In this document: positions 1-64,000 of the stretch, piece by piece | How positions within the stretch are numbered: position 1 is the stretch's first letter | How the letters are laid out: every line of letters starts with the position of its first letter | NCBI GenBank assembly: GCA_963931575.1 | Contig: OZ007029.1 | Span: forward strand, 189,694-253,693 | Reading direction: 5' to 3' | DNA: 64,000 nucleotides | From: Candidatus Gastranaerophilales bacterium | GTDB lineage: Bacteria; Cyanobacteriota; Vampirovibrionia; Gastranaerophilales; Gastranaerophilaceae | Notes under the pieces: model-generated | Databases searched by the model: none | What the model was told of the DNA's origin: nothing | What the model saw: only the letters and a program-made list of their open reading frames with translations | Made by a program: the position numbers and the translations under genes

Positions 1-958
1 TTTTTATATTTTCCTGATAAAATGCTTTTTGTAAATCATCTTGTATATCATGGCAAAGTGCTCTAAATGGAGCTACTATTATAGCTAAACTGGTTCTATC
101 AGAAAGAAAAGCACTACGAATAATTAATTCAGTAGCCTTAGTTTTACCTGCACTAGTCGGCATTTGAATTGTTGCAGACTTTCCCTTAAATATTCCATTA
201 TTTCCAATTAAAATTTGCGAAGGCCATAATTCTTTTATACCAATTTTATTTAAAATAGGTTTCCACGTTTCTTTATCAATATCAGTAAATAAAGGCATTC
301 TATACCAGGTAGTATGCAAATATTTCTTTTTTACAACTGCACATAAAATATCAATAAAAAATAATTCTCTATCAGTACCGTTTTTATAAATATATTTTCG
401 TAAATTATCTAAATTCTGAAAAATATTTTCTGAATGTTCTCCATTTGAGCAGAATTGATTCCAAGAAGAAATTATATTATTAATAAATTTGATATATACA
501 CTTTCTTGTATTTCTATTGAAAAATCATTTTTTAGAAAACTCAATAGTAGTAAATCCAATTTATTAACATCCAGATTTAATTCATTCGATATAAGTTTAT
601 TTGAAAGTACTTTTGCACTTCCCATATAATCACATAAATAATAAGCCGCACTTCCCATTATTATGTAATAGTCCCTATTTTCATCCTGTAATTTTGCATT
701 AAAATATGCATCGAAAAATTGTGCTGAAAATACCAAATTTCTCTTAAGCTCTTGTAATGAGATGTTATATTCAATTTCTTTATAAAAATTTGCAGCATAA
801 TCACCTAATAATGCTATTGTAAGGCAAAATAAATCTTTAATTCTTTCTTTATTTATGTGAATACGATTCTCTTCTGGAACATCATATTCATACATTTTTG
901 CTTCAGACCTAGTCATACCTAGTAATTCATTGGAGTTACTTCCAGGTTTAAGCTTCAT
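1..958 (-). CDS. hamB: Hachiman HamB-like helicase, N-terminal 319 codons (gene continues past the left edge)
   Basis: Absent from the ORF track because it runs off the edge. My hand translation from ATG 958 is stop-free to position 1 (MKLKPGSNSNELLGM...KELWPSQILIGNNGIFKGKSATIQMPTSAGKTKATELIIRSAF). It shows helicase motif I (PTSAGKT). The start overlaps the stop region of the DUF1837-like gene by 11 nt. Confidence 0.6.
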   Translation of the reverse strand, partial: MKLKPGSNSNELLGMTRSEAKMYEYDVPEENRIHINKERIKDLFCLTIALLGDYAANFYKEIEYNISLQELKRNLVFSAQFFDAYFNAKLQDENRDYYIIMGSAAYYLCDYMGSAKVLSNKLISNELNLDVNKLDLLLLSFLKNDFSIEIQESVYIKFINNIISSWNQFCSNGEHSENIFQNLDNLRKYIYKNGTDRELFFIDILCAVVKKKYLHTTWYRMPLFTDIDKETWKPILNKIGIKELWPSQILIGNNGIFKGKSATIQMPTSAGKTKATELIIRSAFLSDRTSLAIIVAPFRALCHDIQDDLQKAFYQENIK

Positions 959-1760
959 TGGCAGCCCTCCGATAAAGTTCATTAACTAGATTCATCATTC
1001 TTTCACCCTTAACTACTATTAACATTAGGGAATTAGAAGCTAGATGACTTGAAGTATTAGATGTTCTTATAAGCTCTTCATTATATGTTTCTGTAGAAAA
1101 TAATGCTGCAGCACCATAGAATTTAGTATAAGGTTTATCCGCAGGATTTTGAAAACGTTCAATTCTCTGTTTCTTATCATTGTCATTTTGCTCTATAAAT
1201 CTTTGTTTTATTGCGTTTAAAGATTCTGCTATTCGAATATCATCCTTTCGCGAATCGTCAATCGCTTTTTGCAGACGATTCTCAGTGGTATTTGTATATG
1301 AGGCCTTTGCTTCAATAACTGTCAGAATATCTCTGTTTGTTTCATTTAAATCAAATAATTTAAAACCAATTATATCTGATCCCATAGGAGAAGAATTTCT
1401 ATTAATCTTATTTGAATATCTAGTCCTTGGAACCCAATAACTTAATATAAATTCAAGATAATCCGCAATTAATATCTCACTAAAATCACCGGAACGAACA
1501 CTGGGGCCAGGTGTCATTGTTTGATCAGGAAATTTTAAGTTTAACAAATAATCCTTTTTTGATAAACCAGTTCCTTTTCTTAAATTATCTATTTTATCGT
1601 CAGAACAATAATGATTTCTGAAGTGTTTAGCCCAATCAGACATAGTCTCCTCATCACTACTATCGTAATTAAAAGAAAAGACTTTTATAGGTTTTCCATC
1701 TATAGTGACAAGAGAATCTTCTTCAACTAACCATTCTGTAATTTTTTGAGGCCAGGTCAT
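948..1760 (-). CDS. hamA: Hachiman HamA-like protein (DUF1837-type PD-(D/E)xK effector)
   Basis: 270 aa. GDFSEILIADYLE...GSDIIGFK...VIEAKAS fits a D...ExK nuclease core. The gene lies immediately 5' of, and overlaps, a helicase gene. Confidence 0.55.
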   Translation of the reverse strand: MTWPQKITEWLVEEDSLVTIDGKPIKVFSFNYDSSDEETMSDWAKHFRNHYCSDDKIDNLRKGTGLSKKDYLLNLKFPDQTMTPGPSVRSGDFSEILIADYLEFILSYWVPRTRYSNKINRNSSPMGSDIIGFKLFDLNETNRDILTVIEAKASYTNTTENRLQKAIDDSRKDDIRIAESLNAIKQRFIEQNDNDKKQRIERFQNPADKPYTKFYGAAALFSTETYNEELIRTSNTSSHLASNSLMLIVVKGERMMNLVNELYRRAANEA

Positions 1761-1862
1761 AATAATCCCCTTATATCATCAAATTATACAGCAAACATTG
1801 TAATTTTATTTTAATATTTCAAAATTATAGATTTCTTTCTACTTTTAGAGTAAGATAAACCC

Positions 1863-2666
1863 ATGCAAAAGTATTATGAAAAATGTGATATAATCTTATT
1901 TCAGGGTGATTGTATTGAAATTTTAAATAAGGCAGCACCGGAATCAGTCGATATGATTTTTGCGGATCCGCCTTATATGTTATCTAATGGCGGAATTACA
2001 TGTCATGCCGGAAAAGTTGTTTCTGTGAACAAAGGCAAATGGGATGAGAGTAAAGGTCTTGAAGAAGATTTCAAATTTCATAAGGCTTGGATTAACGCTT
2101 GTAAGAGAGTTTTAAAACCTAACGGAACTATATGGATTTCAGGGACTTATCATTCAATCTATGCTTGCGGTTTTGCTTTACAGACAGCCGGATTTAAAAT
2201 CTTAAATGATATTTGTTGGTTTAAGCCAAATGCATCGCCCAATATGAGTTGCAGGTATTTTACAGCAAGCCATGAAACGCTTTTGTGGGCAAAGAAAGAT
2301 AATAATTCAAAACATACTTTTAACTATGAAGTAATGAAAAATGGAAAATGGAGTGAGGATTTCATAAAAAAGCCTGAGAAACAAATGCGTTCTGTATGGG
2401 CAATAGGAACTCCAAAGCCATCCGAAAAAGTTTTCGGGAAACATCCGACCCAGAAACCTTTAGAATTGTTAAGGCGGATAATCCTTGCATCAACTAACAA
2501 AGACGATTTGATACTTGATCCCTTCACAGGAAGTTCAACAACTGGTATAATGGCAGTAGAGTTAGGAAGAAAGTTTATTGGTATAGACTTGGAACAAGAG
2601 TATTTAGACCTTTCAATCAAAAGATTTGAACAACAATTTTCAAATAAGGAACTAAAATGGCGGTAG
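1863..2666 (+). CDS. beta-class DNA methyltransferase (DpnA / M2.DpnII-like)
   Basis: Motif IV FADPPY is N-terminal and motif I ILDPFTGSSTTG is C-terminal, which is the beta-class order. It overlaps the next methyltransferase by 10 nt. Confidence 0.85.
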   Translation: MQKYYEKCDIILFQGDCIEILNKAAPESVDMIFADPPYMLSNGGITCHAGKVVSVNKGKWDESKGLEEDFKFHKAWINACKRVLKPNGTIWISGTYHSIYACGFALQTAGFKILNDICWFKPNASPNMSCRYFTASHETLLWAKKDNNSKHTFNYEVMKNGKWSEDFIKKPEKQMRSVWAIGTPKPSEKVFGKHPTQKPLELLRRIILASTNKDDLILDPFTGSSTTGIMAVELGRKFIGIDLEQEYLDLSIKRFEQQFSNKELKWR

Positions 2667-3496
2667 TACTTGAGAAGTTAAAAGAAGAAACTTATCCTAT
2701 AGTCAAATGGGTTGGCGGAAAACGCCAGCTTATGTTTGAACTTCTCAAAAATATGCCAAAATCATATAATAGATACTTTGAACCGTTTATAGGTGGAGGG
2801 GCTTTGTTCTTTGAATTGCAGCCGCAAAACGGTTATATCTCTGATATGAACAAGGAGTTAATAACTTTATACACGGTTGTTCGGGATGATGTTTATGAGC
2901 TTATTGATGACCTGAATAAGCATAAGGTTTCAAAAGAGTATTTTCTTAAAATAAGAAATCTTGACAGGACAGAAAAATACAATAGTTTATCAGATGTAAA
3001 GATAGCCAGCCGGTTTATTTATTTGAACAGAACTTGTTTTAACGGAATGTATCGCGTAAATTCTCAGGGACAGTTTAATGTGCCGTTCGGAAACTACAAG
3101 AATCCAAGAATAGTCGATGCTGAGAACTTGATTAATTGTTCTAAATTATTGAAAAATACAGAAATTTATTGTGCAGATTTTTCAGAAATTTTAAACAAAG
3201 TTCAAAAAGGTGATTTTGTTTACTTTGATCCGCCTTATGTACCGCTGAATGAAACATCCAGTTTTACATCCTATACAAAAGACGGTTTTGACCTTGATAT
3301 GCAGTTTAAGCTAAGAGATGTTTGCGATGAACTGGATAATAAAGGTGTAATGTTTATGCTCTCTAACTCGGATACAAAACTTGTAAATGAATTGTACTCA
3401 AATTATGAAATTAAAAAAGTTTTTGCCTCTCGTGCGATAAATGCTAATCCAAATGGCAGAGGAAAAATAACAGAAGTATTGGTTAAAAACTATTAA
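2657..3496 (+). CDS. Dam-family (alpha-class) N6-adenine methyltransferase, probably GATC-specific
   Basis: VKWVGGKRQL N-terminus, motif I FEPFIGGGALFF, then motif IV FDPPYVP. Confidence 0.85.
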   Translation: MAVVLEKLKEETYPIVKWVGGKRQLMFELLKNMPKSYNRYFEPFIGGGALFFELQPQNGYISDMNKELITLYTVVRDDVYELIDDLNKHKVSKEYFLKIRNLDRTEKYNSLSDVKIASRFIYLNRTCFNGMYRVNSQGQFNVPFGNYKNPRIVDAENLINCSKLLKNTEIYCADFSEILNKVQKGDFVYFDPPYVPLNETSSFTSYTKDGFDLDMQFKLRDVCDELDNKGVMFMLSNSDTKLVNELYSNYEIKKVFASRAINANPNGRGKITEVLVKNY

Positions 3497-4110
3497 GCAT
3501 TATCTTTTAAAATTTTCTTTAAGAAGCATGTTCTTGCGTAAAATGCTCTAGTTTTAGGAGCACCATTACCTTGACCTTTAGTACGGGGTTGAATCCATTT
3601 CCCCATTTTACCTGATAATGCATTAAATCCCTTATTTTTTATGCATTCTCGTGTTTCTTCATAGTCAGCTGCAATTTCCGCATATAATTCTTTATCATTG
3701 TCAATATCAAATTTGAAAGCTGAAAGTAATTCCGAACGAGGCTCTGAGGTTGCATACCACATTCTTGTTATAATCAACAAACAATTCAATTTTAATTTTA
3801 GATGACTATGCTCAAAATCATTATTGATAACGTCTTCAGAATTTATCATTGTTATTGCCATAGTTTCTTTAGGAACAATTATGCCTGATTTTAATTTTTT
3901 CATTGATATAGTTTTTAATTCCCAGTCGCCAAAATCAGGTAATTGTAAACAATTTCTAGGTAATCCTAAATGGCATTCTACGACATGCCCAACCCAACCT
4001 TTATTTTTCTTTCCATCTTTAAATAAGGTTACACCACATTCAGCAGCAATTTTAACTAAATCTTTTCCAATTATTTCTTGCAACTTTTTAGTCGCTTCAT
4101 CTCTATTCAT
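3493..4110 (-). CDS. MutH/Sau3AI-family endonuclease (restriction subunit of a GATC R-M system)
   Basis: 205 aa. NKGWVGHVVECHLGL, DFGDWELKTI and RAFYARTCFLKKIL align with MutH blocks as I remember them (KGWVGQLIELWLG, ELKTIP, RGFYLKKNF). It is convergent with the two methyltransferases and overlaps by 4 nt. Confidence 0.7.
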   Translation of the reverse strand: MNRDEATKKLQEIIGKDLVKIAAECGVTLFKDGKKNKGWVGHVVECHLGLPRNCLQLPDFGDWELKTISMKKLKSGIIVPKETMAITMINSEDVINNDFEHSHLKLKLNCLLIITRMWYATSEPRSELLSAFKFDIDNDKELYAEIAADYEETRECIKNKGFNALSGKMGKWIQPRTKGQGNGAPKTRAFYARTCFLKKILKDNA

Positions 4111-4282
4111 AAATTTATTTTATTTCAGACAAAATTAATAAACAATCCTATCAGCATAAAAATCATAAAGCGTTTAAAGATAAAAAAATGTTCAAAAAGT
4201 GTTCAAAAAGCTCTAATGTGATTTTAATAGCAATTTATATATAAATTGTTATTTGTAAATTTAAAGTAGCCTAAAATTGATT

Positions 4283-4705
4283 TTAAATTTGAAATTTTTT
4301 ATATTTTATGAATTCATTCAAATTCTTCTCGTTCTCAGCTTTCATTTCATTTTCCATTTCTTTCAGCATTTCTTCTTCGTAATCCAATCTTTTTTGTGCA
4401 AGCTTTATAAATTCTTCAATCTTGAAATCCTGTTGTTCTTTTTTGACAAGTTCTTCAACTAGATTCAGAAATACATTAAGTCTTGATGTATCTATTTTAT
4501 TGCCGTTTTTAAGTTCAGAGTTAAAATTCGCAAGCATGGTTTTGCAAAATGTATAAATATCATCTTTAGAGACTGTATGTTTATAAAGATATTGATACCT
4601 TTTTTCAGTCCAGTTTCCGTCTTTCTTCCAACGTTTTATAGTGCGTTCATTTACACCTAATCTTTTTGCAATTCCTGCAACGGTTATGAACTGCTCTGTA
4701 TACAT
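4283..4705 (-). CDS. HTH-domain protein (terminase-small-subunit / Mu gp27-like N-terminus) with a coiled-coil tail
   Basis: VAGIAKRLGVNERTIKRWKKDGNW HTH. C-terminus is rich in E and K. Lies downstream of the transposase-like paralogue. Confidence 0.35.
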   Translation of the reverse strand: MYTEQFITVAGIAKRLGVNERTIKRWKKDGNWTEKRYQYLYKHTVSKDDIYTFCKTMLANFNSELKNGNKIDTSRLNVFLNLVEELVKKEQQDFKIEEFIKLAQKRLDYEEEMLKEMENEMKAENEKNLNEFIKYKKFQI

Positions 4706-4735
4706 CTTTTCGGCAATTTCATAGTATTTATTTTT

Positions 4736-6382
4736 TCATAATGAACCTCTAATCCTTTTATTCTGCTGCAGTGCTTCTTGTGCAAGGATTTTATCTGTTT
4801 CAAAAAGGTAAAGTTCTTGTTCCTGCTCATTTTCTTTCTGTAAAAATATTGACAAATCAATATTGGCTGATGCTTTTTGTTCTTTCTTTTTTCTTACGGC
4901 TTTATCCATATTCGTATTTGCAATTTTTGAAATTTTTACATCAGCCTTAAAATCCTTTTCAAGGCTATTATAAGCGGCTTTGTAGTTTTCATATTTTTCT
5001 TGCGGAGAAATTTCCATAGTGTTTTTAATATAAAATTTTATGGTTTTAAAATTGCGTTTTTTAATAGACATAGCCTCTTTAAATTCTTCTTTAGAAACTT
5101 TATCAGCATGCAATGCAGCAACAGAACTTACAGCAGTAGCAGTCCCAATGAATTCATCATTATCACTTTTAAATACCCATGCTTCTTTATAATCTTCTAT
5201 ATCTCTGCGTAAATAGACTTTCATTCCCATCTTTGAAATCATCCAGTCTGCCCAGTAAGTTATTCCAAGAGCAGTATCTTTTATCCCGTTTCTTCTGATA
5301 GTAAAATCTTTTGAAGTTCTCATACAAAATAACTTTAGTGCATCTTTTGAGGTAGTAATTTTTTCTTTGAACTCTGAATAAAAATTACCGTTATCAATGA
5401 TAACGTCTTTCGGAAGTCCGTATTTTTCTGCGGCATAGTAAAAAGACTGGAAAATATGGTCAGAATTAGGATTGCCAGACTGTAAAATCCAACCAAGCCA
5501 TTTACCTGATTTATAATCACGCCATACTGTAACCCAGGGAAATACAACTTTGTTATCAGAATCGAAACAGGCAACATCAATTTGAGCGTGATCTGATACC
5601 CAGACCTCATTACATAAAATATTTGAATAATCTCTTTCTATATATCCGCCATATTTTCTATTCCAAGCAGTTTCTCCCATTCGTGCAAGATAAATACTTT
5701 GTTTTGGAATTTCTTTATCTAATCGGCGTTTAAAAGCCATATAACTTGGAAATGTTTCTCTTTTAGCATCAAACATTCTGATTGCATAACCAAGAGTTAA
5801 ATCCCAACAAGTTCTTATAGATGGTGCTCCTTCAACTAAATACAAATTTTTAAAGTACTCAAAGAAATTATCAGGAACAGTGGAGCCTGATAAATGTTTG
5901 CCGTGTTGCGATAACAAACCGCTTAATCCATAACGAAAGAATCTTCTTCGCATTTTTATAACAGACGAATAAGATGTGTTTAACCACTTTTCATGTTCTA
6001 AATTCCATTTATCTATAAAATCTTTTAAAGCCTCTCCCCTTAATCCTTTTGATGCATTTATTATTGGTAAATACTTTTCAGCCTGTGCTTTTGCCCAATC
6101 AGGAGCTTCTGAATATTTAGTATTTATAACATCTTCTTTAAGATACTTATCTTGTGCAAAATCAGGCAAAGATTTTAAAAGAAGAAAGTAATGAGTTCTT
6201 TTTCCACGTCTGATAATTTTAAAAGTATAGTAACCTCTCCTACATTGCTTTTTAAGAGTTTGGATGCTAAGTCCTAAAATTTCAGCAGATTTTTCTATAT
6301 CTAACCATATATTTGTTTTGTCTTTATTTTCTTTCATAAATATCCTTATTTTAGCGTTATTAAAATCTCTTTTAAAGCCCAC
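4736..6382 (-). CDS. Mu/Tn552-type transposase paralogue lacking the catalytic-E segment (probably inactive)
   Basis: N-terminal HTH; VWVSDHAQIDV (D1); VIIDNGNFY (D2). The sequence then passes directly into the Mu-type C-terminal barrel (FTIRRNGIKDTALGITYW...KVYLRRDIEDYKEAWVF). Hand alignment to the 659-aa transposase suggests roughly 150 aa are missing, including its AKVIERFF block. Confidence 0.5.
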   Translation of the reverse strand: MGFKRDFNNAKIRIFMKENKDKTNIWLDIEKSAEILGLSIQTLKKQCRRGYYTFKIIRRGKRTHYFLLLKSLPDFAQDKYLKEDVINTKYSEAPDWAKAQAEKYLPIINASKGLRGEALKDFIDKWNLEHEKWLNTSYSSVIKMRRRFFRYGLSGLLSQHGKHLSGSTVPDNFFEYFKNLYLVEGAPSIRTCWDLTLGYAIRMFDAKRETFPSYMAFKRRLDKEIPKQSIYLARMGETAWNRKYGGYIERDYSNILCNEVWVSDHAQIDVACFDSDNKVVFPWVTVWRDYKSGKWLGWILQSGNPNSDHIFQSFYYAAEKYGLPKDVIIDNGNFYSEFKEKITTSKDALKLFCMRTSKDFTIRRNGIKDTALGITYWADWMISKMGMKVYLRRDIEDYKEAWVFKSDNDEFIGTATAVSSVAALHADKVSKEEFKEAMSIKKRNFKTIKFYIKNTMEISPQEKYENYKAAYNSLEKDFKADVKISKIANTNMDKAVRKKKEQKASANIDLSIFLQKENEQEQELYLFETDKILAQEALQQNKRIRGSL

Positions 6383-6769
6383 TTAACATTCCGACATAAA
6401 ATTTGTGACAATTTTAAAAGCTAAAATGCAGTAATAATAAGATTTTTTAAAAATGCTATTTTTACAATATTCACCTCAAACACTTTATCTATCTGCTTTA
6501 TAAAAAAGACAAATATTTGTCCTGTTTTTTACGAAGAAATATGAAGTGGTCTTGACGAAACAAGTTTTTGTTATATTTTCGCCATTAAAATAATTATATC
6601 TGCTGTTAAACAAGAATAAATAAGCTCAAAATTATGCTCAGGGAAATTTCCCAATAAGTCTGAAATCTTTAAGCCGGTTAAATCAGGGGTATATTTTGGT
6701 TAATTTTATAATGGGTTAAAATACTGATTTTCTGTTTAAAATCGGGGAAAAATTTATGAAGTTATGTTT

Positions 6770-7435
6770 CTAAAGTTGCACCAAACTCTTTAAATCAAAA
6801 TAAAGCTCTTTAAAGCCTCTTTTTCTCCTCCATAGAGTTTCTGCTATTTTGTAATTCAGGTTATTGGCATTTGTATTATGAGTCAGATTTCTTGACAGGT
6901 AGCAATATATTGTTGTGAACTCAGCTTTTTCCTTAGGTGAGAAAATTCTCTCATTCTCTGTTTTTAAAAGGTTTTCAGATACAAAAATTTCATTAAAATA
7001 GAAATACAAATATACTTCCTTATTGAAAAACTTTCTGTGTCGTGCTTTTTGCGGCTGTTTTAAATAATATGAGTCAAGCTGTCTTTTCTGTCTTTGATAA
7101 ATCAAGGTTCTAAATATTGTATAAAATTTCTGCACCTGATCTTCGCCTATATTTGCAATATTAGATGCCTTTATTGTTTTAATGTCCTCGCAAAAGCTCC
7201 TGATAACAGTATCCGTTACCACGGCAGGATAAAGTTTAAATATAGAATAATTCTGTGTGACAGGGTTTTGTTTGCAATATATGTATTCACTGTTTTTAGT
7301 TATCAATTTGCCTTCCTTAACGAATTCATCCAGTAAAGGCAAAAGGTCGCTTTTCGGAATTTCTGACAATATTTCGAGATTTTCAAGCGAAAATTTGTTT
7401 AGACGTCTGCAAAGCTGTAATATTTTGTCCTTCAT
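6770..7435 (-). CDS. hypothetical protein, third gene of the transposition operon (TniQ position), winged-helix-like N-terminus
   Basis: 221 aa with no motif I recognise. Overlaps the ATPase gene by 53 nt. Confidence 0.3.
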   Translation of the reverse strand: MKDKILQLCRRLNKFSLENLEILSEIPKSDLLPLLDEFVKEGKLITKNSEYIYCKQNPVTQNYSIFKLYPAVVTDTVIRSFCEDIKTIKASNIANIGEDQVQKFYTIFRTLIYQRQKRQLDSYYLKQPQKARHRKFFNKEVYLYFYFNEIFVSENLLKTENERIFSPKEKAEFTTIYCYLSRNLTHNTNANNLNYKIAETLWRRKRGFKELYFDLKSLVQL

Positions 7436-8111
7436 TTAAAATACTCCTTAGATTTTTTTCGTTAAGTTCTTTTAGTTCATTTGTTTTGGCAAGTTTTTCA
7501 ATTTTATTAATCAGTTTTACTATCTGCCTGAACTGATTATGTCTTGTTGCTAGGTACTCCAAGCCGTCATTCATAATCGGGATTTCAGATAGTTCCGATA
7601 GAATTTGCTTAATATCCTGTTTATCATAAGGTTCAAACTTAAATGCTTTATAAATCCTATCTTTCAAATGCGGATATCTTGATAACTTCTTGTCAATATT
7701 TATCATCCCGACCAGTATCATTGGACACCCTGTCCTATCACACAAATCCCTTAAAATCTCAATAACATTATTGTTTACAAGGTAGTCAACCTCATCAATA
7801 ATTAGCGGTTTGGGATTTTGTTTTAACTTCTGTTCAACGAGATTAAACGTATCCTGAATATGCCAGAAAGGTTCTTCCCCTAACTCCTCTACAATTTCTG
7901 ATAATAGCCACCTGCTTGACATTCCCTGGTTTGCTCTTACATATATGCAATCATTTTTAAAAGTCCACCACTTAATTGTTTCCGATTTGCCAAGTCCGTA
8001 TTCACCAAACACCAGAACTATTTTAGGAATATTCGCCGGAAGCTGTTTTACTTCTTCCATCAAGGCAACAAACTTTTTGACATTTTTGGTTCTTACAAAT
8101 ACTTTATTCAT
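7383..8111 (-). CDS. AAA+ transposition ATPase (MuB/TniB/TnsC-like)
   Basis: Walker A VFGEYGLGKSE and Walker B LIIDEVDYL. Begins 2 nt after the transposase stop. Confidence 0.75.
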   Translation of the reverse strand: MNKVFVRTKNVKKFVALMEEVKQLPANIPKIVLVFGEYGLGKSETIKWWTFKNDCIYVRANQGMSSRWLLSEIVEELGEEPFWHIQDTFNLVEQKLKQNPKPLIIDEVDYLVNNNVIEILRDLCDRTGCPMILVGMINIDKKLSRYPHLKDRIYKAFKFEPYDKQDIKQILSELSEIPIMNDGLEYLATRHNQFRQIVKLINKIEKLAKTNELKELNEKNLRSILNEGQNITALQTSKQIFA

Positions 8112-8113
8112 TT

Positions 8114-10093
8114 TTATGCTCCGTATAAATTGTTATATTCATCACTGCTTAAATACTTTTCAAGCCACTTCCGCTGTTCGGGATTAGTGCAACCATATTT
8201 CATTAACCATTCATATTTTTCATAATCTGCATTAAAAACAGGTACATTCATCTGTTGTTCTCTAAAGTTTAATTTGCGTTTTAGTGGTGTTTTAGTCTGT
8301 TCAAATTTTTCAATTTCAATAACTTCTTCCTGTTCAATCTCTATAGCTTCTGCTTTTTCTTTAGGGAAATACTTTAAGAACTCTTTTTTCACTCTCTTAA
8401 ATCTGCGTTGCTGTTTTTGTATTTGTTGCTTAAATTGTTCCATATCTTTTACTGTTCCTAAATGATTTGCCATTGGATGAACTTTTTCAACTTGTCTTGC
8501 GATACATAAAAATTCACCTTTTATTGAATACACAAGGACTTTTGAAAGGTCAAACAAACTGTATTTTATAAATACTTTTTCTCTTAAATCCAATAAATAA
8601 TCACTCCTATAATGCATTCCAAGAAATGTTATTCCATGTTTATTTATTGTTCTTACTTCAGTTTTCATCATAAGGTCGTTCAAAATACTTTTATCAATAT
8701 TCTCTTTTGAAATATCATTTAACATCTCTTGAATAGTTTTTGAACGGTTATTAGGACAAGGTTTTGAATTATGGTAATCGAGCCAGCAATCTATAAATTT
8801 TATTGTTTCTTGAATTGTTGGAATATAGTTTTTTGTTAACTTATTATGCATCTCTCTATGCAATTTTTCTCCTCGCTTCATCCAAGCAGGTTTATTTTCA
8901 ATACTTGTTCCTATATAACTTGTCATCATTTTTTCAAACTCTTCTTGAAATTCAAGAAAGAATCTTTCAATAACTTTTGCTCTTGCATTATATGGTTTTG
9001 CAAAAACTGATTTTATTCCAAGTTTTGTATAAATCCCATTAAACCCAGCTTCGTCAAAATCTATATTTTGAAAATATTTTGCTTTAAATGCTTTTCCGTT
9101 ATCTTGATAAACTACTTTTGGAATCAAGCCGAGATTTAAAATAGAATTTCTTAATGCACTTGCTATGCATTGAGTATTCTCACTCATCATAATTTCATAT
9201 CCGACTAATGCTGTTGATTTCCAATCTAAAAAGCCGACTAAAGTTGCTCTGGTCGGCTTTCCTGTAAATGGATTGATTATTTGAAAATTAAGAACATGTC
9301 CGTCAGCTATCAAAACATCTCCTACTTCAATTTTAGAAATATCTCGTTCTATATACGGTTCAATTTTATCGTGATATGCTTTTTCACCTTCTCTAAATAA
9401 AACCCACTTTGAATAATTGTTTTTCTTAAAATTCTCCGCAAATCTTCTGAATGTTAGATTACAAGGAATATTTTCATATCCTCGCTTTTCTAGAATATGT
9501 TTTGTTAAATTTATAGCTTTTCCGATACTAAATTTATTCGGGTATAACAAATATTTCAAAAATATCTGTTTCATCTCCTCATTCAAAATCGTATTATATT
9601 CACCTTGTTTATTAGTTTTGCGTTTTTGTAGAAGCCCGTCCGTTCCATAATTTTCAAACATCTTAACCCAACGATGGAGTGTTCCTATCGAAATTGAACC
9701 AACAAACTTATATATTTGGGGCAAATACATTCCACTGTTATATAAATCTAAAAATACTGAATCAGCCTCTTTTTTAGTTGGATATTTTTTACGAATATTA
9801 TATAAGGCAGTTACTATATCCACTCTTGCAAGTGCTGTTAATCTTGCATTTTCTGATACAAAATTCCCCTTGTTTTCAAACGAAACAATTGCTGTTGTTT
9901 TTAATTCTTCTTGATCTAATCTATCTTGTATCTCAGGTTCTAATGAAGAATAAAGAATTTCATACGATTTCCCGCCTCTTACTTCAACTTCTCTTGCAAT
10001 ATACTTACCTTGGTTAATTGCAAGTCTTATTGAACGTGTACTTTTTAATCCTTTTAATTCTGCGATTTTGTTAATATTTATATATTCGTCCAT
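8114..10093 (-). CDS. DDE transposase, MuA/TnsB/TniA-like
   Basis: N-terminal HTH (INKIAELKGLKSTRSIRLAINQGK); ADGHVLNF (D1); VYQDNGKAF (D2); AKVIERFF (E); Mu-type C-terminal barrel (INKHGITFLGMHY...KVFIKYSLFDLSKVLVY). Confidence 0.8.
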   Translation of the reverse strand: MDEYININKIAELKGLKSTRSIRLAINQGKYIAREVEVRGGKSYEILYSSLEPEIQDRLDQEELKTTAIVSFENKGNFVSENARLTALARVDIVTALYNIRKKYPTKKEADSVFLDLYNSGMYLPQIYKFVGSISIGTLHRWVKMFENYGTDGLLQKRKTNKQGEYNTILNEEMKQIFLKYLLYPNKFSIGKAINLTKHILEKRGYENIPCNLTFRRFAENFKKNNYSKWVLFREGEKAYHDKIEPYIERDISKIEVGDVLIADGHVLNFQIINPFTGKPTRATLVGFLDWKSTALVGYEIMMSENTQCIASALRNSILNLGLIPKVVYQDNGKAFKAKYFQNIDFDEAGFNGIYTKLGIKSVFAKPYNARAKVIERFFLEFQEEFEKMMTSYIGTSIENKPAWMKRGEKLHREMHNKLTKNYIPTIQETIKFIDCWLDYHNSKPCPNNRSKTIQEMLNDISKENIDKSILNDLMMKTEVRTINKHGITFLGMHYRSDYLLDLREKVFIKYSLFDLSKVLVYSIKGEFLCIARQVEKVHPMANHLGTVKDMEQFKQQIQKQQRRFKRVKKEFLKYFPKEKAEAIEIEQEEVIEIEKFEQTKTPLKRKLNFREQQMNVPVFNADYEKYEWLMKYGCTNPEQRKWLEKYLSSDEYNNLYGA

Positions 10094-10177
10094 ACATACA
10101 GATTAACTCTGAAGTCGGAAATGTGTTCCTTTTTTCCTTCTTTTGTATCATTAGGACATAATTTTATTCAATATACG

Positions 10178-10217
10178 AACCGGACTTTATTTACTTAAAA
10201 TGTCAAATATAATCGTT
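10178..10217 (+). repeat. Direct repeat copy 1 (aaccggactttatttacttaaaatgtcaaatataatcgtt)
   Basis: Identical to 12398-12435 except for a 2-bp TA indel. Lies 85 bp upstream of the transposase start. Confidence 0.9.
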
Positions 10218-10247
10218 GTATGTGTACAGATAAAAATACAAAAGATA

Positions 10248-10556
10248 TTAATTATTATTAGGTTTAGAATCAATATCAGTAGCTTCTATTTTGAAGATTA
10301 CCGGTCTTAATCCATCGTTGCAACTTACAATAGCAACTCCTTTTTCTTTAATCCAATCTCCATAATAAAAAACATCTTCAATTCCGTGAGAAAGTGCAAA
10401 TACATATTGATAAATAGCTTTCCACGCTTCATTACAAAATCCTTCGGGACATTCCCAATCTGCGTAAAATTCTTGTCCTTCTTTTAACATTGGACAAGCT
10501 GTTAAACCATCTACACCATATTGTTGTGAAAGTTCTTTATCAAAGTGCTTTTTCAA
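10248..10556 (-). CDS. small Cys-containing protein, TIGR04076-like
   Basis: 102 aa. CPMLKEGQEF...WECPEGFCNEAW...SCNDGLRPVIFKIE recalls the TIGR04076 family; this recognition is from memory. Confidence 0.45.
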   Translation of the reverse strand: MKKHFDKELSQQYGVDGLTACPMLKEGQEFYADWECPEGFCNEAWKAIYQYVFALSHGIEDVFYYGDWIKEKGVAIVSCNDGLRPVIFKIEATDIDSKPNNN

Positions 10557-10832
10557 AACAGTAATTTTGCATTTTTTAATATTACTATACTCCTTAATAG
10601 GATATTATATTAAAAATTTCTATTTTTTACACTTAATTTAGAAATGTTAACTTTATTTATTTGAGAATAAATATTTGATTAATTCTCCTTAAATATACAC
10701 AGTGAACTTTTCCAGTTTATAAAAATCACTTCTGACCCAAAATTAAATTTCAAATAATCATTTTATTCGAAGAAATAATCTAATTCAAAAGGTAGCATCT
10801 TACAAACTGTAAAGTAAAATGTGAAAACTAAA

Positions 10833-10862
10833 AATTCCACGGGCTATTAATTCCGTGGAATT
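10833..10862 (-). terminator. Rho-independent terminator after the flavoprotein gene
   Basis: aattccacgg...ccgtggaatt stem with a T-rich tail on the minus strand. Confidence 0.5.
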
Positions 10863-10922
10863 TTCAATATCTGAATACGCAAGGCACTTATATCTTTGCT
10901 TTTAGACTTAATGCATCATATC

Positions 10923-11558
10923 TTATTTTATAAAATTTGTGTAAATATAATTTTCAATATTTGGTAAATCGTGATTAGATTTAATATAAAATTCTTTCAT
11001 TTCTAAAAACCAAGCCATATTTGTACCTAATATTCTCATAGTCTGCAGACCTTCTTCATCTTTTTTAACATCTTCAGGCGTCCAACCATGAACCATATTC
11101 CAATATCTTGAAGATATAATAGGCATTTCTGACACTAAAAAATATTTATTTAATTGGTCTAAAGTTGCAGTTGTTCCTGCACGTCTTGCAGAAATTATTG
11201 CTGCACCGGGTTTAAGATAAAACCTCTTTTTATTGCTCAAAGAATCTGCAAAAAAGGCTCTATCTAAAAAAGGTACAATTATACCGCTGGCACTTGCATA
11301 GTGAACAGGAGAACCAAAAATAAATCCATCAGCATTTTCAGCTTTATCAAGGAATTCATTCACTTTATCGTTAATAACACATTTGCCTAATTTTGCACAA
11401 GCTCTGCAATCTCGGCAAGGAGAAATTGCATTTGTTCCAATATAAAATATTTCAGTTTCAATATTTTTTTGATTTAATACATTTGCGACTTCACATAAAG
11501 CAGTATAAGTACAGCCCTGTTTATGTGGTGAACCATTTAGTAAAAGAACTTTCATCAC
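10923..11558 (-). CDS. flavodoxin-like NAD(P)H-dependent FMN reductase / iron-sulfur flavoprotein
   Basis: MKVLLLNGSPHKQGCT N-terminus, CRDCRACAKLGKC cysteine cluster, FGSPVHYASASG. Confidence 0.7.
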   Translation of the reverse strand: MMKVLLLNGSPHKQGCTYTALCEVANVLNQKNIETEIFYIGTNAISPCRDCRACAKLGKCVINDKVNEFLDKAENADGFIFGSPVHYASASGIIVPFLDRAFFADSLSNKKRFYLKPGAAIISARRAGTTATLDQLNKYFLVSEMPIISSRYWNMVHGWTPEDVKKDEEGLQTMRILGTNMAWFLEMKEFYIKSNHDLPNIENYIYTNFIK

Positions 11559-11938
11559 TACTCTCCATAAGATAATGTATCATAAACTTTTGCAACAATT
11601 TTCCAATCACCGTTAATCTTATTCATAATTAATAAATCTGTGAATTTATACCCGTGCCAATTATCTTCAATAACCCTCACTACCGCAATGGTTTTTTCTA
11701 ACGTAATAACATCCACTCTTGCGACATAATCATCTGTGCAAGCCCCCATTTTATCTATAGTATCGTAGAAAAGTTGAATTGAACCTGATTGATATTCTTT
11801 TTCATTTAATTGACCATAGAAGCTTGCCTTTTCATAAAAATAAGGTTTTACAATTTCACTATTACCATTTTTAACAGCTTCAATAAATTTTCTTGCTAAA
11901 TTCTCAACTGTGTTGAATTCTTCTATTTGTTCTCTCAT
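11558..11938 (-). CDS. NTF2/SnoaL-like small protein
   Basis: 126 aa. Alpha+beta cone-like pattern (VRVIEDNWHGYKFTDLLIMNKINGDWKIV). Its stop overlaps the next gene's start. Confidence 0.4.
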   Translation of the reverse strand: MREQIEEFNTVENLARKFIEAVKNGNSEIVKPYFYEKASFYGQLNEKEYQSGSIQLFYDTIDKMGACTDDYVARVDVITLEKTIAVVRVIEDNWHGYKFTDLLIMNKINGDWKIVAKVYDTLSYGE

Positions 11939-12039
11939 ATAATCCTCCTTTACTTTTTACAAGAAGCATGATAAACTTTAGCGGTAATTTATTCAAGTAC
12001 GGATATTTAGGTAACCTACTTACTTTAAAGGAACCATTT

Positions 12040-12384
12040 ATGGAAAAAGAAGAAAAAGATTGCATAAATAGTGTTGAAAGTTTTGAAGAAACTGGATTTA
12101 ATTATACTCTATCTCTAATAAGCGGAAAATATAAACTAACAATTTTATATGCTCTATATAGACATAAAGTAATTCGCTTTAATCAATTACAAAAATATTT
12201 AAAAATGATTTCACATAAAACATTAAGTAATGTATTAAAAGAACTTGAAGCGGATGATTTAATCATAAGAAAAGAATATCCGCAAATTCCTCCTAAGGTT
12301 GAATATTCGTTATCGGAAAAAGGGAAATCACTTATTCCTATACTATATTCATTATGTGAATGGGGAGAGAAGCATAAAATTTAA
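12040..12384 (+). CDS. HxlR-family winged-helix transcriptional regulator
   Basis: LISGKYKLTILYALY...RFNQLQKYL..ISHKTLSNVLKELEADDLIIRKEY..IPPKVEYSLSEKG. ATG 12040 is preferred over the upstream extension in the track. Confidence 0.75.
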   Translation: MEKEEKDCINSVESFEETGFNYTLSLISGKYKLTILYALYRHKVIRFNQLQKYLKMISHKTLSNVLKELEADDLIIRKEYPQIPPKVEYSLSEKGKSLIPILYSLCEWGEKHKI

Positions 12385-12397
12385 AACTTTTTATAGT

Positions 12398-12435
12398 AAC
12401 CGGACTTTATTTACTTAAAATGTCAAATAATCGTT
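12398..12435 (+). repeat. Direct repeat copy 2
   Basis: Matches 10178-10217. Together the two copies bracket the 2.2-kb four-gene cassette. Confidence 0.9.
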
Positions 12436-12615
12436 TTAGCCGTACAAGTTAGATTGTGAGGGCGAAATAGACTATAACATTGATTTTAAAATAGAAAATT
12501 TAAGTCAATTCTTGGACAGTAATCGGACAATGATGACCAAGAAAAGACCCTTTTGTAACATGTAAAACGATTACTTCCGACCGCCAAAGTTCAAACACAA
12601 AGCCAACTTTGCCGA

Positions 12616-12725
12616 ATAATCTTTTTATGCGTTCAGATAAAATGTCCCGTTAAATTACATAAAATGTCCCGTTAAATTACAATAATCTTTTTATGCGTGC
12701 AGATAAAATGTCCCGTTAAATTACA
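12616..12725 (+). repeat. Tandem repeat block: 3 x 23 bp (ataaaatgtcccgttaaattaca) and 2 x 21 bp (aataatctttttatgcgtKcag)
   Basis: 23-mers lie at 12637-12659, 12659-12681 and 12703-12725. 21-mers lie at 12616-12636 and about 12682-12702. The last 23-mer ends in ACA, 45 bp from the tRNA 3' end. Confidence 0.9.
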
Positions 12726-12743
12726 ATTATATATCCAACAAAA

Positions 12744-12765
12744 AAGACCCGCTTCAGCGGGTCTT
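12744..12765 (-). terminator. Terminator of tRNA-Ser
   Basis: aagacccgc-ttca-gcgggtctt hairpin followed by a T-run on the minus strand. Confidence 0.7.
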
Positions 12766-12770
12766 AAATT

Positions 12771-12860
12771 CGGAGACGGAGAGATTCGAACTCTCGGTGC
12801 AGGTAGCCCCACACAACACCTTAGCAGGGTGCCGCCTTAAGCCAACTCGGCCACGTCTCC
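12771..12860 (-). tRNA. tRNA-Ser (anticodon GCU), class II with a long variable arm; no encoded CCA
   Basis: Reverse complement is GGAGACGTGGCCGAGTTGGCTTAAGGCGGCACCCTGCTAAGGTGTTGTGTGGGGCTACCTGCACCGAGAGTTCGAATCTCTCCGTCTCCG. It folds by hand: 7-bp acceptor stem, anticodon loop CTGCTAA, T-arm GAGAG-TTCGAAT-CTCTC. Confidence 0.9.
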
Positions 12861-12956
12861 TTCCTACATGATGTTACCTCCTCATACTATCACAAAAAAA
12901 CTTTTTTGCAAACTATTTCATTTTATAGTATGATATTTTTCAGAGGTTATTTAATT

Positions 12957-13472
12957 ATGATTGAAATGAAAGTTATGGGCATTGCCCTTGATACCCGCAC
13001 AGGCTCTCCTATAGTTGTTCTTCACGATAAACAAAACCGCCGTGCACTCCCTATCTGGATTGGTTCCGCTGAAGCCAGCGCTATTATCAGAAAAATCGAA
13101 AATCTTAATGTCGTTCGTCCTATGACACACGACCTTATTCCGGATATTATTCAAAAAACCGGCTACAAGCTTGACCGCGTTGAAATTAACGATGTTGAAC
13201 AGGAAACTTATTATGCTACACTTTTTCTCACAAAAGGTGATGAGGTCATAGAAATTGATTCCCGTCCATCAGATGCTATTGCCGTTGCAATCCGCGTTGA
13301 TGCGCCAATTTTTGTAACTGCAAATGTCCTCTCTAATGGCTCCGTTTCTACAGATTCTGCCAAGGATGAAGAAGAGGCTCAAGAATTCAAACAGTTTGTC
13401 CAAAGCATAAAACCGTCCGACTTTGAAAAGATGCTAAAAGATAACGGCGGACACTTTGAAAATGATCAGTGA
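12957..13472 (+). CDS. bifunctional nuclease family protein (DUF151)
   Basis: PIVVLHDKQNRRALPIWIGSAEASAI...RPMTHDL...RPSDAIAVAIRVDAPIFV. ATG 12957 follows an AGAGG SD. Confidence 0.7.
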   Translation: MIEMKVMGIALDTRTGSPIVVLHDKQNRRALPIWIGSAEASAIIRKIENLNVVRPMTHDLIPDIIQKTGYKLDRVEINDVEQETYYATLFLTKGDEVIEIDSRPSDAIAVAIRVDAPIFVTANVLSNGSVSTDSAKDEEEAQEFKQFVQSIKPSDFEKMLKDNGGHFENDQ

Positions 13473-13476
13473 ATAG

Positions 13477-13502
13477 AACGGGGCTTTTAAAAAAGCCCCG
13501 TT
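13477..13502. terminator. Bidirectional terminator
   Basis: aacggggctttt/aaaagccccgtt palindrome between convergent genes. Confidence 0.7.
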
Positions 13503-13507
13503 TTCAT

Positions 13508-14257
13508 TTATAATATATTTTCTAACCCGTAAGTAAAATCATTTTTTTCTGCAACGTGTCGGGTCGCAAGCAGGACTCCCTGCATATAACATTTCCTGTC
13601 CATTGAGTCATGGCGGATTTTCAGAATTTGCCCGCTTGAGCCGAAAATAACCTCCTGTGATGCAATATAGCCCGGCATACGTACTGAATGAATTTTGATA
13701 TCCGAATAAGAAGTTCCGCCGCGGGCGCCTTCTATTGTTTCAACTTCCGCGCAGTTGCCTTTCATAAACGTTGATTTCTCTTCTGACATCAATTTCGCTG
13801 TCTTTATTGCAGTTCCGGAAGGTGCATCTTTCTTCTGGTTATGGTGAAGTTCAATAATTTCCGCGTTATCAAAGTATTTTGCCGCCTGTTTGGCAAACAT
13901 CATCATTAAAACCGCACCTGTTGAAAAGTTCGGGGCTATAAGGCAGCCGGCGTTTTTTGTCTTGCTCAATCTTTCAAGCTCTTCAATTTGTGCGTCGTTC
14001 AGACCGGTTGTGCCGATTACGATTTTTATTCCGTTATTTAAGCAATATTTGGCGTTTTCAAAGATTGATTTTGGCTGGGTAAAGTCGATTACGATATCAA
14101 ATGGCTTAGCTTTGTAGGCTTCTTCAATAGTTTTATAAGTGTTTTCACCCATCAAATCAATTTGTGCGGTTAATTCCATATCTTCTGCATTGGTTACGGC
14201 TTCAACAACTTCTTTGCCCATTTTGCCCAGAGCGCCGCATACTGCGATTTTTATCAT
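13508..14257 (-). CDS. dapB: 4-hydroxy-tetrahydrodipicolinate reductase
   Basis: MIKIAVCGALGKMGKEV and ELHHNQKKDAPSGTA signature. Confidence 0.9.
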   Translation of the reverse strand: MIKIAVCGALGKMGKEVVEAVTNAEDMELTAQIDLMGENTYKTIEEAYKAKPFDIVIDFTQPKSIFENAKYCLNNGIKIVIGTTGLNDAQIEELERLSKTKNAGCLIAPNFSTGAVLMMMFAKQAAKYFDNAEIIELHHNQKKDAPSGTAIKTAKLMSEEKSTFMKGNCAEVETIEGARGGTSYSDIKIHSVRMPGYIASQEVIFGSSGQILKIRHDSMDRKCYMQGVLLATRHVAEKNDFTYGLENIL

Positions 14258-14272
14258 AATTCTACTCCTTTT

Positions 14273-14692
14273 TTACCTGCCGCGGCCGACGTTTTGCGAA
14301 ATTATATCAGATACAAATGGAACATACGTGTAAACTCCGAGGGCGGAAGTTATCATCAGGTATGCGATAAACAGATACATTACCATTTGTATTAGGGAAT
14401 AATTCATAAACAGCGGGGCGTTAAACAGGTAGTATATTTGCTGTGTGAATACTTTTATTATAGGGATGACCGAAAGTACATCGTTTATAATTCCGAGAAG
14501 CACATTCAATATAAACAGCAGGATTGAGATGAATATTGATTGAAAAATGTGGTATTTTACAAAACTGCTGGACTGAGATTTTGTAAATGCGCCTAATATC
14601 AGCCAGATAAAACCTATAAAGCCCATGGTTAAATAACTGAGAGAAACAACGATGCGTTCAATCAGGTAAGGGGAACGTTCTCTAAAACTCAC
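14273..14692 (-). CDS. small polytopic membrane protein (Tic20/DUF4870-like)
   Basis: 139 aa with four hydrophobic segments. The family call is tentative. Confidence 0.35.
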   Translation of the reverse strand: MSFRERSPYLIERIVVSLSYLTMGFIGFIWLILGAFTKSQSSSFVKYHIFQSIFISILLFILNVLLGIINDVLSVIPIIKVFTQQIYYLFNAPLFMNYSLIQMVMYLFIAYLMITSALGVYTYVPFVSDIISQNVGRGR

Positions 14693-15747
14693 GCAGCTTC
14701 TCCCGAGTTTTTCTGATCAACATATTCATCGAGCACCTGAACATAGATAAGTTTATATTCATCATTTTCAGGCGCTATTGTCATTGCAGATTTGTATGCG
14801 CCAAGTGCTGTTTCAGTTTCACCTTTTAAGTAGTGCGCGTTGCCCAGAAGCATATAAACTTCCGCATCATTAGGTTTAATTGTAAGAACCTTTTTGTACA
14901 AAGCCATTGCCTCGTCAAGGTGATTGAAGTTTGTATATAGATTTGCCAGAAGAACATAGGCATTGGTTTCTTTTGGTTGCAATTCAATTGCTTTATTGTA
15001 CATTCCGACAGCGACGTCATATTCTTCAAATTCAGAAAGTGCGATTGCGTAACAGATGTAAGCTTTATAGTTGTCGCCTTCCATTGTAAGAGCTTTTTCA
15101 AACCATGAATAAGCACCTTCGCGGTCTTTCATTAGAGTTAAGGTGTTAGCAACACAGAGTGCGACAATTTTGTTGTCGGAATTAAGTGCGAATACTTTTT
15201 TATAAAGTTCCAGAGCGGTCTGGTAATCGTATAACTTAAAGCAAACATTGCCCATATCAATGAGGGCTGTAATATTTTCCGGATCCAGCGAAAGTGCTTT
15301 TTCATAATAAGCTTTTGATTCAACGAACTCTTCAAAATCCTGATAAAGCAGTGCGATTGCGTTATAGATTTCAGGGTTTGTGGAATTCAAATCAATTGCG
15401 CGGTTGTAGTAGAAAAGAGCTTTTTGGAAATTTTTCCATTCTGCAAACACGTTACCCATGTTGTAATAAGTCAAATAGTTTTTAGGATTAAGTTCGAGGG
15501 CTTTGTTGAAGTACTGGAGAGATTTTCTGAAATCTTTTTCATAAAACCACATTGTACCCATTCCGATAAGCGCTCTTTCATCGTCAGGGTGTACGGTTAA
15601 TAAACTTTCAAGAACGGACATAACTTTGTCGTAATTTTGCTGTGCAAGATAAAGTTCTGAAAGTTTATGATAACCAGCTGCATCCTGCGGGTTTTTAGCC
15701 ATTTCAAGGATTGCTTCTTCTATTTGCTTATTGATATCTTTTACCAT
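14689..15747 (-). CDS. TPR-repeat protein
   Basis: Repeated A..Y..AL.L.P motifs throughout. ATG 15747 (MVKDINKQ) is preferred over the upstream GTG. Confidence 0.7.
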   Translation of the reverse strand: MVKDINKQIEEAILEMAKNPQDAAGYHKLSELYLAQQNYDKVMSVLESLLTVHPDDERALIGMGTMWFYEKDFRKSLQYFNKALELNPKNYLTYYNMGNVFAEWKNFQKALFYYNRAIDLNSTNPEIYNAIALLYQDFEEFVESKAYYEKALSLDPENITALIDMGNVCFKLYDYQTALELYKKVFALNSDNKIVALCVANTLTLMKDREGAYSWFEKALTMEGDNYKAYICYAIALSEFEEYDVAVGMYNKAIELQPKETNAYVLLANLYTNFNHLDEAMALYKKVLTIKPNDAEVYMLLGNAHYLKGETETALGAYKSAMTIAPENDEYKLIYVQVLDEYVDQKNSGEAA

Positions 15748-15829
15748 TTTGTCACCCAAAAAATAATGTATTACTCTTCTCAAGAGTAATCTTAGCACAT
15801 TATCTGGAAACTTGCAAGCCGTGAAGTTA

Positions 15830-16450
15830 CTAATTATTCAGGACATAGTCAGCTGCATTTGTTTTCGGGTAAATATGATCCATCTTAATTACTACAGGGA
15901 AAATATCTCTGATAGCGTCGCTTGTAACAGCGCAGGTGTTGGATAAATCGGTATCAACAGTACCTTCAGTACAGACAACGATTGAGTTAGGCCCTTTGTC
16001 ACCGTTAACATCAATGAAAGCATCGCAAGGGTGTGCATTTGTACATCCTGTAGCATCCATTATCGTAAGACTTCCTTCATCAAAGATTACCTGTGCGCCG
16101 TTTTTCATAAGATAAGTTTTACCCACATTAGCTTCCGTAAGGCTGTCTTTAGGCGCGTTTCTGGTTACTTCTTTTGCATTGTAGTGGTGTTCCATAAAAC
16201 GGTCGAGTGTAAATTCAGCTTCATTCGGTAGAGTTACGCTGTTAGAAACTTTTACAAAAGGGTGTTTGTTGACGTTTGCTGCAGTTGTTAACCCCTGTTG
16301 GATTTGTTCAAATGTTGATTTATATAATGTTTTATAAGCTTTTGTTCTGGCGCCTGAAATCTGATTTGGAATAACCAATCCGGCAACAATACCGATAACA
16401 GCCATAGCTATTAATACTTCGGAAAGTGAAAATGCTGATATCTTTTTCAT
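15830..16450 (-). CDS. type IV pilin/pseudopilin-like protein with a conventional short leader
   Basis: MKKISAFSLSEVLIAMAVIGIVAGLVIP prepilin-type N-terminus. VNGDKGPN motif is shared with the five-paralogue family. Confidence 0.7.
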   Translation of the reverse strand: MKKISAFSLSEVLIAMAVIGIVAGLVIPNQISGARTKAYKTLYKSTFEQIQQGLTTAANVNKHPFVKVSNSVTLPNEAEFTLDRFMEHHYNAKEVTRNAPKDSLTEANVGKTYLMKNGAQVIFDEGSLTIMDATGCTNAHPCDAFIDVNGDKGPNSIVVCTEGTVDTDLSNTCAVTSDAIRDIFPVVIKMDHIYPKTNAADYVLNN

Positions 16451-16603
16451 GTGGATAAAACTCCCTTTTGAATGCTTATAATTTATTATTTACTATTTGC
16501 GGTATATTGTCAACAACTTTTTGTTAAGAAATCTTAACGTGGCTGAGTTTAAAAACGCAATTTTTTGCAATATATAAACTTTATATAAAATAAGAGGATT
16601 ATT

Positions 16604-17029
16604 ATGAGTACAACAATTCAGCAAATATCAGCGATATTGAGTCAGTTGACGCCTTCGCAAAGGGCGGCGGTTTCAAGATATGTTGACTTGTCAAACGTTA
16701 ATATAATGACGCTGTCAGAAAAAGACGCACAGGTTCTTTTAATGCGCTTGAAAGCTGCTGTAGGCACGGTATCTAACCCGATAAAAGACGGTATGGACGC
16801 CCGTCAGGCTAAATTGGATGCTGCAAAGGCAGAGAAAACTTCTGTATGGGAAGATGCAAGAAAAGCTTATTATGCTCAGTTGAGTGTGTTAAACTCTGAA
16901 GATACCGTTGAAAATAAACAAAAGGCGGATGATTTATTCTTTGCAATGCAGCTTGCCGGCGAACACATGGTAGATGCGACAAAGCGCGCTAATAATTCTG
17001 CAATTCAGGGAATTATATTTAACGCATAA
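16604..17029 (+). CDS. hypothetical protein
   Basis: 141-aa ORF with an AGAGGA SD. No motif recognised. Confidence 0.4.
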   Translation: MSTTIQQISAILSQLTPSQRAAVSRYVDLSNVNIMTLSEKDAQVLLMRLKAAVGTVSNPIKDGMDARQAKLDAAKAEKTSVWEDARKAYYAQLSVLNSEDTVENKQKADDLFFAMQLAGEHMVDATKRANNSAIQGIIFNA

Positions 17030-17050
17030 TATAAAAGTTTAAACGAAAAA

Positions 17051-17075
17051 GGGATAGAAGAATTTCTTCTATCCC
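17051..17075. terminator. Bidirectional terminator
   Basis: gggatagaag...cttctatccc flanked by A-run and T-run. Confidence 0.65.
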
Positions 17076-17116
17076 TTTTCGGGCAACGAACTATTTAACT
17101 TATACTTTCTGCTGTA

Positions 17117-19198
17117 CTATTCTTCAGCACATCCGAAAGCAATAGTAACGTGTTCTCTTGGATTAACTGCGGAGATTTTATAACCGCGAGGGTCAACAAG
17201 GTAAGCAATTTCGTCGCCGGTAGTCTGGAATAAGCCCATAGCTCCTGATAAAGCTGTTCTTGTTGTATCAATAGGAGCTTTAACAGTTTCCCATACACCA
17301 TCGCCGAGGTTTCTGGCAGCAGCGCCAAATTGGCCCTGGAATACGTGACCGAGCATATAGCCTGCGTCGTTGGTTACGTTTTCAGCTGCGTTACCGACGT
17401 TAGTCAGGATACCGCCTGCTGTTCTGCCGACAACACCTATCATGGAACCTGCAAGGGTAAATGGAGCTTCTACAAGTCTTGCAAGAGGGTTAACCTGTTT
17501 TGATTTGTTAACCTGTGCTGTCAAAATTTGTTTTGGCAGATTAGCTTTGCATTTGCCGTTTTTGATGCTTGTGAAAGAAAGTTTCAACGCACCCTTGTCG
17601 CAGCCGGAAGGTCTTACAATTTCAACAACCTGACCGGTTACAACAGAACCGCAAGGGAAGGATTGACCGTTAATTGTTATATCTTCAAGAGTTTTTGCTC
17701 TGAAGTATTGACCTACGTGTGAAGATTTTGCCGTAATCTGGTCGATCATTTTAACCTTCAATGTAGGGATTTTAACGATTTCTTCTTCTTCAACAAATGC
17801 TTTTTTGTCTGTAGGACATACAGGGCAGATTTCATTTGCTGTTTTAGGGTTAGTGTCATAGCCTAATGCTACGCGGACTGTTTGCATCATAGATGCAACA
17901 TCGGCACGGGAAGCATCTTTGTTAGGCATAATCATATTCGGGTTAGGTGAATCTTTCAGTGCACCGCTTGATAATGATTTTGCAACCGGAATTCTTGCCC
18001 AGTTTGGAACTGACGCGCCGTCTGTGTATTTGCTTAAAATTTCATCAGCTTTACACTGGTCGATATCGCAGGTCATACCTTTTGCAATTGTTGTCAGGGC
18101 TTCTGCTCTTGTTACGTTTTTACCCGGTTCAAATTTGCCGTCAGGATATCCCTTCATAAGGTTTTCGTCAACTGCTTTTGCAATTGCAGGGTTAGCCCAG
18201 TTTGAGGTTGGTACATCTTTGAACTGTGTTGTTCTGTTCATGTCGCAATCAAGATTGAAACCTTTGACAAGCATAGTTGCGAATTCTGCACGTGAAATGT
18301 TTTTGTTTGGCTTGAATAAGCCGTCCGGATAACCTACGACAACATCATTCATTGCGAGTTTGTCGATATTGCATGCTGCCCAGTAGCCGTTCGGAACATC
18401 AGGGAACGCGCAGCCGCCGCCTAAATCCGCAGCAGCACCGGTCATGGTGTTTACGCCCATATCAGATAATGCTGCATTAATGTCGAAAGGGACGAAATTC
18501 TTTTTAATTGCCTCCATAGAATTTTCTGTTTGCAAATCAATAGGGCAATTTTTGCCGTCCATAGTTCTTTCGTTTCTCATAACAGGGATACCGTTGTATC
18601 TGTCAGGAGCTTCGTTAAGGCACGGAATTTGGGTTGCCGCACCGGTAATCTGACCGTCTGAAGCAACGGTTACGCCGTTAATATCAGAGGATAAACGATT
18701 AACAGAGTGGTTTCCTATTGCTGTTTCTGAAGAAAGGATTGAGTTTGCAGGTTGACCCACGTAGTTGTTTGTTCCGTAAATAGCGTTGGGATAACCATAG
18801 ACTTGACGCATATCTTGTCTTGACGGTTTACCTGTTTGTGCGCATGCAGCACACGCCGGTTCCGGAGCAGGTTCACAGCTTAAATCAGCGTCTCCACCAC
18901 ATCCACAATCCTTGTCTTGCTTTTTTGGGTGGCAAGGATCCTCACATGGTGTTGCGCAAGGTGCCGGTTCCTCCTTGCAGTTGCATTCATCAAAAGATTT
19001 CTTGCATTTGTTGCAATTTGTTTTTGGAACTTCGTTACACGGACAAGCTCCGCCTGTTACTACAGGTAATGGTTCTGCACAAGGCGCAATCGGTTGAGCG
19101 CTCTGAGTGCACGGGCAGGTAGCCATTGCTTGGGTCAAGGAACTCGTTACTATTCCAACGGCAATTGCAGCTGCCACAGTAAGTTTTTTAATAGTCAT
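17117..19198 (-). CDS. SLH-domain cell-envelope protein with a Cys-rich N-terminal module
   Basis: Signal peptide. Three SLH repeats (FPDVPNGYWA...GYPDGLFKPNKNISRAEFA; FKDVPTSNWA...GYPDGKFEPGKNVTRAEAL; YTDGASVPNWA...). About 24 Cys in the first ~125 residues. Confidence 0.8.
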   Translation of the reverse strand: MTIKKLTVAAAIAVGIVTSSLTQAMATCPCTQSAQPIAPCAEPLPVVTGGACPCNEVPKTNCNKCKKSFDECNCKEEPAPCATPCEDPCHPKKQDKDCGCGGDADLSCEPAPEPACAACAQTGKPSRQDMRQVYGYPNAIYGTNNYVGQPANSILSSETAIGNHSVNRLSSDINGVTVASDGQITGAATQIPCLNEAPDRYNGIPVMRNERTMDGKNCPIDLQTENSMEAIKKNFVPFDINAALSDMGVNTMTGAAADLGGGCAFPDVPNGYWAACNIDKLAMNDVVVGYPDGLFKPNKNISRAEFATMLVKGFNLDCDMNRTTQFKDVPTSNWANPAIAKAVDENLMKGYPDGKFEPGKNVTRAEALTTIAKGMTCDIDQCKADEILSKYTDGASVPNWARIPVAKSLSSGALKDSPNPNMIMPNKDASRADVASMMQTVRVALGYDTNPKTANEICPVCPTDKKAFVEEEEIVKIPTLKVKMIDQITAKSSHVGQYFRAKTLEDITINGQSFPCGSVVTGQVVEIVRPSGCDKGALKLSFTSIKNGKCKANLPKQILTAQVNKSKQVNPLARLVEAPFTLAGSMIGVVGRTAGGILTNVGNAAENVTNDAGYMLGHVFQGQFGAAARNLGDGVWETVKAPIDTTRTALSGAMGLFQTTGDEIAYLVDPRGYKISAVNPREHVTIAFGCAEE

Positions 19199-19355
19199 TT
19201 TTACCTCCTTGTGTAAGTTTGAACTTTTTGAATCTCCTTAAAAGTTCAAGTCTTAAAAAACCGATACTAGATTATGTACTTTCTTCCACAGCTTTAACAT
19301 TGCCAAAAGTTACTATTCAATCGGGTAGTTCGACTTTCCCCCTAAAAACAAAAAA

Positions 19356-19375
19356 GCCTTCCCAGTAGGGAAGGC
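19356..19375 (-). terminator. Terminator of the transporter gene
   Basis: gccttccc-agta-gggaaggc with a T-run on the minus strand. Confidence 0.6.
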
Positions 19376-19398
19376 CTTTCCATATATAGTATGCGCTG

Positions 19399-20745
19399 TT
19401 ATCTCAGGTATCTTACATAGAGATATATTGAAGATAACAGTAATGAGATAAACGTTACGAGTGCACCGTATTTCATAAATCTCATAAACGAAATCGGATA
19501 ACCTTTTGTTGTAGAGGTTTCAGACACGATAACGTTTGCTGCCGCGCCGATAATCGTAAGGTTTCCGCCGAGGCACGCTCCGAGTGACAATGCCCACCAC
19601 AGTGGCGAATGACCGGTTCCGCTGTATATTAAAGCGTTCGCGTTTTCAGGATTGATTAATTCTGAAATCAATGGCGCCATTGTGGCTGTGTACGGAATGT
19701 TGTCGATTACACCGGACAAAATTCCCGAACCCCAGAGAATTAACATTGTTGCGAGGTTGAGGCTTCCGTTCGTAACTTCTATAAGTTTGTTCGCAAGGAA
19801 GTTTATCCCGCCGTTTGCTTCAAATCCGCCGATTATGATGAATAAACCTACAAAAAAGAAGATTGTAAGCCATTCAACATCAGCATAAATTTCTTTTGGT
19901 TTCTCAAATAACAGCAGAAACGCAGCTCCAGCAACCGCAAATACATACGCAGGAATTCCAGTTAAATCATGCGTTACAAAACCGAGGATTACGAGGAATA
20001 ACGTAACCATTGAACGTATCATTAAGCCTTTATCCGTAATGGTTTTTGAATTATCCATATTTGCGATGTGCGCCATTTTTTCAGGCGTTGCTTTTAGCTG
20101 CTTTCTGAACATAAAGGTAAGAGCTGCAATAGATGCAATAAAAATTACTGCAATGATAGGCGTAAGCTCGTTTATGAAGTCCATAAAGCTTAAACCTGCT
20201 CTTGCCCCGATAATGATGTTAGGCGGATCGCCGATTAACGTTGCGGTTCCGCCGATATTTGACGCCAGAACCTCCGAGATAAGGAACGGAACCGGATCTG
20301 TATCAAATTCTTTTGCTATTACAAACGTTATCGGCATCATAAGCACAACTGTCGTAACGTTGTCTAAAAATGCCGAAGCAACGGCCGTAAAAGCTGCAAG
20401 GGTGAATAAAACCCATTTCGGATGACCTTTCGTCAGTTTTAACAGCTGAATTGCCATCCATTTGAACACGCCGCTTCTGCTTGCAATGTGAACTAAAATT
20501 ATCATGCCTATAAGCAGGAAGATAACTTCAAATTCAACATAATCAAAAACCCCTTTTATATATTGCCCCGCACTGCTGTCTAAGTGTCCGTGGAAAGGCA
20601 ATAACCCGAGGAGTAAAGTCAAGGCTGCACCTACGAGTGCAACTACGGATTTCTGGATTTTTTCTGTCGCGATAAATACATACGCAATCACCAGAATTAA
20701 TCCGGAAATAACCATCCCGTGACTTGAAATGAATTCTTGTAACAT
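19399..20745 (-). CDS. ArsB/NhaD (SLC13-like) family permease
   Basis: Polytopic membrane protein. FLDNVTTVVLMMPIT and GGTATLIGDPPNIIIG motifs. ATG 20745 has a GGAG SD; the track's longer ORF runs through the neighbouring promoter. Confidence 0.75.
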   Translation of the reverse strand: MLQEFISSHGMVISGLILVIAYVFIATEKIQKSVVALVGAALTLLLGLLPFHGHLDSSAGQYIKGVFDYVEFEVIFLLIGMIILVHIASRSGVFKWMAIQLLKLTKGHPKWVLFTLAAFTAVASAFLDNVTTVVLMMPITFVIAKEFDTDPVPFLISEVLASNIGGTATLIGDPPNIIIGARAGLSFMDFINELTPIIAVIFIASIAALTFMFRKQLKATPEKMAHIANMDNSKTITDKGLMIRSMVTLFLVILGFVTHDLTGIPAYVFAVAGAAFLLLFEKPKEIYADVEWLTIFFFVGLFIIIGGFEANGGINFLANKLIEVTNGSLNLATMLILWGSGILSGVIDNIPYTATMAPLISELINPENANALIYSGTGHSPLWWALSLGACLGGNLTIIGAAANVIVSETSTTKGYPISFMRFMKYGALVTFISLLLSSIYLYVRYLR

Positions 20746-20794
20746 AATATATCTCCATTTTATAATTCCGTTTTTTAATATATCACAAACACCC

Positions 20795-20823
20795 TTGACT
20801 AATTCTAAAACATGGTACATAAT
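20795..20823 (+). promoter_or_regulatory. Consensus-like sigma70 promoter of pilin paralogue 1
   Basis: TTGACT-17 bp-CATAAT. The block ...AACATGGTACATAATG is conserved in all five paralogue loci. Confidence 0.7.
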
Positions 20824-20827
20824 GAAG

Positions 20828-20933
20828 AAGGCAATAAGGCAATAAGAGAATAAGGCAATAAGTCGTAGTGGCCAAATGGAAGAAAAAAGAATAGTCCTAT
20901 TGCCATAATGCCCTATTAACTTATTGCCTTATT
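20828..20933 (+). repeat. Long AT-rich inverted-repeat leader built from GGCAATAAG / CTTATTGCC units (copy 1)
   Basis: Left arm is aaggcaataaggcaataagagaataaggcaataag. Right arm is ctattgccataatgccctattaacttattgccttatt. Confidence 0.85.
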
Positions 20934-21106
20934 CCAGTAGTTTGGGCTTTCCAGCCCAACGGAACAAAAAGAAAGGATCGGCGGTCGGCGCGAGCGAGCC
21001 GAGAGTGGAGTGCGTGACGCACGTAACTCGTTTTCGGCGAGTCGAGCAAGAAAAGCCGGTACCATAATTAGACAATGGCGGAACGCCAGAAAGGATAGAA
21101 GAACTT

Positions 21107-22390
21107 ATGAAAAACCGAAGTGTAACAAATTATGCAGGGGGGGGGGGGAGCCGCTCAACCGGTAAATCCTGCACCTTAGGCATCAATGTCATTCAGAACA
21201 GCGAACGAAGCGAGCGTGATTCAGGATCTGACAAGTGTAGCGAACTACCGGTGTCGTTGGACAGATCCCGAAATAAATTCGGAATGACACCGCCGGTCAA
21301 GGCGGCTTCCTGTTTGGGTTGGTCGTTAAAAGGTCATGTTCAACCCTTGTGGATGGCACTCAGTGCCTTTACCATGGCAGCCAGGCTGAGCCGCTCGACT
21401 GAGTCGGTCGCTGAGCGACTTCCACAATTGAATCCGAGCAAGAATTTAGCATTCACAATGGCAGAAATCTTATTATCCCTCACGATAATCGGAGTTGTGG
21501 CGGCGATAACGCTTCCAAGCCTTACCGGAAACATTAATGAGCGCACATGGAACACGCAGCGAAAAGCCCTCTATGCCAGAATGAGTCAGGCGATTGCGCT
21601 TATGCCAGCATTAAATGGCTATGGTACACTGACCGAAGGCGACAGTTCGACTTCAGCAGAGGATACCGCCGCTGAAACCTTTGTCACAGCAGGTTTATCA
21701 AAAGTTCTTAAAATAAATAACATCTGTGACAGCGAGCACCTTGAAGATTGCGGAATTGTTTCACAGATTACAAATCTGCAGGCCAGTAAGGTCAATGTTC
21801 CAACTACTCTTGTCGGATTGAATCCTATGTTTAACAGTACTTTTATTGGCGGGCCGACTGGCAGCGGAAGCTTTACTTATTCCCAACTTGACACTAAGGC
21901 TGCTGCGTTTGAAACCGCTAATGGTGAAAGTATAATTGTCTACTATAATCCGGCCTGCCAATCTGATTTGGCGGAAACTGAATGGAATTACAGGCAGGCT
22001 AAAATGTGTGCGAACTTTATTTATGACCTGAATGGAAGTAAAGGACCTAATACTTTTGGTAAAGATATAGGGGTTATAACCGTATTGTATCCTTCGGATT
22101 CTTCTGTCGTTGCTCCGATACCGGCGTCAGTCAGGAGCGCCGGTTCATCATCGCAGAGAGATGCCGGTAAATTATGCCTGTCACAGGATTCAGAAGGTCG
22201 TGTTCCTAATAGGGATGAACTTGCTGCTGTATTTTATAATAGAGTTATGTTTGGGCTTCCGGGCAGCGATTACTTTTGGACCAGTTCTGTCATAGATTCT
22301 TCTAATGGCTGGGGACAAAGCTTTTATACCGGTCGTGCTGCAATATTGCCGCGAACAGGCGGATATAATGTCTGGTGCGTTAAACGTTAA
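21107..22390 (+). CDS. pilin-like adhesin paralogue 1: long hairpin-module leader, prepilin N-terminus and DUF1566-like C-terminus; in frame with its SD-ATG
   Basis: AFTMAEILLSLTIIGVVAAITLPSLTGNINERTWNTQRKALYAR; DLNGSKGPNT; C-terminal RVPNRDELAAVF...YFWTSS...VWCVKR. Confidence 0.75.
   Translation: MKNRSVTNYAGGGGSRSTGKSCTLGINVIQNSERSERDSGSDKCSELPVSLDRSRNKFGMTPPVKAASCLGWSLKGHVQPLWMALSAFTMAARLSRSTESVAERLPQLNPSKNLAFTMAEILLSLTIIGVVAAITLPSLTGNINERTWNTQRKALYARMSQAIALMPALNGYGTLTEGDSSTSAEDTAAETFVTAGLSKVLKINNICDSEHLEDCGIVSQITNLQASKVNVPTTLVGLNPMFNSTFIGGPTGSGSFTYSQLDTKAAAFETANGESIIVYYNPACQSDLAETEWNYRQAKMCANFIYDLNGSKGPNTFGKDIGVITVLYPSDSSVVAPIPASVRSAGSSSQRDAGKLCLSQDSEGRVPNRDELAAVFYNRVMFGLPGSDYFWTSSVIDSSNGWGQSFYTGRAAILPRTGGYNVWCVKR
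21137..21148 (+). repeat. Poly-G tract, G12, 30 nt after SD-ATG 21107 (in frame)
   Basis: Counted directly; encodes GGGG in the ORF track protein MKNRSVTNYAGGGGSRS. Confidence 0.9.
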
Positions 22391-22396
22391 TCGCCG

Positions 22397-23140
22397 TTAC
22401 ATCGGAACTGAGCGCAGCACCATGTAATACTTGTAATCACCCCAGTATAGAATTATTACTATAAAATTATCATCTAAGTCCTCCGCTTCCAGATATGTCT
22501 TTGGCATTTCCGGACGCTGCGAGGACTTAAATTTTCCTACAAATTTTAACAAACGCAGGTGCTGGCGTTGCGACCAGGTGGTTTTTTCTTCCGGCAGGTG
22601 GTCTTTATAAAAGTCCATAGGTACAATCTTTTTATCATAAATCGGCACAATGTATTTCACCTTTCCGGCTTCTTTGAAAAGCATATACCAGTTGCCGGCA
22701 TGTTCGCGCGGGGTGAGTAAGTAGTATCCCGGCTGAATTGTTATGGTTTTGAAGTATAGCGGTGCGGTCAATCGAAAAAGAGAATATGGCGACCACGCAG
22801 CGTTTTGGGTGTCAACGTATTCATCCGGATCAAGGTCGTGAACATATCTGAAATCCGGAACGTCAAGGCTCCGGTATATTTCAGGAATGTCAGAATCTTC
22901 AATATCTTTGTATTCACTATCTTGTGCGGTGTTGTCCTGTGGAATTTCGGCCGGCTCTGCGGAACTTTCTGTGGCTGTAGTATCTTCCGGTAATGCTTCC
23001 TCCGGCTGTGCAGGTGAAGTCGCCGGTTGTTCGTCCTGATTCGCCGGTACTGTTTGCGGCGGTTCGCCTACCCGTTCATCACATAAACCGGCTGTACCCA
23101 ATATTATTCCCGTTAACACTAACAAAAATATTCGCTTCAT
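22397..23140 (-). CDS. secreted hypothetical protein with a Pro/Glu/Thr-rich N-terminal region
   Basis: Signal peptide MKRIFLLVLTGIILGTAGLC. No domain recognised. Confidence 0.45.
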   Translation of the reverse strand: MKRIFLLVLTGIILGTAGLCDERVGEPPQTVPANQDEQPATSPAQPEEALPEDTTATESSAEPAEIPQDNTAQDSEYKDIEDSDIPEIYRSLDVPDFRYVHDLDPDEYVDTQNAAWSPYSLFRLTAPLYFKTITIQPGYYLLTPREHAGNWYMLFKEAGKVKYIVPIYDKKIVPMDFYKDHLPEEKTTWSQRQHLRLLKFVGKFKSSQRPEMPKTYLEAEDLDDNFIVIILYWGDYKYYMVLRSVPM

Positions 23141-23170
23141 AAATCTATTTTAATATTTTTTCTTTAAAAA

Positions 23171-23755
23171 TCAAGCGTTAAGCTCTTTAAACGCTGCATC
23201 AAGCGCTTTCGGGCAAATTCCGATAATATTTTCAAGACTTCCGCTGTAGGATTTTACGTACCCCTGAGGCAGCTCCTGAATACCGTAAGCCCCGGCTTTA
23301 TCCAGCGGTTTAAAATTATCTACGTAATAGTCAATCATTTCATCGGTAAGATAATTAAAAACTACGTGTGACGTGGTCGATTTTATTACACTTTTCCCGC
23401 TTTTGGTATTAATTAGGGCAATACTTGTTACTACCTGATGTTCGCGGCCGGAAAGCTGTTTTAACATCCTTTTGGCATCCTGTGAGTCCTTTGGCTTCTC
23501 AAGAATTTTTCCGTCCAGTACGACAACGGTATCGGCACCTATAATGGTACAATCTCCTTCTACAAGCGGAACAACAGCCTTCGCCTTATTATATGCCAGG
23601 TTCTCCACGTAACCATAAGAAAAAGCCGTCGTCGTATGTACTTCCTCATACGGGGACGGCATAATTTCAAATATATATTTGTCTTTTAGTATTTCTGCCC
23701 TTCTCGGTGAAGATGAGGCAAGAATATTTTTTCCCATTATTTGCTCCTTTTTCAC
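23171..23755 (-). CDS. maf: Maf-family nucleoside triphosphate pyrophosphatase
   Basis: LASSSPRRAEIL, GADTVVVLDGKILEKP, KAGAYGIQ. Confidence 0.85.
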   Translation of the reverse strand: MKKEQIMGKNILASSSPRRAEILKDKYIFEIMPSPYEEVHTTTAFSYGYVENLAYNKAKAVVPLVEGDCTIIGADTVVVLDGKILEKPKDSQDAKRMLKQLSGREHQVVTSIALINTKSGKSVIKSTTSHVVFNYLTDEMIDYYVDNFKPLDKAGAYGIQELPQGYVKSYSGSLENIIGICPKALDAAFKELNA

Positions 23756-23831
23756 AATTATAGCAAAAAAGAAACATTAAAAGTGGGTTGCATCAAAATA
23801 TAACGGTTTGGCGATTCGCGCCTTATTCGCT

Positions 23832-24068
23832 CTAGTATCTTGATGTTTTAGTATATCTTGCTGCTTTTGCATTGATTGCATAGCAGGCAATGTTTAAACG
23901 TTGTTTAATAGCAATCATGTTACGGTACATTTCGGCTTGATCTTTCATTGCTTCAAGCATTTTTTCAGGTTCTACCAATGATTCCAAATTATCATGATTG
24001 TCTACTTTCTCATCTGCGTATTTTTTTACTAACAACTGATCAATGTAGTCTTCTGCGCCTATTGCCAT
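23832..24068 (-). CDS. hypothetical small protein
   Basis: 78-aa ORF with a GGAGG SD (rc of cctccg at 24071-24079). Confidence 0.4.
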   Translation of the reverse strand: MAIGAEDYIDQLLVKKYADEKVDNHDNLESLVEPEKMLEAMKDQAEMYRNMIAIKQRLNIACYAINAKAARYTKTSRY

Positions 24069-24276
24069 ATTAAAGCCTCCGAGAGTTTAGTGTGTGAATT
24101 CCTTATAAAATAAATATCCTATTTTATTCCTATGTATATATAAAGTATTTCTCTTTTCGAGAATTGCCTTTTTGGGAAAATGAAATTTACAAAACTTAAT
24201 ATATACGCAGTATGGCGCAATTATATCTTGAAAAAATACTTTATATCATTAAGGATTTAATTAAGGAGTAACGACC

Positions 24277-24480
24277 ATGGGGAAAAAATTAATCAGAAAA
24301 ATCAGGGACAATTGTGCAATTTTGTGCGTCAAGAGTATTGAAGGCTTGAAAAATGGATTATTAATGCGTAACTTTATGCGCGGCGCGATTGATGATTCAA
24401 TGTGGGTAAGCGGCAGCGGTGTAATTTTTACAAAGCACCGCGGAAATACCGAGCCGATTGACCTTGGTTTAGGAATTTAA
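24277..24480 (+). CDS. hypothetical small protein
   Basis: 67-aa ORF with an AAGGAG SD. A gggggc-gtaa-gccccc hairpin follows at 24497-24512. Confidence 0.4.
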   Translation: MGKKLIRKIRDNCAILCVKSIEGLKNGLLMRNFMRGAIDDSMWVSGSGVIFTKHRGNTEPIDLGLGI

Positions 24481-24553
24481 TTAATAAGATTTTATGGGGG
24501 GCGTAAGCCCCCTTGATGTTGAATGGTATCTGGAGTTGGAACTGCACGTGGTC

Positions 24554-24582
24554 TTGACTAAATAGAAAACATGGTACATAAT
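24554..24582 (+). promoter_or_regulatory. Promoter of pilin paralogue 2
   Basis: TTGACT-17 bp-CATAAT. Confidence 0.7.
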
Positions 24583-24673
24583 GAAAGAGTGCCGCTGAGC
24601 GGCATCCATAATAAGACAATGGCAAAATGCCAAGAAAGGATGGAAAAATGGAAAAACGTAAGAGTGTAACAAT

Positions 24674-25909
24674 TTGCACGGGGGGGGGGGGGGGCCGGCT
24701 GAGCCGACCGCTGAGCGGTACCCACGACTGAACCCGAGCGACTGGACAAAGAAATCCCCATATTGTCATCCTGAACTGCGCGAGCGAGCAGAGGCACAAA
24801 GCGAAAACCACGCTTTTCGCGGTGCCGTTTTGCGCGAGTCGAGCAAGACAGATTCAGGATCTGACCAGTGTTGCGAACTACCGGTGTCGCTGGCCAGATC
24901 CCGAAATAAATTCGGGATGACATTACAGAAAATAACCATGTCTTGTGGTTTTACAATGGCAGAAATCCTGTTATCCCTCACGATAATCGGCGTTGTGGCG
25001 GCGATAACGCTACCAAGTTTAACCGGAAATATTAACGAGCGGACGTGGAACACTCAGCGAAAAGCGCTTTATGCACGACTTTCACAGGCAATATCTCTAA
25101 TGCCTGCTCTGAACGGTTACGGAACATTAAAAGAGGAAAGTTCTGCCGGTGCGAGTGATGCAGTGGATACTGTTGCAGAAACTTTTTTAACGGCAGGACT
25201 TTCAAAAGTTCTTAAAATAAATAACATCTGCGATAATGAACATCTACCTGATTGCGGTCTGTCGTCCAGAATTACAAATCTTGCGGCAAGTCAGATTGAT
25301 TTACCGTTGAAGTTGTCTGATTTGAATCCGCTTAATATATATGTATCTCAATCGTGGAGTGCAACGACATCGCATGGTGCCGGCTCTAGATATTATTCTA
25401 TGATGGATGCAAAAGCCGCTGCATTTGAAACCGCTAATGGTGAAAGTGTTGTCGCTTATTACAATTCGTCTTGCGCGCCTTCAATGTCCGAGAGTGCAGG
25501 TATTTATGCCGCAGCTAAGATTTGTGTAAGTTTTCTTTATGACCTGAACGGGAACAAAGGCCCGAATACTGTTGGTAAAGATCTCGGTTTGATCACGGTA
25601 TATTATCCTTCCGATAGTCTGGTTGTTGCTCCGGTGCCTTATTCACGCGATGCAGGAGTGTTAGTTTCAGATTCCGGTGTTAATAGCATTTGTAAATCTC
25701 TGGATGAAGATTACCGGCTGCCTACTATCGAAGAATTGGGGGCGCTTTCCTTTAACTCTGAACTTATAGGAAATTTAGATGCTGAGCGTTATGCCTCATC
25801 CACTTTCCTATCTTCTTCCAAAAAATGGTATTTACATGCCGACTCAGGAATATTGAATGTAGATGACAGATTTTCTACGACTTCGGACATCAGATGTGTT
25901 AAAAGATAA
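24674..25909 (+). CDS. pilin-like adhesin paralogue 2; frame is open from the poly-G tract; alternative conventional start at ATG 24917
   Basis: SCGFTMAEILLSLTIIGVVAAITLPSL...; DLNGNKGPNT; C-terminal YRLPTIEELGALS...DIRCVKR. Confidence 0.7.
   Translation: MHGGGGGPAEPTAERYPRLNPSDWTKKSPYCHPELRERAEAQSENHAFRGAVLRESSKTDSGSDQCCELPVSLARSRNKFGMTLQKITMSCGFTMAEILLSLTIIGVVAAITLPSLTGNINERTWNTQRKALYARLSQAISLMPALNGYGTLKEESSAGASDAVDTVAETFLTAGLSKVLKINNICDNEHLPDCGLSSRITNLAASQIDLPLKLSDLNPLNIYVSQSWSATTSHGAGSRYYSMMDAKAAAFETANGESVVAYYNSSCAPSMSESAGIYAAAKICVSFLYDLNGNKGPNTVGKDLGLITVYYPSDSLVVAPVPYSRDAGVLVSDSGVNSICKSLDEDYRLPTIEELGALSFNSELIGNLDAERYASSTFLSSSKKWYLHADSGILNVDDRFSTTSDIRCVKR
24680..24694 (+). repeat. Poly-G tract, G15, after SD-ATG 24648 (out of frame; +1 or -2 G needed)
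   Basis: Counted directly. The ATG 24648 frame stops at about 24723 (MEKRKSVTICTGGGGGRLSRPLSGTHD*). Confidence 0.9.
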
Positions 25910-25931
25910 GAAACAGCCGAAAGGCTGTTTC
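25910..25931 (+). terminator. Terminator of paralogue 2
   Basis: gaaacagcc-gaaa-ggctgtttc followed by TTT. Confidence 0.7.
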
Positions 25932-26171
25932 TTTAATTAAGTTATGTTAATTTTATATATAATAAAGCTTGCACAAGTGTGAAAAAAGTTTTATACTACA
26001 ATTGTAATATGTGTAAAAGGGTTTATTGAATTGTGCCAAGTGCCATTCAAATAGAGTATTGTTTTGTAATGCTGATTTTTATAAAATAGTTTTAAGTAAT
26101 GTTAAATTACCGGAGAAATTAAGCAATAAATTTGCTTGAGTGTTTTTAGTGAAAAGTGTGGTAGGTGAATC

Positions 26172-28145
26172 TTGACTAAAGAAGCAGTTGAAACGCAACA
26201 AAAACTGAATAAGGCGAAGAAGCGTGTTGAGAAACAGGCTACCAACCCTATTTCCGGTTTATCCAAAGCGCCGGAATTGAAGGTTACAAAGAGTGCCTCG
26301 AACGTATTATCAATAGAGTCGCAGGCGCCGAAAATTCAGGAGCCGGAAAACAAACAGCAGCGTAACGCGGAAATGGCACCCGGCTTAATTGCTACTATAA
26401 ACACTTTTAACGCGAATAAATCACACAACCGTCTTTATAGCGGCTATGCAAGCAATCCTATTGCCGGAAAGGCTGTCGTAAACGGAAACGAACTGGCTAA
26501 TGCGGTTTGTTCGGCACTGAAAAACAGAACGGATATTTCAGAACTTTTTGTCGCTATTCATAACACCTGCTGCGAAAAACTTAACAGTATTTATACAGGT
26601 TTCGGGCTTTATCACGAAACCTCCAGATGCATAGATTTTAAACTTTTTTCTAAAATCGGCGGAACATATTCCTCAAAAATCTTCCAGTCTGACAGCGAAA
26701 ACCCTATTATGGAATGTTTTACCACACAAAAACCAGTCATTCTGAAAGATAATAAGTTCTTAAATATTCCGTACCTGAAAAATTCAGAAACGATAATTCT
26801 GCCGCTGATGTCGATTGATAAATGCCTTGGCATAATGCTTTTAGGCAGAAATGACCTTGTGAACAATCTGGAGCTTCTGGGCTTTATTGCAAACTATTGC
26901 GGTCTGTTTATTCATAATTTTGAACTTATTGAACGAACCGCAAAATACGCAAATACAGACACTTTGACCGGCATGTACACCCACCGAGGATTTCAGGAAG
27001 TGCTCTCTGCCGAACTTGAAAAAGCTAAAACAAATAAAACACCGCTTTCGATTGTTATGTTTGACGTTAATAACATTTCAAAAATTAACAGAGAACTCGG
27101 GCATGCCAAAGGTGATGAGGTTATTAAGGTTCTGGCGGAAAAGATTAAACAGAGTGCAAGAAATTCCGATATTGCAGGACGCTACGGCGGCGATGAGATT
27201 GCTTTGATTTTACCTAACACAAACACCGCTGATGCAAAATATCTTGCAGAATACATAACTTACTGCCTGTCTTGCTGCTTTATTGATGATGTAGGGCCGG
27301 TTAAGGTTGCGGTTGGTATTTCTACATATCCTGATTGTTCGGAAAATCAGGAAAAATTGCTGATACTTGCAGAACAGGCAATGATTATTTCGCAGGCAAA
27401 GGGCTACAAAGAGGGTATGTCTGCGATTATAAGCTCTTCGGACTTCAATTTCTGGGATGATGAGGCGCTCAGTTCATTCGCGCAGGTTATCTCCAAGCGC
27501 CACTCGCAATTGGGAATTAATTATGAAGAAGAACTTGTACAGAAATTCAATACTTCAGAAGTCAAATCGCACAATCACCTTGTAGAAATGGTTACGTCAT
27601 TAACCGCTGCAATTGATGCGAAGGATCCATATACAAAAGGTCACTCAACTTCTGTGTCAAGGTATTCAGAGGCGCTTGCACGTGCAATAAATCTTCCTGA
27701 AGAAGAGGTTCAACGAATTGCACTCGGGGCACAGCTTCACGATGTCGGCAAAATCGGTATCCCTGAAAATGTCTTGAGAAAAACTGATAAACTTTCGGAT
27801 GAAGAATGGGAAATTATGAAACAGCACCCGACGATTGGGGCAGAAAAGGTTCTTGAACCAAATCCTGGTTTAAGAGATTTGATTCCGATGGTAAAATATC
27901 ACCATGAAAAAATCGACGGAACAGGCTATCCTATGGGCTTGAAGGGGGATGAAATTCCGCTTGAAGCAAGGATAATCTCCGTTGCGGATGCGTATCACGC
28001 ACTTGTAAGTGACAGACCGTACCGTAAGGGCATGCCGCTGGAAAAGGCGTGTGCGATTTTGAAAGACGGCGCGGGCAAACACTGGGATGCGAATCTCGTA
28101 AGACATTTTATCGCGATTGCACCGTCACTTTCTACAAGTGTGTAA
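26172..28145 (+). CDS. multidomain c-di-GMP enzyme: sensor (GAF-like) + GGDEF + HD-GYP
   Basis: RYGGDEIAL (GGDEF site). LHDVGKIGIP and HHEKIDGTGYP (HD-GYP). TTG start as in the track. Confidence 0.8.
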   Translation: MTKEAVETQQKLNKAKKRVEKQATNPISGLSKAPELKVTKSASNVLSIESQAPKIQEPENKQQRNAEMAPGLIATINTFNANKSHNRLYSGYASNPIAGKAVVNGNELANAVCSALKNRTDISELFVAIHNTCCEKLNSIYTGFGLYHETSRCIDFKLFSKIGGTYSSKIFQSDSENPIMECFTTQKPVILKDNKFLNIPYLKNSETIILPLMSIDKCLGIMLLGRNDLVNNLELLGFIANYCGLFIHNFELIERTAKYANTDTLTGMYTHRGFQEVLSAELEKAKTNKTPLSIVMFDVNNISKINRELGHAKGDEVIKVLAEKIKQSARNSDIAGRYGGDEIALILPNTNTADAKYLAEYITYCLSCCFIDDVGPVKVAVGISTYPDCSENQEKLLILAEQAMIISQAKGYKEGMSAIISSSDFNFWDDEALSSFAQVISKRHSQLGINYEEELVQKFNTSEVKSHNHLVEMVTSLTAAIDAKDPYTKGHSTSVSRYSEALARAINLPEEEVQRIALGAQLHDVGKIGIPENVLRKTDKLSDEEWEIMKQHPTIGAEKVLEPNPGLRDLIPMVKYHHEKIDGTGYPMGLKGDEIPLEARIISVADAYHALVSDRPYRKGMPLEKACAILKDGAGKHWDANLVRHFIAIAPSLSTSV

Positions 28146-28147
28146 TA

Positions 28148-28468
28148 TTATTTGTTAAAAGTTTTGATAATTTCAATCAATTGTTTTTGTTGCGCGGGCG
28201 TCAGAGTCTTGGCTATTAGCATAATATTTGTTAAATTTTCATTTTCAGTTTCGTCACCCCGAAATAATTCTTCCGGTTCAATATTTAGAGCTTTGCATAT
28301 ATTTTTCAATGTTGGATATTTAATAAAGGTTTTGCCTGTTTCTAATGTAGAAATAGTGTTTGTAGATACATTTAACTTCTCAGCGAATTTTTCTTGGCTT
28401 AATCCGTAAGCCTTTCTTAATGTTTTTATCCTAGAACCAAATCTTTTTAAAAATTTATCCATAATCAA
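28148..28468 (-). CDS. XRE-family HTH transcriptional regulator
   Basis: IKTLRKAYGLSQEKFAEKLNVSTNTISTLETGK. Confidence 0.8.
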   Translation of the reverse strand: MIMDKFLKRFGSRIKTLRKAYGLSQEKFAEKLNVSTNTISTLETGKTFIKYPTLKNICKALNIEPEELFRGDETENENLTNIMLIAKTLTPAQQKQLIEIIKTFNK

Positions 28469-28573
28469 AGAATATACGATTTTTCATTTACCTTCTATAG
28501 GAAAATCTGGTAGATAACAACAAGTTGTACTTGTAGAAATAAAAGACTTTATGTTAAACTACAACTTGAAGTC

Positions 28574-28936
28574 ATGGAGGGGTTAAAAGTTATGGCAGGA
28601 AAATCAAATATTCTGGTTGATCTTGACGGTGTTTTGAATACTTATACCGGCGGGTTTGACGAGAATTATATCCCACCGGTGAAGAGCGGTGCCGCGGAAT
28701 TTTTGACGGCTTTGTCAGAAAAGTATATTGTAAAAATTTTTACGACACGCAATAGACTTTTAGCTTCTAAATGGCTTATTGAAAACGGATTAGATAAGTA
28801 TGTGGCAGATGTGACAAATATTAAGGAACCGGCAATATTACATATTGATGACAGGGCTTTGACTTTTCAAGGTGACTTTGACGAAACTCTCAGGAAAATT
28901 AAGGCTTTTAAGGTCTGGTATTCAACCCTCCCATAG
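28574..28936 (+). CDS. small HAD-superfamily phosphatase-like protein
   Basis: DLDGVL (motif I), FTTR (motif II), HIDDRA (motif IV). An alternative start at ATG 28592 follows GGAGG. Confidence 0.55.
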   Translation: MEGLKVMAGKSNILVDLDGVLNTYTGGFDENYIPPVKSGAAEFLTALSEKYIVKIFTTRNRLLASKWLIENGLDKYVADVTNIKEPAILHIDDRALTFQGDFDETLRKIKAFKVWYSTLP

Positions 28937-28953
28937 TCCCAAACGACCCCCGT

Positions 28954-31900
28954 TTACCCCTCTTTTAACACTCTGTCGAGGCAGGCGTCTTTTGAATAAT
29001 GCCATTCGCGGTAGGTTATTCTGCGCACTGTGAATCCGCACCGTTCCAGTATTGCCTGTTTTTTCATGTTGCTGATACGGGATTTCTGGTTGTCCTCAAC
29101 GCCGTCGACTTCTATAATCAATTTGTTATCTACAACCAGATCCGCGCTAAGACTTGCGATTTCAACACCGGTCTGAACATTATGACCCAGTGCGCGGATT
29201 TCGTTGGCAATTTCTTTTTCAAGCGGATTTTTGTAGATGTTTTCGTCAAAATCCTCGGAGTTTGAAAGTTTCAACCTATCTCGGTACTGCTGCATAAAGG
29301 AAATATAGTTTCTGAAATGACCTTCCGGCAGGCCGGATGGGTCGCGTGAAACAAAATTGATAACTTTATTTCTTCCGCGCGTAATTGCAACGTTAAAGAG
29401 GTTTGCTTTTTGCAGGAAGGTTATGCTTTGCGTGAAGCTGTTGTCCGCAAATGCCCATGAAATCAGCATTATATCGCGTTCATCTCCCTGAAAGGTGTGG
29501 GCGGTACCGATTTCAATTTCGTGCTTTTTAATCATGTGATCGGAAAGAACTTTGGAAACAGCGACTTTCAATGCTTCCACCTGCGCGCGGAACGGGGAAA
29601 TAAGCCCGATTGTGACAGGTTTATCAGGATTATTGCGCTCATCTTCGACGACTATGTCGTAAAGGCGTTTTACGACCGCTTCGACCTCCGGAAGGTTTCG
29701 GGTTGCGTCAAAGTCAACTTTTCCGTCAGGCACCTGAACGAGTTCCAGAACGGGTGTTTTTTCAAAATCTTTTCTCATAATACGGATTTTGCCGTTATAA
29801 AATTCACGGTTTGAAAACTCAATAATCGGCGGCAGCGAGCGGAAGTGCTCGTCCAGCATAACGGAATTCATTGAGTAGTAGTCTGCAAGATCAAACATGG
29901 AATTTGTTCTGAAACGCCAGATAAGCTGGTATTTTTCAGGGATTCCGTACTGGCTGAGGAACGATTGTTCTTTGGCTTTTTCGAGGAATGACAGGTGCGG
30001 AAGCTGTTTGTCGTCGCCTACGATTACTGCACGTTTTGCGCGGAAAAGTATCGGGAAGCAGCTTGCTATATCGCATTGCGATGCTTCGTCAATTATTGCA
30101 ACATCAAACATTCCCGGCTTTAGCGGGAGTGAATCCGAAACCGCATAAGTTGTTACACACCAGCAAGGGAAAGCGTCAAGCAGCGGACGGAAATCTTCCT
30201 CTGCCAGAATTGTGTCCTGAATACGTTTTCTGTTCGCGGTTAGTGCTTTTGCGTGGATTTTCAGGCGGCGTTTTTTGTTTTCGTCGAATAAAAGCGATTT
30301 TAACGACTCACGGCGGGTGTTTTTCAAAATGTTTACCGCAAGCGTTTTTTGTTCGGCTTTTTTCTTTTTGATATGCGCTGTTAGCTGGTGAAGGTTTCCT
30401 GTTTTTTGAATTTCGTTTTCGATTTTTCTAAGGTCATAAAGCAAAGATTCAAAATCCAGTTCTTCGTTCAAACGCGATAAATTTTCAAGAGTTACGTCAA
30501 AATGCTTTAGTTTAAGTGTCTTTTTGAGCTTCAATTCACTGAAAAAGTTGAGAATTTTTGCGATAATCCCCATTTTTTCAAGATTTTTTTCTAACGTTTT
30601 TGAGATAAGTTTGAGGGTTTCAATGTCGAGTTTTTTGAGTGAATTTTTCACGTATTGCATTTGCCCGACAACGCTTTCTTCCTCTTCGACAATGAGGTTC
30701 TGGTCGTGCCATTCGCGCTCTAACTTGATTATTTTTTCGCACTTGCCCTCAATTTCTTTGATGTAATCGAGGTGGTCTTTCATATCCTCGACCGTTGCAA
30801 AAATGCTGTCCTCTAAGTCCTCATCAAGAATTGAGTCGTCTGCAAGAAGGTTATTTAATTCTTCGCTGAGCATTCTCTGGTAATTCAGACGTCCGGCGCG
30901 GAGTGCCATATATTTTGCCCCGAGAGCGTTAAGCCTATCGGCAACGACATCAACGGCTTTATCCATACGGGAAGCCACAAGGACAGTTTTGCCGTTTGCA
31001 ACAAGGTGCGAAACAAGGTTAACAATTGTTTGTGATTTACCTGTTCCCGGAGGCCCCTGAACCGCTACGAATTTACTGTTATCAATGTTTTTTATAACCA
31101 TTTCCTGAGAATCGCTTAACGATAAAGGCGTTACAGGGTAGAAGTCTGTAATATTTCTGATATCTTGAAGCGGAACGGATTTTTCTTTTGACTGCGCATA
31201 TTCTTCATTGATAATGCTCAATGCTGTTTCGCGGTAGATGCCGCTCGGCTTTTCCGCAATCTGTGTTAATTCGTGCAGAACACCAGCTGTGACTGATGGA
31301 CGCTTTGTTAAAATTATCGCACTTTGATAGGTTACACAGACTTTTTCAAGCTTTACCGCGGCTTTTTGGGTGTTTTCCTCTTCTTCAATAACATCTTCAA
31401 CGTTTTCGGCCGTAATTTTTTCTTCCGTATAAAACTCTTTTGCAGCTTTGGTGATATTATCTTCTTCAACGTAATCCGCGGTGTTTGATGTTATTTCAAT
31501 GTCAGGAATGAGCGATTTCAGGGTCGTGAGGAAGATATCGAGTTTTTCCTGCGTAATCGGAAGATCAGGCACAACGTTTAAAATTCCTTCTAAAAGGATA
31601 TCTACTTCATCTTCATCGTCATTTTTGCGCATTAAAGCGGCAAGTGCGCCGGTGTTGAGCGAAAGCACTTCATCCATCGGAAAACAATTTATATTAACGC
31701 CGTTGCGCTCCAAACGGCACGGCATATACAAAAGCGGGGTGAGAAATTCGTTTGCCTTTTTTGATTTAGAACTTTTCCCTACTAAAAAGAGATAACCGTA
31801 GATAAGGTATTTGTCGCGTGCACCGTGTTCTGATTGAAGCATAAGTTCGGTAAGCTTCGGGTCCGCACCGTCTAGCGGTATGTATTCCTGAAAATTAGAA

Positions 31901-32076
31901 AATAACTGCTCCTCGCCTTTCAGGAAAATCCATTTGTTATCTTTATCGCCCTTAAGGTTGCGGAAAGTCGAACTTTTAACTTCTTCCCGAACGCAGTCGT
32001 GAAGATACTGGCTTAACTTTTTTATAAAACTGTTGTTGAACGCGGAATTTATTGCTCTGGTAGCTTCTTGTAACAT
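28954..32076 (-). CDS. SF1B (Upf1/DNA2-like) helicase fused to a C-terminal DUF559/Vsr-like PD-(D/E)xK endonuclease domain
   Basis: GPPGTGKSQT; IIDEASQ; VGDDKQLPH; HFRSLPPIIEFSN; TFQGDERD; NVAITRGR. C-terminus has DLVVDNKLIIEVDGVEDNQ...RRITYREW. ATG 32076 follows GGGGAGAG. Confidence 0.8.
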   Translation of the reverse strand: MLQEATRAINSAFNNSFIKKLSQYLHDCVREEVKSSTFRNLKGDKDNKWIFLKGEEQLFSNFQEYIPLDGADPKLTELMLQSEHGARDKYLIYGYLFLVGKSSKSKKANEFLTPLLYMPCRLERNGVNINCFPMDEVLSLNTGALAALMRKNDDEDEVDILLEGILNVVPDLPITQEKLDIFLTTLKSLIPDIEITSNTADYVEEDNITKAAKEFYTEEKITAENVEDVIEEEENTQKAAVKLEKVCVTYQSAIILTKRPSVTAGVLHELTQIAEKPSGIYRETALSIINEEYAQSKEKSVPLQDIRNITDFYPVTPLSLSDSQEMVIKNIDNSKFVAVQGPPGTGKSQTIVNLVSHLVANGKTVLVASRMDKAVDVVADRLNALGAKYMALRAGRLNYQRMLSEELNNLLADDSILDEDLEDSIFATVEDMKDHLDYIKEIEGKCEKIIKLEREWHDQNLIVEEEESVVGQMQYVKNSLKKLDIETLKLISKTLEKNLEKMGIIAKILNFFSELKLKKTLKLKHFDVTLENLSRLNEELDFESLLYDLRKIENEIQKTGNLHQLTAHIKKKKAEQKTLAVNILKNTRRESLKSLLFDENKKRRLKIHAKALTANRKRIQDTILAEEDFRPLLDAFPCWCVTTYAVSDSLPLKPGMFDVAIIDEASQCDIASCFPILFRAKRAVIVGDDKQLPHLSFLEKAKEQSFLSQYGIPEKYQLIWRFRTNSMFDLADYYSMNSVMLDEHFRSLPPIIEFSNREFYNGKIRIMRKDFEKTPVLELVQVPDGKVDFDATRNLPEVEAVVKRLYDIVVEDERNNPDKPVTIGLISPFRAQVEALKVAVSKVLSDHMIKKHEIEIGTAHTFQGDERDIMLISWAFADNSFTQSITFLQKANLFNVAITRGRNKVINFVSRDPSGLPEGHFRNYISFMQQYRDRLKLSNSEDFDENIYKNPLEKEIANEIRALGHNVQTGVEIASLSADLVVDNKLIIEVDGVEDNQKSRISNMKKQAILERCGFTVRRITYREWHYSKDACLDRVLKEG

Positions 32077-32155
32077 TATCTTTTTCTCTCCCCTTGTGCT
32101 TTTAAGTATAGCAAAAATAGGGCACTGTTGCAATAATTTGTGTTATAATTTCAAT

Positions 32156-32392
32156 ATGAAAAGGTGGTTTTTATTTTTAGGAGTAATTGTTTTTGCCGGC
32201 TTATTGTTTTGTGTAAATGCGTTCCGAAATTCAGACTTTTGGAATATGGATTTTTGTTTAGATACTGCGATTTGTGCGGAGGGACTTACTATTAATGTTG
32301 AGGGTAAAATGATAACTATTAGCAGACAATCTTGTGCCGAACTGGGCGGAGTTTGGTCTGAAGAACGTAAAGAATGCGATTTGCGTGATTAA
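32156..32392 (+). CDS. small secreted Cys-containing protein
   Basis: MKRWFLFLGVIVFAGLLFCVNA signal peptide. TGTTATAAT extended -10 lies just upstream (32141-32149). Confidence 0.45.
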   Translation: MKRWFLFLGVIVFAGLLFCVNAFRNSDFWNMDFCLDTAICAEGLTINVEGKMITISRQSCAELGGVWSEERKECDLRD

Positions 32393-32430
32393 CGATTGCA
32401 CAATTTTTGTTTTTCAATTACAATTTAGCT

Positions 32431-33252
32431 ATGGATATGAAGAGAATTAAATTAGGAAATTTTGAAATCGGCGGGGATAAGCTTACTATTTTAGCCGGTC
32501 CGTGCGCTCTGGAATCTAAAGCTATAGCGGAAGAAGTCGCAGCAGCTTTAAAAGAAGTTTGTCAAAAGCTTGATATTAACTATGTTTTTAAATCATCTTT
32601 TGATAAGGCAAACCGTTCTTCAATTACCTCATATCGCGGGCCGGGTATGGAAGAAGGGTTGAAAATTCTTGCTGAAATCAAAGAAAAATATAATCTTCCG
32701 ATAGTAACGGATATTCATACTCCCGATCAGGCGGAACCTGTTGCAAAAGTCGCGGATATTCTGCAAATCCCGGCATTTCTTTGCCGTCAGACGGATTTGC
32801 TTGTGGCTGCCGCTAAAACCGGTAAAATCGTAAACATAAAAAAAGGCCAGTTTCTGGCACCGGAGCAGATGAAACCTTTAATCAAAAAAGTGGAAGATGC
32901 CGGAAATACAAATATTCTCGTAACCGATAGAGGAACAAGCTTTGGTTATAATAATCTTGTTGTGGATTTCCGCGGAATTCCTATTATGCAATCCTTCGGC
33001 TATCCTGTTGTTTTTGATGCAACCCATAGCGTTCAGCTCCCGGGGGCAAACGGAGTTTCTTCAGGCGGCGACAGAAGATTTGTTCCGGTTCTGGCAAAAG
33101 CTGCAATGGCTGCCGGCGCAAATGTCCTTTTCTTTGAAATTCATCCGGATCCGGATAAGGCACTGTGTGACGGGCCAAATATGGTTGCGCTTAAAGACGC
33201 CGAAAAATTATTTAAAATCTGTAAAGATATTTTTGAACTGGTTAAAGGGTAA
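32431..33252 (+). CDS. kdsA: 3-deoxy-8-phosphooctulonate (KDO-8-P) synthase
   Basis: LAGPCALES, FKSSFDKANRSS, IPAFLCRQTDL, DATHSVQLPG. Confidence 0.9.
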   Translation: MDMKRIKLGNFEIGGDKLTILAGPCALESKAIAEEVAAALKEVCQKLDINYVFKSSFDKANRSSITSYRGPGMEEGLKILAEIKEKYNLPIVTDIHTPDQAEPVAKVADILQIPAFLCRQTDLLVAAAKTGKIVNIKKGQFLAPEQMKPLIKKVEDAGNTNILVTDRGTSFGYNNLVVDFRGIPIMQSFGYPVVFDATHSVQLPGANGVSSGGDRRFVPVLAKAAMAAGANVLFFEIHPDPDKALCDGPNMVALKDAEKLFKICKDIFELVKG

Positions 33253-33257
33253 ATAAA

Positions 33258-33887
33258 ATGCTTATAAATACATACGTTGCAGGGCCGGTTCAGGCGAATA
33301 ATTATCTTATAATTGATGAAACTTCAAAAGAAGCAATTCTTATCGACTGTTCGGATTATGTAGAAGAAATTATTGACTACGTCAAAAAAAATAACTTGAA
33401 AGTAAAATATATTCTTCTTACACACGGTCATTTTGATCATGTTCTCGGGATTAACAGAATGAACGAAGTTTTAGGAGCCAAAGTTTACGTGCACGAAGGC
33501 GATAAGGAACAGGTAGTTAATACCCGCGCGGTTATGACGATGTTCGGGCTTCCGACAGAGGGCGTTGAAAATCCGAAAATTACCACTACGCTTTCAGATG
33601 CCGGTGAACTTACCCTTGGCAATCAGGTGATTAAAGTTATTGAAACGCCAGGGCATACGCCGGGTGGTGTATGTTACCTGATAGGGGATTGCCTTTTCTC
33701 CGGAGATACTCTCTTCCGCGGTACAATCGGCAGAACAGATCTTCCGGGCGGAAGCTTTCAACAGATTAAGCACAGCGTTAAAGATGTACTTTTTGCGCTT
33801 GATGAAAATATAAAAGTTTATCCGGGGCACGGTGAACCTACATCAATCGGATACGAAAAAAAGTTTAATGATATTGTGAATTATTAA
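33258..33887 (+). CDS. MBL-fold metallo-hydrolase (GloB-like)
   Basis: LLTHGHFDHV, TPGHTPG, SGDTLF. Confidence 0.8.
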   Translation: MLINTYVAGPVQANNYLIIDETSKEAILIDCSDYVEEIIDYVKKNNLKVKYILLTHGHFDHVLGINRMNEVLGAKVYVHEGDKEQVVNTRAVMTMFGLPTEGVENPKITTTLSDAGELTLGNQVIKVIETPGHTPGGVCYLIGDCLFSGDTLFRGTIGRTDLPGGSFQQIKHSVKDVLFALDENIKVYPGHGEPTSIGYEKKFNDIVNY

Positions 33888-34933
33888 TGAGGTTAGTGAT
33901 GAAAGAACAGTTAGAAAAAATATATGAAAGTGCTGTTAAAGAACTTGAAAACGCAGGTTCGATGAGTGACGTCGCACAAATCCGAGATACCTATTTAAGC
34001 CGCAAAGGCCAGTTAAATGAGATAAAAAAAGGTTTGAGAGACCTCTCTGACGAAGATAAAAAAATCGTCGGCTCGCTGGCTAATCAGATTTCTCAAAAGC
34101 TGGAAGAGGCTCTGCGCGAAAAACATGAGCTTTTTTATAAAAAAGAACTTGATGAAAAACTTGCAAAAGAAAGAATTGACGTTACTCTGACCGGTAAATT
34201 TGTTCCGCGCGGCCACGTTCATCCTATAACTTCTACCATTAACGAGATTACTTCAATTTTCCAAACGTTGGGGTTTTCACTTGTGCCGGAGGCTTTTTCT
34301 CCTGAGGTCGAAACCGAATATTACAACTTTGATATGCTTAATGTTCCGAAAGATCACCCTGCACGTGATGTTCAGGATACTTTTTACACGGCGCTTGCTA
34401 AAAATGTTGTATTGAGAAGCCAGACTTCCGGTGCGCAGATTCACGCAATGGAAGGAAAAACCCCGCCAATCCGCGTAATTGCGCCGGGCAGGGTTTACAG
34501 AAACGAAAATATTAATGCCCGCAAAAACAATTTCTTCCACCAGATTGAAGGGCTTTATGTTGATAAAGACATTACGTTCGGCGATTTGAAGGGCGTTTTA
34601 AACGAATTTATCAGACTTTATTTTGGTGAAAGCAGACCGACAAGATTCAGAAACAGCTTCTTCCCGTTCACTGAACCTTCTGCGGAAGTTGATGTTCAAT
34701 GCATTATGTGTCAGGGTAAGGGCTGCAGAATTTGTTCCGGCACCGGCTGGCTTGAAATTCTCGGTTCAGGCATGGTTGATCCTAATGTCCTAAGGGGTGT
34801 GGATATTGATCCGGATGTTTATTCCGGCTTTGCTTTCGGTATGGGCGTTGAAAGACTCGCAATGCTGAAATACGCAATTGATGATATCAGACTTTTCTTC
34901 AATAATGATGAAAGATTTTTGAAACAGTTTTAA
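33887..34933 (+). CDS. pheS: phenylalanine--tRNA ligase alpha subunit
   Basis: HPARDVQDTFY, RSQTSGAQI, FPFTEPSAEVDV, GFAFGMGVERLAM. Confidence 0.9.
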   Translation: MRLVMKEQLEKIYESAVKELENAGSMSDVAQIRDTYLSRKGQLNEIKKGLRDLSDEDKKIVGSLANQISQKLEEALREKHELFYKKELDEKLAKERIDVTLTGKFVPRGHVHPITSTINEITSIFQTLGFSLVPEAFSPEVETEYYNFDMLNVPKDHPARDVQDTFYTALAKNVVLRSQTSGAQIHAMEGKTPPIRVIAPGRVYRNENINARKNNFFHQIEGLYVDKDITFGDLKGVLNEFIRLYFGESRPTRFRNSFFPFTEPSAEVDVQCIMCQGKGCRICSGTGWLEILGSGMVDPNVLRGVDIDPDVYSGFAFGMGVERLAMLKYAIDDIRLFFNNDERFLKQF

Positions 34934-34980
34934 ATTAATAGACGGGCTGCTTGAATTTTCAAGCGGCCCGCCCAATATTT

Positions 34981-36996
34981 TTATTTAGTTGCATTTTGCT
35001 TTTTTAACGCTAGTCGTTCGAGTCTATCTTCTTCAAGTATTTTGGAAATTTGTTTTAAATCGTAAATTCGTTCACCATTTTCGTTACGAGTTTTGAGCAG
35101 CGTTCTGAAAAGTTTTTTGTTTTTGCCGTTAATTTGTTTGTAAACTTCCAATACATCATAATTAGAAATGGTAGGGCGTTTAATTCCCCGTGCCCGTTGC
35201 TGCGCACGAGTCTCGGCAACAGAATTGAACATTTCATTTAAAAATTGGTTTCTCATTTTTGTTGCGTTTTTAGAGTAATCGCCTATTTGCTCCTTGATTT
35301 GTTTCGAGGATTTCATTCTTGATTTAATAATTTCCTGCGCATCTTTCTGGATTAAGAGCTTTTGAGCTTTATAATCGCGTTTAATTTTTATTTTTGGCAT
35401 TGTAGTTTCTGTTTTTGCAGGTGTTGAACTAACCCCGTCATTTGCCGGAAGCGGTTTTATTTCCGGTTTTGCGAAAGATTTAACATAATCTTCGTATGAA
35501 ATCTGTTGTTTGATTTCTGCGGGTTTACCGGTTCCAAAGATTTTTGGCATAACTTCATACTTAAATTTACGTTTAAATCTCATTATTCCGGCCTTTGTAT
35601 CAGGGAAGAAGAACGCTGTCATTCTTTTAAGAGTTTCCTTTTGTCTTAGATTGTCTATGCCGGCCGGGCTGATATAATATTTATTATTAAGATTTTTACT
35701 TAAATTTTGTACTACATCTTCCGGTCTGGTTTTAAATCTGGCGTTACTGTTAATTATTTGAAGAAATTTATCTGCTTTTTTAGCCAGAACATCACTTCCG
35801 AAGGTGTCTGTATAGTACATAAGTTCGGTTAGCGGCTTTCTTGTTAGTATATCATTATTTTGCGCAACCGTATTAATTAATTTTTTGAAATTTTTATCAT
35901 TATCAATCCGGTTTAAAACTTCATTTAAAACGTCTATAGTATTACCTTCTGTGGCAAAACCGGAAAAGTTTTTGAATACAAGAATTCGCTCAGCCTTATT
36001 ATCTTTTGTTGTTGATTTTATGAGATTTTCGTAAAACTCAAGAGCTTTTTTATCCGTAATCGCTTCGCCATTCGTGAGTTGATTCAGCGGAATATCATTT
36101 TGGCTTAGCAGTTCAAAACCTTCTTTATTCCAGTTTTTTTCAAGCAATTTATCCGGAAGCTGCCTTAGCAGTAAGCTGCCATTTTTTATTTCTCTTATTG
36201 CTAATTTGGTATCAAATTCAGATGATGAAATTCCGGAATTTTCTTTTTCCAATTCCTTTATGAATTTTTCTACAAAGTTTGGGTTGTCGTGATGTAAGGA
36301 AATGTAGCTTCTGTAATTGTCAAAATTTTCTTTTAATTTCCCGCTGCCTTTTGATGTTACGATGTCAATGAGTTCTTGTGCGCTAAATTTAACCGGAATA
36401 TCTGCATCGGCTTTCTTTACTTCTCTCAACTGGTTTATCAGATTATAATTATCTTTATTTTCTTGAGCCAGCTTTAATAATTGTACGGTTTCGTTAAATG
36501 TATATGAAGAATCATTTACTATATTAAGATGTAGTTTATCCGGTTTCGGAACTGAATGATATACTTCTTCTATTTGTTCAAAGGCGTTTTTCGGGATATC
36601 TATTTTATGCGTAAATAAATCCACTGTAATTTTGTCGGCAAGCCCCTTGAAAAATTTCATCCGTTCCGGTTGATGCGGGGTTACGTATTTTTTGAGTTTT
36701 TTACGGCTGATACTTAGATTGTTTGAAATGTCGCTTAAAAAGGATTCCGTATAATGTTTCATTTCAGCGTTTACAAAAATATCTTTTTTCAGACCGGGTA
36801 ATTTAAATCCAAAGTTTAAGTTATCATTTGTGTTGAAATTTTGTTGTTTGTAATTTGAATACGTATTGTTAAAAGAGTTAATTTTAGTTATCTGCATATA
36901 GTCCTCAGCAAATTTAGTACATTGTTGGGGATTAAAAACCGGAAAAGGAAATTTCTTGCCAGTATGTGAATAATTGTTAAGATAACAATTCTTCAC
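34981..36996 (-). CDS. large Lys/Asn-rich hypothetical protein (orphan)
   Basis: 671-aa ORF with no motif recognised. Its GTG start overlaps the stop of the HicB-like gene. Confidence 0.4.
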   Translation of the reverse strand: MKNCYLNNYSHTGKKFPFPVFNPQQCTKFAEDYMQITKINSFNNTYSNYKQQNFNTNDNLNFGFKLPGLKKDIFVNAEMKHYTESFLSDISNNLSISRKKLKKYVTPHQPERMKFFKGLADKITVDLFTHKIDIPKNAFEQIEEVYHSVPKPDKLHLNIVNDSSYTFNETVQLLKLAQENKDNYNLINQLREVKKADADIPVKFSAQELIDIVTSKGSGKLKENFDNYRSYISLHHDNPNFVEKFIKELEKENSGISSSEFDTKLAIREIKNGSLLLRQLPDKLLEKNWNKEGFELLSQNDIPLNQLTNGEAITDKKALEFYENLIKSTTKDNKAERILVFKNFSGFATEGNTIDVLNEVLNRIDNDKNFKKLINTVAQNNDILTRKPLTELMYYTDTFGSDVLAKKADKFLQIINSNARFKTRPEDVVQNLSKNLNNKYYISPAGIDNLRQKETLKRMTAFFFPDTKAGIMRFKRKFKYEVMPKIFGTGKPAEIKQQISYEDYVKSFAKPEIKPLPANDGVSSTPAKTETTMPKIKIKRDYKAQKLLIQKDAQEIIKSRMKSSKQIKEQIGDYSKNATKMRNQFLNEMFNSVAETRAQQRARGIKRPTISNYDVLEVYKQINGKNKKLFRTLLKTRNENGERIYDLKQISKILEEDRLERLALKKQNATK

Positions 36997-37226
36997 GGTT
37001 CGGGGATTTCATCGCCGAATTCAAGCATAACCTGTAATGTCATGCGCAGCTGCGTTTTGTAGTTCGCGCGTGCTTTTTCTATAGTTTTGGCGCAAAAGGT
37101 AAAGCTCGGAATTTCCTTTATCTCTATGTAGTGATAAGGGTTCCCGTCAAAATCCAAATCAGTTCCCTCTATTAACGTCCAGTTAAGGTTTAAATAGTAA
37201 TCTAAATCTTTTTGTTCGCTTTTCAT
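36993..37226 (-). CDS. HicB-like (antitoxin N-terminal fold) small protein
   Basis: 77 aa. YHYIEIKEIPSFTFCAKTIEKARANYKTQLRMTLQVMLEFGDEIPEP resembles the HicB N-domain pattern. Confidence 0.4.
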   Translation of the reverse strand: MKSEQKDLDYYLNLNWTLIEGTDLDFDGNPYHYIEIKEIPSFTFCAKTIEKARANYKTQLRMTLQVMLEFGDEIPEP

Positions 37227-37233
37227 TTACCCT

Positions 37234-37827
37234 TTAGCCTCCAAGGGAATTTTCATTCAGCGGCTGTGTAATCATAATACCTTCTCCGCCAAGGACTTCG
37301 ACCGGCTGGTTCTCAATAAGGAGGTAAACCGGTTTTGTTGTGTTATATTTCGCGGTTTTAATAAGCTGGAAGATTCTTTTATAAATGCTGTCTGTGCCGC
37401 CGCCGGTGTCAAAATGTTTTGATAAATTTATATAGACACCTTCCGGAGCCTCAACAATGCTTAAGAGTCTTGTCCCGACTGGAATTTCAGAATATACGCC
37501 TAATTGAACTTCTTCCGGTTTCGGGCCGTCTATGAGTGCGGTTATCGCAAATTTAATCGGAGTGCCGTCAACTGTCGGGTCATATTTCCTTTTTACGGCT
37601 TTATAAACTTCTTCTTTATTTTTGTTTTGACCGATGAAAAATACGTTTATATACTGGCTTTCGGTATTATCATCAGGAGTTTCAACTTCTTCCGGTGCGG
37701 TTACGACTTCAGTCGGTGCCGGCGGGGTTTTCATCCCCTTTACGGAGAATGCAAAAGCTATTGCTACTAATATTGTTAAAATTATTAGGATGATATTTAA
37801 GCTTTTTTTGTCCATTAAGTTCCTCAC
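37234..37827 (-). CDS. GerMN-domain protein
   Basis: TM anchor. ITALIDGPKPEE...GVYSEIPVGTRLL...VYINLS...GGG. Confidence 0.6.
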   Translation of the reverse strand: MRNLMDKKSLNIILIILTILVAIAFAFSVKGMKTPPAPTEVVTAPEEVETPDDNTESQYINVFFIGQNKNKEEVYKAVKRKYDPTVDGTPIKFAITALIDGPKPEEVQLGVYSEIPVGTRLLSIVEAPEGVYINLSKHFDTGGGTDSIYKRIFQLIKTAKYNTTKPVYLLIENQPVEVLGGEGIMITQPLNENSLGG

Positions 37828-38654
37828 TTCCTGATGTTTACAAATGCTTTTAGAACAATTCGGTCGTTGTTGATGAAGATTTCGTTTATATCAGCATCTA
37901 TTTTATTATTTTCTAAGATTTTAACAGAAAAATCAAGCGGGTTAACATAATTTAACGCATCCGTCATGTTTAAAATGCTTAAGATTGTCGGCTTACCTGA
38001 GCTGTCGGTAGTTGAGATTTTTATATCTTCATTGATTATATTAAGCCCTGTGCCTAAATGAACCTGCTGTTTTTTAGGTGAAAACGGGGTGCTGACGGTA
38101 AAATTGTACCAGAGTTTGCCGGAATTGATTTCAAAATTGACGTTTTCAATCCGCAGAATTCCCATAAGGTTCTGGTTAATTTTTTTGATTGTTTTTTTGT
38201 AGTCAGTGGTGTTGGTTATTCTGTTGAGGTCCTCGGCGCTGAATTCCAGTGTGACTTCTGCCGGAAAGTCTGAAACAAACCGGTACGTTGAATTAGCGGT
38301 CTTTTCAAGCTGGTTGAAGTCACAGAGCGAATTGAGCGAAATTTTTGCAGCACTAACTCCGTCAAAGAATACATTTTCACCTATCGCATTTAAACTTTTA
38401 AACTTACCGTCTTTAAGGTCTGAGGTGCTGAAAGAGTCGATTTTTATGTCAAAATCACCCTGTGCATAAGTAGAAATTTGTTTTTCAAGATAATGTTCAA
38501 GGATTGTTTTGTGGATAAAGTTGCTTCCAGAAATCCGGCTCAAAGTTCTTTCCCAGCCGGAGGTAAGGTCATAACTGCTCCGGCAGATATCAGATGCAAA
38601 ACTCATTTGACCCGTAAATACCAGCAGCATTAAAATTAATAAAAGCTTTCTCAT
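37824..38654 (-). CDS. secreted hypothetical protein (DUF2993/LmeA-like?)
   Basis: Signal peptide MRKLLLILMLLVFTGQMSFA. The family call is tentative. Confidence 0.35.
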   Translation of the reverse strand: MRKLLLILMLLVFTGQMSFASDICRSSYDLTSGWERTLSRISGSNFIHKTILEHYLEKQISTYAQGDFDIKIDSFSTSDLKDGKFKSLNAIGENVFFDGVSAAKISLNSLCDFNQLEKTANSTYRFVSDFPAEVTLEFSAEDLNRITNTTDYKKTIKKINQNLMGILRIENVNFEINSGKLWYNFTVSTPFSPKKQQVHLGTGLNIINEDIKISTTDSSGKPTILSILNMTDALNYVNPLDFSVKILENNKIDADINEIFINNDRIVLKAFVNIRK

Positions 38655-39535
38655 ACAAACACTTTCTTAAGACTAATTATATTATCCATGCTGAAACCGA
38701 TTGCGCAAATATTATTTTCTCTGGTTAAAAGAAGAAATTCTTCATTGTTTAATCCGTCACGTTTAAATGAAACCCCGTTTTTGATTTTTGCAAATTCAGA
38801 TTCTGTGACTTCAAGCTGTTTTAGCGGCAAAACCTCCAGCGGGTTGATTAAATGGCTTCTAACATCATCAAATACAAGTTTTTGTAAAGTTATTGCACAG
38901 TCGAGGGTGAAGCGTCCTGCCTGAGTTCGGACTAAAGCACTTAAATGCGCGCCGCAGCCGAGTTTCGCGCCTAAATCAAACGCAAGAGAGCGGATATAGG
39001 TTCCTTTTGAACATTTTACTTCAAGCTGTGCGGTCTGTAAAGTTTCGTCAAAGGTTTTCAATTCCAGTTTTTCTATTGTAACGCGGCGTGGTTGAATTTC
39101 CACTTCTTCGCCTTTGCGTGCGTATTCATAAAGCTTTTTCCCGTTAACCTTTATTGCCGAATATATAGGCGGAAGCTGTTCTATTTCGCCCCGAAAGTCT
39201 TTAAGAGCGTCTTCTATTTGAGCTCGGGTAACTTTTTTGTCAAAGGTTTGTGTTACGGTGCCGTCAATGTCGTAGGTGTCTGTGTTTGAGCCAAATTGAA
39301 CGGTCGCAAGATAGGCTTTGTTATCTTCAAGATATTCTATTAACCGTGTGGCTTTGCCGATACAAATTGGCAGAACACCTTCCGCAAAAGGATCAAGAGT
39401 TCCCGTGTGCCCGATTTGTCTGATTCCGGTAAGACGGCGGACATTTGCAACTACATCGTGCGAGGTCATGCCTTTGGGTTTGTTGATATTCAAAAAACCG
39501 TAGCACTGACCGTTCGGTTTTAGCACGCTGCCCAC
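38651..39535 (-). CDS. truB: tRNA pseudouridine(55) synthase
   Basis: GFLNINKPKGMTSHDVV, GHTGTLDPFAEGVLPI, PPIYSAIKV. Confidence 0.9.
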   Translation of the reverse strand: MGSVLKPNGQCYGFLNINKPKGMTSHDVVANVRRLTGIRQIGHTGTLDPFAEGVLPICIGKATRLIEYLEDNKAYLATVQFGSNTDTYDIDGTVTQTFDKKVTRAQIEDALKDFRGEIEQLPPIYSAIKVNGKKLYEYARKGEEVEIQPRRVTIEKLELKTFDETLQTAQLEVKCSKGTYIRSLAFDLGAKLGCGAHLSALVRTQAGRFTLDCAITLQKLVFDDVRSHLINPLEVLPLKQLEVTESEFAKIKNGVSFKRDGLNNEEFLLLTRENNICAIGFSMDNIISLKKVFV

Positions 39536-39537
39536 GG

Positions 39538-39882
39538 TTAAATTTCTCCTCTTGAAATTTTGTTTATAATATCGGTTACTCTGGAACCCTTTTCAAATGA
39601 ATCTGTGTAGACAAAACGTAATTCCGGAGTAAGTCTTAAACGAATGCGTTTGCCGACTTCATAGCGGATTTTAGGGGTATTTTTTTCTATAACTTCTTTT
39701 GTGTGTTCAATTTGTTCTTCTGACCCGAGCACGCTGTAGATTACTTTTGCAAAAGAGTTATCGTGTGCAACTTCTATATCCACAACTGACACGACACCGG
39801 CAAGACCTCTTATTTCGCGCTGTAAAATTTCAGAGATATCGCGCATTAATTCTTTTCTTACACGTTCATTTCTTAAAGTCAT
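39538..39882 (-). CDS. rbfA: ribosome-binding factor A
   Basis: RVRKELMRDISEIL...PELRF; sits in the infB-rbfA-truB order. Confidence 0.85.
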   Translation of the reverse strand: MTLRNERVRKELMRDISEILQREIRGLAGVVSVVDIEVAHDNSFAKVIYSVLGSEEQIEHTKEVIEKNTPKIRYEVGKRIRLRLTPELRFVYTDSFEKGSRVTDIINKISRGEI

Positions 39883-39952
39883 TTTAATTACCTCTTTTTA
39901 TTCCGTCTGCCAAATCAAAGATTTGAAACGGCGGTGCTATTTATTTCGCTCT

Positions 39953-42481
39953 TTACAGACTTGTTCTTTCGACTTCTTCTGTCGTTGAAACCTGAATAAT
40001 ATCGCCGATTTGAATGTCGTTGAATTTCGCGAATGAAATCCCGCATTCAAAGCCTTGAGCGACCTCTTTAACATCATCTTTGAAACGTTTAAGCTGGTCA
40101 ATTGCCCCTGTGAATATTTCTTTGCCATCACGTATGAGAACAGCGTTTTTGCCTCTAATGATTTTGCCTTCCGTAACGTAGCAGCCGGCAATTTTAGTTG
40201 TCTTACCGATTGTAAAGATTTGTCTGATTTCAGCTTTACCGAGTTGAACTTCTTTTGTTTCAGGCTCAAGAAGTGAAAGCATTGTTTTTTCAATATCTTC
40301 AAGAATTTGATAAATGATATCGTATTTTTTGATAACAACGCCTTCTTTTTCAGCTGCGATAAGAGCGTTAGAATCTTCTTTGACAGTGAAGCCTAAAATT
40401 AGTGCGCCGGAGGCGGAAGCAAGCATTACATCAGCTTCTGAAATATCGCCGACACCGACGTGAATAATTTTTGTTTTAATAAGATTGGATTCAAGCTGTG
40501 CAATCGCTTGAGAAACAGCTTCTGCAGAACCGTGGGTATTAGCTTTGATAATAAGGTTCAATTGCGGAATATCGTTGTCGCCCGCAACTGCTTCGCGGCG
40601 GATATGTGCAGGAAGTGTTGCCTCAATACGTTTGTTGCGTTCTTTTTCTTTGCGCTTGTCGACAATTGCCTTCATTTCTTTTTCGTTTTGAACGACTTCA
40701 AAGTGTTCGCCTGCTTGCGGAACTTCTGTTAAGCCTAAAATCTCTACAGGAGTTGACGGCTCAGCTTTCTGGATACGTTCGCCGCTATCGGAAAGCAGCG
40801 CACGTACGCGGCCGCAGGCAGTACCGACAACGATGCAGTTGCCCACGCGTAAAGTTCCGTTTTGTACTAAAAGTGTTGCAACAGGGCCTTTGCCTTTATC
40901 AAGGTTTGCTTCGATTACAACGCCTGAAGCTTCTGCCTTAGGGTTAGCCTTAAGCTCTTCCATATCCGCAACAAGCAGAATGTATTCAAGAAGTTCATCA
41001 ATACCGGTTCCCTGTAGTGCAGAAACTTTGACCGTAATAGTATCGCCGCCCCATTCTTCAGGTACAAGCCCGTGTTCGGTCAATTGCTGTAAAATTTTAT
41101 CAGGATTAGCCCCCGGTTTATCAATTTTGTTTACAGCAACGATAATTGGGATTTCAGCGGCTTTTGCGTGGTTAATCGCTTCAATTGTTTGAGGCATTAT
41201 GCCGTCATCTGCCGCAACAACAAGAATTGCAATATCAGTTGCTTTTGCACCGCGTGCACGCATTTCGGTAAACGCTTCATGCCCCGGGGTGTCGAGGAAT
41301 ACAACTTTTTTATCTCCGACATAAACGGTATACGCACCAATTGACTGTGTAATTCCGCCGACTTCGGTCGCAACGATTTTGTGTTTTGAAGCGCGGATAC
41401 TGTCAAGAAGTGTTGTTTTACCGTGGTCAACGTGACCCATAATTGATACAACCGGCGCGCGTTTTTTAAGTAATTTTTTATCGACTTCTTCCAGAGCTTT
41501 GGATTTTTGTTCTTTTTCCAGTTCTTCTTCAATGTAAGCGTCAAGATCCTCTTCAAGGACTTCAATGCCAAATTCATTACAGATTTTTTTGATAACTTCA
41601 ACGTCAATAAGCTGGTTAAGGGTTGCCATAATTCCGTTAAGCATTAAAAATTTAACGATTTCGGCAGGTGTGCGTTGAATTTTTTCGGAAAGTTCGCTGA
41701 TTGTCATTGCCTGAGTTACAACGAGTTGCGTGACCTGTTCAATATCTTCCGTTTTTTGCGTACGTTTTTTGTGATGCTGGGCAGCAGCTTTTTCCAGTGA
41801 AATTCTTTCCTGTTCTTCTTTCTTAGAATTAAAATCTTTATTTTTCTTTTTGTTTGCGCCGCCTTCTGTGCGTTTTCTGCTGTTAGACTTGTTGTCGTAG
41901 ATTTCTTGCGGAATAATCCGGCGTTCAATCGGTTTTTTGTCGCCCTGCTCTCTATTCGGACGTTGTTCTTCTCTTGTTTGGGAAGATTTTTTGTCAAACG
42001 GACGTTTCTCGCCTCTGTCGCCTTTTTCTGTGCGCGGCGGGAATTTGTTTTGTGAAGCATCGCGCTGAGGGTATCTTCTGTTTTCCGTCATTGGTTTATT
42101 CGGGTAAGGACGGCGTTCCCCTTCTTCTGCTCGCGGTGCGCGGCGGACTATTTCCAACCTGTTAACAACCGGTTTCGGTTTTACGACTTCAACGCGCGGA
42201 GCGGGTTTCTCCGGTTTTTCTTCTGCTTTTTCAGGGGCTTTTTCTTCCGGTTCTTCTACATTTTTTGCTTTTTTAACGACAAAAGCTTTAGGTTTTTTTG
42301 CCACAACCTGCGAACCCTGACTGATAAATTCTTTCAGCCTTCTGATTTGATCAGGAGTAACAGTGCTTGAATGAGTTTTGCCGGTAATACCCATTTGAGT
42401 ATATTTTTCGACAATTTCTTTGCTGGATATCCCCAGTTCTTTTGCTAATTCATTTATTCTAATAGGTGATTCAAAACTCAT
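39953..42481 (-). CDS. infB: translation initiation factor IF-2
   Basis: [29 protein letters not shown]; Lys/Glu/Pro-rich N-terminus. Confidence 0.95.
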
Positions 42482-42716
42482 TAATTATTTTTCCTTTCAA
42501 ATCCTCTGGTAAGCTTGTACGCAGTGCCTTTTGGAGTTTATTCTTTTTAAATGCGGCTTCAATACACGATTTATTATAGCAAAGATATGCAGATCTGCCA
42601 AATATTTTTGTATCGTGGTTGAGAACGACGGCGCCTGTTCGGGATTGTTTTGTGATTTTTATCAAATCTTTTGTGTCTTTAATTTCTCCGCAGGCAACGC
42701 ATTTTCTCTCTGTCAT
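42471..42716 (-). CDS. ylxR: YlxR/DUF448 RNA-binding protein
   Basis: RKCVACGEIKDTKDLIKI...GRSAYLC; lies immediately upstream of infB. Confidence 0.75.
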   Translation of the reverse strand: MTERKCVACGEIKDTKDLIKITKQSRTGAVVLNHDTKIFGRSAYLCYNKSCIEAAFKKNKLQKALRTSLPEDLKGKIINEF

Positions 42717-43798
42717 TAATTTACCTCTGCAAGCTTTTCCAGTTTTAACTTCTGGTCGTATTCCGTGAGGAGTTTGAGCAGCTCGTCCAAATCCCCGTCA
42801 ATAACAGTCCAGACGTTAAGGTTATGGTTAATACGGTGGTCGGTCAGGCGTCCTTGCGGGAAGTTGTAGGTACGGATACGTTCGCTTCTGTCACCGGAGC
42901 CGACTTGAGAGCGGCGAAGGTCGGTGATTTCTTTCATTTGTTTTTGAACTTCCATATCATAAAGTTTTGCTTTAAGAATTTGGAGTGCGCGTTCTTTGTT
43001 TTGAAGCTGTGAGCGTTCTTCCGTACAGAAAATCATGATTCCTGTCGGTTTGTGGAAAACTCTGGCAGCGGTTTCGACTTTGTTAACGTTTTGACCGCCT
43101 GCGCCGCCTGAACGTGCGGTTGTGATTTCAATATCGTTCATATTGAGTTCAATTTCAACGTCATCAACTTCCGGCATAACGGCAACTGTTGCGGTTGAAG
43201 TATGAACCCGTCCTTGAGATTCGGTTGCCGGAACCCTTTGGACGCGGTGAACTCCGGATTCGTATTTAAGTTTGGAATATACACTATCCCCTTTTATTGA
43301 AACAATAACTTCCGAATATCCGCCGGCTTCGCATTCTGTTTTAGAGAGAATTTGTGTCTGCCAGCCTTGCTTGTCGGCAAAACGCAGATACATTCTCAAA
43401 AGGTCGCCTGCAAAAATGTTTGCCTCATCGCCGCCCGCACCGCCGCGGATTTCAAGCATAATATCTTTATCATCCATCGGGTCGCGCGGAAGCAGAAGAA
43501 CTTTCATTTTTTCTTCATACTGAGGAATTTTTGCTTCATTTTCTTCCAGTTCTGATTTCAGAAATGCTCTCATTTCTTCGTCAGTTTCACCGTGTAATAA
43601 TTCTTTTGTTTCGGCTATTGTGTCATTAGCTTTTTTCCAGGCATAGTAAGTTTCAACGGTTTCTTCCATAGCTTTTCTCTGCTTGGAAAGGTCGCGGAAA
43701 CGGTTGTAATCCTGAATTACAGCAGGGTCTGAGAGAGTTTCTCCCAACTCAATGTATTTTTTCTCTATTTGTTCAATCTTATCTAACATATCTTTCAT
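42716..43798 (-). CDS. prfA: peptide chain release factor 1
   Basis: [12 protein letters not shown] (PxT tripeptide), [15 protein letters not shown] (GGQ). Confidence 0.9.
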
Positions 43799-43889
43799 AA
43801 GATTGATTATAGTACAAAAATATTTTTATTCAACAATAGAACTTCCGACTCTCGCCGGAAGTTCTATGCTCAAGTATGATTTTAAAAAT

Positions 43890-44768
43890 TTATTCCCCGA
43901 GGTTAAGTTGTGAGAACTGAACGATTTTGTTTTTACCGCGTTTTTTAGCGTTGTAAAGCGCGTGTTCTGCATAACGAATAACGGTATTTGCGTCCTCTTC
44001 AACGTTTTCCATGCAAGGATATGTTGAAATCCCGCCGGAAATCGTTATCGGGTGGCGTTCTTCTTCCCCTGCCGGAATAAATTCCATACGTTCAATGTCG
44101 CGTCTGAAACGTTCTGCAAACAGGAAGGCCTGTTCTTCCGAAGTATTTGGAAGAATTACCAGAAATTCTTCGTCCCCGTAGCGGGTAAGAATATCTTCTT
44201 TTCTGATTAATTGTTTTAATTTTTCAGCAACGGATTTAAGAAGGACATCGCCCCAGCTGTAGCCGTAAATGTCGTTTACGACTTTGAAGAAGTCAAGGTC
44301 AAACAGCAGGCAGGAAAGTTTCAAACCGTAGCGTTTTGAACGTGAAATTTCCTGATCAAGACGTTCCTGCATATATTTTCTGTTATGCAGTCCCGTTAAT
44401 TCGTCTGTCGTTGAAACCTGACGGATTTTTGTCATAAGTTCGCGGATTCTGAGCATTGCGCGGACTCTTATAATAAGTTCGCTTGTATCAAGCGGAGTCT
44501 TTATAAAGTCGTAAGCAAAAGCTCTTACCACCTGTGCTTTTTTAAACTCTTCTCCGATAAATAAAATCGGGGTTTTAAACTTAACGAGAGCGAGAGTATC
44601 TGGCAAGTTTGTAACATTTTCAGTTATAATAAGGCTCGGGTTCAGTGTTTCATACTCTTTTAGAGTATAGTCCTCTTCAACCCGTATATTTGCGTCCTCA
44701 AATTCTTTTTCAAGAAGATCTGCGATATTAGATTCTTTTCTTGGTGCATAAATTACGATATTTTTCAT
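43890..44768 (-). CDS. REC-like + GGDEF diguanylate cyclase
   Basis: DELTGLHNRKY, RYGDEEFLVIL. ATG 44768 (MKNIVIYAPRK) is preferred; the track's longer ORF runs into the duplicated promoter block. Confidence 0.75.
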   Translation of the reverse strand: MKNIVIYAPRKESNIADLLEKEFEDANIRVEEDYTLKEYETLNPSLIITENVTNLPDTLALVKFKTPILFIGEEFKKAQVVRAFAYDFIKTPLDTSELIIRVRAMLRIRELMTKIRQVSTTDELTGLHNRKYMQERLDQEISRSKRYGLKLSCLLFDLDFFKVVNDIYGYSWGDVLLKSVAEKLKQLIRKEDILTRYGDEEFLVILPNTSEEQAFLFAERFRRDIERMEFIPAGEEERHPITISGGISTYPCMENVEEDANTVIRYAEHALYNAKKRGKNKIVQFSQLNLGE

Positions 44769-44899
44769 ACAAAACCTCTCTTTTAACTTCAATTCTATCA
44801 TATTTTTTGAATGAAAGCAATCATATATTGACATGACTTGAAACATGGTACATAACCGCCGGTCAAGGCGGCTTCCTAATTAGACCCTTGCTATCGGTC

Positions 44900-44928
44900 T
44901 TGACTAAACTCAAAACATGGTACATAAT
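44900..44928 (+). promoter_or_regulatory. Promoter of pilin paralogue 3
   Basis: TTGACT-17 bp-CATAAT. A partial duplicate of the aacatggtacataa block lies at 44836-44850. Confidence 0.7.
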
Positions 44929-44933
44929 AAGAG

Positions 44934-45096
44934 TGGCAATAAGTAAATAAGGCAATAGGGCAAAAAGTCGTTATGGCCAAATTGACGATAAAAGTTAATA
45001 AGTTAATAGGTTAAAGAGTTAATAAGGAATATGACCGAATGAAAGAAAAAAAGAATATTCCTATTGCCCTAATGCCTTAATGACCTATTGCCTTAT
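44934..45096 (+). repeat. AT-rich GGCAATAAG inverted-repeat leader (copy 3, expanded loop with GTTAATAAG units)
   Basis: Left arm gtggcaataagtaaataaggcaatagggc; right arm cctattgccctaatgccttaatgacctattgccttat. Confidence 0.8.
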
Positions 45097-45145
45097 GCAA
45101 AAAAAAGAAAGGATGGAAAAATGAAAAAGCGAATTGTAAGTATGT

Positions 45146-46312
45146 ATGCAGGGGGGGGGGGGGAGCGCTGAGCCGGCCGCTGAGCGGCATCCACAAAGCG
45201 ATCCGTGCAAGAAATTAAATGTCATCCTGAACCGCGAGCGAAGCGAGCGTGATTCAGGATCTGTCCCACGTTACGAACAGGTATCCAACATTGGCCAGAC
45301 CCTGAAACGAGTTCAGGGTGACAAATTTTTGTCATTGCGTGTCGGTTTTACCATGGCAGAAATCCTATTATCCCTCACTATAATAGGCGTTGTTGCGGCG
45401 ATAACGCTTCCGTCACTTACCGGCAACATCAATGAGCGGACATGGAACACACAACGCAAAGCCCTTTATGCGCGTTTTAGTCAGGCAATTGCTTTAATGC
45501 CTGCGCTTAATGGTTATGGTACATTAAGAGAAAATACTGACAGTGCGGGTTCAACTTCCATTGAGGACACTGCGGCAGAAACTTTTATTACTGCCGGACT
45601 TTCAAAAGTCCTTAAGATAAATAATATTTGTGACAATGAGCATTTAGAAGATTGCGGCATTGCGTCAAAATTTACTGATATGAAAGGCAATACTGTATCA
45701 ATTCCGCTCAAGATGTCAGAATTAAATTCAAAAATGACGTCTGTTTCTTATTGGTCGAGTAGTCTTAATACGAATATTTATTATAGTACTATTGATACAA
45801 AGGCTGCGGCTTTTGAAACGCAAAACGGAGAAAGTATCCTATTATTTTATCAGCCGGTTTGTGTTTCAAATATGGGTGAAACGGGTAGATATAATGTTCA
45901 GCCTAAAGTATGTGCAAATATGATATATGACCTTAACGGAACAAAAGGGCCGAATACTTTTGGAAAAGATATAGGAATCTTGACGGTATTATATCCTTCT
46001 GATAGCGTTGTTGTTGCACCGGTGCCATTTAATACCAAATTTGACAGCGTTCCGGCTGAGGAGGCAAGTAATGTTTGTACAACCAGAACGGGTGAAGATT
46101 ATAGAATTCCATCAAAGGATGAAGTAATTTCCCTATTTGTTAATAAGGATATTATAGGCTTTGAAGAGGGTGACAGCCATTTATTTTCGTCTTCTAAGCT
46201 TGTAACATCTTCCGGTTATATTACCAACTGGGTTTTATATTTAGGAAGCGGTGAATTTAGAATTCCGGTCGCCGGCGATCCGTGGGGTGTTTTATGCGTC
46301 AAACGAAATTAA
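45146..46312 (+). CDS. pilin-like adhesin paralogue 3 (frame open from the poly-G tract)
   Basis: RVGFTMAEILLSLTIIGVVAAITLPSL; DLNGTKGPNT; C-terminal YRIPSKDEVISLF...GVLCVKRN. Confidence 0.7.
   Translation: MQGGGGSAEPAAERHPQSDPCKKLNVILNRERSERDSGSVPRYEQVSNIGQTLKRVQGDKFLSLRVGFTMAEILLSLTIIGVVAAITLPSLTGNINERTWNTQRKALYARFSQAIALMPALNGYGTLRENTDSAGSTSIEDTAAETFITAGLSKVLKINNICDNEHLEDCGIASKFTDMKGNTVSIPLKMSELNSKMTSVSYWSSSLNTNIYYSTIDTKAAAFETQNGESILLFYQPVCVSNMGETGRYNVQPKVCANMIYDLNGTKGPNTFGKDIGILTVLYPSDSVVVAPVPFNTKFDSVPAEEASNVCTTRTGEDYRIPSKDEVISLFVNKDIIGFEEGDSHLFSSSKLVTSSGYITNWVLYLGSGEFRIPVAGDPWGVLCVKRN
45151..45163 (+). repeat. Poly-G tract, G13, after SD-ATG 45121 (out of frame; -1 or +2 G needed)
   Basis: Counted directly. 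The ATG 45121 frame gives MKKRIVSMYAGGGGGALSRPLSGIHKAIRARN*. Confidence 0.9.
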
Positions 46313-46313
46313 G

Positions 46314-46335
46314 AACGGCGGGGATACCCGCCGTT
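46314..46335. terminator. Bidirectional terminator (paralogue 3 / ychF)
   Basis: aacggcggg-gata-cccgccgtt followed by TTTTT. Confidence 0.75.
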
Positions 46336-46340
46336 TTTTC

Positions 46341-47438
46341 TTACACAGCAAATCTAAAGTGGACGATGTCGCCGTCTTGAACCACGTAATCTTTTCCTTC
46401 CAAACGGGTTACGCCTTTTTCTTTGCACGCAACGTAGGAGCCAAGTTCGGCAAAATCTTTGTATGGCGTGATTTCTGCGCGGATAAATCCTTTTTCAAAG
46501 TCGGTATGAATAACACCTGCCGCCTGCGGCGCTTTGGCGCCTGCCGGAATGGTCCAGGCGTGAACTTCTTTTTCGCCTGCGGTGATAAAGGTTCTCAGGT
46601 TCAACAATTTATATACGGATTTAATCATTTTGTTAATACCGCTATCCTCAACACCCAGTTCGGCAAGGTATTCCTTTGCTTCCTCCGGACCGAGTTCGGC
46701 AAGTTCTTCCTCTATACGTGCAGAAATTATTACTGTTTCAGCACCGTGCGATTTAGCATATTCTTCAACCTGTTTTGTGTAAGCGTTGCCGTCTTTGATG
46801 TCTGTTTCCGCAACATTTGCAACGTAAATCACAGGTTTGGTCGACATAAGATTAAGCATTTTGGCTACAGGAATTTCGTCCTCTTCAAAATGATCTTTCA
46901 AATTAATGAATGAGCTTTCGTTCAACAATTCTGAGAGTTTATTCAAAACTTTTTCTTCTAAAATTGCGTCTTTGTCGCCGCTTTTTGCCTGTTTTGAGAT
47001 ACGTGCAAGACGTTTTTCAACAGATGCAAGGTCAGCAAGCGCAAGTTCGGTGTTAATTGTTTCAATATCGTCAAGAGGGTTAACTTTTCCGGCTACGTGG
47101 ATGGTGTTTTCATCGTCAAAACATCTTACGACCTGAATGATAGCGTCAACTTCACGTATGTTGTGCAGAAACTGGTTGCCCAGACCTTCGCCTTTGCTTG
47201 CGCCTTTTACAAGCCCTGCAATGTCAACAAATTCAATCGCTGTCGGGATAATTTCCTGTGTTTTGCATAGTTTTGCCAGAACTTCAAGTCTTTCATCCGG
47301 AACGTTAACCACGCCCACGTTAGGTTCAATGGTGCAGAACGGATAATTTGCGCTCTGAGCGTTCTTTGCGCTGGTCAGCGCGTTGAATAATGTTGATTTC
47401 CCGACATTCGGAAGTCCTACTATACCTGTCCTTAACAT
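46341..47438 (-). CDS. ychF: redox-regulated ATPase YchF
   Basis: [29 protein letters not shown]-terminal DGDIVHFRF. Confidence 0.9.
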
Positions 47439-47453
47439 ATTTTATATTTCCTT

Positions 47454-50108
47454 CTATTCTTCTTCTTTATCTTCTATCATTTCTTCAACAGGGTTGTTCA
47501 TAATCTGAATCCCGAATTTCATACGGAATAAATATTTTACTGTTTCGCCCTGAATTTCGTACATCATTTTGTTGAATAAATCGTACGCTTCTTTTTTGTA
47601 TTCAATGAGCGGGTCTTTTTGACCGTATGCGCGAAGTCCGATGCTGTCACGAACCATGTCGATGTTGTGAAGGTGGTCAATCCATTTTGCGTCAATTGTT
47701 TTGAGCAGAATATCGCGTTCCAGACCTCTTACCATGTTGTCATCCGTAAACGGTTGCTGCGGCATAAAATTCGGGTCATATTTGCTCAAAACGCTGTTGT
47801 AGAAATTGATTAAAGATGCTTCGTGCGTTTTGTAAGCATCAATTGCAAGATCTTTAATCTTTTCGTAAATCGCGTCAAATTTTAGCCCTTGAATATCGTG
47901 AACATCAAGCTGCGAAAGCTGTGGGATTGTTGAGTGAATTTCCTTAATCATTGTTGTCAAATCGTCAAAGATGTATTCATCAGGTGTCATTCCCGGTGCG
48001 ATGTAGCTGCGCAGAATTCTGTCCGTTTCGCGCTCAATCATATACTGAATATCGCCGGAGAGGTTTTTGCCAAAAAGAACCTTGCGGCGCTGCGCGTAAA
48101 ATTTTTCACGCTGAATATTCATAACATCGTCATATTCAAGAACGTGTTTTCTTATGTCAAAGTGGTAGGTTTCAACTTTTTTCTGTGCGGATTCAATTTG
48201 TTTTGTGATTAACGGCGATTCGATTTCCATTGTTTCGTCTATGTTGAGCATATTCATGACAGCTGTAATTTTGTCGCCGCCAAATATTCTCATCAGGTTA
48301 TCTTCCAGAGAAAGGAAGAATCTTGTCGAACCCGGGTCGCCCTGACGTGCGGCACGACCGCGCAGCTGGTTATCAATACGGCGTGATTCGTGGCGTTCCG
48401 TACCTATTACGTGTAAACCGCCAAGTTTTACTACTTCTGCGTGTTCGGCCTCGGTAATTTTTCTTGCGTCATCAAGCGCGGCGTTTTTCAATTTTTCATA
48501 ATCAGGATGTTCAGGAGTAATTCCTTTGCTGTCCAGATTTTCTTTTGCCATAAATTCTGCGTTACCGCCTAAGAGAATATCTGTTCCGCGGCCTGCCATG
48601 TTGGTTGCAATAGTAACGGCGCCTTTCCGCCCGGCCTGTGCAATGATATAAGCTTCTCGTTCGTGTTGTTTTGCGTTTAAGACATTGTGTTTGATACCGC
48701 GACGTTTGAGAAGTTCGGATACAAACTCTGACTTCTCAATACTTATCGTACCGACCAGAACAGGTCTGCCGGTTTCGTGAATCGCAGCAATTTCCTCAAC
48801 TGCCGCAAGATATTTTTGAAGCTCGGTTTTGTAAATTTTATCCGGATAATTAATTCTGATATCAGGTTTGTTGGTTGGAATAACCGTAACTTCAAGATTG
48901 TAAATCTTTCCGAATTCAGCTTCCTCGGTCATTGCTGTACCTGTCATACCTGAAAGTTTCGGATAAAGTCTGAATAGGTTCTGATATGTAATGCTTGCCA
49001 GAGTTTGCGTTTCGTCCTGAATTTTTACGCCTTCTTTTGCTTCCAGCGCCTGATGTAAGCCTTCTGACCAACGTCTGCCCTCCATAATACGGCCGGTAAA
49101 TTCGTCAACAATCTGAACTTCACCGTTTTTGACAACGTAATCAGTATCACGGATGTAGAGTTCTTTTGCCTTAAGTGCCTGCAAAAGGTGGTGCGCGTAC
49201 TGGGTCGAAACATCAAATAGATCTGTTACGCCTAAAAGTTCCTGCGCATGGTCAATACCGTCCTCGGTCAGGATAACGTTTTTATTCTTTTCATCAACCT
49301 CGTAATCTTTTATTTTTTCAAGCTGCGGTGCAATTTTTGCCATTAAAAGATAAGTTTCTGCCGATTTTTCAAGGCGACCGCTTATGATTAAAGGTGTTCT
49401 TGCTTCGTCAATCAAAATGCTGTCGACTTCGTCGATAATTGCATAGTTATACGGGCGTTGAACAAGCATGTTTTTATCCTGTGCCATGTTGTCGCGCAGG
49501 TAGTCAAAACCAAATTCGTTGTTTGTTCCGTACGTAATATCGCAGTTGTAAGCGCGGCGTTTTTGTTCGTATTCATCAGCCCCGCGAACCCCTGAGAGAA
49601 CAACGCCGACCGTTAAACCTAAAAATTCATAAATTTTTCCCATCCACTCGCTGTCACGTTTTGCAAGGTAATCGTTTACCGTGACAACGTGAACACCTTT
49701 GCCCGTAAGTGCATTAAGATATGCAGGAAGCGTTGCAACAAGAGTTTTACCTTCACCGGTTCTCATCTCAGTGATGTGTCCGTTGTGAAGAAAGTACCCG
49801 CCGATTAACTGAACGTCAAAGTGCCGCATATTCAAAACTCTTTTGCCGGCTTCTCTGACTGTCGCAAAAGCTTCCGGAAGAATTTTGTCCAGAGCTTCTT
49901 TTTCAAGCTTTCTGTCGGTCATAAAATCGTCTGACGTTTTGCGTTTCGCTAAAATCTCTTTAAACTCTGTTGTTTTTGCGCGGAGTTCCTCATCTGTCAT
50001 TTCTGCAAATTGCGGCTCAAGTGCGTTAATATGTTCTATTATGCCCATTATATTTTTAATTTTGCGTTCGTTGGGATCACCCAGCAATTTTAATAGTAAA
50101 CCTATCAT
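47454..50108 (-). CDS. secA: preprotein translocase ATPase SecA
   Basis: [47 protein letters not shown] 50108 follows GGAGAGG. Confidence 0.95.
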
Positions 50109-50175
50109 TTTTCCTCTCCAAATTGTGTCTGTTAAGTTTATAATAGCATGGACATGAAAAAATAGTATTATAGTA

Positions 50176-50204
50176 TTGACTAAACTCGTAAAATCGTACA
50201 TAAT
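50176..50204 (+). promoter_or_regulatory. Promoter of pilin paralogue 4
   Basis: TTGACT-17 bp-CATAAT; the -35 lies 68 bp from the divergent secA start. Confidence 0.7.
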
Positions 50205-50208
50205 GAAG

Positions 50209-50282
50209 AAGGCAATAAGAGAACAAGGCAATGAGTCGTTATAACCAAATGGAAGAAAAAAAGAATAGTCCTATTGCCTTAT
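50209..50282 (+). repeat. AT-rich GGCAATAAG inverted-repeat leader (copy 4, shortest)
   Basis: aaggcaataagagaacaaggcaatgag ... ctattgccttat. Confidence 0.8.
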
Positions 50283-50366
50283 GCTAAAGTAGGTTGGGCT
50301 TGCCAGCCCAACACAATAAAAAGAAAGGATAGAAGAAATGAAAAGACGAGGTGTAAAGATTATGAC

Positions 50367-50380
50367 GGGGGGGGGGGGGG
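50367..50380 (+). repeat. Poly-G tract, G14, after SD-ATG 50338 (out of frame; -1 or +2 G needed)
   Basis: Counted directly. The ATG 50338 frame gives MKRRGVKIMTGGGGEFLTRKIRY*. Confidence 0.9.
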
Positions 50381-50518
50381 AGTTCCTTACCCGCAAAATT
50401 AGGTATTGAGGATGTTAGTTCCCCATGTCATGCTGAACTTGTTTCAGCATCTGTTCCACGTTACGAGCGGGTATCCTACGTTGGCCAGACCCTGAATCAA
50501 GTTCAGGGTGACAAAAAT

Positions 50519-51502
50519 ATGCAATGTGTCCGTAAGTGTCTACCGTCATTGCGAGCCGCATTCACAATGGCAGAGATTCTGTTATCCCTGACAATTATCG
50601 GTGTGGTGGCGGCGATAACGTTACCGAGCCTTACGGGAAACATAAATGAGCGTACGTGGAACACGCAAAGAAAAGCGCTTTATGCGCGGTTTTCACAGGC
50701 AATTGCCCTAATGCCGGCACTCAATGGTTATGGTACTTTAAGAGAAAATACTGACAGCGCAGGTTCAACCTCAATAGAAGATAATGCCGCCGAAACCTTT
50801 ATAACCGGCGGGCTGTCAAAAGTTCTTAAAATTAACAATATATGCGACAGTGACCACCTCGCGGATTGCGGCATTGCTTCAAAGTTTACTGACTTGAACG
50901 GTAATCAGAAGATTATTCCTGCCGATATGCTAACGCTGAATTCCGTAATGATAAATACTACAATTTCAACAGCATCAGGTTTTTCATCTTCATATTCAAC
51001 ATTAAATACAAAGGCTGCCGCGTTTGAAACTGCAAACGGCGAGAGTATTCTCACTTTCTATAATCCTAATTGTGTATCTAACGGGAATGAAAATGAATGG
51101 CATTTTGTACAACCTCTTATTTGTGCAAACTTTGTCTATGACCTGAACGGGAACAAAGGCCCGAATACTGTTGGAAAAGATATTGGATTTATTTCTGTTT
51201 TGAATTCCAGTGACAGTATTGTTGTTGCACCCGTACCTTATAATCATAAAGTCGGAGAATCCTTGACTCCTCAGGAAGCAATTTCTGCCTGCGCTGCTAA
51301 TAATCGTGAACATCGGCTGCCAAATAAAGATGAAGCAGCCTCCTTGTTTGTTAACCAATTCTTTTTAGGATTGTCTTATGATAACTTTGTGACAAGTTCT
51401 AAAAAAGATGCGGATAGCTACTGGTATCAAGGATTTCAAACAGGTATGAGAAATTTTGATCATTCTTATGCAAGCGGTAATGTATTATGTATTTACAGAT
51501 AA
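50519..51502 (+). CDS. pilin-like adhesin paralogue 4; the same frame is stop-free back to the poly-G tract at 50381
   Basis: MQCVRKCLPSLRAAFTMAEILLSLTIIGVVAAITLPSL; DLNGNKGPNT; C-terminal HRLPNKDEAASLF...VLCIYR. Confidence 0.75.
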   Translation: MQCVRKCLPSLRAAFTMAEILLSLTIIGVVAAITLPSLTGNINERTWNTQRKALYARFSQAIALMPALNGYGTLRENTDSAGSTSIEDNAAETFITGGLSKVLKINNICDSDHLADCGIASKFTDLNGNQKIIPADMLTLNSVMINTTISTASGFSSSYSTLNTKAAAFETANGESILTFYNPNCVSNGNENEWHFVQPLICANFVYDLNGNKGPNTVGKDIGFISVLNSSDSIVVAPVPYNHKVGESLTPQEAISACAANNREHRLPNKDEAASLFVNQFFLGLSYDNFVTSSKKDADSYWYQGFQTGMRNFDHSYASGNVLCIYR

Positions 51503-51505
51503 ACG

Positions 51506-51535
51506 GAAATGCGCGGGCAAAAGCCCGCGCATTTC
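51506..51535 (+). terminator. Terminator of paralogue 4
   Basis: gaaatgcgcgggc-aaaa-gcccgcgcatttc followed by a T-run. Confidence 0.8.
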
Positions 51536-51558
51536 GCTTTTTAAGTTTTATTATTGAA

Positions 51559-52317
51559 CTATACCAATTCCAAAACTTCTTGTTTGTTTTTAGCAGCGAT
51601 TTCAACGATTGATTTGATTGTTGCTATCATTGAAAGCTCTGAGTTCAATTTGTTTACGCAAGAACCAACGCCGATTGCGCTTGCACCTGCCGCAAATGCA
51701 AACGGTGCTGTTGTTGAGTTGATGCCGGTTGCTGTCATAATCGGCATATCTATGTTTCTTGAAAGTTCGATTGTGTTTGACAGGGTTAATTCTGCTCTGT
51801 TCATCAAGCCTCTTACACCGTCAAGGTTTTCTCTGTTAGTGTAATGACCTTCTGTTTGGATTAAGTCAATTCCCATATATTCAAGTTTTCTTGCCAATTC
51901 AATTTGATCAGCTACAGAAATTTCACCAGGAATTGTTACAGAGAAAAATACTCTTTTGCCGCCAAGTAAAGATAAAGTTTCTTTAACAAGATTCATTACT
52001 TCATCTGCTGAGAATGACATGCCTTTTTTGTAAAGCGCATCAAAGTTGCCTAATTCAATGGCATCAGCGCCGAGTTCAACCGCTCTTGCAAGTTCTGCCG
52101 GAACTACTGATGATACAAATAAAGGTAATTCTGTCATTTCTCTTACTTCAGAGATAATTTCTTCATCTGCGCAGATGTCAACAGCGCTTGCGCCTGCAAC
52201 CTGTGCGGATGAAACAACTTTTTTAATGTTTTCAATATCAAAGTTATCAATACCCGCGATAACTTTTACTGCTCTTTTTTCGATTAAATGCTGTCTAAAT
52301 AATTCAATTCTGGACAT
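51559..52317 (-). CDS. DUF561 / Ycf23-like TIM-barrel protein
   Basis: KVIAGIDNFD...GASAVDICAD...ELGNFDALY...IDLIQTEG matches the Ycf23 pattern as I remember it. Confidence 0.55.
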   Translation of the reverse strand: MSRIELFRQHLIEKRAVKVIAGIDNFDIENIKKVVSSAQVAGASAVDICADEEIISEVREMTELPLFVSSVVPAELARAVELGADAIELGNFDALYKKGMSFSADEVMNLVKETLSLLGGKRVFFSVTIPGEISVADQIELARKLEYMGIDLIQTEGHYTNRENLDGVRGLMNRAELTLSNTIELSRNIDMPIMTATGINSTTAPFAFAAGASAIGVGSCVNKLNSELSMIATIKSIVEIAAKNKQEVLELV

Positions 52318-52455
52318 TTTTTAATTTCTCCTACTTTCATGAAGTGTACTTTTAACACAAGTATACATTAAAACTTTAATAATTACAAGAATATATCTTT
52401 ACAATATTAAAATACCTATTTTATAACATTATAACACGCGTAAAAATGGAGTTGT

Positions 52456-53124
52456 ATGAGGGTGAAAAAAATGAGAAAATACGTGTTATTGATAATAAGT
52501 ATGCTGTTTTTTTCTATAGGGCAGGTTTTTGCATATACCGCCGAAGAGGAGGTTTACATTTCGGTTTACGAAAATATAAACCCTGCGATTGTGACCATTG
52601 ACGGGATAATTTCGGACGGGTTTACTGCCGGAACCGGATGTATAATTAACCCGAACGGAACAATTTTGACCGGTTCGCATGTGGTTTCGCAAACCAAGGA
52701 GCTTGAGGTGACAACCTATGACGGCAAAGTTTATAAGGCAAAAGTCCTCGACAATATGGGGAAAAATAAAGATTTGGCAATTATAAAAATTGAGCCGAAA
52801 GGAAAACTTAAAACTGTTAAATTCGGCGACTCTGACGGTTTGAAAATCGGGCAGAGGGTTTTGACGATTGGCAATCCTTTCGGGTTCTCGGGAACGCTCA
52901 CGCAGGGAATAATTTCAAGAATTGATTATGCAAAAGGAAAAATTCAGACTGATGCGGCGATAAATCCGGGGTGCTCGGGCGGCCCGCTTTTGAATACATC
53001 GGGTGAGGTTATCGGGATTAACCAATCCATATACAATCCGGACAATAATATTTCAAATATCGGTATAGGTTTTGCAATTCCGATTAATGATGCGAAAAAG
53101 TATATTGCAAAATATAGTGAATAA
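52456..53124 (+). CDS. secreted trypsin-like (S1C) serine protease without a PDZ domain
   Basis: Signal peptide. GSHVV (His), DLAIIKI (Asp), NPGCSGGPLLN (Ser). Confidence 0.8.
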   Translation: MRVKKMRKYVLLIISMLFFSIGQVFAYTAEEEVYISVYENINPAIVTIDGIISDGFTAGTGCIINPNGTILTGSHVVSQTKELEVTTYDGKVYKAKVLDNMGKNKDLAIIKIEPKGKLKTVKFGDSDGLKIGQRVLTIGNPFGFSGTLTQGIISRIDYAKGKIQTDAAINPGCSGGPLLNTSGEVIGINQSIYNPDNNISNIGIGFAIPINDAKKYIAKYSE

Positions 53125-53127
53125 AGG

Positions 53128-53155
53128 AATGCGGCAGCCGTGCTGCTGCCGCATT
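53128..53155. terminator. Bidirectional terminator (protease / paralogue 5)
   Basis: aatgcggcagc...gctgccgcatt palindrome. Confidence 0.7.
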
Positions 53156-53162
53156 TATCCAA

Positions 53163-54332
53163 TCATCGCTTTACGCACATTACCTGATGCTCATAATTTC
53201 GTGGATCGGGTGAAACCTGCGCTGCTGCGAAATACATTCTCCAAACTCTGATTTCTCCGTTCCATTCGGTCATTGCACTTGTCCAATATGCACCGGAGAG
53301 GCTTTCGCCTAATAAAGTCCGGTTGTAACTCAACGAAATAGATTCTTCCAGATTAGATAACCTGCTTTCGGAATCCCGTTCCCGACATATTTCCGCTGCG
53401 TCATAGTAGTTTACGCTTGTTGGGCTGTTATATACAAGCACCGGAGCTACAACAACCGGATCAGAAGGATAAAGTATTGTTATAAAGCCCATGTCTTTAC
53501 CAACGGTATTTGGTCCTTTTGTGCCGTTTAAATCATAAACAAGATTTGCGCACATTTTCGGCTGTGTATAATATGAGGATTGTTCATCCATTTTTGCGGA
53601 GCAGTAGGGGTTATAGTAAGCAACGATACTTTCGCCGTTGGCTGTTTCAAAAGCGGCTGCAACGGTGTCAAGCTGGGAAAGATATGAATACGAATTCCCG
53701 TTACTATCAACAATATCAGAGGCGTAAAATGCAGGGTTAAACTCGCGGATTGTTTTAGGGAAAGAGCTTATGGTGCTGCCGGCAAAGGTTGTGAATTTCG
53801 TTGGAATGCCGCAATCTTCAAGGTGATCAGAATCGCAGATGTTGTTAATTTTTAAAACTTTACTTAAACCGGCAGTTACAAAGGTTTCGGCAGCAGTGTC
53901 GACGGCGGAGGTTGAGGAATCCCCTTCCGTAACTGTTCCGTAACCGTTTAATGATGGCATCAGGGCAATTGCCTGCGACATGCGGGCATAGAGGGCTTTT
54001 CTCTGCGTGTTCCACGTTCTCTCGTTGATGTTTCCGGTAAGACTTGGTAAGGTAATCGCCGCAACTACACCGATTATCGTGAGGGAGAGTAAAATCTCAG
54101 CCATAGTGAACGCTGCGTTTTTAATCGGATCCAATTGTAGAACCGACTCAGTCGGTGTCATCCCGAATTTATTTCGGGATCTGTCCAACAATACCGACAG
54201 CACGCCATGCTGGATAGATCCTGAATCTGTCTTGGATTTGCTCCACGCTCGCAGAGTTTCGCCTAAGGAGCTTTGCTCCAACCGGCTCAATCTGCTCGCT
54301 ATACGGCTTTCACTTTGTTCAGCCGTACGCAA
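53163..54332 (-). CDS. pilin-like adhesin paralogue 5; the same frame is stop-free up to the poly-G tract at 54416
   Basis: NAAFTMAEILLSLTIIGVVAAITLPSL; DLNGTKGPNT; C-terminal SRLSNLEESISLS...AYWTSA...VMCVKR. Confidence 0.7.
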   Translation of the reverse strand: MRTAEQSESRIASRLSRLEQSSLGETLRAWSKSKTDSGSIQHGVLSVLLDRSRNKFGMTPTESVLQLDPIKNAAFTMAEILLSLTIIGVVAAITLPSLTGNINERTWNTQRKALYARMSQAIALMPSLNGYGTVTEGDSSTSAVDTAAETFVTAGLSKVLKINNICDSDHLEDCGIPTKFTTFAGSTISSFPKTIREFNPAFYASDIVDSNGNSYSYLSQLDTVAAAFETANGESIVAYYNPYCSAKMDEQSSYYTQPKMCANLVYDLNGTKGPNTVGKDMGFITILYPSDPVVVAPVLVYNSPTSVNYYDAAEICRERDSESRLSNLEESISLSYNRTLLGESLSGAYWTSAMTEWNGEIRVWRMYFAAAQVSPDPRNYEHQVMCVKR

Positions 54333-54416
54333 ATCCGCAAGTTCAGGATGACAGTTAAATTTTACGTAGTCCGTGAGCTCGTAGGCCCATTGTGGCTGTC
54401 GACTCAGTCGACTTTG

Positions 54417-54428
54417 CCCCCCCCCCCC
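54417..54428 (-). repeat. Poly-G tract, G12 (C12 on the plus strand), after SD-ATG 54477 (out of frame; -1 or +2 G needed)
   Basis: Counted directly. There are 61 nt from the ATG to the first base after the tract. Confidence 0.9.
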
Positions 54429-54498
54429 TCGGTGGAATGCCCGTACTACAAGGGTTTTCAGCTTCTAAATTTTTCATCGTTTCTATCCTTTCTTTATC

Positions 54499-54599
54499 AT
54501 AAGGCAATAGGTCAATATGGCATTAGGGCAATAGGACTTTTTATTTTTCATTTGGTCATAACGACTCATTGCCTTATTCACTTATTGCCTTATTGCCTC
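54499..54599 (-). repeat. AT-rich GGCAATAAG inverted-repeat leader (copy 5)
   Basis: Minus strand reads gaggcaataaggcaataagtgaataaggcaatgag ... ctattgccctaatgccatattgacctattgccttat. Confidence 0.8.
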
Positions 54600-54603
54600 T
54601 TTC

Positions 54604-54632
54604 ATTATGCACGATTTTTTGCTTTACGTCAA
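54604..54632 (-). promoter_or_regulatory. Promoter of pilin paralogue 5
   Basis: Minus strand TTGACG-17 bp-CATAAT. Confidence 0.65.
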
Positions 54633-54822
54633 TAGCTACCATAATGTTAATTTTTGTAACAAAAATAACAAACTCTGAAATTCAAGTGGTGGTATATGCT
54701 TTATATATATGAGAGAGTTAAAAGGCTAATCGTTACGGTTTAACGATAAGCCAAATCAAGAAACCGCCTTGACCGGCGGGAGTTTATATTCCTTATTCCT
54801 ATTTCCTAAACAAAATTTAAAA

Positions 54823-54840
54823 ACCCCGTAACTACGGGGC
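54823..54840 (-). terminator. Terminator of the uridine-kinase-like gene
   Basis: ccccgta-ac-tacgggg with a T-run on the minus strand. Confidence 0.6.
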
Positions 54841-54848
54841 TTTTCTTT

Positions 54849-55685
54849 TTATAGTTCAATAGCTTTCAGTCTTTCAAGAATTTTGTTTGTAATTTCCTGA
54901 ATATATTCCTGACTGACGAGTCCGTTGATTACTGCGTCTGCAATCTGGTAGGTCGGACGTATATATTGCTGCGCGGTTTTGTTTACATCCTGAAACTGTA
55001 AGTCGGCGGCTTCTCCGGTTTTCCCTCTTGTTGCCGCGCGTCTGTACCAGCGTTCTTTTAGAACCTCAAGCGGTGTGAAAACATAGACCTTAACGTCCAT
55101 TACGTCGCGCACATTTTCGTTTAAAACATATAAACCTTCCGTCAAAATTACTCTTGCGGGTTTTTTGAGTTCGCTATTGAGTTTTGACTCGCAGGTTACA
55201 AAATCGTATTGCGGGGAGTAAATTTCTTTACCTGATTTCAGGTCAATCAGGTGTCTTTTCATCAATTCCAAATCTATCGCTTCGGGTGTGTCGAAACTGA
55301 AGCCGGTTTTGAAAAGGGCCTCATAGCTTCCTGCTTCCTTTAATTCTTTAGAGGTATCTTTATAGTAATCATCACAGCGGATTACGGTATAAATTCCCTG
55401 ATTTTCCTTTTTTACGCAGGCTTTTATGGTATTGTCGACAAAAACGGTTTTACCGGAGGCACTTTCGCCGGTGATGCCGATGAGGAAGGTCTTTTTGCGT
55501 TCCTGAACCGCAATACGCGCAATGTTCATAATAAGATTATCAGAAATCTTTAGAAATAGCGGCTGCGGCTGGGTAGAATCCTCTTTGAGAATTTCTTTTA
55601 ATGTATCAACAATCTTTGCTATAACTTCCATATCTCTACGGCTTGAATAGTAGTCGTAGGAACTCATGCCTAAATCAAATACCAT
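54849..55685 (-). CDS. uridine kinase / phosphoribulokinase-family P-loop kinase with an N-terminal extension
   Basis: IGITGESASGKTVF P-loop; CDDYYKD. Confidence 0.6.
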   Translation of the reverse strand: MVFDLGMSSYDYYSSRRDMEVIAKIVDTLKEILKEDSTQPQPLFLKISDNLIMNIARIAVQERKKTFLIGITGESASGKTVFVDNTIKACVKKENQGIYTVIRCDDYYKDTSKELKEAGSYEALFKTGFSFDTPEAIDLELMKRHLIDLKSGKEIYSPQYDFVTCESKLNSELKKPARVILTEGLYVLNENVRDVMDVKVYVFTPLEVLKERWYRRAATRGKTGEAADLQFQDVNKTAQQYIRPTYQIADAVINGLVSQEYIQEITNKILERLKAIEL

Positions 55686-55835
55686 ATTAACCTCTATTAT
55701 ATCTCAATATTATATATAATAAATTTTCAAAATTCCACCTAATGATAAATAATTGTAACAAATTCACTAAATTTTTTAAAGTTCCGGTAAAAATGTGCCG
55801 ATATTGGGAATGTTAGTAAATAGGAGTATAAAATC

Positions 55836-56009
55836 ATGTATTACGACGAATTGTTTGAAAAAGCTTTGGCAGAAGCTAAAGAAGAAAATCTTGCGGAATT
55901 GAAAGCAGAGGTTGCGGACTTACAAAGAAGTTTTGAGTCATTTTTGAACAAATTTTTCAATTCAACCACTCACAAAGTTGAGCAGGATTACCATGTTACA
56001 GCAATGTGA
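55836..56009 (+). CDS. hypothetical 57-aa helical protein (below the ORF-track size cut-off)
   Basis: TAGGAG SD 7 nt upstream. Translation is MYYDELFEKALAEAKEENLAELKAEVADLQRSFESFLNKFFNSTTHKVEQDYHVTAM. A strong terminator follows. Confidence 0.4.
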   Translation: MYYDELFEKALAEAKEENLAELKAEVADLQRSFESFLNKFFNSTTHKVEQDYHVTAM

Positions 56010-56036
56010 TAAAGTTTGAATAGCCGGAGTATGAAG

Positions 56037-56069
56037 AGCGCGGCGGAGCCTGAAAGGCTCCGCCGCGCT
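56037..56069. terminator. Strong bidirectional terminator
   Basis: agcgcggcggagcc-tgaaa-ggctccgccgcgct. Confidence 0.8.
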
Positions 56070-56073
56070 AGTT

Positions 56074-56970
56074 TTAAAAATGTTTGAAGATTTTTTGTTC
56101 GATTAAATTTCGGGGATAAAAATTTCCGTTGATTGCAACGCCGGAGCCTTCTTTTACGCATCCGATAACGGCAGCGCCTGCCGGCGGGGTGTCGGTTGTA
56201 GCGATTAGTCCGTAGTCCTCGCCGCCGAATAAAACCAGTTCGTGCCAGTTAGGGAAACTTTTAATTTCTTCATCAACAGGAATTTTGTCAAAATCTATGC
56301 TCATAAGGACATTGCTTGCCTGTGCTATTTGGGAAAGTGCGTCCATAAGCCCGTCAGATGTATCCATCATTGCGTATTTTCCTTTTTGAGAGCAGGCAAT
56401 TTGTCTTGAAAAATCGACCTGTGCAAAAGGTTCAAGATGCGCTTTTATAAACTTTTCTGGCGCTTTTTTGCCGGAAAGGAGAAGTTTCAAGCCTGCTGCG
56501 CTGGAGCCGTGGACTCCTGCTGCAATAATTCTTTGACCGGTTCGTGCGTTAGCGCGGGAACTTATGTTTCTTCCCTTTGCTGAGCCGATTATGGCAGCAG
56601 AGATAAAGATTTTATCTGGTGAGGCGGTTATGTCGCCGCCTGCGATTTGAACCTTTCCGGCAGCTTCGCAGGCGGCTCCGGCACCTTCGTAAAACTCTTT
56701 TATAAATTCACTGTTAATGTCTTTTGGCAATGAAAGCGATATTGTCATATATTTAGGCTCGCCGCCGCCGGCGCAGATGTCTGAAATGTTTACCATTGCG
56801 CTTTTCCAGCCTAATTGACGCGGAGTGATTTTATCGCGCAGAAAATGTACGCCTTCCACAAGGCTGTCCTGCGAAACGAGTATGTCTAAGTCCTTTAAAT
56901 ACGCGCAGTCATCACCGATATAAGGTGAATTCAGGGTCGTTTTTATCAGGTTTATAAAGTCTTTTTCCAT
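56074..56970 (-). CDS. thiL: thiamine-monophosphate kinase
   Basis: IGDDCAY, LVEGVHF, GGDIT; AIR-synthase-like fold. Confidence 0.85.
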   Translation of the reverse strand: MEKDFINLIKTTLNSPYIGDDCAYLKDLDILVSQDSLVEGVHFLRDKITPRQLGWKSAMVNISDICAGGGEPKYMTISLSLPKDINSEFIKEFYEGAGAACEAAGKVQIAGGDITASPDKIFISAAIIGSAKGRNISSRANARTGQRIIAAGVHGSSAAGLKLLLSGKKAPEKFIKAHLEPFAQVDFSRQIACSQKGKYAMMDTSDGLMDALSQIAQASNVLMSIDFDKIPVDEEIKSFPNWHELVLFGGEDYGLIATTDTPPAGAAVIGCVKEGSGVAINGNFYPRNLIEQKIFKHF

Positions 56971-56972
56971 TA

Positions 56973-58880
56973 TTATTTGAGTTCGTTGTTAATCAGAGCG
57001 ATAAATTCTTTTACCAATTCGGTATTCCATTTTTTGCCGGCGTCTTGTTTAATGACTTCAAGCGCTTCTTTTTCTGATAATTTTGCACGGTAAGGACGGG
57101 TTTCCGTGAGCGCGAAATAGGAGTCGATTATGAGGATTATTTGCGAACTCATAGGAATTTCGTTTTTTGAAAGCTTATTCGGATAACCGCTTCCGTCCCA
57201 GTTTTCGTGGTGTTTTTCGATTATCGGCAGGATGTCCTGAACAACAGAAATCGGTTTTAAGATATCTCTTGCCGCGATAATCGGGTGTTCTTTAATAAAT
57301 TTCTTTTCCTCTTCGGTAAGAGGGGTTGTTTTTTGTAAAATTTCCTGCGGGATTAAGAGGTTCCCGATATCGTACATAAGAATTGCAATTTTAAGGTTGT
57401 CGATTTCCTCTTTTGGCAGGTCAAAACGTTTGGCAAGAGAGGAGGCAAGCAGAACTTTTTTCTTGACTGAGCCGTCCTCGTGAAGCGGGTTGTAAAGACG
57501 CGTGAGCATATCCGCAACCAGATAGAGCGTTTCTTTTGGCTGGGATTTGGAATCCTGTTCCGCTTTTTTCAGCTTGTCGCAAAGTTCTTTCGTAAGATTT
57601 TTTTCAACCGGAATATTGTGTTTTGAAAGTATATCTATAAAAGTATTTATTGCGATTTCCTGCCAGCTTGTTTCAGAAATCGGGGTTGCAAGCGTGACGC
57701 GGTTTCTGCCGTTGCGTTTTGACTGATACATAGCCTGATCGGTAAGCTCAATTAATTCTTCAGGATTGTCAGTGTGTTCAAAATATGTTGCGACACCGAT
57801 ACTTGCGGTAATATGTCCGATAGTTTCAATTTCGGTTGCCTCGAGGGTTTTCCTGATACGTTCGGCTGCAATCATTGCGCCTTTGGAATCAATACCGGGG
57901 AGAATTATGTTGAACTCTTCGCCACCCATTCTTGCTGCAATATCAATTGAACGCGCGTTGTTTTTGATAACATCCGCAAGCGTTTTTATCGCGAGATCGC
58001 CGTAAGAGTGACCGTATTTATCGTTAATCTGTTTCAGAAAATCAAGGTCAAGTCCTATCAGAGAGAAGGCTTGTTTCTGGCGGTTTGCACGTGTAACTTC
58101 TTTCCTTAGGTATTCTTCAAAGTATCTGCGGTTGTAAAGCCCTGTTAAACCGTCAGTTACAGCCTGTTCTTTCACAGTTGAAAACAGGTGTGCAATTGTT
58201 ATAGCCATTTCGATTTGTTTTGCAAAAATGCTTAAAAAATCCGTTTCAGAGGTCGCCAGTTCATCGCGGGAGGAAAATACTACAAACCACCCGAAATCCC
58301 TGTTCATGCAACTTAGCGGGATAATAATCATTGATTTGCAATATTCCTTATCCAGAATAGTGCTTAATTGTTCGTCCGTTATGTTCGGAATAATTTCCTG
58401 CAGGGTTTGTCCGAGGTTTTGGGTCTGCGTAATTTCTTTGGAACGCATTGTTTCCGCATAAACCCCGACCGGTGAATAGTTTAGCCTCAATGTGTAAAGC
58501 GGTGCATTGATAACTTTATGCAAAGCTTCAATTGCGGTGTCGCCGGATTGTGAAATGATTTTTATGAAATCACCTTTTTCATCCTTCATTTTCTCCAAAA
58601 TAGCGCAGTGAACATAGCCAAATTCGTTGGAAATACTGTTAACAATGTTATCAAGTACGGTTTCTAAAGGCTTGGATGACGTCATCATATCAATAATATG
58701 CTGGAGCGTAATCATTTTTTTATTTGCCATACTCAGCTCTTTTGTCTGCTGTGCAAGTTCTTTTTCCAGCGCAATATTGCGTTCGTATATTTCAATATAG
58801 TCCTGCTTTTTGTAATAAACAGTACTTTCGACTTCGTTTATTTTGTTGGTTAACTCTTTTATTTTATTGAAAAATGACAT
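56973..58880 (-). CDS. multidomain c-di-GMP enzyme: coiled-coil/GAF-like + GGDEF + HD-GYP
   Basis: DGLTGLYNRRY, RMGGEEFNIIL, MYDIGNLLIP, HHENWDGSGYP. Confidence 0.8.
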   Translation of the reverse strand: MSFFNKIKELTNKINEVESTVYYKKQDYIEIYERNIALEKELAQQTKELSMANKKMITLQHIIDMMTSSKPLETVLDNIVNSISNEFGYVHCAILEKMKDEKGDFIKIISQSGDTAIEALHKVINAPLYTLRLNYSPVGVYAETMRSKEITQTQNLGQTLQEIIPNITDEQLSTILDKEYCKSMIIIPLSCMNRDFGWFVVFSSRDELATSETDFLSIFAKQIEMAITIAHLFSTVKEQAVTDGLTGLYNRRYFEEYLRKEVTRANRQKQAFSLIGLDLDFLKQINDKYGHSYGDLAIKTLADVIKNNARSIDIAARMGGEEFNIILPGIDSKGAMIAAERIRKTLEATEIETIGHITASIGVATYFEHTDNPEELIELTDQAMYQSKRNGRNRVTLATPISETSWQEIAINTFIDILSKHNIPVEKNLTKELCDKLKKAEQDSKSQPKETLYLVADMLTRLYNPLHEDGSVKKKVLLASSLAKRFDLPKEEIDNLKIAILMYDIGNLLIPQEILQKTTPLTEEEKKFIKEHPIIAARDILKPISVVQDILPIIEKHHENWDGSGYPNKLSKNEIPMSSQIILIIDSYFALTETRPYRAKLSEKEALEVIKQDAGKKWNTELVKEFIALINNELK

Positions 58881-58997
58881 TTGTATACCTTTATAATGTA
58901 CTATTATACAATATATTTGAAATATATTCTAGTGGGAGATAAAAAATATTGAATTTTTGCACGATTGTGGTAAGATTTTATTGTAAGTGGTTTTATT

Positions 58998-60026
58998 ATG
59001 GGTAAGTCAAAAAAGATTTTAGTATTAAGATTTGGTGCGCTTGGTGATCTTGTTCACACAACGATTATTCCGCAGGCAATAAAGGCGAAGTATCCGGATT
59101 ACGAGGTTCACTATTGCTGCGAGTCTCGGTATGCCGCTGTGCTTCAAAACAATCCCGATATTGATAAAATTATTGAATTTGACCATAAACGCAAAAAAGA
59201 TTTCCCTTATAACCTGCAAATTGCACTTAAGCTAAGACATGAACACTATGACGTTGTTTTGAACCTGACAAATGCTTTCCGCAATAATTTTATGACTTTT
59301 ATCGCAAGCCCTAAACATAAATTTACAAAAGTTCCAATGGGGCATAAGCACGTGGTTGATGCGTTCTTCCTGAGTGCGCAGAAAGCTTTCCCGGCAATAA
59401 AACAGCCGAGAAACCTCCGCCTCGGGCTTGATACTGCTGCGCTTGAAGATATGAAATCACAGGTTGCTGCATATCCGCGGCCTTATATTATTCTTTCTCC
59501 GGGCGGGCAAACCGATAATAACCGTCAGGGGCGCGCCTGGCCGGCTGAAAGCTGGATTGAACTCGGGAACCTTTTAAAAGGAATTTTCGGCGGAACTATT
59601 TTCCTTTCCGGCTCACCGGATGAAAGAGAATTCCATAAGACAATCTCAGAAAAAATTGAAGGCGCTGTGTTATTTTCAGGAAGATTTTCTATTTCACAAA
59701 CAATGTGTCTGATTTCGCTTTGTGACCTGTTTATTTCGGGGGATTCCGGCCCGCTTCATATAGCATCGGGTCTTGGCGTAAAAACAATCGGACTTTTCGG
59801 CTCGACTAATCCGGAAAACGTCAGACCATACGGCGAAAACGGAAGTTTTGTCGCTGCGTTTTCAAAATGCAAATTCTGCTGGCAGAAACAGTGTAAAAAA
59901 CTCAAAGCAGGTAAAAAATATACACCTTGCATGAAATCAATAAAACCTGCACATGTTCTAAATTTGATTAATAATAAGAAGCTATTGGGTTCCACAGGCG
60001 ATGTGCTTAGAATAGCACTTGACTAA
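58998..60026 (+). CDS. glycosyltransferase family 9 (LPS heptosyltransferase-like)
   Basis: ILVLRFGALGDLVHTT; GDSGPLHIASGLGVKTIGLFGSTNP. Confidence 0.8.
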   Translation: MGKSKKILVLRFGALGDLVHTTIIPQAIKAKYPDYEVHYCCESRYAAVLQNNPDIDKIIEFDHKRKKDFPYNLQIALKLRHEHYDVVLNLTNAFRNNFMTFIASPKHKFTKVPMGHKHVVDAFFLSAQKAFPAIKQPRNLRLGLDTAALEDMKSQVAAYPRPYIILSPGGQTDNNRQGRAWPAESWIELGNLLKGIFGGTIFLSGSPDEREFHKTISEKIEGAVLFSGRFSISQTMCLISLCDLFISGDSGPLHIASGLGVKTIGLFGSTNPENVRPYGENGSFVAAFSKCKFCWQKQCKKLKAGKKYTPCMKSIKPAHVLNLINNKKLLGSTGDVLRIALD

Positions 60027-60066
60027 AGACCCGTGGACTTGCGAAGGTTCTTAAAAATTAATGTAA

Positions 60067-60094
60067 AAAAGACGGGTTTATTACCCGTCTTTTT
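60067..60094. terminator. Bidirectional terminator
   Basis: aaaagacgggt...acccgtctttt. Confidence 0.75.
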
Positions 60095-60129
60095 TAATTT
60101 ATAAGCCAAATATGGCTTTATTCCACATC

Positions 60130-60585
60130 TTAACCGCATAACTGTTCTGCAATTACGAACGGTTTTTCTGAAACTTTCATTGTATTTTTGTTCAAAATAC
60201 CTCTTTTTAATTCTGTGAAAGTTGCGTTCTGGCAGTGGAATTTCTTTTTCAAAAACTCATAAGAAATTTTCGGATCGCATTTGTCACCGCAAGTGAACAA
60301 ATCAACGGCAGCGTATCCCAGTTCCGGCCAAGTGTGTATTGCCAAATGGCTTTCCGAAATGATAACCACGCCGGAAACCCCGTACGGGTTAAACATGTGG
60401 AAGCATTTTTGCACAATGGTCGCTCCGCACTCAAGTGCCGCATCTACCATATACTTTTCTACTTTATCAATGCTATTTAAAATATTAGGATCACATTCAA
60501 AAAATTCTGCTAGTACGTGTTGTCCCAGATTAACTTCTTCTACGCCGTCTTGTTCAAACGCTTTTAATGGTTGTTTTACGTCCAA
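60130..60585 (-). CDS. speH: S-adenosylmethionine decarboxylase proenzyme (class 1)
   Basis: GVSGVVIISESHLAIHTWPE (ES/S self-processing site), VDLFTCG. Confidence 0.85.
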   Translation of the reverse strand: MDVKQPLKAFEQDGVEEVNLGQHVLAEFFECDPNILNSIDKVEKYMVDAALECGATIVQKCFHMFNPYGVSGVVIISESHLAIHTWPELGYAAVDLFTCGDKCDPKISYEFLKKKFHCQNATFTELKRGILNKNTMKVSEKPFVIAEQLCG

Positions 60586-60826
60586 TTCATGAGCCTCCTA
60601 TAAAAAATATTATTTACTACTACATGTGCGTAAAATTTTTTACGCTCTAATATCTTACTATAAAAATCTAAAAAATGTAATTTTTACACGATAAAAATGA
60701 TTTTTTTGTAAAAATTTTTTAAGATAGTTCTATACCCTGAAATGACGGGCTTTTCCCCAGTCGGTATTATTAAGATTTGTTAAAATCGGTCTTTAAAAAT
60801 AGCCTTGTTGGGGTTAAAATTCGGGT

Positions 60827-61525
60827 ATGAATAATAAGATTTTGGTGATAGATGATGATCCTGCGATAAACGAGTTAATCAAGGTCAACCTTGAACTTGC
60901 AGGATACAGGGTTATACAGGCATTTGACGGAATTAAGGGCTTTGCGCTTTGCAAGCAGGAGCTGCCATGCCTTGTTGTGCTTGATGTTATGATGCCGGAA
61001 GTTGACGGGTTTACGGTAGCACAGAGAATTCGTAAGAACCCTGAAACGGCTGAGGTTCCGATTTTAATGCTTACTGCACTGTCGCAGATTAATGACAAGG
61101 TTAAAGGCTTTGATATCGGTGTGGATGATTATCTCGTCAAACCTTTTGAAATGGATGAACTTCTTGTCCGTGTCCGCGCGCTTTTGAAACGTACCGCGCA
61201 AATTCCGAAATCAGCCGCAACGCGCGATTTACTCTCAATTGGCGAAATTACCCTGCTGCCGGAAACCTACAGCGTTGAAATTAACGGCAAAACCGCTAAA
61301 TTGACACCTATTGAATTTGATATTTTTAACCTGTTATTCCAAAATCATGGCACAATGGTATCTTCTGCGCGCCTCTTAAAAGAAATCTGGGGTTATGCAC
61401 CGGATGATGACGTTGAAACAATACGTGTTCATATCCGTCATTTGCGCTCAAAGCTTGACAAAATTTCGGGAGGCAAAAAATATATTGAAACAATCTACGG
61501 CGGCGGGTATAAACTTAGTATTTAA
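60827..61525 (+). CDS. OmpR-family response regulator (RpaB-like)
   Basis: ILVIDDDP, VLDVMMPEVDG, MLTA, KPF; winged-helix C-terminus IETIYGGGYKL. Confidence 0.85.
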   Translation: MNNKILVIDDDPAINELIKVNLELAGYRVIQAFDGIKGFALCKQELPCLVVLDVMMPEVDGFTVAQRIRKNPETAEVPILMLTALSQINDKVKGFDIGVDDYLVKPFEMDELLVRVRALLKRTAQIPKSAATRDLLSIGEITLLPETYSVEINGKTAKLTPIEFDIFNLLFQNHGTMVSSARLLKEIWGYAPDDDVETIRVHIRHLRSKLDKISGGKKYIETIYGGGYKLSI

Positions 61526-63090
61526 TCAATTATTTTAATTCTGCCGTCATCTTTGATTTGAACAGGTTTGCCTTGTTTTTTGATATACTGGCATGTTAAT
61601 TTATCCTTATCAAAATCAAATCTTTCATCTATTTCATTTATTTTGTTAGGGATAAGTTTGTCGCCGCCGCTTGCAAAGAAGTCGTCTGTTGCAACGGTGT
61701 AAATTTTATTTTTGTCAGGATGATTTACGTCAATCGGGTGTTTTACGCCCTGTTTGTCGATAAATGTCGCATTGAGGACTTCACCCTTGCGGTTCATAGT
61801 GTATTCAAGTCCGGACGGCATTACGATGCTTGGCTTATGGCCCGGGTTGATGAGCGATTTTGCACCATTTTTGAGTGCATTTACAACTTCTTCTTCTGTC
61901 AGCTTCATTTTAACCATGCGGTTTTTCAGCGGAACGACTTCAAAAACTTTTCTTTCTGTAAGTTTTCCTTCGTCAAAGTGGCCGCGGATGTTGCCGGCAT
62001 TGATTAACGCCAAATCTGTTCCGAATTCTTCACGGCAGGCATCCATAATCAAGTAGGCATGCGGGTTTGGTTCTACAAGTCTGTCTTCAGGAGCAGGAAC
62101 TGTTTTTTCTACATATCCGACTTCGGTCGCTTTGCCTATGATACCGTCAAAAATCCTTTCAAGAACGGGGTTGCGTTTGAACTTGCTGGAATTGTGAACA
62201 TTATTTTGAGCCTTTTGAATAATACCGCTTTCGTCGAATTCAAGGTTCAAAACTCCGAATTGGTCGCCGTCTTTACCGGCCTGCGTAATGATTACAGGCT
62301 CTCCTGATTTTGAAGTAAAGAGGTTTTTATTATGTTCGATGTCTTTAATAAGTTCGTGCGTGTGTGCGCCGAGGATTACATCAACGCCGGAGGTGTTTTG
62401 CGCCAGTTCTTTATCGAATTCAAGCCCGCAGTGGGAGAGAACAATAATCTTATTGATGCCCTCGTTTTTCATCTTGTCGGCTTCTTCCTGAACAGCTTTT
62501 ATTGAATCTTCTTTTGAGAAAGGAATAATGGTTTTTCTGGATTCGTTTTCTCTGATGCGTTCGTGCAGATCCGGCGGTATGAGCCCGATTATACCGTATT
62601 TGTTGCCGTTAATCTCCTGAACAAAGGATTTTGTTATCTGTTCTTGAAGAGGGTTGTTTTCACCCTGTAAACTTAAGTTTGCTCCCATGATTTTGTAGTT
62701 GGCGGTTTTATGAACCTCTGCGATTTCCTGCGGGTTAGCGTCAAATTCGTGGTTCCCGATAGCAGTTCCCAGTGCGCCCATTACGTTGAGGAAGGCATTG
62801 GAAATTTTTAAAAGTTTAACATTTGCACCTGCCGAAATATCACCTGAGCCAAGAACCATCACATCCTGTCCGTCGTGGTTTTGCTTGTCAAAACTATGTT
62901 TTGCATTATAAATACGGCTCATATTGCCCATGTTGCCGTGTAGATCGTTTACATAGAAGATACTTGTTGAGGCATTCTTCTTTGCCGGAGCTGTATTGTT
63001 TGAGGTATTTTGCCCCTTAAAAACCGGTTGACTAAAATTGTATGAATTTATCGGGTGAATCATAAACAATAACCTTCTGTTACACTTCAT
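61522..63090 (-). CDS. bifunctional metallophosphatase / 5'-nucleotidase
   Basis: VNDLHGN, GSGDISAG, GNHEFD, LSHCG, GAHTHE, plus a C-terminal nucleotidase domain. Confidence 0.8.
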   Translation of the reverse strand: MKCNRRLLFMIHPINSYNFSQPVFKGQNTSNNTAPAKKNASTSIFYVNDLHGNMGNMSRIYNAKHSFDKQNHDGQDVMVLGSGDISAGANVKLLKISNAFLNVMGALGTAIGNHEFDANPQEIAEVHKTANYKIMGANLSLQGENNPLQEQITKSFVQEINGNKYGIIGLIPPDLHERIRENESRKTIIPFSKEDSIKAVQEEADKMKNEGINKIIVLSHCGLEFDKELAQNTSGVDVILGAHTHELIKDIEHNKNLFTSKSGEPVIITQAGKDGDQFGVLNLEFDESGIIQKAQNNVHNSSKFKRNPVLERIFDGIIGKATEVGYVEKTVPAPEDRLVEPNPHAYLIMDACREEFGTDLALINAGNIRGHFDEGKLTERKVFEVVPLKNRMVKMKLTEEEVVNALKNGAKSLINPGHKPSIVMPSGLEYTMNRKGEVLNATFIDKQGVKHPIDVNHPDKNKIYTVATDDFFASGGDKLIPNKINEIDERFDFDKDKLTCQYIKKQGKPVQIKDDGRIKIID

Positions 63091-63163
63091 AAAACCCCTG
63101 AAAAAAATATTTGCCTAAACGTAAAGAAATCGTTACATGTTTAGTGTCTGGGAAAGTCGTTGA

Positions 63164-64000
63164 TTAATCCACCCATTCAAAGGATTTAACGAAATCTTCG
63201 CCGTTGATGTCGCCGTTTATGATTACGCGGAAGAATTTATAAATATTATTTCTGTCGTTTGAGTTCGGAATTTTGGCGATGTCAGATGTAAATTCAATGT
63301 TAGAATCTTTTTTGACGCCCGGGATGGTCTTCAATAGCGTATTTAATGAAAGGTTTTTAACTTTATTAATCAACGTGGTTACGTCTTTTGAAAGACTGCC
63401 GAAGATTTGGAAATCCGCGATTGATGAACTCAGGTTATATTTACCTCTTATGTAAAGGTTAAGGTCTTTGCCGCTGGAATAAATATTAATATTGTCGGCA
63501 ACACCGTTGTTGATTTTAAAATCGCCAGAGATTGTTTTAAATTCGCCGGATTTCAGCGGGGATAGAAGGTCGATAAGCCCGTTGATAGTAAGTCCTGTCA
63601 GGCCGTTACTAATAAGGTTGCCGGCTTTGAGAAGGTATTCAAGAGAGCCGAGTTTCGGCATCTTGCCGTTTTCTATAGCGAAGTTGCCGCTGCCGCTTAG
63701 TGTCGCAAAACAGGTTTTATCGTTTTTAGCTGTGCAGGAAAGCGACATTTTACCGTTTGCAAGTCCGTAGATTTGACCTTTGATATTGAATAGAGTTTCT
63801 GCCATTTGTGCTGCATTGGCTTTATTCAGATTTATATTAAGTTTTACGGTATCATTAAGGTAATTATGCGTTATATTACCGTTAACATTGCCTTGAGCGA
63901 GTTCAAAGTTGAAGTTTTTGACGTTCAGGGTTTTATCTTTGCCGATTTGCATATCGCTTGTGAAATTCTCTGCATTAATGTTGTTAATAACGATTGTGTC
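63164..64000 (-). CDS. AsmA-like protein, C-terminal part (gene continues past the right edge)
   Basis: The frame stays open upstream of the track's Met at 63952 to the window end. Repetitive beta-rich G/N/K sequence with C-terminal GKYNLSS...FGSL is typical of AsmA C-terminal regions. Confidence 0.5.
   Translation of the reverse strand, partial: DTIVINNINAENFTSDMQIGKDKTLNVKNFNFELAQGNVNGNITHNYLNDTVKLNINLNKANAAQMAETLFNIKGQIYGLANGKMSLSCTAKNDKTCFATLSGSGNFAIENGKMPKLGSLEYLLKAGNLISNGLTGLTINGLIDLLSPLKSGEFKTISGDFKINNGVADNINIYSSGKDLNLYIRGKYNLSSSIADFQIFGSLSKDVTTLINKVKNLSLNTLLKTIPGVKKDSNIEFTSDIAKIPNSNDRNNIYKFFRVIINGDINGEDFVKSFEWVD

Follow-up and report, generated by a model that had tools for sequence, protein, structure and literature searches.

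Neisseria pilC, which carries a poly-G tract in its signal-peptide coding region, and the poly-G contingency loci of Campylobacter and Haemophilus are known examples of phase variation. The gene analyzed here is the second of five copies (copy 2) in a 64,000-nucleotide stretch of DNA (the window) from a Candidatus Gastranaerophilales (Melainabacteria) bacterium. As in the described loci, its G tract lies soon after the start codon, in the signal- or leader-coding part of a gene for a pilus-associated surface protein, and frameshifts caused by changes in tract length would turn translation on or off. Unlike those loci, copy 2 belongs to a family with class III (prepilin) leaders, dozens of genes per genome, long tracts (mode G12-G13) and up to about 550 nt of repeat-derived leader that separates the tract from the mature protein.

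With Streptococcus sanguinis PilB/PilC and long-leader pilins, the encoded protein shares a class III signal peptide, a pilin helix and a grafted adhesive module, together with a leader of variable length that ends in Gly or Ala (PMC10191384). In contrast to these pilins, the grafted module is a Lcl_C / C-type-lectin-like domain. The fold of the C-terminal ~100 residues resembles that of the C-terminal domain of Legionella pneumophila Lcl (8q4e), which is joined to a collagen-like repeat protein in that organism and to a pilin here. A further difference concerns leader length, which is 25-132 aa or more in in-frame homologues, while known long pilin leaders are, to our knowledge, about 15-30 aa.

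Rickettsia palindromic elements and other MITEs are known to occur as in-frame inserts within ORFs (Ogata et al., 2000/2002, reviewed in PMC10969869). The repeats in the leader of copy 2 are likewise short, palindromic and dispersed, have inverted termini and no evident transposase gene, and occur in frame in unrelated coding genes with a conserved peptide, here ...RSRNKFGMT. They constitute a separate sequence family of about 60-70 nt, which is prone to nesting and, in contrast to the Rickettsia elements, is found in many uncultured lineages (G+C 27-51%). A literature search on Gastranaerophilales or Melainabacteria pilins and phase variation, on long prepilin leaders with homopolymers, and on the DNA and peptide motifs returned nothing relevant.

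Locus layout and encoded protein

Copy 2 is a stand-alone gene on the forward strand. Transcription would start from a sigma-70-type promoter at 24554-24582 (TTGACT-17-CATAAT), which matches 10 of 12 consensus positions and is kept 5' of all five copies (families D9/D10) and in the orthologues L081 and L082. An invertible promoter was rejected, as the promoter is without flanking long inverted repeats and the inverted repeats that were found are the arms of the element described below. In the 5'-UTR, a short hairpin (TGCCGCTGAGCGGCA, 24590-24604), also kept in L081 and L082, takes the site at which copies 1, 3, 4, and 5 form a long hairpin from the AT-rich GGCAATAAG repeat (z = -5.7 for copy 3). 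This repeat is missing in copy 2 from promoter to Shine-Dalgarno (SD) sequence, and the AT-rich hairpin is also missing in both orthologues and many related loci, which bears out the suggestion of an earlier note on this DNA that it is dispensable. The SD sequence AAAGGA (24635-24640) is separated by 7 nt from the probable true start codon, ATG 24648 (initiation region 24635-24650), whose initiation window is unstructured (fold energy -1.9 kcal/mol). The order SD-spacer-ATG-AAA/GAA recurs in about 50 related loci.

A G15 tract (24680-24694) begins 32 nt past this ATG, within the leader coding region. The window has five such tracts of G12-G15, and a G9 pattern gave 26 overlapping matches in it, against 0.12 expected. 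The frame that currently follows from ATG 24648 encodes MEKRKSVTICTGGGGGRLSRPLSGTHD and is closed by a TGA at 24729-24731; the third frame stops at 24700-24702. The earlier note had described the tract as out of frame, as it is found here, and the SD-ATG frame as ending early, after 25 codons; the early end stands, with a corrected length of 27 codons from ATG 24648 or 34 from ATG 24627. Tract lengths of G13 and G16 place the start codon in frame with the pilin, while G14 leads to a stop after 17 codons and G15 to the stop after 27. Downstream of the tract, up to and including the Gly codon of the cleavage site (24947-24949), the pilin frame runs for 255 nt (85 codons, 24695-24949) without a stop, and the pilin-frame ORF, which ends at 25909, comprises 411 codons that are intact in leader and body.

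The leader (24695-24949) is strongly structured (z = -4.3) and contains CTGAG-loop hairpins at 24696-24719. Rfam yielded nothing at gathering threshold over 24500-25000, where the sole hit was at chance level (E 0.46), and only a tRNA in the whole window; on these gathering and E-value thresholds, a known RNA family was rejected for the leader of copy 2. A terminator-like hairpin is located past the stop codon (25908-25933). Neighboring genes in the window encode Maf, GGDEF/HD-GYP, SecA, IF-2, RF-1, PheS, and YchF. Type IV pilus machinery genes were absent from the 64-kb window; pilB, pilC, pilD, and pilT have been reported in a Gastranaerophilus genome (PMC5877343).

Prepilin leaders end in Gly or Ala, are cytoplasmic and are cut on the cytoplasmic face, and a class III signal peptide is defined by a hydrophilic leader whose last residue is Gly or Ala and, behind it, a hydrophobic stretch of about 20 residues in which position +5 is Glu (PMC10191384). 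The cleavage region of copy 2 (...SCG|FTMAEILLSLTIIGVVAAITLPSL) conforms to that of a prepilin leader. Residue -1 was Ala (86) or Gly (22) in all 108 homologues, and leaders were net positive (median +5) and contained no hydrophobic segment. Copy 2 scored 19.9 bits with TIGR02532 (cut-off 16.3), for which copies 4 and 5 were just over the cut-off, and 16.9 bits with Pfam PF07963, under its cut-off of 21.2. The mature protein of 319 aa, encoded together with its stop codon at 24950-25909, consists of an N-terminal helix (FTMAE...), a beta-rich middle part and a C-terminal Lcl_C / C-type-lectin-like domain. In an AF2 model (pLDDT 84, residues 1-30 at low confidence), residues 4-19 and 25-50 were helical and beta-rich domains came after them. 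The best hits in a Foldseek search of this model against the PDB included no pilin. Pfam Lcl_C weakly matched the C-terminus, and the C-terminal ~100 residues matched 8q4e (Foldseek E 3.8e-5, rmsd 2.0 Å over 100 columns, identity 24%). Judged from sequence and predicted fold, copy 2 most likely encodes a modular type IV prepilin-like protein composed of a class III signal peptide, a beta-rich domain and a Lcl/C-type-lectin-like module.

Leader reading frames and tract lengths in related loci

In all five window copies, the pilin frame is open from the tract to FTMAE, and copy 1 is a continuous 427-aa ORF. Among 61 distinct related loci, the pilin frame was stop-free from tract to pilin in 58, and the two other frames in 8 and 9. 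Among leaders of 45 nt or longer, the counts were 42/45 for the pilin frame and 0/45 for each other frame. The 9,423 nt of these leaders contained 8 stops in the pilin frame versus 179 and 169 in the other frames, with median distances of 14 and 22 nt from the tract to an off-frame stop; stops in the leader were present in three loci (L013, L019, and L066). At least 32 of the best 120 homologues begin MK..GGGG and read through leaders of 25-132 aa. The difference between 42/45 and 0/45 open frames points to a read-through fusion rather than a separate upstream ORF (uORF), and the comparative data thereby favor the long-leader model that the earlier note had mentioned. Family members without a tract have canonical leaders, for example MKKA|FTMAE, straight after the same SD sequence. 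At least 26 loci of one MAG occurred among the best 80, which corresponds to dozens of genes per genome. Gene callers assign arbitrary internal codons as the starts of these genes (MQGGGG..., MRESSK..., MSLRVG...).

Tract lengths, taken from consensus metagenome assemblies in which long G runs are error-prone, ranged from 9 to 15 across 53 loci. Assemblies often break or show Ns at the G tract. The tract in copy 2 is a homopolymer well within the range (at least 8-9 nt) and position (5' coding region) at which tract length sets the reading frame, and this length varies among otherwise near-identical alleles: the leader type of copy 2 occurs with G13 in L081, with G14 in L082 and with G15 in the window. 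The in-frame allele L081, which includes MTLQKITMSCG, is a continuous 407-aa ORF, and the flanks of the syntenic orthologue L082 are 95-97% identical. L081 has its copy-2-type leader at the copy-1 locus, and in L082 the C-terminal half is replaced. Based on its reading frames, copy 2 is most likely a phase-OFF allele that G13 or G16 would switch on. A role of the tract as a G-quadruplex was set aside because slipped-strand frame switching accounts for the data.

We propose, with a probability of roughly 0.78, that the pilin is made by poly-G-gated read-through from ATG 24648, via a long cleavable leader, and that copy 2 is in the phase-OFF state. Translation would start at the SD-ATG and proceed through the G tract, inside the leader coding region. 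With G13 or G16, the ribosome would pass through the whole leader of about 100 codons, which is free of stops and rich in hairpins, and go on into the pilin; these frames are observed, and the switching is inferred. With G15, it would follow the wrong frame and stop at 24729-24731. In analogy with class III signal-peptide biology, the hydrophilic, net-positive leader would be cytoplasmic and be removed by prepilin peptidase after the Gly or Ala at -1. We know of no precedent for this peptidase removing a leader as long as about 100 aa. A cytoplasmic location of the leader would explain the tolerance of in-frame selfish palindromic repeats, and ATG 24917, discussed below, belongs with its hairpin to one such repeat.

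Tract states were strongly skewed. In 38 of 53 loci the tract was exactly one G over the in-frame length, and in only 2 it was two above or one below (38 vs 13 vs 2; chi-square p = 4e-9), a bias that was present in every genome and is not predicted by a simple random ON/OFF switch. Copy 2, with the longest tract of the data set, is in the rarest state. It is conceivable, but in our view unlikely, that the hairpin-built leader is not passive. The one-G-above excess and the stable hairpin that often follows right after the tract could together amount to programmed +1 slippage, by the ribosome or in transcription, which would give graded low expression of many pilin variants at once; alternatively, recombination driven by the shared palindromic cassettes could swap leaders and lectin heads among the dozens of loci, as illustrated by the leader swap in L081 and the C-terminal replacement in L082. 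If true, such swapping of leaders and heads would mean that an uncultured gut lineage combines phase variation with antigenic variation in one system.

Rescue by slippage, in which RNA polymerase or the ribosome slips on the G run so that out-of-frame alleles are partly expressed, would fit the one-G-above excess. It would also fit the stable hairpins that begin 0-3 nt downstream of many tracts and the +1-frame ATG just 5' of the tract (..tATGCA-Gn, MQGGGG...) in about 10 loci, for example ATG 45146 in copy 3. Two-state toggling under selection for OFF could, however, give the same bias, and transcriptional slippage is best documented on A/T runs. Such a rescue, which we judge improbable, would chiefly concern the one-extra-G state and less so copy 2, whose state is not rescued by a single +1 slip and needs -1 (equal to one extra G) or +2.

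Palindromic element and internal ATG codons

Poly-G-gated read-through would pass through a composite palindromic repeat element of 165 nt (55 codons, 24761-24925, forward strand), whose outer inverted repeats (24761-24775 and 24911-24925) are 15-nt termini with 87% complementarity. Hairpin 1 (arms 24765-24776 and 24851-24863) has a nested insert of ~72 nt in its loop, which is missing from L082. Hairpin 2 (24898-24918) is a perfect 8-bp stem, ATCCCGAA-ATAAA-TTCGGGAT, that includes the A and T of ATG 24917. Among relatives, this stem co-varies (GATCCCGAA/TTCGGGAT, GACCCTGAA/TTCAGGGT, GATCCTGAA/TTCAGGAT), and complementarity of the central triplets, which are of six different kinds, is retained in 223 of 254 units of the hairpin family. 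This covariation indicates that hairpin 2 exceeds chance. The RNAfold MFE structure, in which the 5' arm of hairpin 1 pairs with the 3' arm of hairpin 2, was not relied on because covariation backs two local hairpins.

An exact 23-mer of the element was present in more than 120 unrelated metagenome contigs among the matches listed, and the element was found in frame inside PurA, TruB, M24 peptidase, MiaA, and a second prepilin. The Pfam matches of these unrelated ORFs are interrupted or flanked by it. The module has a single stop-free frame, ...RSRNKFGMT, and contains TGA and TAA in the other two, so that any translated copy must read RSRNKFGMT. Its small size, its terminal inverted repeats and its dispersal in many copies are those of a non-autonomous element; inspection by eye of the flanks of the five window copies revealed no consistent target-site duplication. 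In the Gastranaerophilales DNA examined (the window and 248 kb of related loci), all 19 hairpin units were inside pilin leaders. A generic REP scattered genome-wide was rejected on this ground, and in this lineage the units are not ordinary intergenic repeats, though they are such elsewhere. Its distribution identifies the element as a cosmopolitan palindromic repeat that appears unrelated to pilin initiation.

ATG 24917 (24917-24919) lies within hairpin 2 and the element terminus (TTCGGGATGACA). As the earlier note had reported, it opens a reading of MTLQKITMSCG|FTMAE in frame with the pilin ORF, it adjoins the stem of a perfect hairpin (which in fact overlaps it), it has no free SD sequence (no AGGA or GGAG motif upstream), and the same ATG-bearing module is in frame in copy 1 (ATG 21284) and copy 5 (ATG 54161, minus strand). 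Since only one frame of the repeat is free of stops, copies 1, 2, and 5 carry the ATG in the pilin frame; copies 3 and 4 have the equivalent module with an out-of-frame GTG. The missing SD sequence is a weak argument because, among 31 ORF starts defined mechanically in the window, only 15 had an SD-like motif, and ATG 24917 was judged on fold energy and comparative data instead. The fold energy around this ATG is -12.1 kcal/mol, with its A and U in pairs, versus -1.9 at ATG 24648, and an in-frame ATG is absent from the leader in 39/61 loci, including 21/43 with leaders of at least 45 nt. On these grounds ATG 24917 appears to be an incidental part of the repeat element and not a dedicated start codon.

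Leaky internal initiation at ATG 24917, at ATG 24938 (MSCG|F) or at nearby TTG or GTG codons would provide low constitutive expression and make the tract a dimmer. The two in-frame ATGs are 11 and 4 codons upstream of the cleavage site, a clear SD sequence is missing at about half of the ORF starts in the window, and family members with 4-6-aa leaders are evidently functional. These true short-leader members, however, all have a strong AAAGGAT SD sequence, and both the pairing of ATG 24917 in the -12.1 kcal/mol structure and the poor conservation of internal ATGs, with none in 39/61 leaders, render this reading rather doubtful.

The earlier note had proposed that ribosomes reading a poly-G-gated uORF melt the hairpins and thereby allow termination-coupled initiation at ATG 24917, yielding a prepilin with an 11-aa leader. 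The codon is in frame behind a plausible leader with a terminal Gly, and the conserved hairpin occludes it, so that melting would be needed. This proposal nevertheless found no support. Coupling calls for a uORF that ends within a few nt of the downstream start, whereas copy 2 has its off-frame stops at 24729-24731 and 24700-24702, which leaves 186 and 215 nt up to ATG 24917, so that no uORF ends nearby and the pilin frame alone reaches the hairpin. It also calls for a conserved downstream start codon, while most relatives (39/61 loci) are without an in-frame leader ATG. Moreover, the conservation of open frames (42/45 vs 0/45) is left unexplained and the module that carries the ATG is a generic repeat element, and we consider coupled initiation very improbable. 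A decaying pseudogene with a junk upstream region, for which the longest tract and rarest frame state might speak, is equally hard to sustain given the intact 411-codon ORF, the conservation of promoter, SD sequence and start with the orthologues, and the restoration of the frame by insertion of one G.

Implications for Gastranaerophilales and related lineages

The uncultured Gastranaerophilales, gut-dwelling relatives of cyanobacteria, are widespread. A genome with dozens of lectin-tipped pilin genes, each presumably switched on its own, points to stochastic surface variation in the gut, a behavior described in Neisseria, Campylobacter and other pathogens. That selfish repeats make up leaders of 25-132 aa or more suggests that the class III leader is a neutral appendix in the cytoplasm, able to take up mobile DNA. 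With its in-frame copies in the housekeeping genes of many uncultured bacteria, the cosmopolitan element is a broader analogue of the Rickettsia palindromic elements.

Layout of the copy 2 locus

Copy 2, one of the five poly-G-tract pilin loci in the window (copies 1-5), was found to be a self-contained gene unit on the forward strand (24554-25909). A sigma-70-like promoter (TTGACT-17-CATAAT, 24554-24582, +), kept 5' of all five window paralogues, was followed by a short 5' UTR hairpin (TGCCGCTGAGCGGCA, 24590-24604, +), a Shine-Dalgarno (SD) sequence (AAAGGA, 24635-24640, +) and, 7 nt later, ATG 24648. This ATG and ten further codons (MEKRKSVTICT) preceded a G15 tract (24680-24694, +). The frame of ATG 24648 was closed by a TGA at 24729-24731 (+) and the third frame by a stop at 24700-24702 (+). 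The remaining frame ran for 411 codons without a stop (24674-25909) and contained ...RSRNKFGMTLQKITMSCG|FTMAEILLSLTIIGVVAAITLPSL...; tract lengths of G13 or G16 would be in frame. Within the leader, the hairpin ATCCCGAA-ATAAA-TTCGGGAT (24898-24918, +) carried ATG 24917. The earlier note had thus described the locus accurately, with G15 out of frame and ATG 24917 at the hairpin, except that 27 codons, rather than 25, are read in the SD-ATG frame.

As also observed earlier, copy 2 was without the GGCAATAAG-repeat hairpin that copies 1, 3, 4 and 5 have in their 5' UTRs. In those copies, the arrays (20826-20941, 44935-45105, 50211-50285 and 54495-54600(-), respectively) had an 8-nt period, consisted of GGCAATAA(G) repeats and inverse copies of them, and were predicted to fold into a long hairpin rich in A and T (copy 3: -48 kcal/mol, z = -5.7). 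Other repeats in the window included a directly repeated 45-nt unit (AATAATCTTTTTATGCGT.CAGATAAAATGTCCCGTTAAATTACA) at 12615-12725, with copies 98% identical and 66 nt apart. This unit contained an internal 22-nt repeat and adjoined the sole tRNA gene (12771-12860(-)). A 38-nt repeat pair was located at 10172 and 12392.

Reading frame of the leader and choice of start codon

Frame tests were performed on DNA loci picked independently of gene callers. From the tract to FTMAE, the beginning of the pilin body, the pilin frame was open in all five window copies, and it was joined to the SD-ATG frame in copy 1 only. Of 61 distinct loci carrying a tract, 58 had an open pilin frame, and the other two frames were open in 8 and 9; at loci with open off-frames, the tract-pilin interval was always 33 nt or less. 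When this interval was at least 45 nt (n = 45), the pilin frame was open in 42 loci and each of the other frames in none. Over the 9,423 nt of those 45 leaders, 8 stops occurred in the pilin frame versus 179 and 169 off-frame, with a median off-frame run past the tract of 14 or 22 nt. Openness restricted to the pilin frame was the signature expected of ribosomes that translate through the tract and on into the pilin; a separate upstream ORF would not leave this pattern.

In-frame examples were copy 1 (427 aa) and the related locus L081, which combined a copy 2-type leader, including MTLQKITMSCG, with G13 in an uninterrupted 407-aa ORF. An MK..GGGG start and a read-through leader of 25-132 aa were found in 32 of the 120 best homologues. 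Such long leaders were net positive (median +5), always ended in Ala or Gly and showed no hydrophobic segment, and therefore fit the rules for class III leaders (PMC10191384). Class III leaders remain cytoplasmic and are cleaved on the cytoplasmic side (PMC10191384), a topology that would presumably render added leader length harmless. Tract-less members had canonical leaders of 4-6 aa (MKKA|F, MKNLA|F, MKNFSA|F) right after the same SD. Tract-less or remnant family members included L020, L024, L027, L033 and L050, the last with a G6 remnant locked in frame; the tract-less copies and L050 are probably constitutive. Judged from these sequence patterns, a fusion of long leader and pilin is supported for copy 2: with an in-frame tract, translation would continue through the leader into the pilin, the leader would then be cleaved off the prepilin, and changes in tract length would toggle the gene ON or OFF.

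Low-level internal initiation in the copy 2 leader is possible but unlikely. The earlier note had proposed that translation of a poly-G-gated upstream ORF melts the hairpins and allows coupled initiation at ATG 24917, yielding an 11-aa leader. This proposal was not supported: the off-frame stops of copy 2 lay 186 and 215 nt 5' of ATG 24917, leaving no geometry for termination-reinitiation coupling, and an in-frame ATG was absent from the leader in 39/61 loci, including 21/43 long leaders. The corresponding module of copies 3 and 4 ended in ...TTCAGGGTGACA, with its GTG out of frame. The in-frame ATG of copies 1, 2 and 5 followed from the coding constraints of the module (24897-24922): since its two other frames contained TGA and TAA, every translated copy must read RSRNKFGMT. 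The predicted fold around ATG 24917 had an energy of -12.1 kcal/mol and paired the A and U of the codon; around ATG 24648 the energy was -1.9 kcal/mol. ATG 24917 is thus predicted not to be a dedicated start; we favor the fusion of long leader and pilin.

The frame state of 53 loci was strongly skewed: 38 had one extra G, 13 were in frame and 2 had two extra or one missing. Copy 2, with the longest tract, was one of these 2. The one-G excess was present in every genome (chi-square p = 4e-9); the sites considered were 21137-21148, 45151-45163, 50367-50380 and 54417-54428(-) in the window, plus the related loci L001-L082. The skew may reflect toggling between two states under selection for OFF, slippage in transcription or translation, or assembly bias. 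At about 10 loci, ..tATGCA-Gn before the tract provided a +1-frame ATG (MQGGGG...), in frame with the pilin at one extra G, as in copy 3 (ATG 45146; window 45142-45148). Gene callers took this ATG as the start in 11 of the 120 best homologues. Assemblies had Ns at the G/C tract in L005, L016, L049, L051, L054, L063 and L077, and contigs ended there in L017, L042, L071 and L079; such frequent Ns and breaks exactly at the tract fit with length heterogeneity or sequencing difficulty.

Palindromic elements and remodelling of leaders

The hairpin module of copy 2 made up the 3' half of a composite element (24761-24925; 165 nt, 55 codons). This palindromic element had inverted termini of 15 nt and two hairpins that belonged to the same family, GTCAT-NNN-GAA...TTC-NNN-ATGAC. 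Nested in its first loop was an insert of about 72 nt, which the syntenic orthologue L082 did not have. Hairpin 1 showed the covarying pairs CATCCTGAA/TTCAGGATC, CATGCTGAA/TTCAGCATC and CATTCCGAA/TTCGGAATC, and hairpin 2 varied independently of hairpin 1. Covariation thus supported each of the two as a real local hairpin. Complementary central triplets, of six kinds, were kept in 223/254 hairpin units. In the window and 248 kb of related Gastranaerophilales loci, every unit of the family lay inside a pilin leader.

The exact 23-mer CCCGAAATAAATTCGGGATGACA occurred in more than 120 metagenome contigs (G+C 27-51%) from groundwater, sludge, sediment and soil, for example L134, L124, L102, L172 and L159. 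In these contigs the element, cosmopolitan and about 60-70 nt long, lay mostly in non-coding DNA or right after genes, often nested. About 10 insertions were in frame, in PurA, TruB, M24 peptidase, MiaA, GHMP kinase and another prepilin leader. Such in-frame insertion in real genes resembled that of Rickettsia palindromic elements (PMC10969869). A literature search for the DNA or peptide motifs of the element returned no paper containing them.

Comparison of L082 with window 23220-27411 showed Maf and GGDEF-HD flanks 95-97% identical, with G14, a leader 84 nt shorter and a replaced C-terminal half relative to copy 2. Compared with window 20738-22656, L081 matched the copy 1 locus in its flanks and pilin body, yet had a promoter and leader of copy 2 type. 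In MAG CALUQY, the leaders of L001 and L058, which are orthologous to copies 2 and 5, were wholly different and measured 432 and 552 nt. Mature residues 1 to about 60 were almost invariant. The differences in L081, L082, L001 and L058 indicated rapid exchange or remodelling of leaders and heads, whose cassettes seem to be passed among loci and among strains. The approximately 650-nt promoter-to-pilin region of copy 1 (20795-21451) resembled the outcome of nested duplication, or of recombination, involving the 5' ends of pilin genes: inserted modules isolated an initial SD-like AAAGAAAGGAT (20969-20978), another SD was located at 21088-21096, and an internal pseudo pilin start (SAFTMAARLSRS...) preceded the real AFTMAE.

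Encoded protein, family and genomic neighbourhood

The mature part of the copy 2 product scored above the cut-off of the prepilin N-terminal model TIGR02532, and its C-terminus weakly matched Pfam Lcl_C. An AlphaFold model (52 family members as input; pLDDT 84, pTM 0.82) predicted domains rich in beta structure along with a long helix at the N-terminus. The last approximately 100 residues of the model superposed on the C-terminal domain of Legionella Lcl (8q4e, E 3.8e-5) and also on C-type-lectin-like folds.

More than 2,400 family proteins were recovered, and species-representative genomes contributed at least 339 loci. The best 80 of these loci were all in six Candidatus Gastranaerophilales/Melainabacteria MAGs, one mislabelled Fusobacterium sp., and a single MAG held at least 26 of the 80. 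Neighbours in the window were housekeeping genes (Maf, SecA, IF-2, RF-1, PheS, YchF) and GGDEF/HD-GYP proteins; none within the 64 kb was a pilus machinery gene. A Gastranaerophilus genome with pilB, pilC, pilD and pilT has been published (PMC5877343). Two of the three GGDEF or GGDEF-HD-GYP (cyclic-di-GMP) proteins of the window (26172-28145, 43890-44846 and 56973-58880) directly adjoined pilin copies (copies 2 and 3). A 1059-aa superfamily-1 helicase (AAA_11/AAA_12; 28954-32133(-)), with an MTES_1575 restriction-endonuclease-like domain at its C-terminus, possibly serves in defence or repair.

In Neisseria pilC, a poly-G tract lies in the signal-peptide region. The tract of the copy 2 family, in the leader region, is similarly placed, and the family is also nearest to modular pilins and to in-frame MITEs. 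Relative to these known systems, the combination of features, the scale and the leader length are new. On the sequence evidence, copy 2 is a putative phase-OFF gene in a large family of modular, lectin-tipped prepilins, whose expression would be switched by poly-G tracts and whose leaders are, as read here, inflated by in-frame palindromic repeats.
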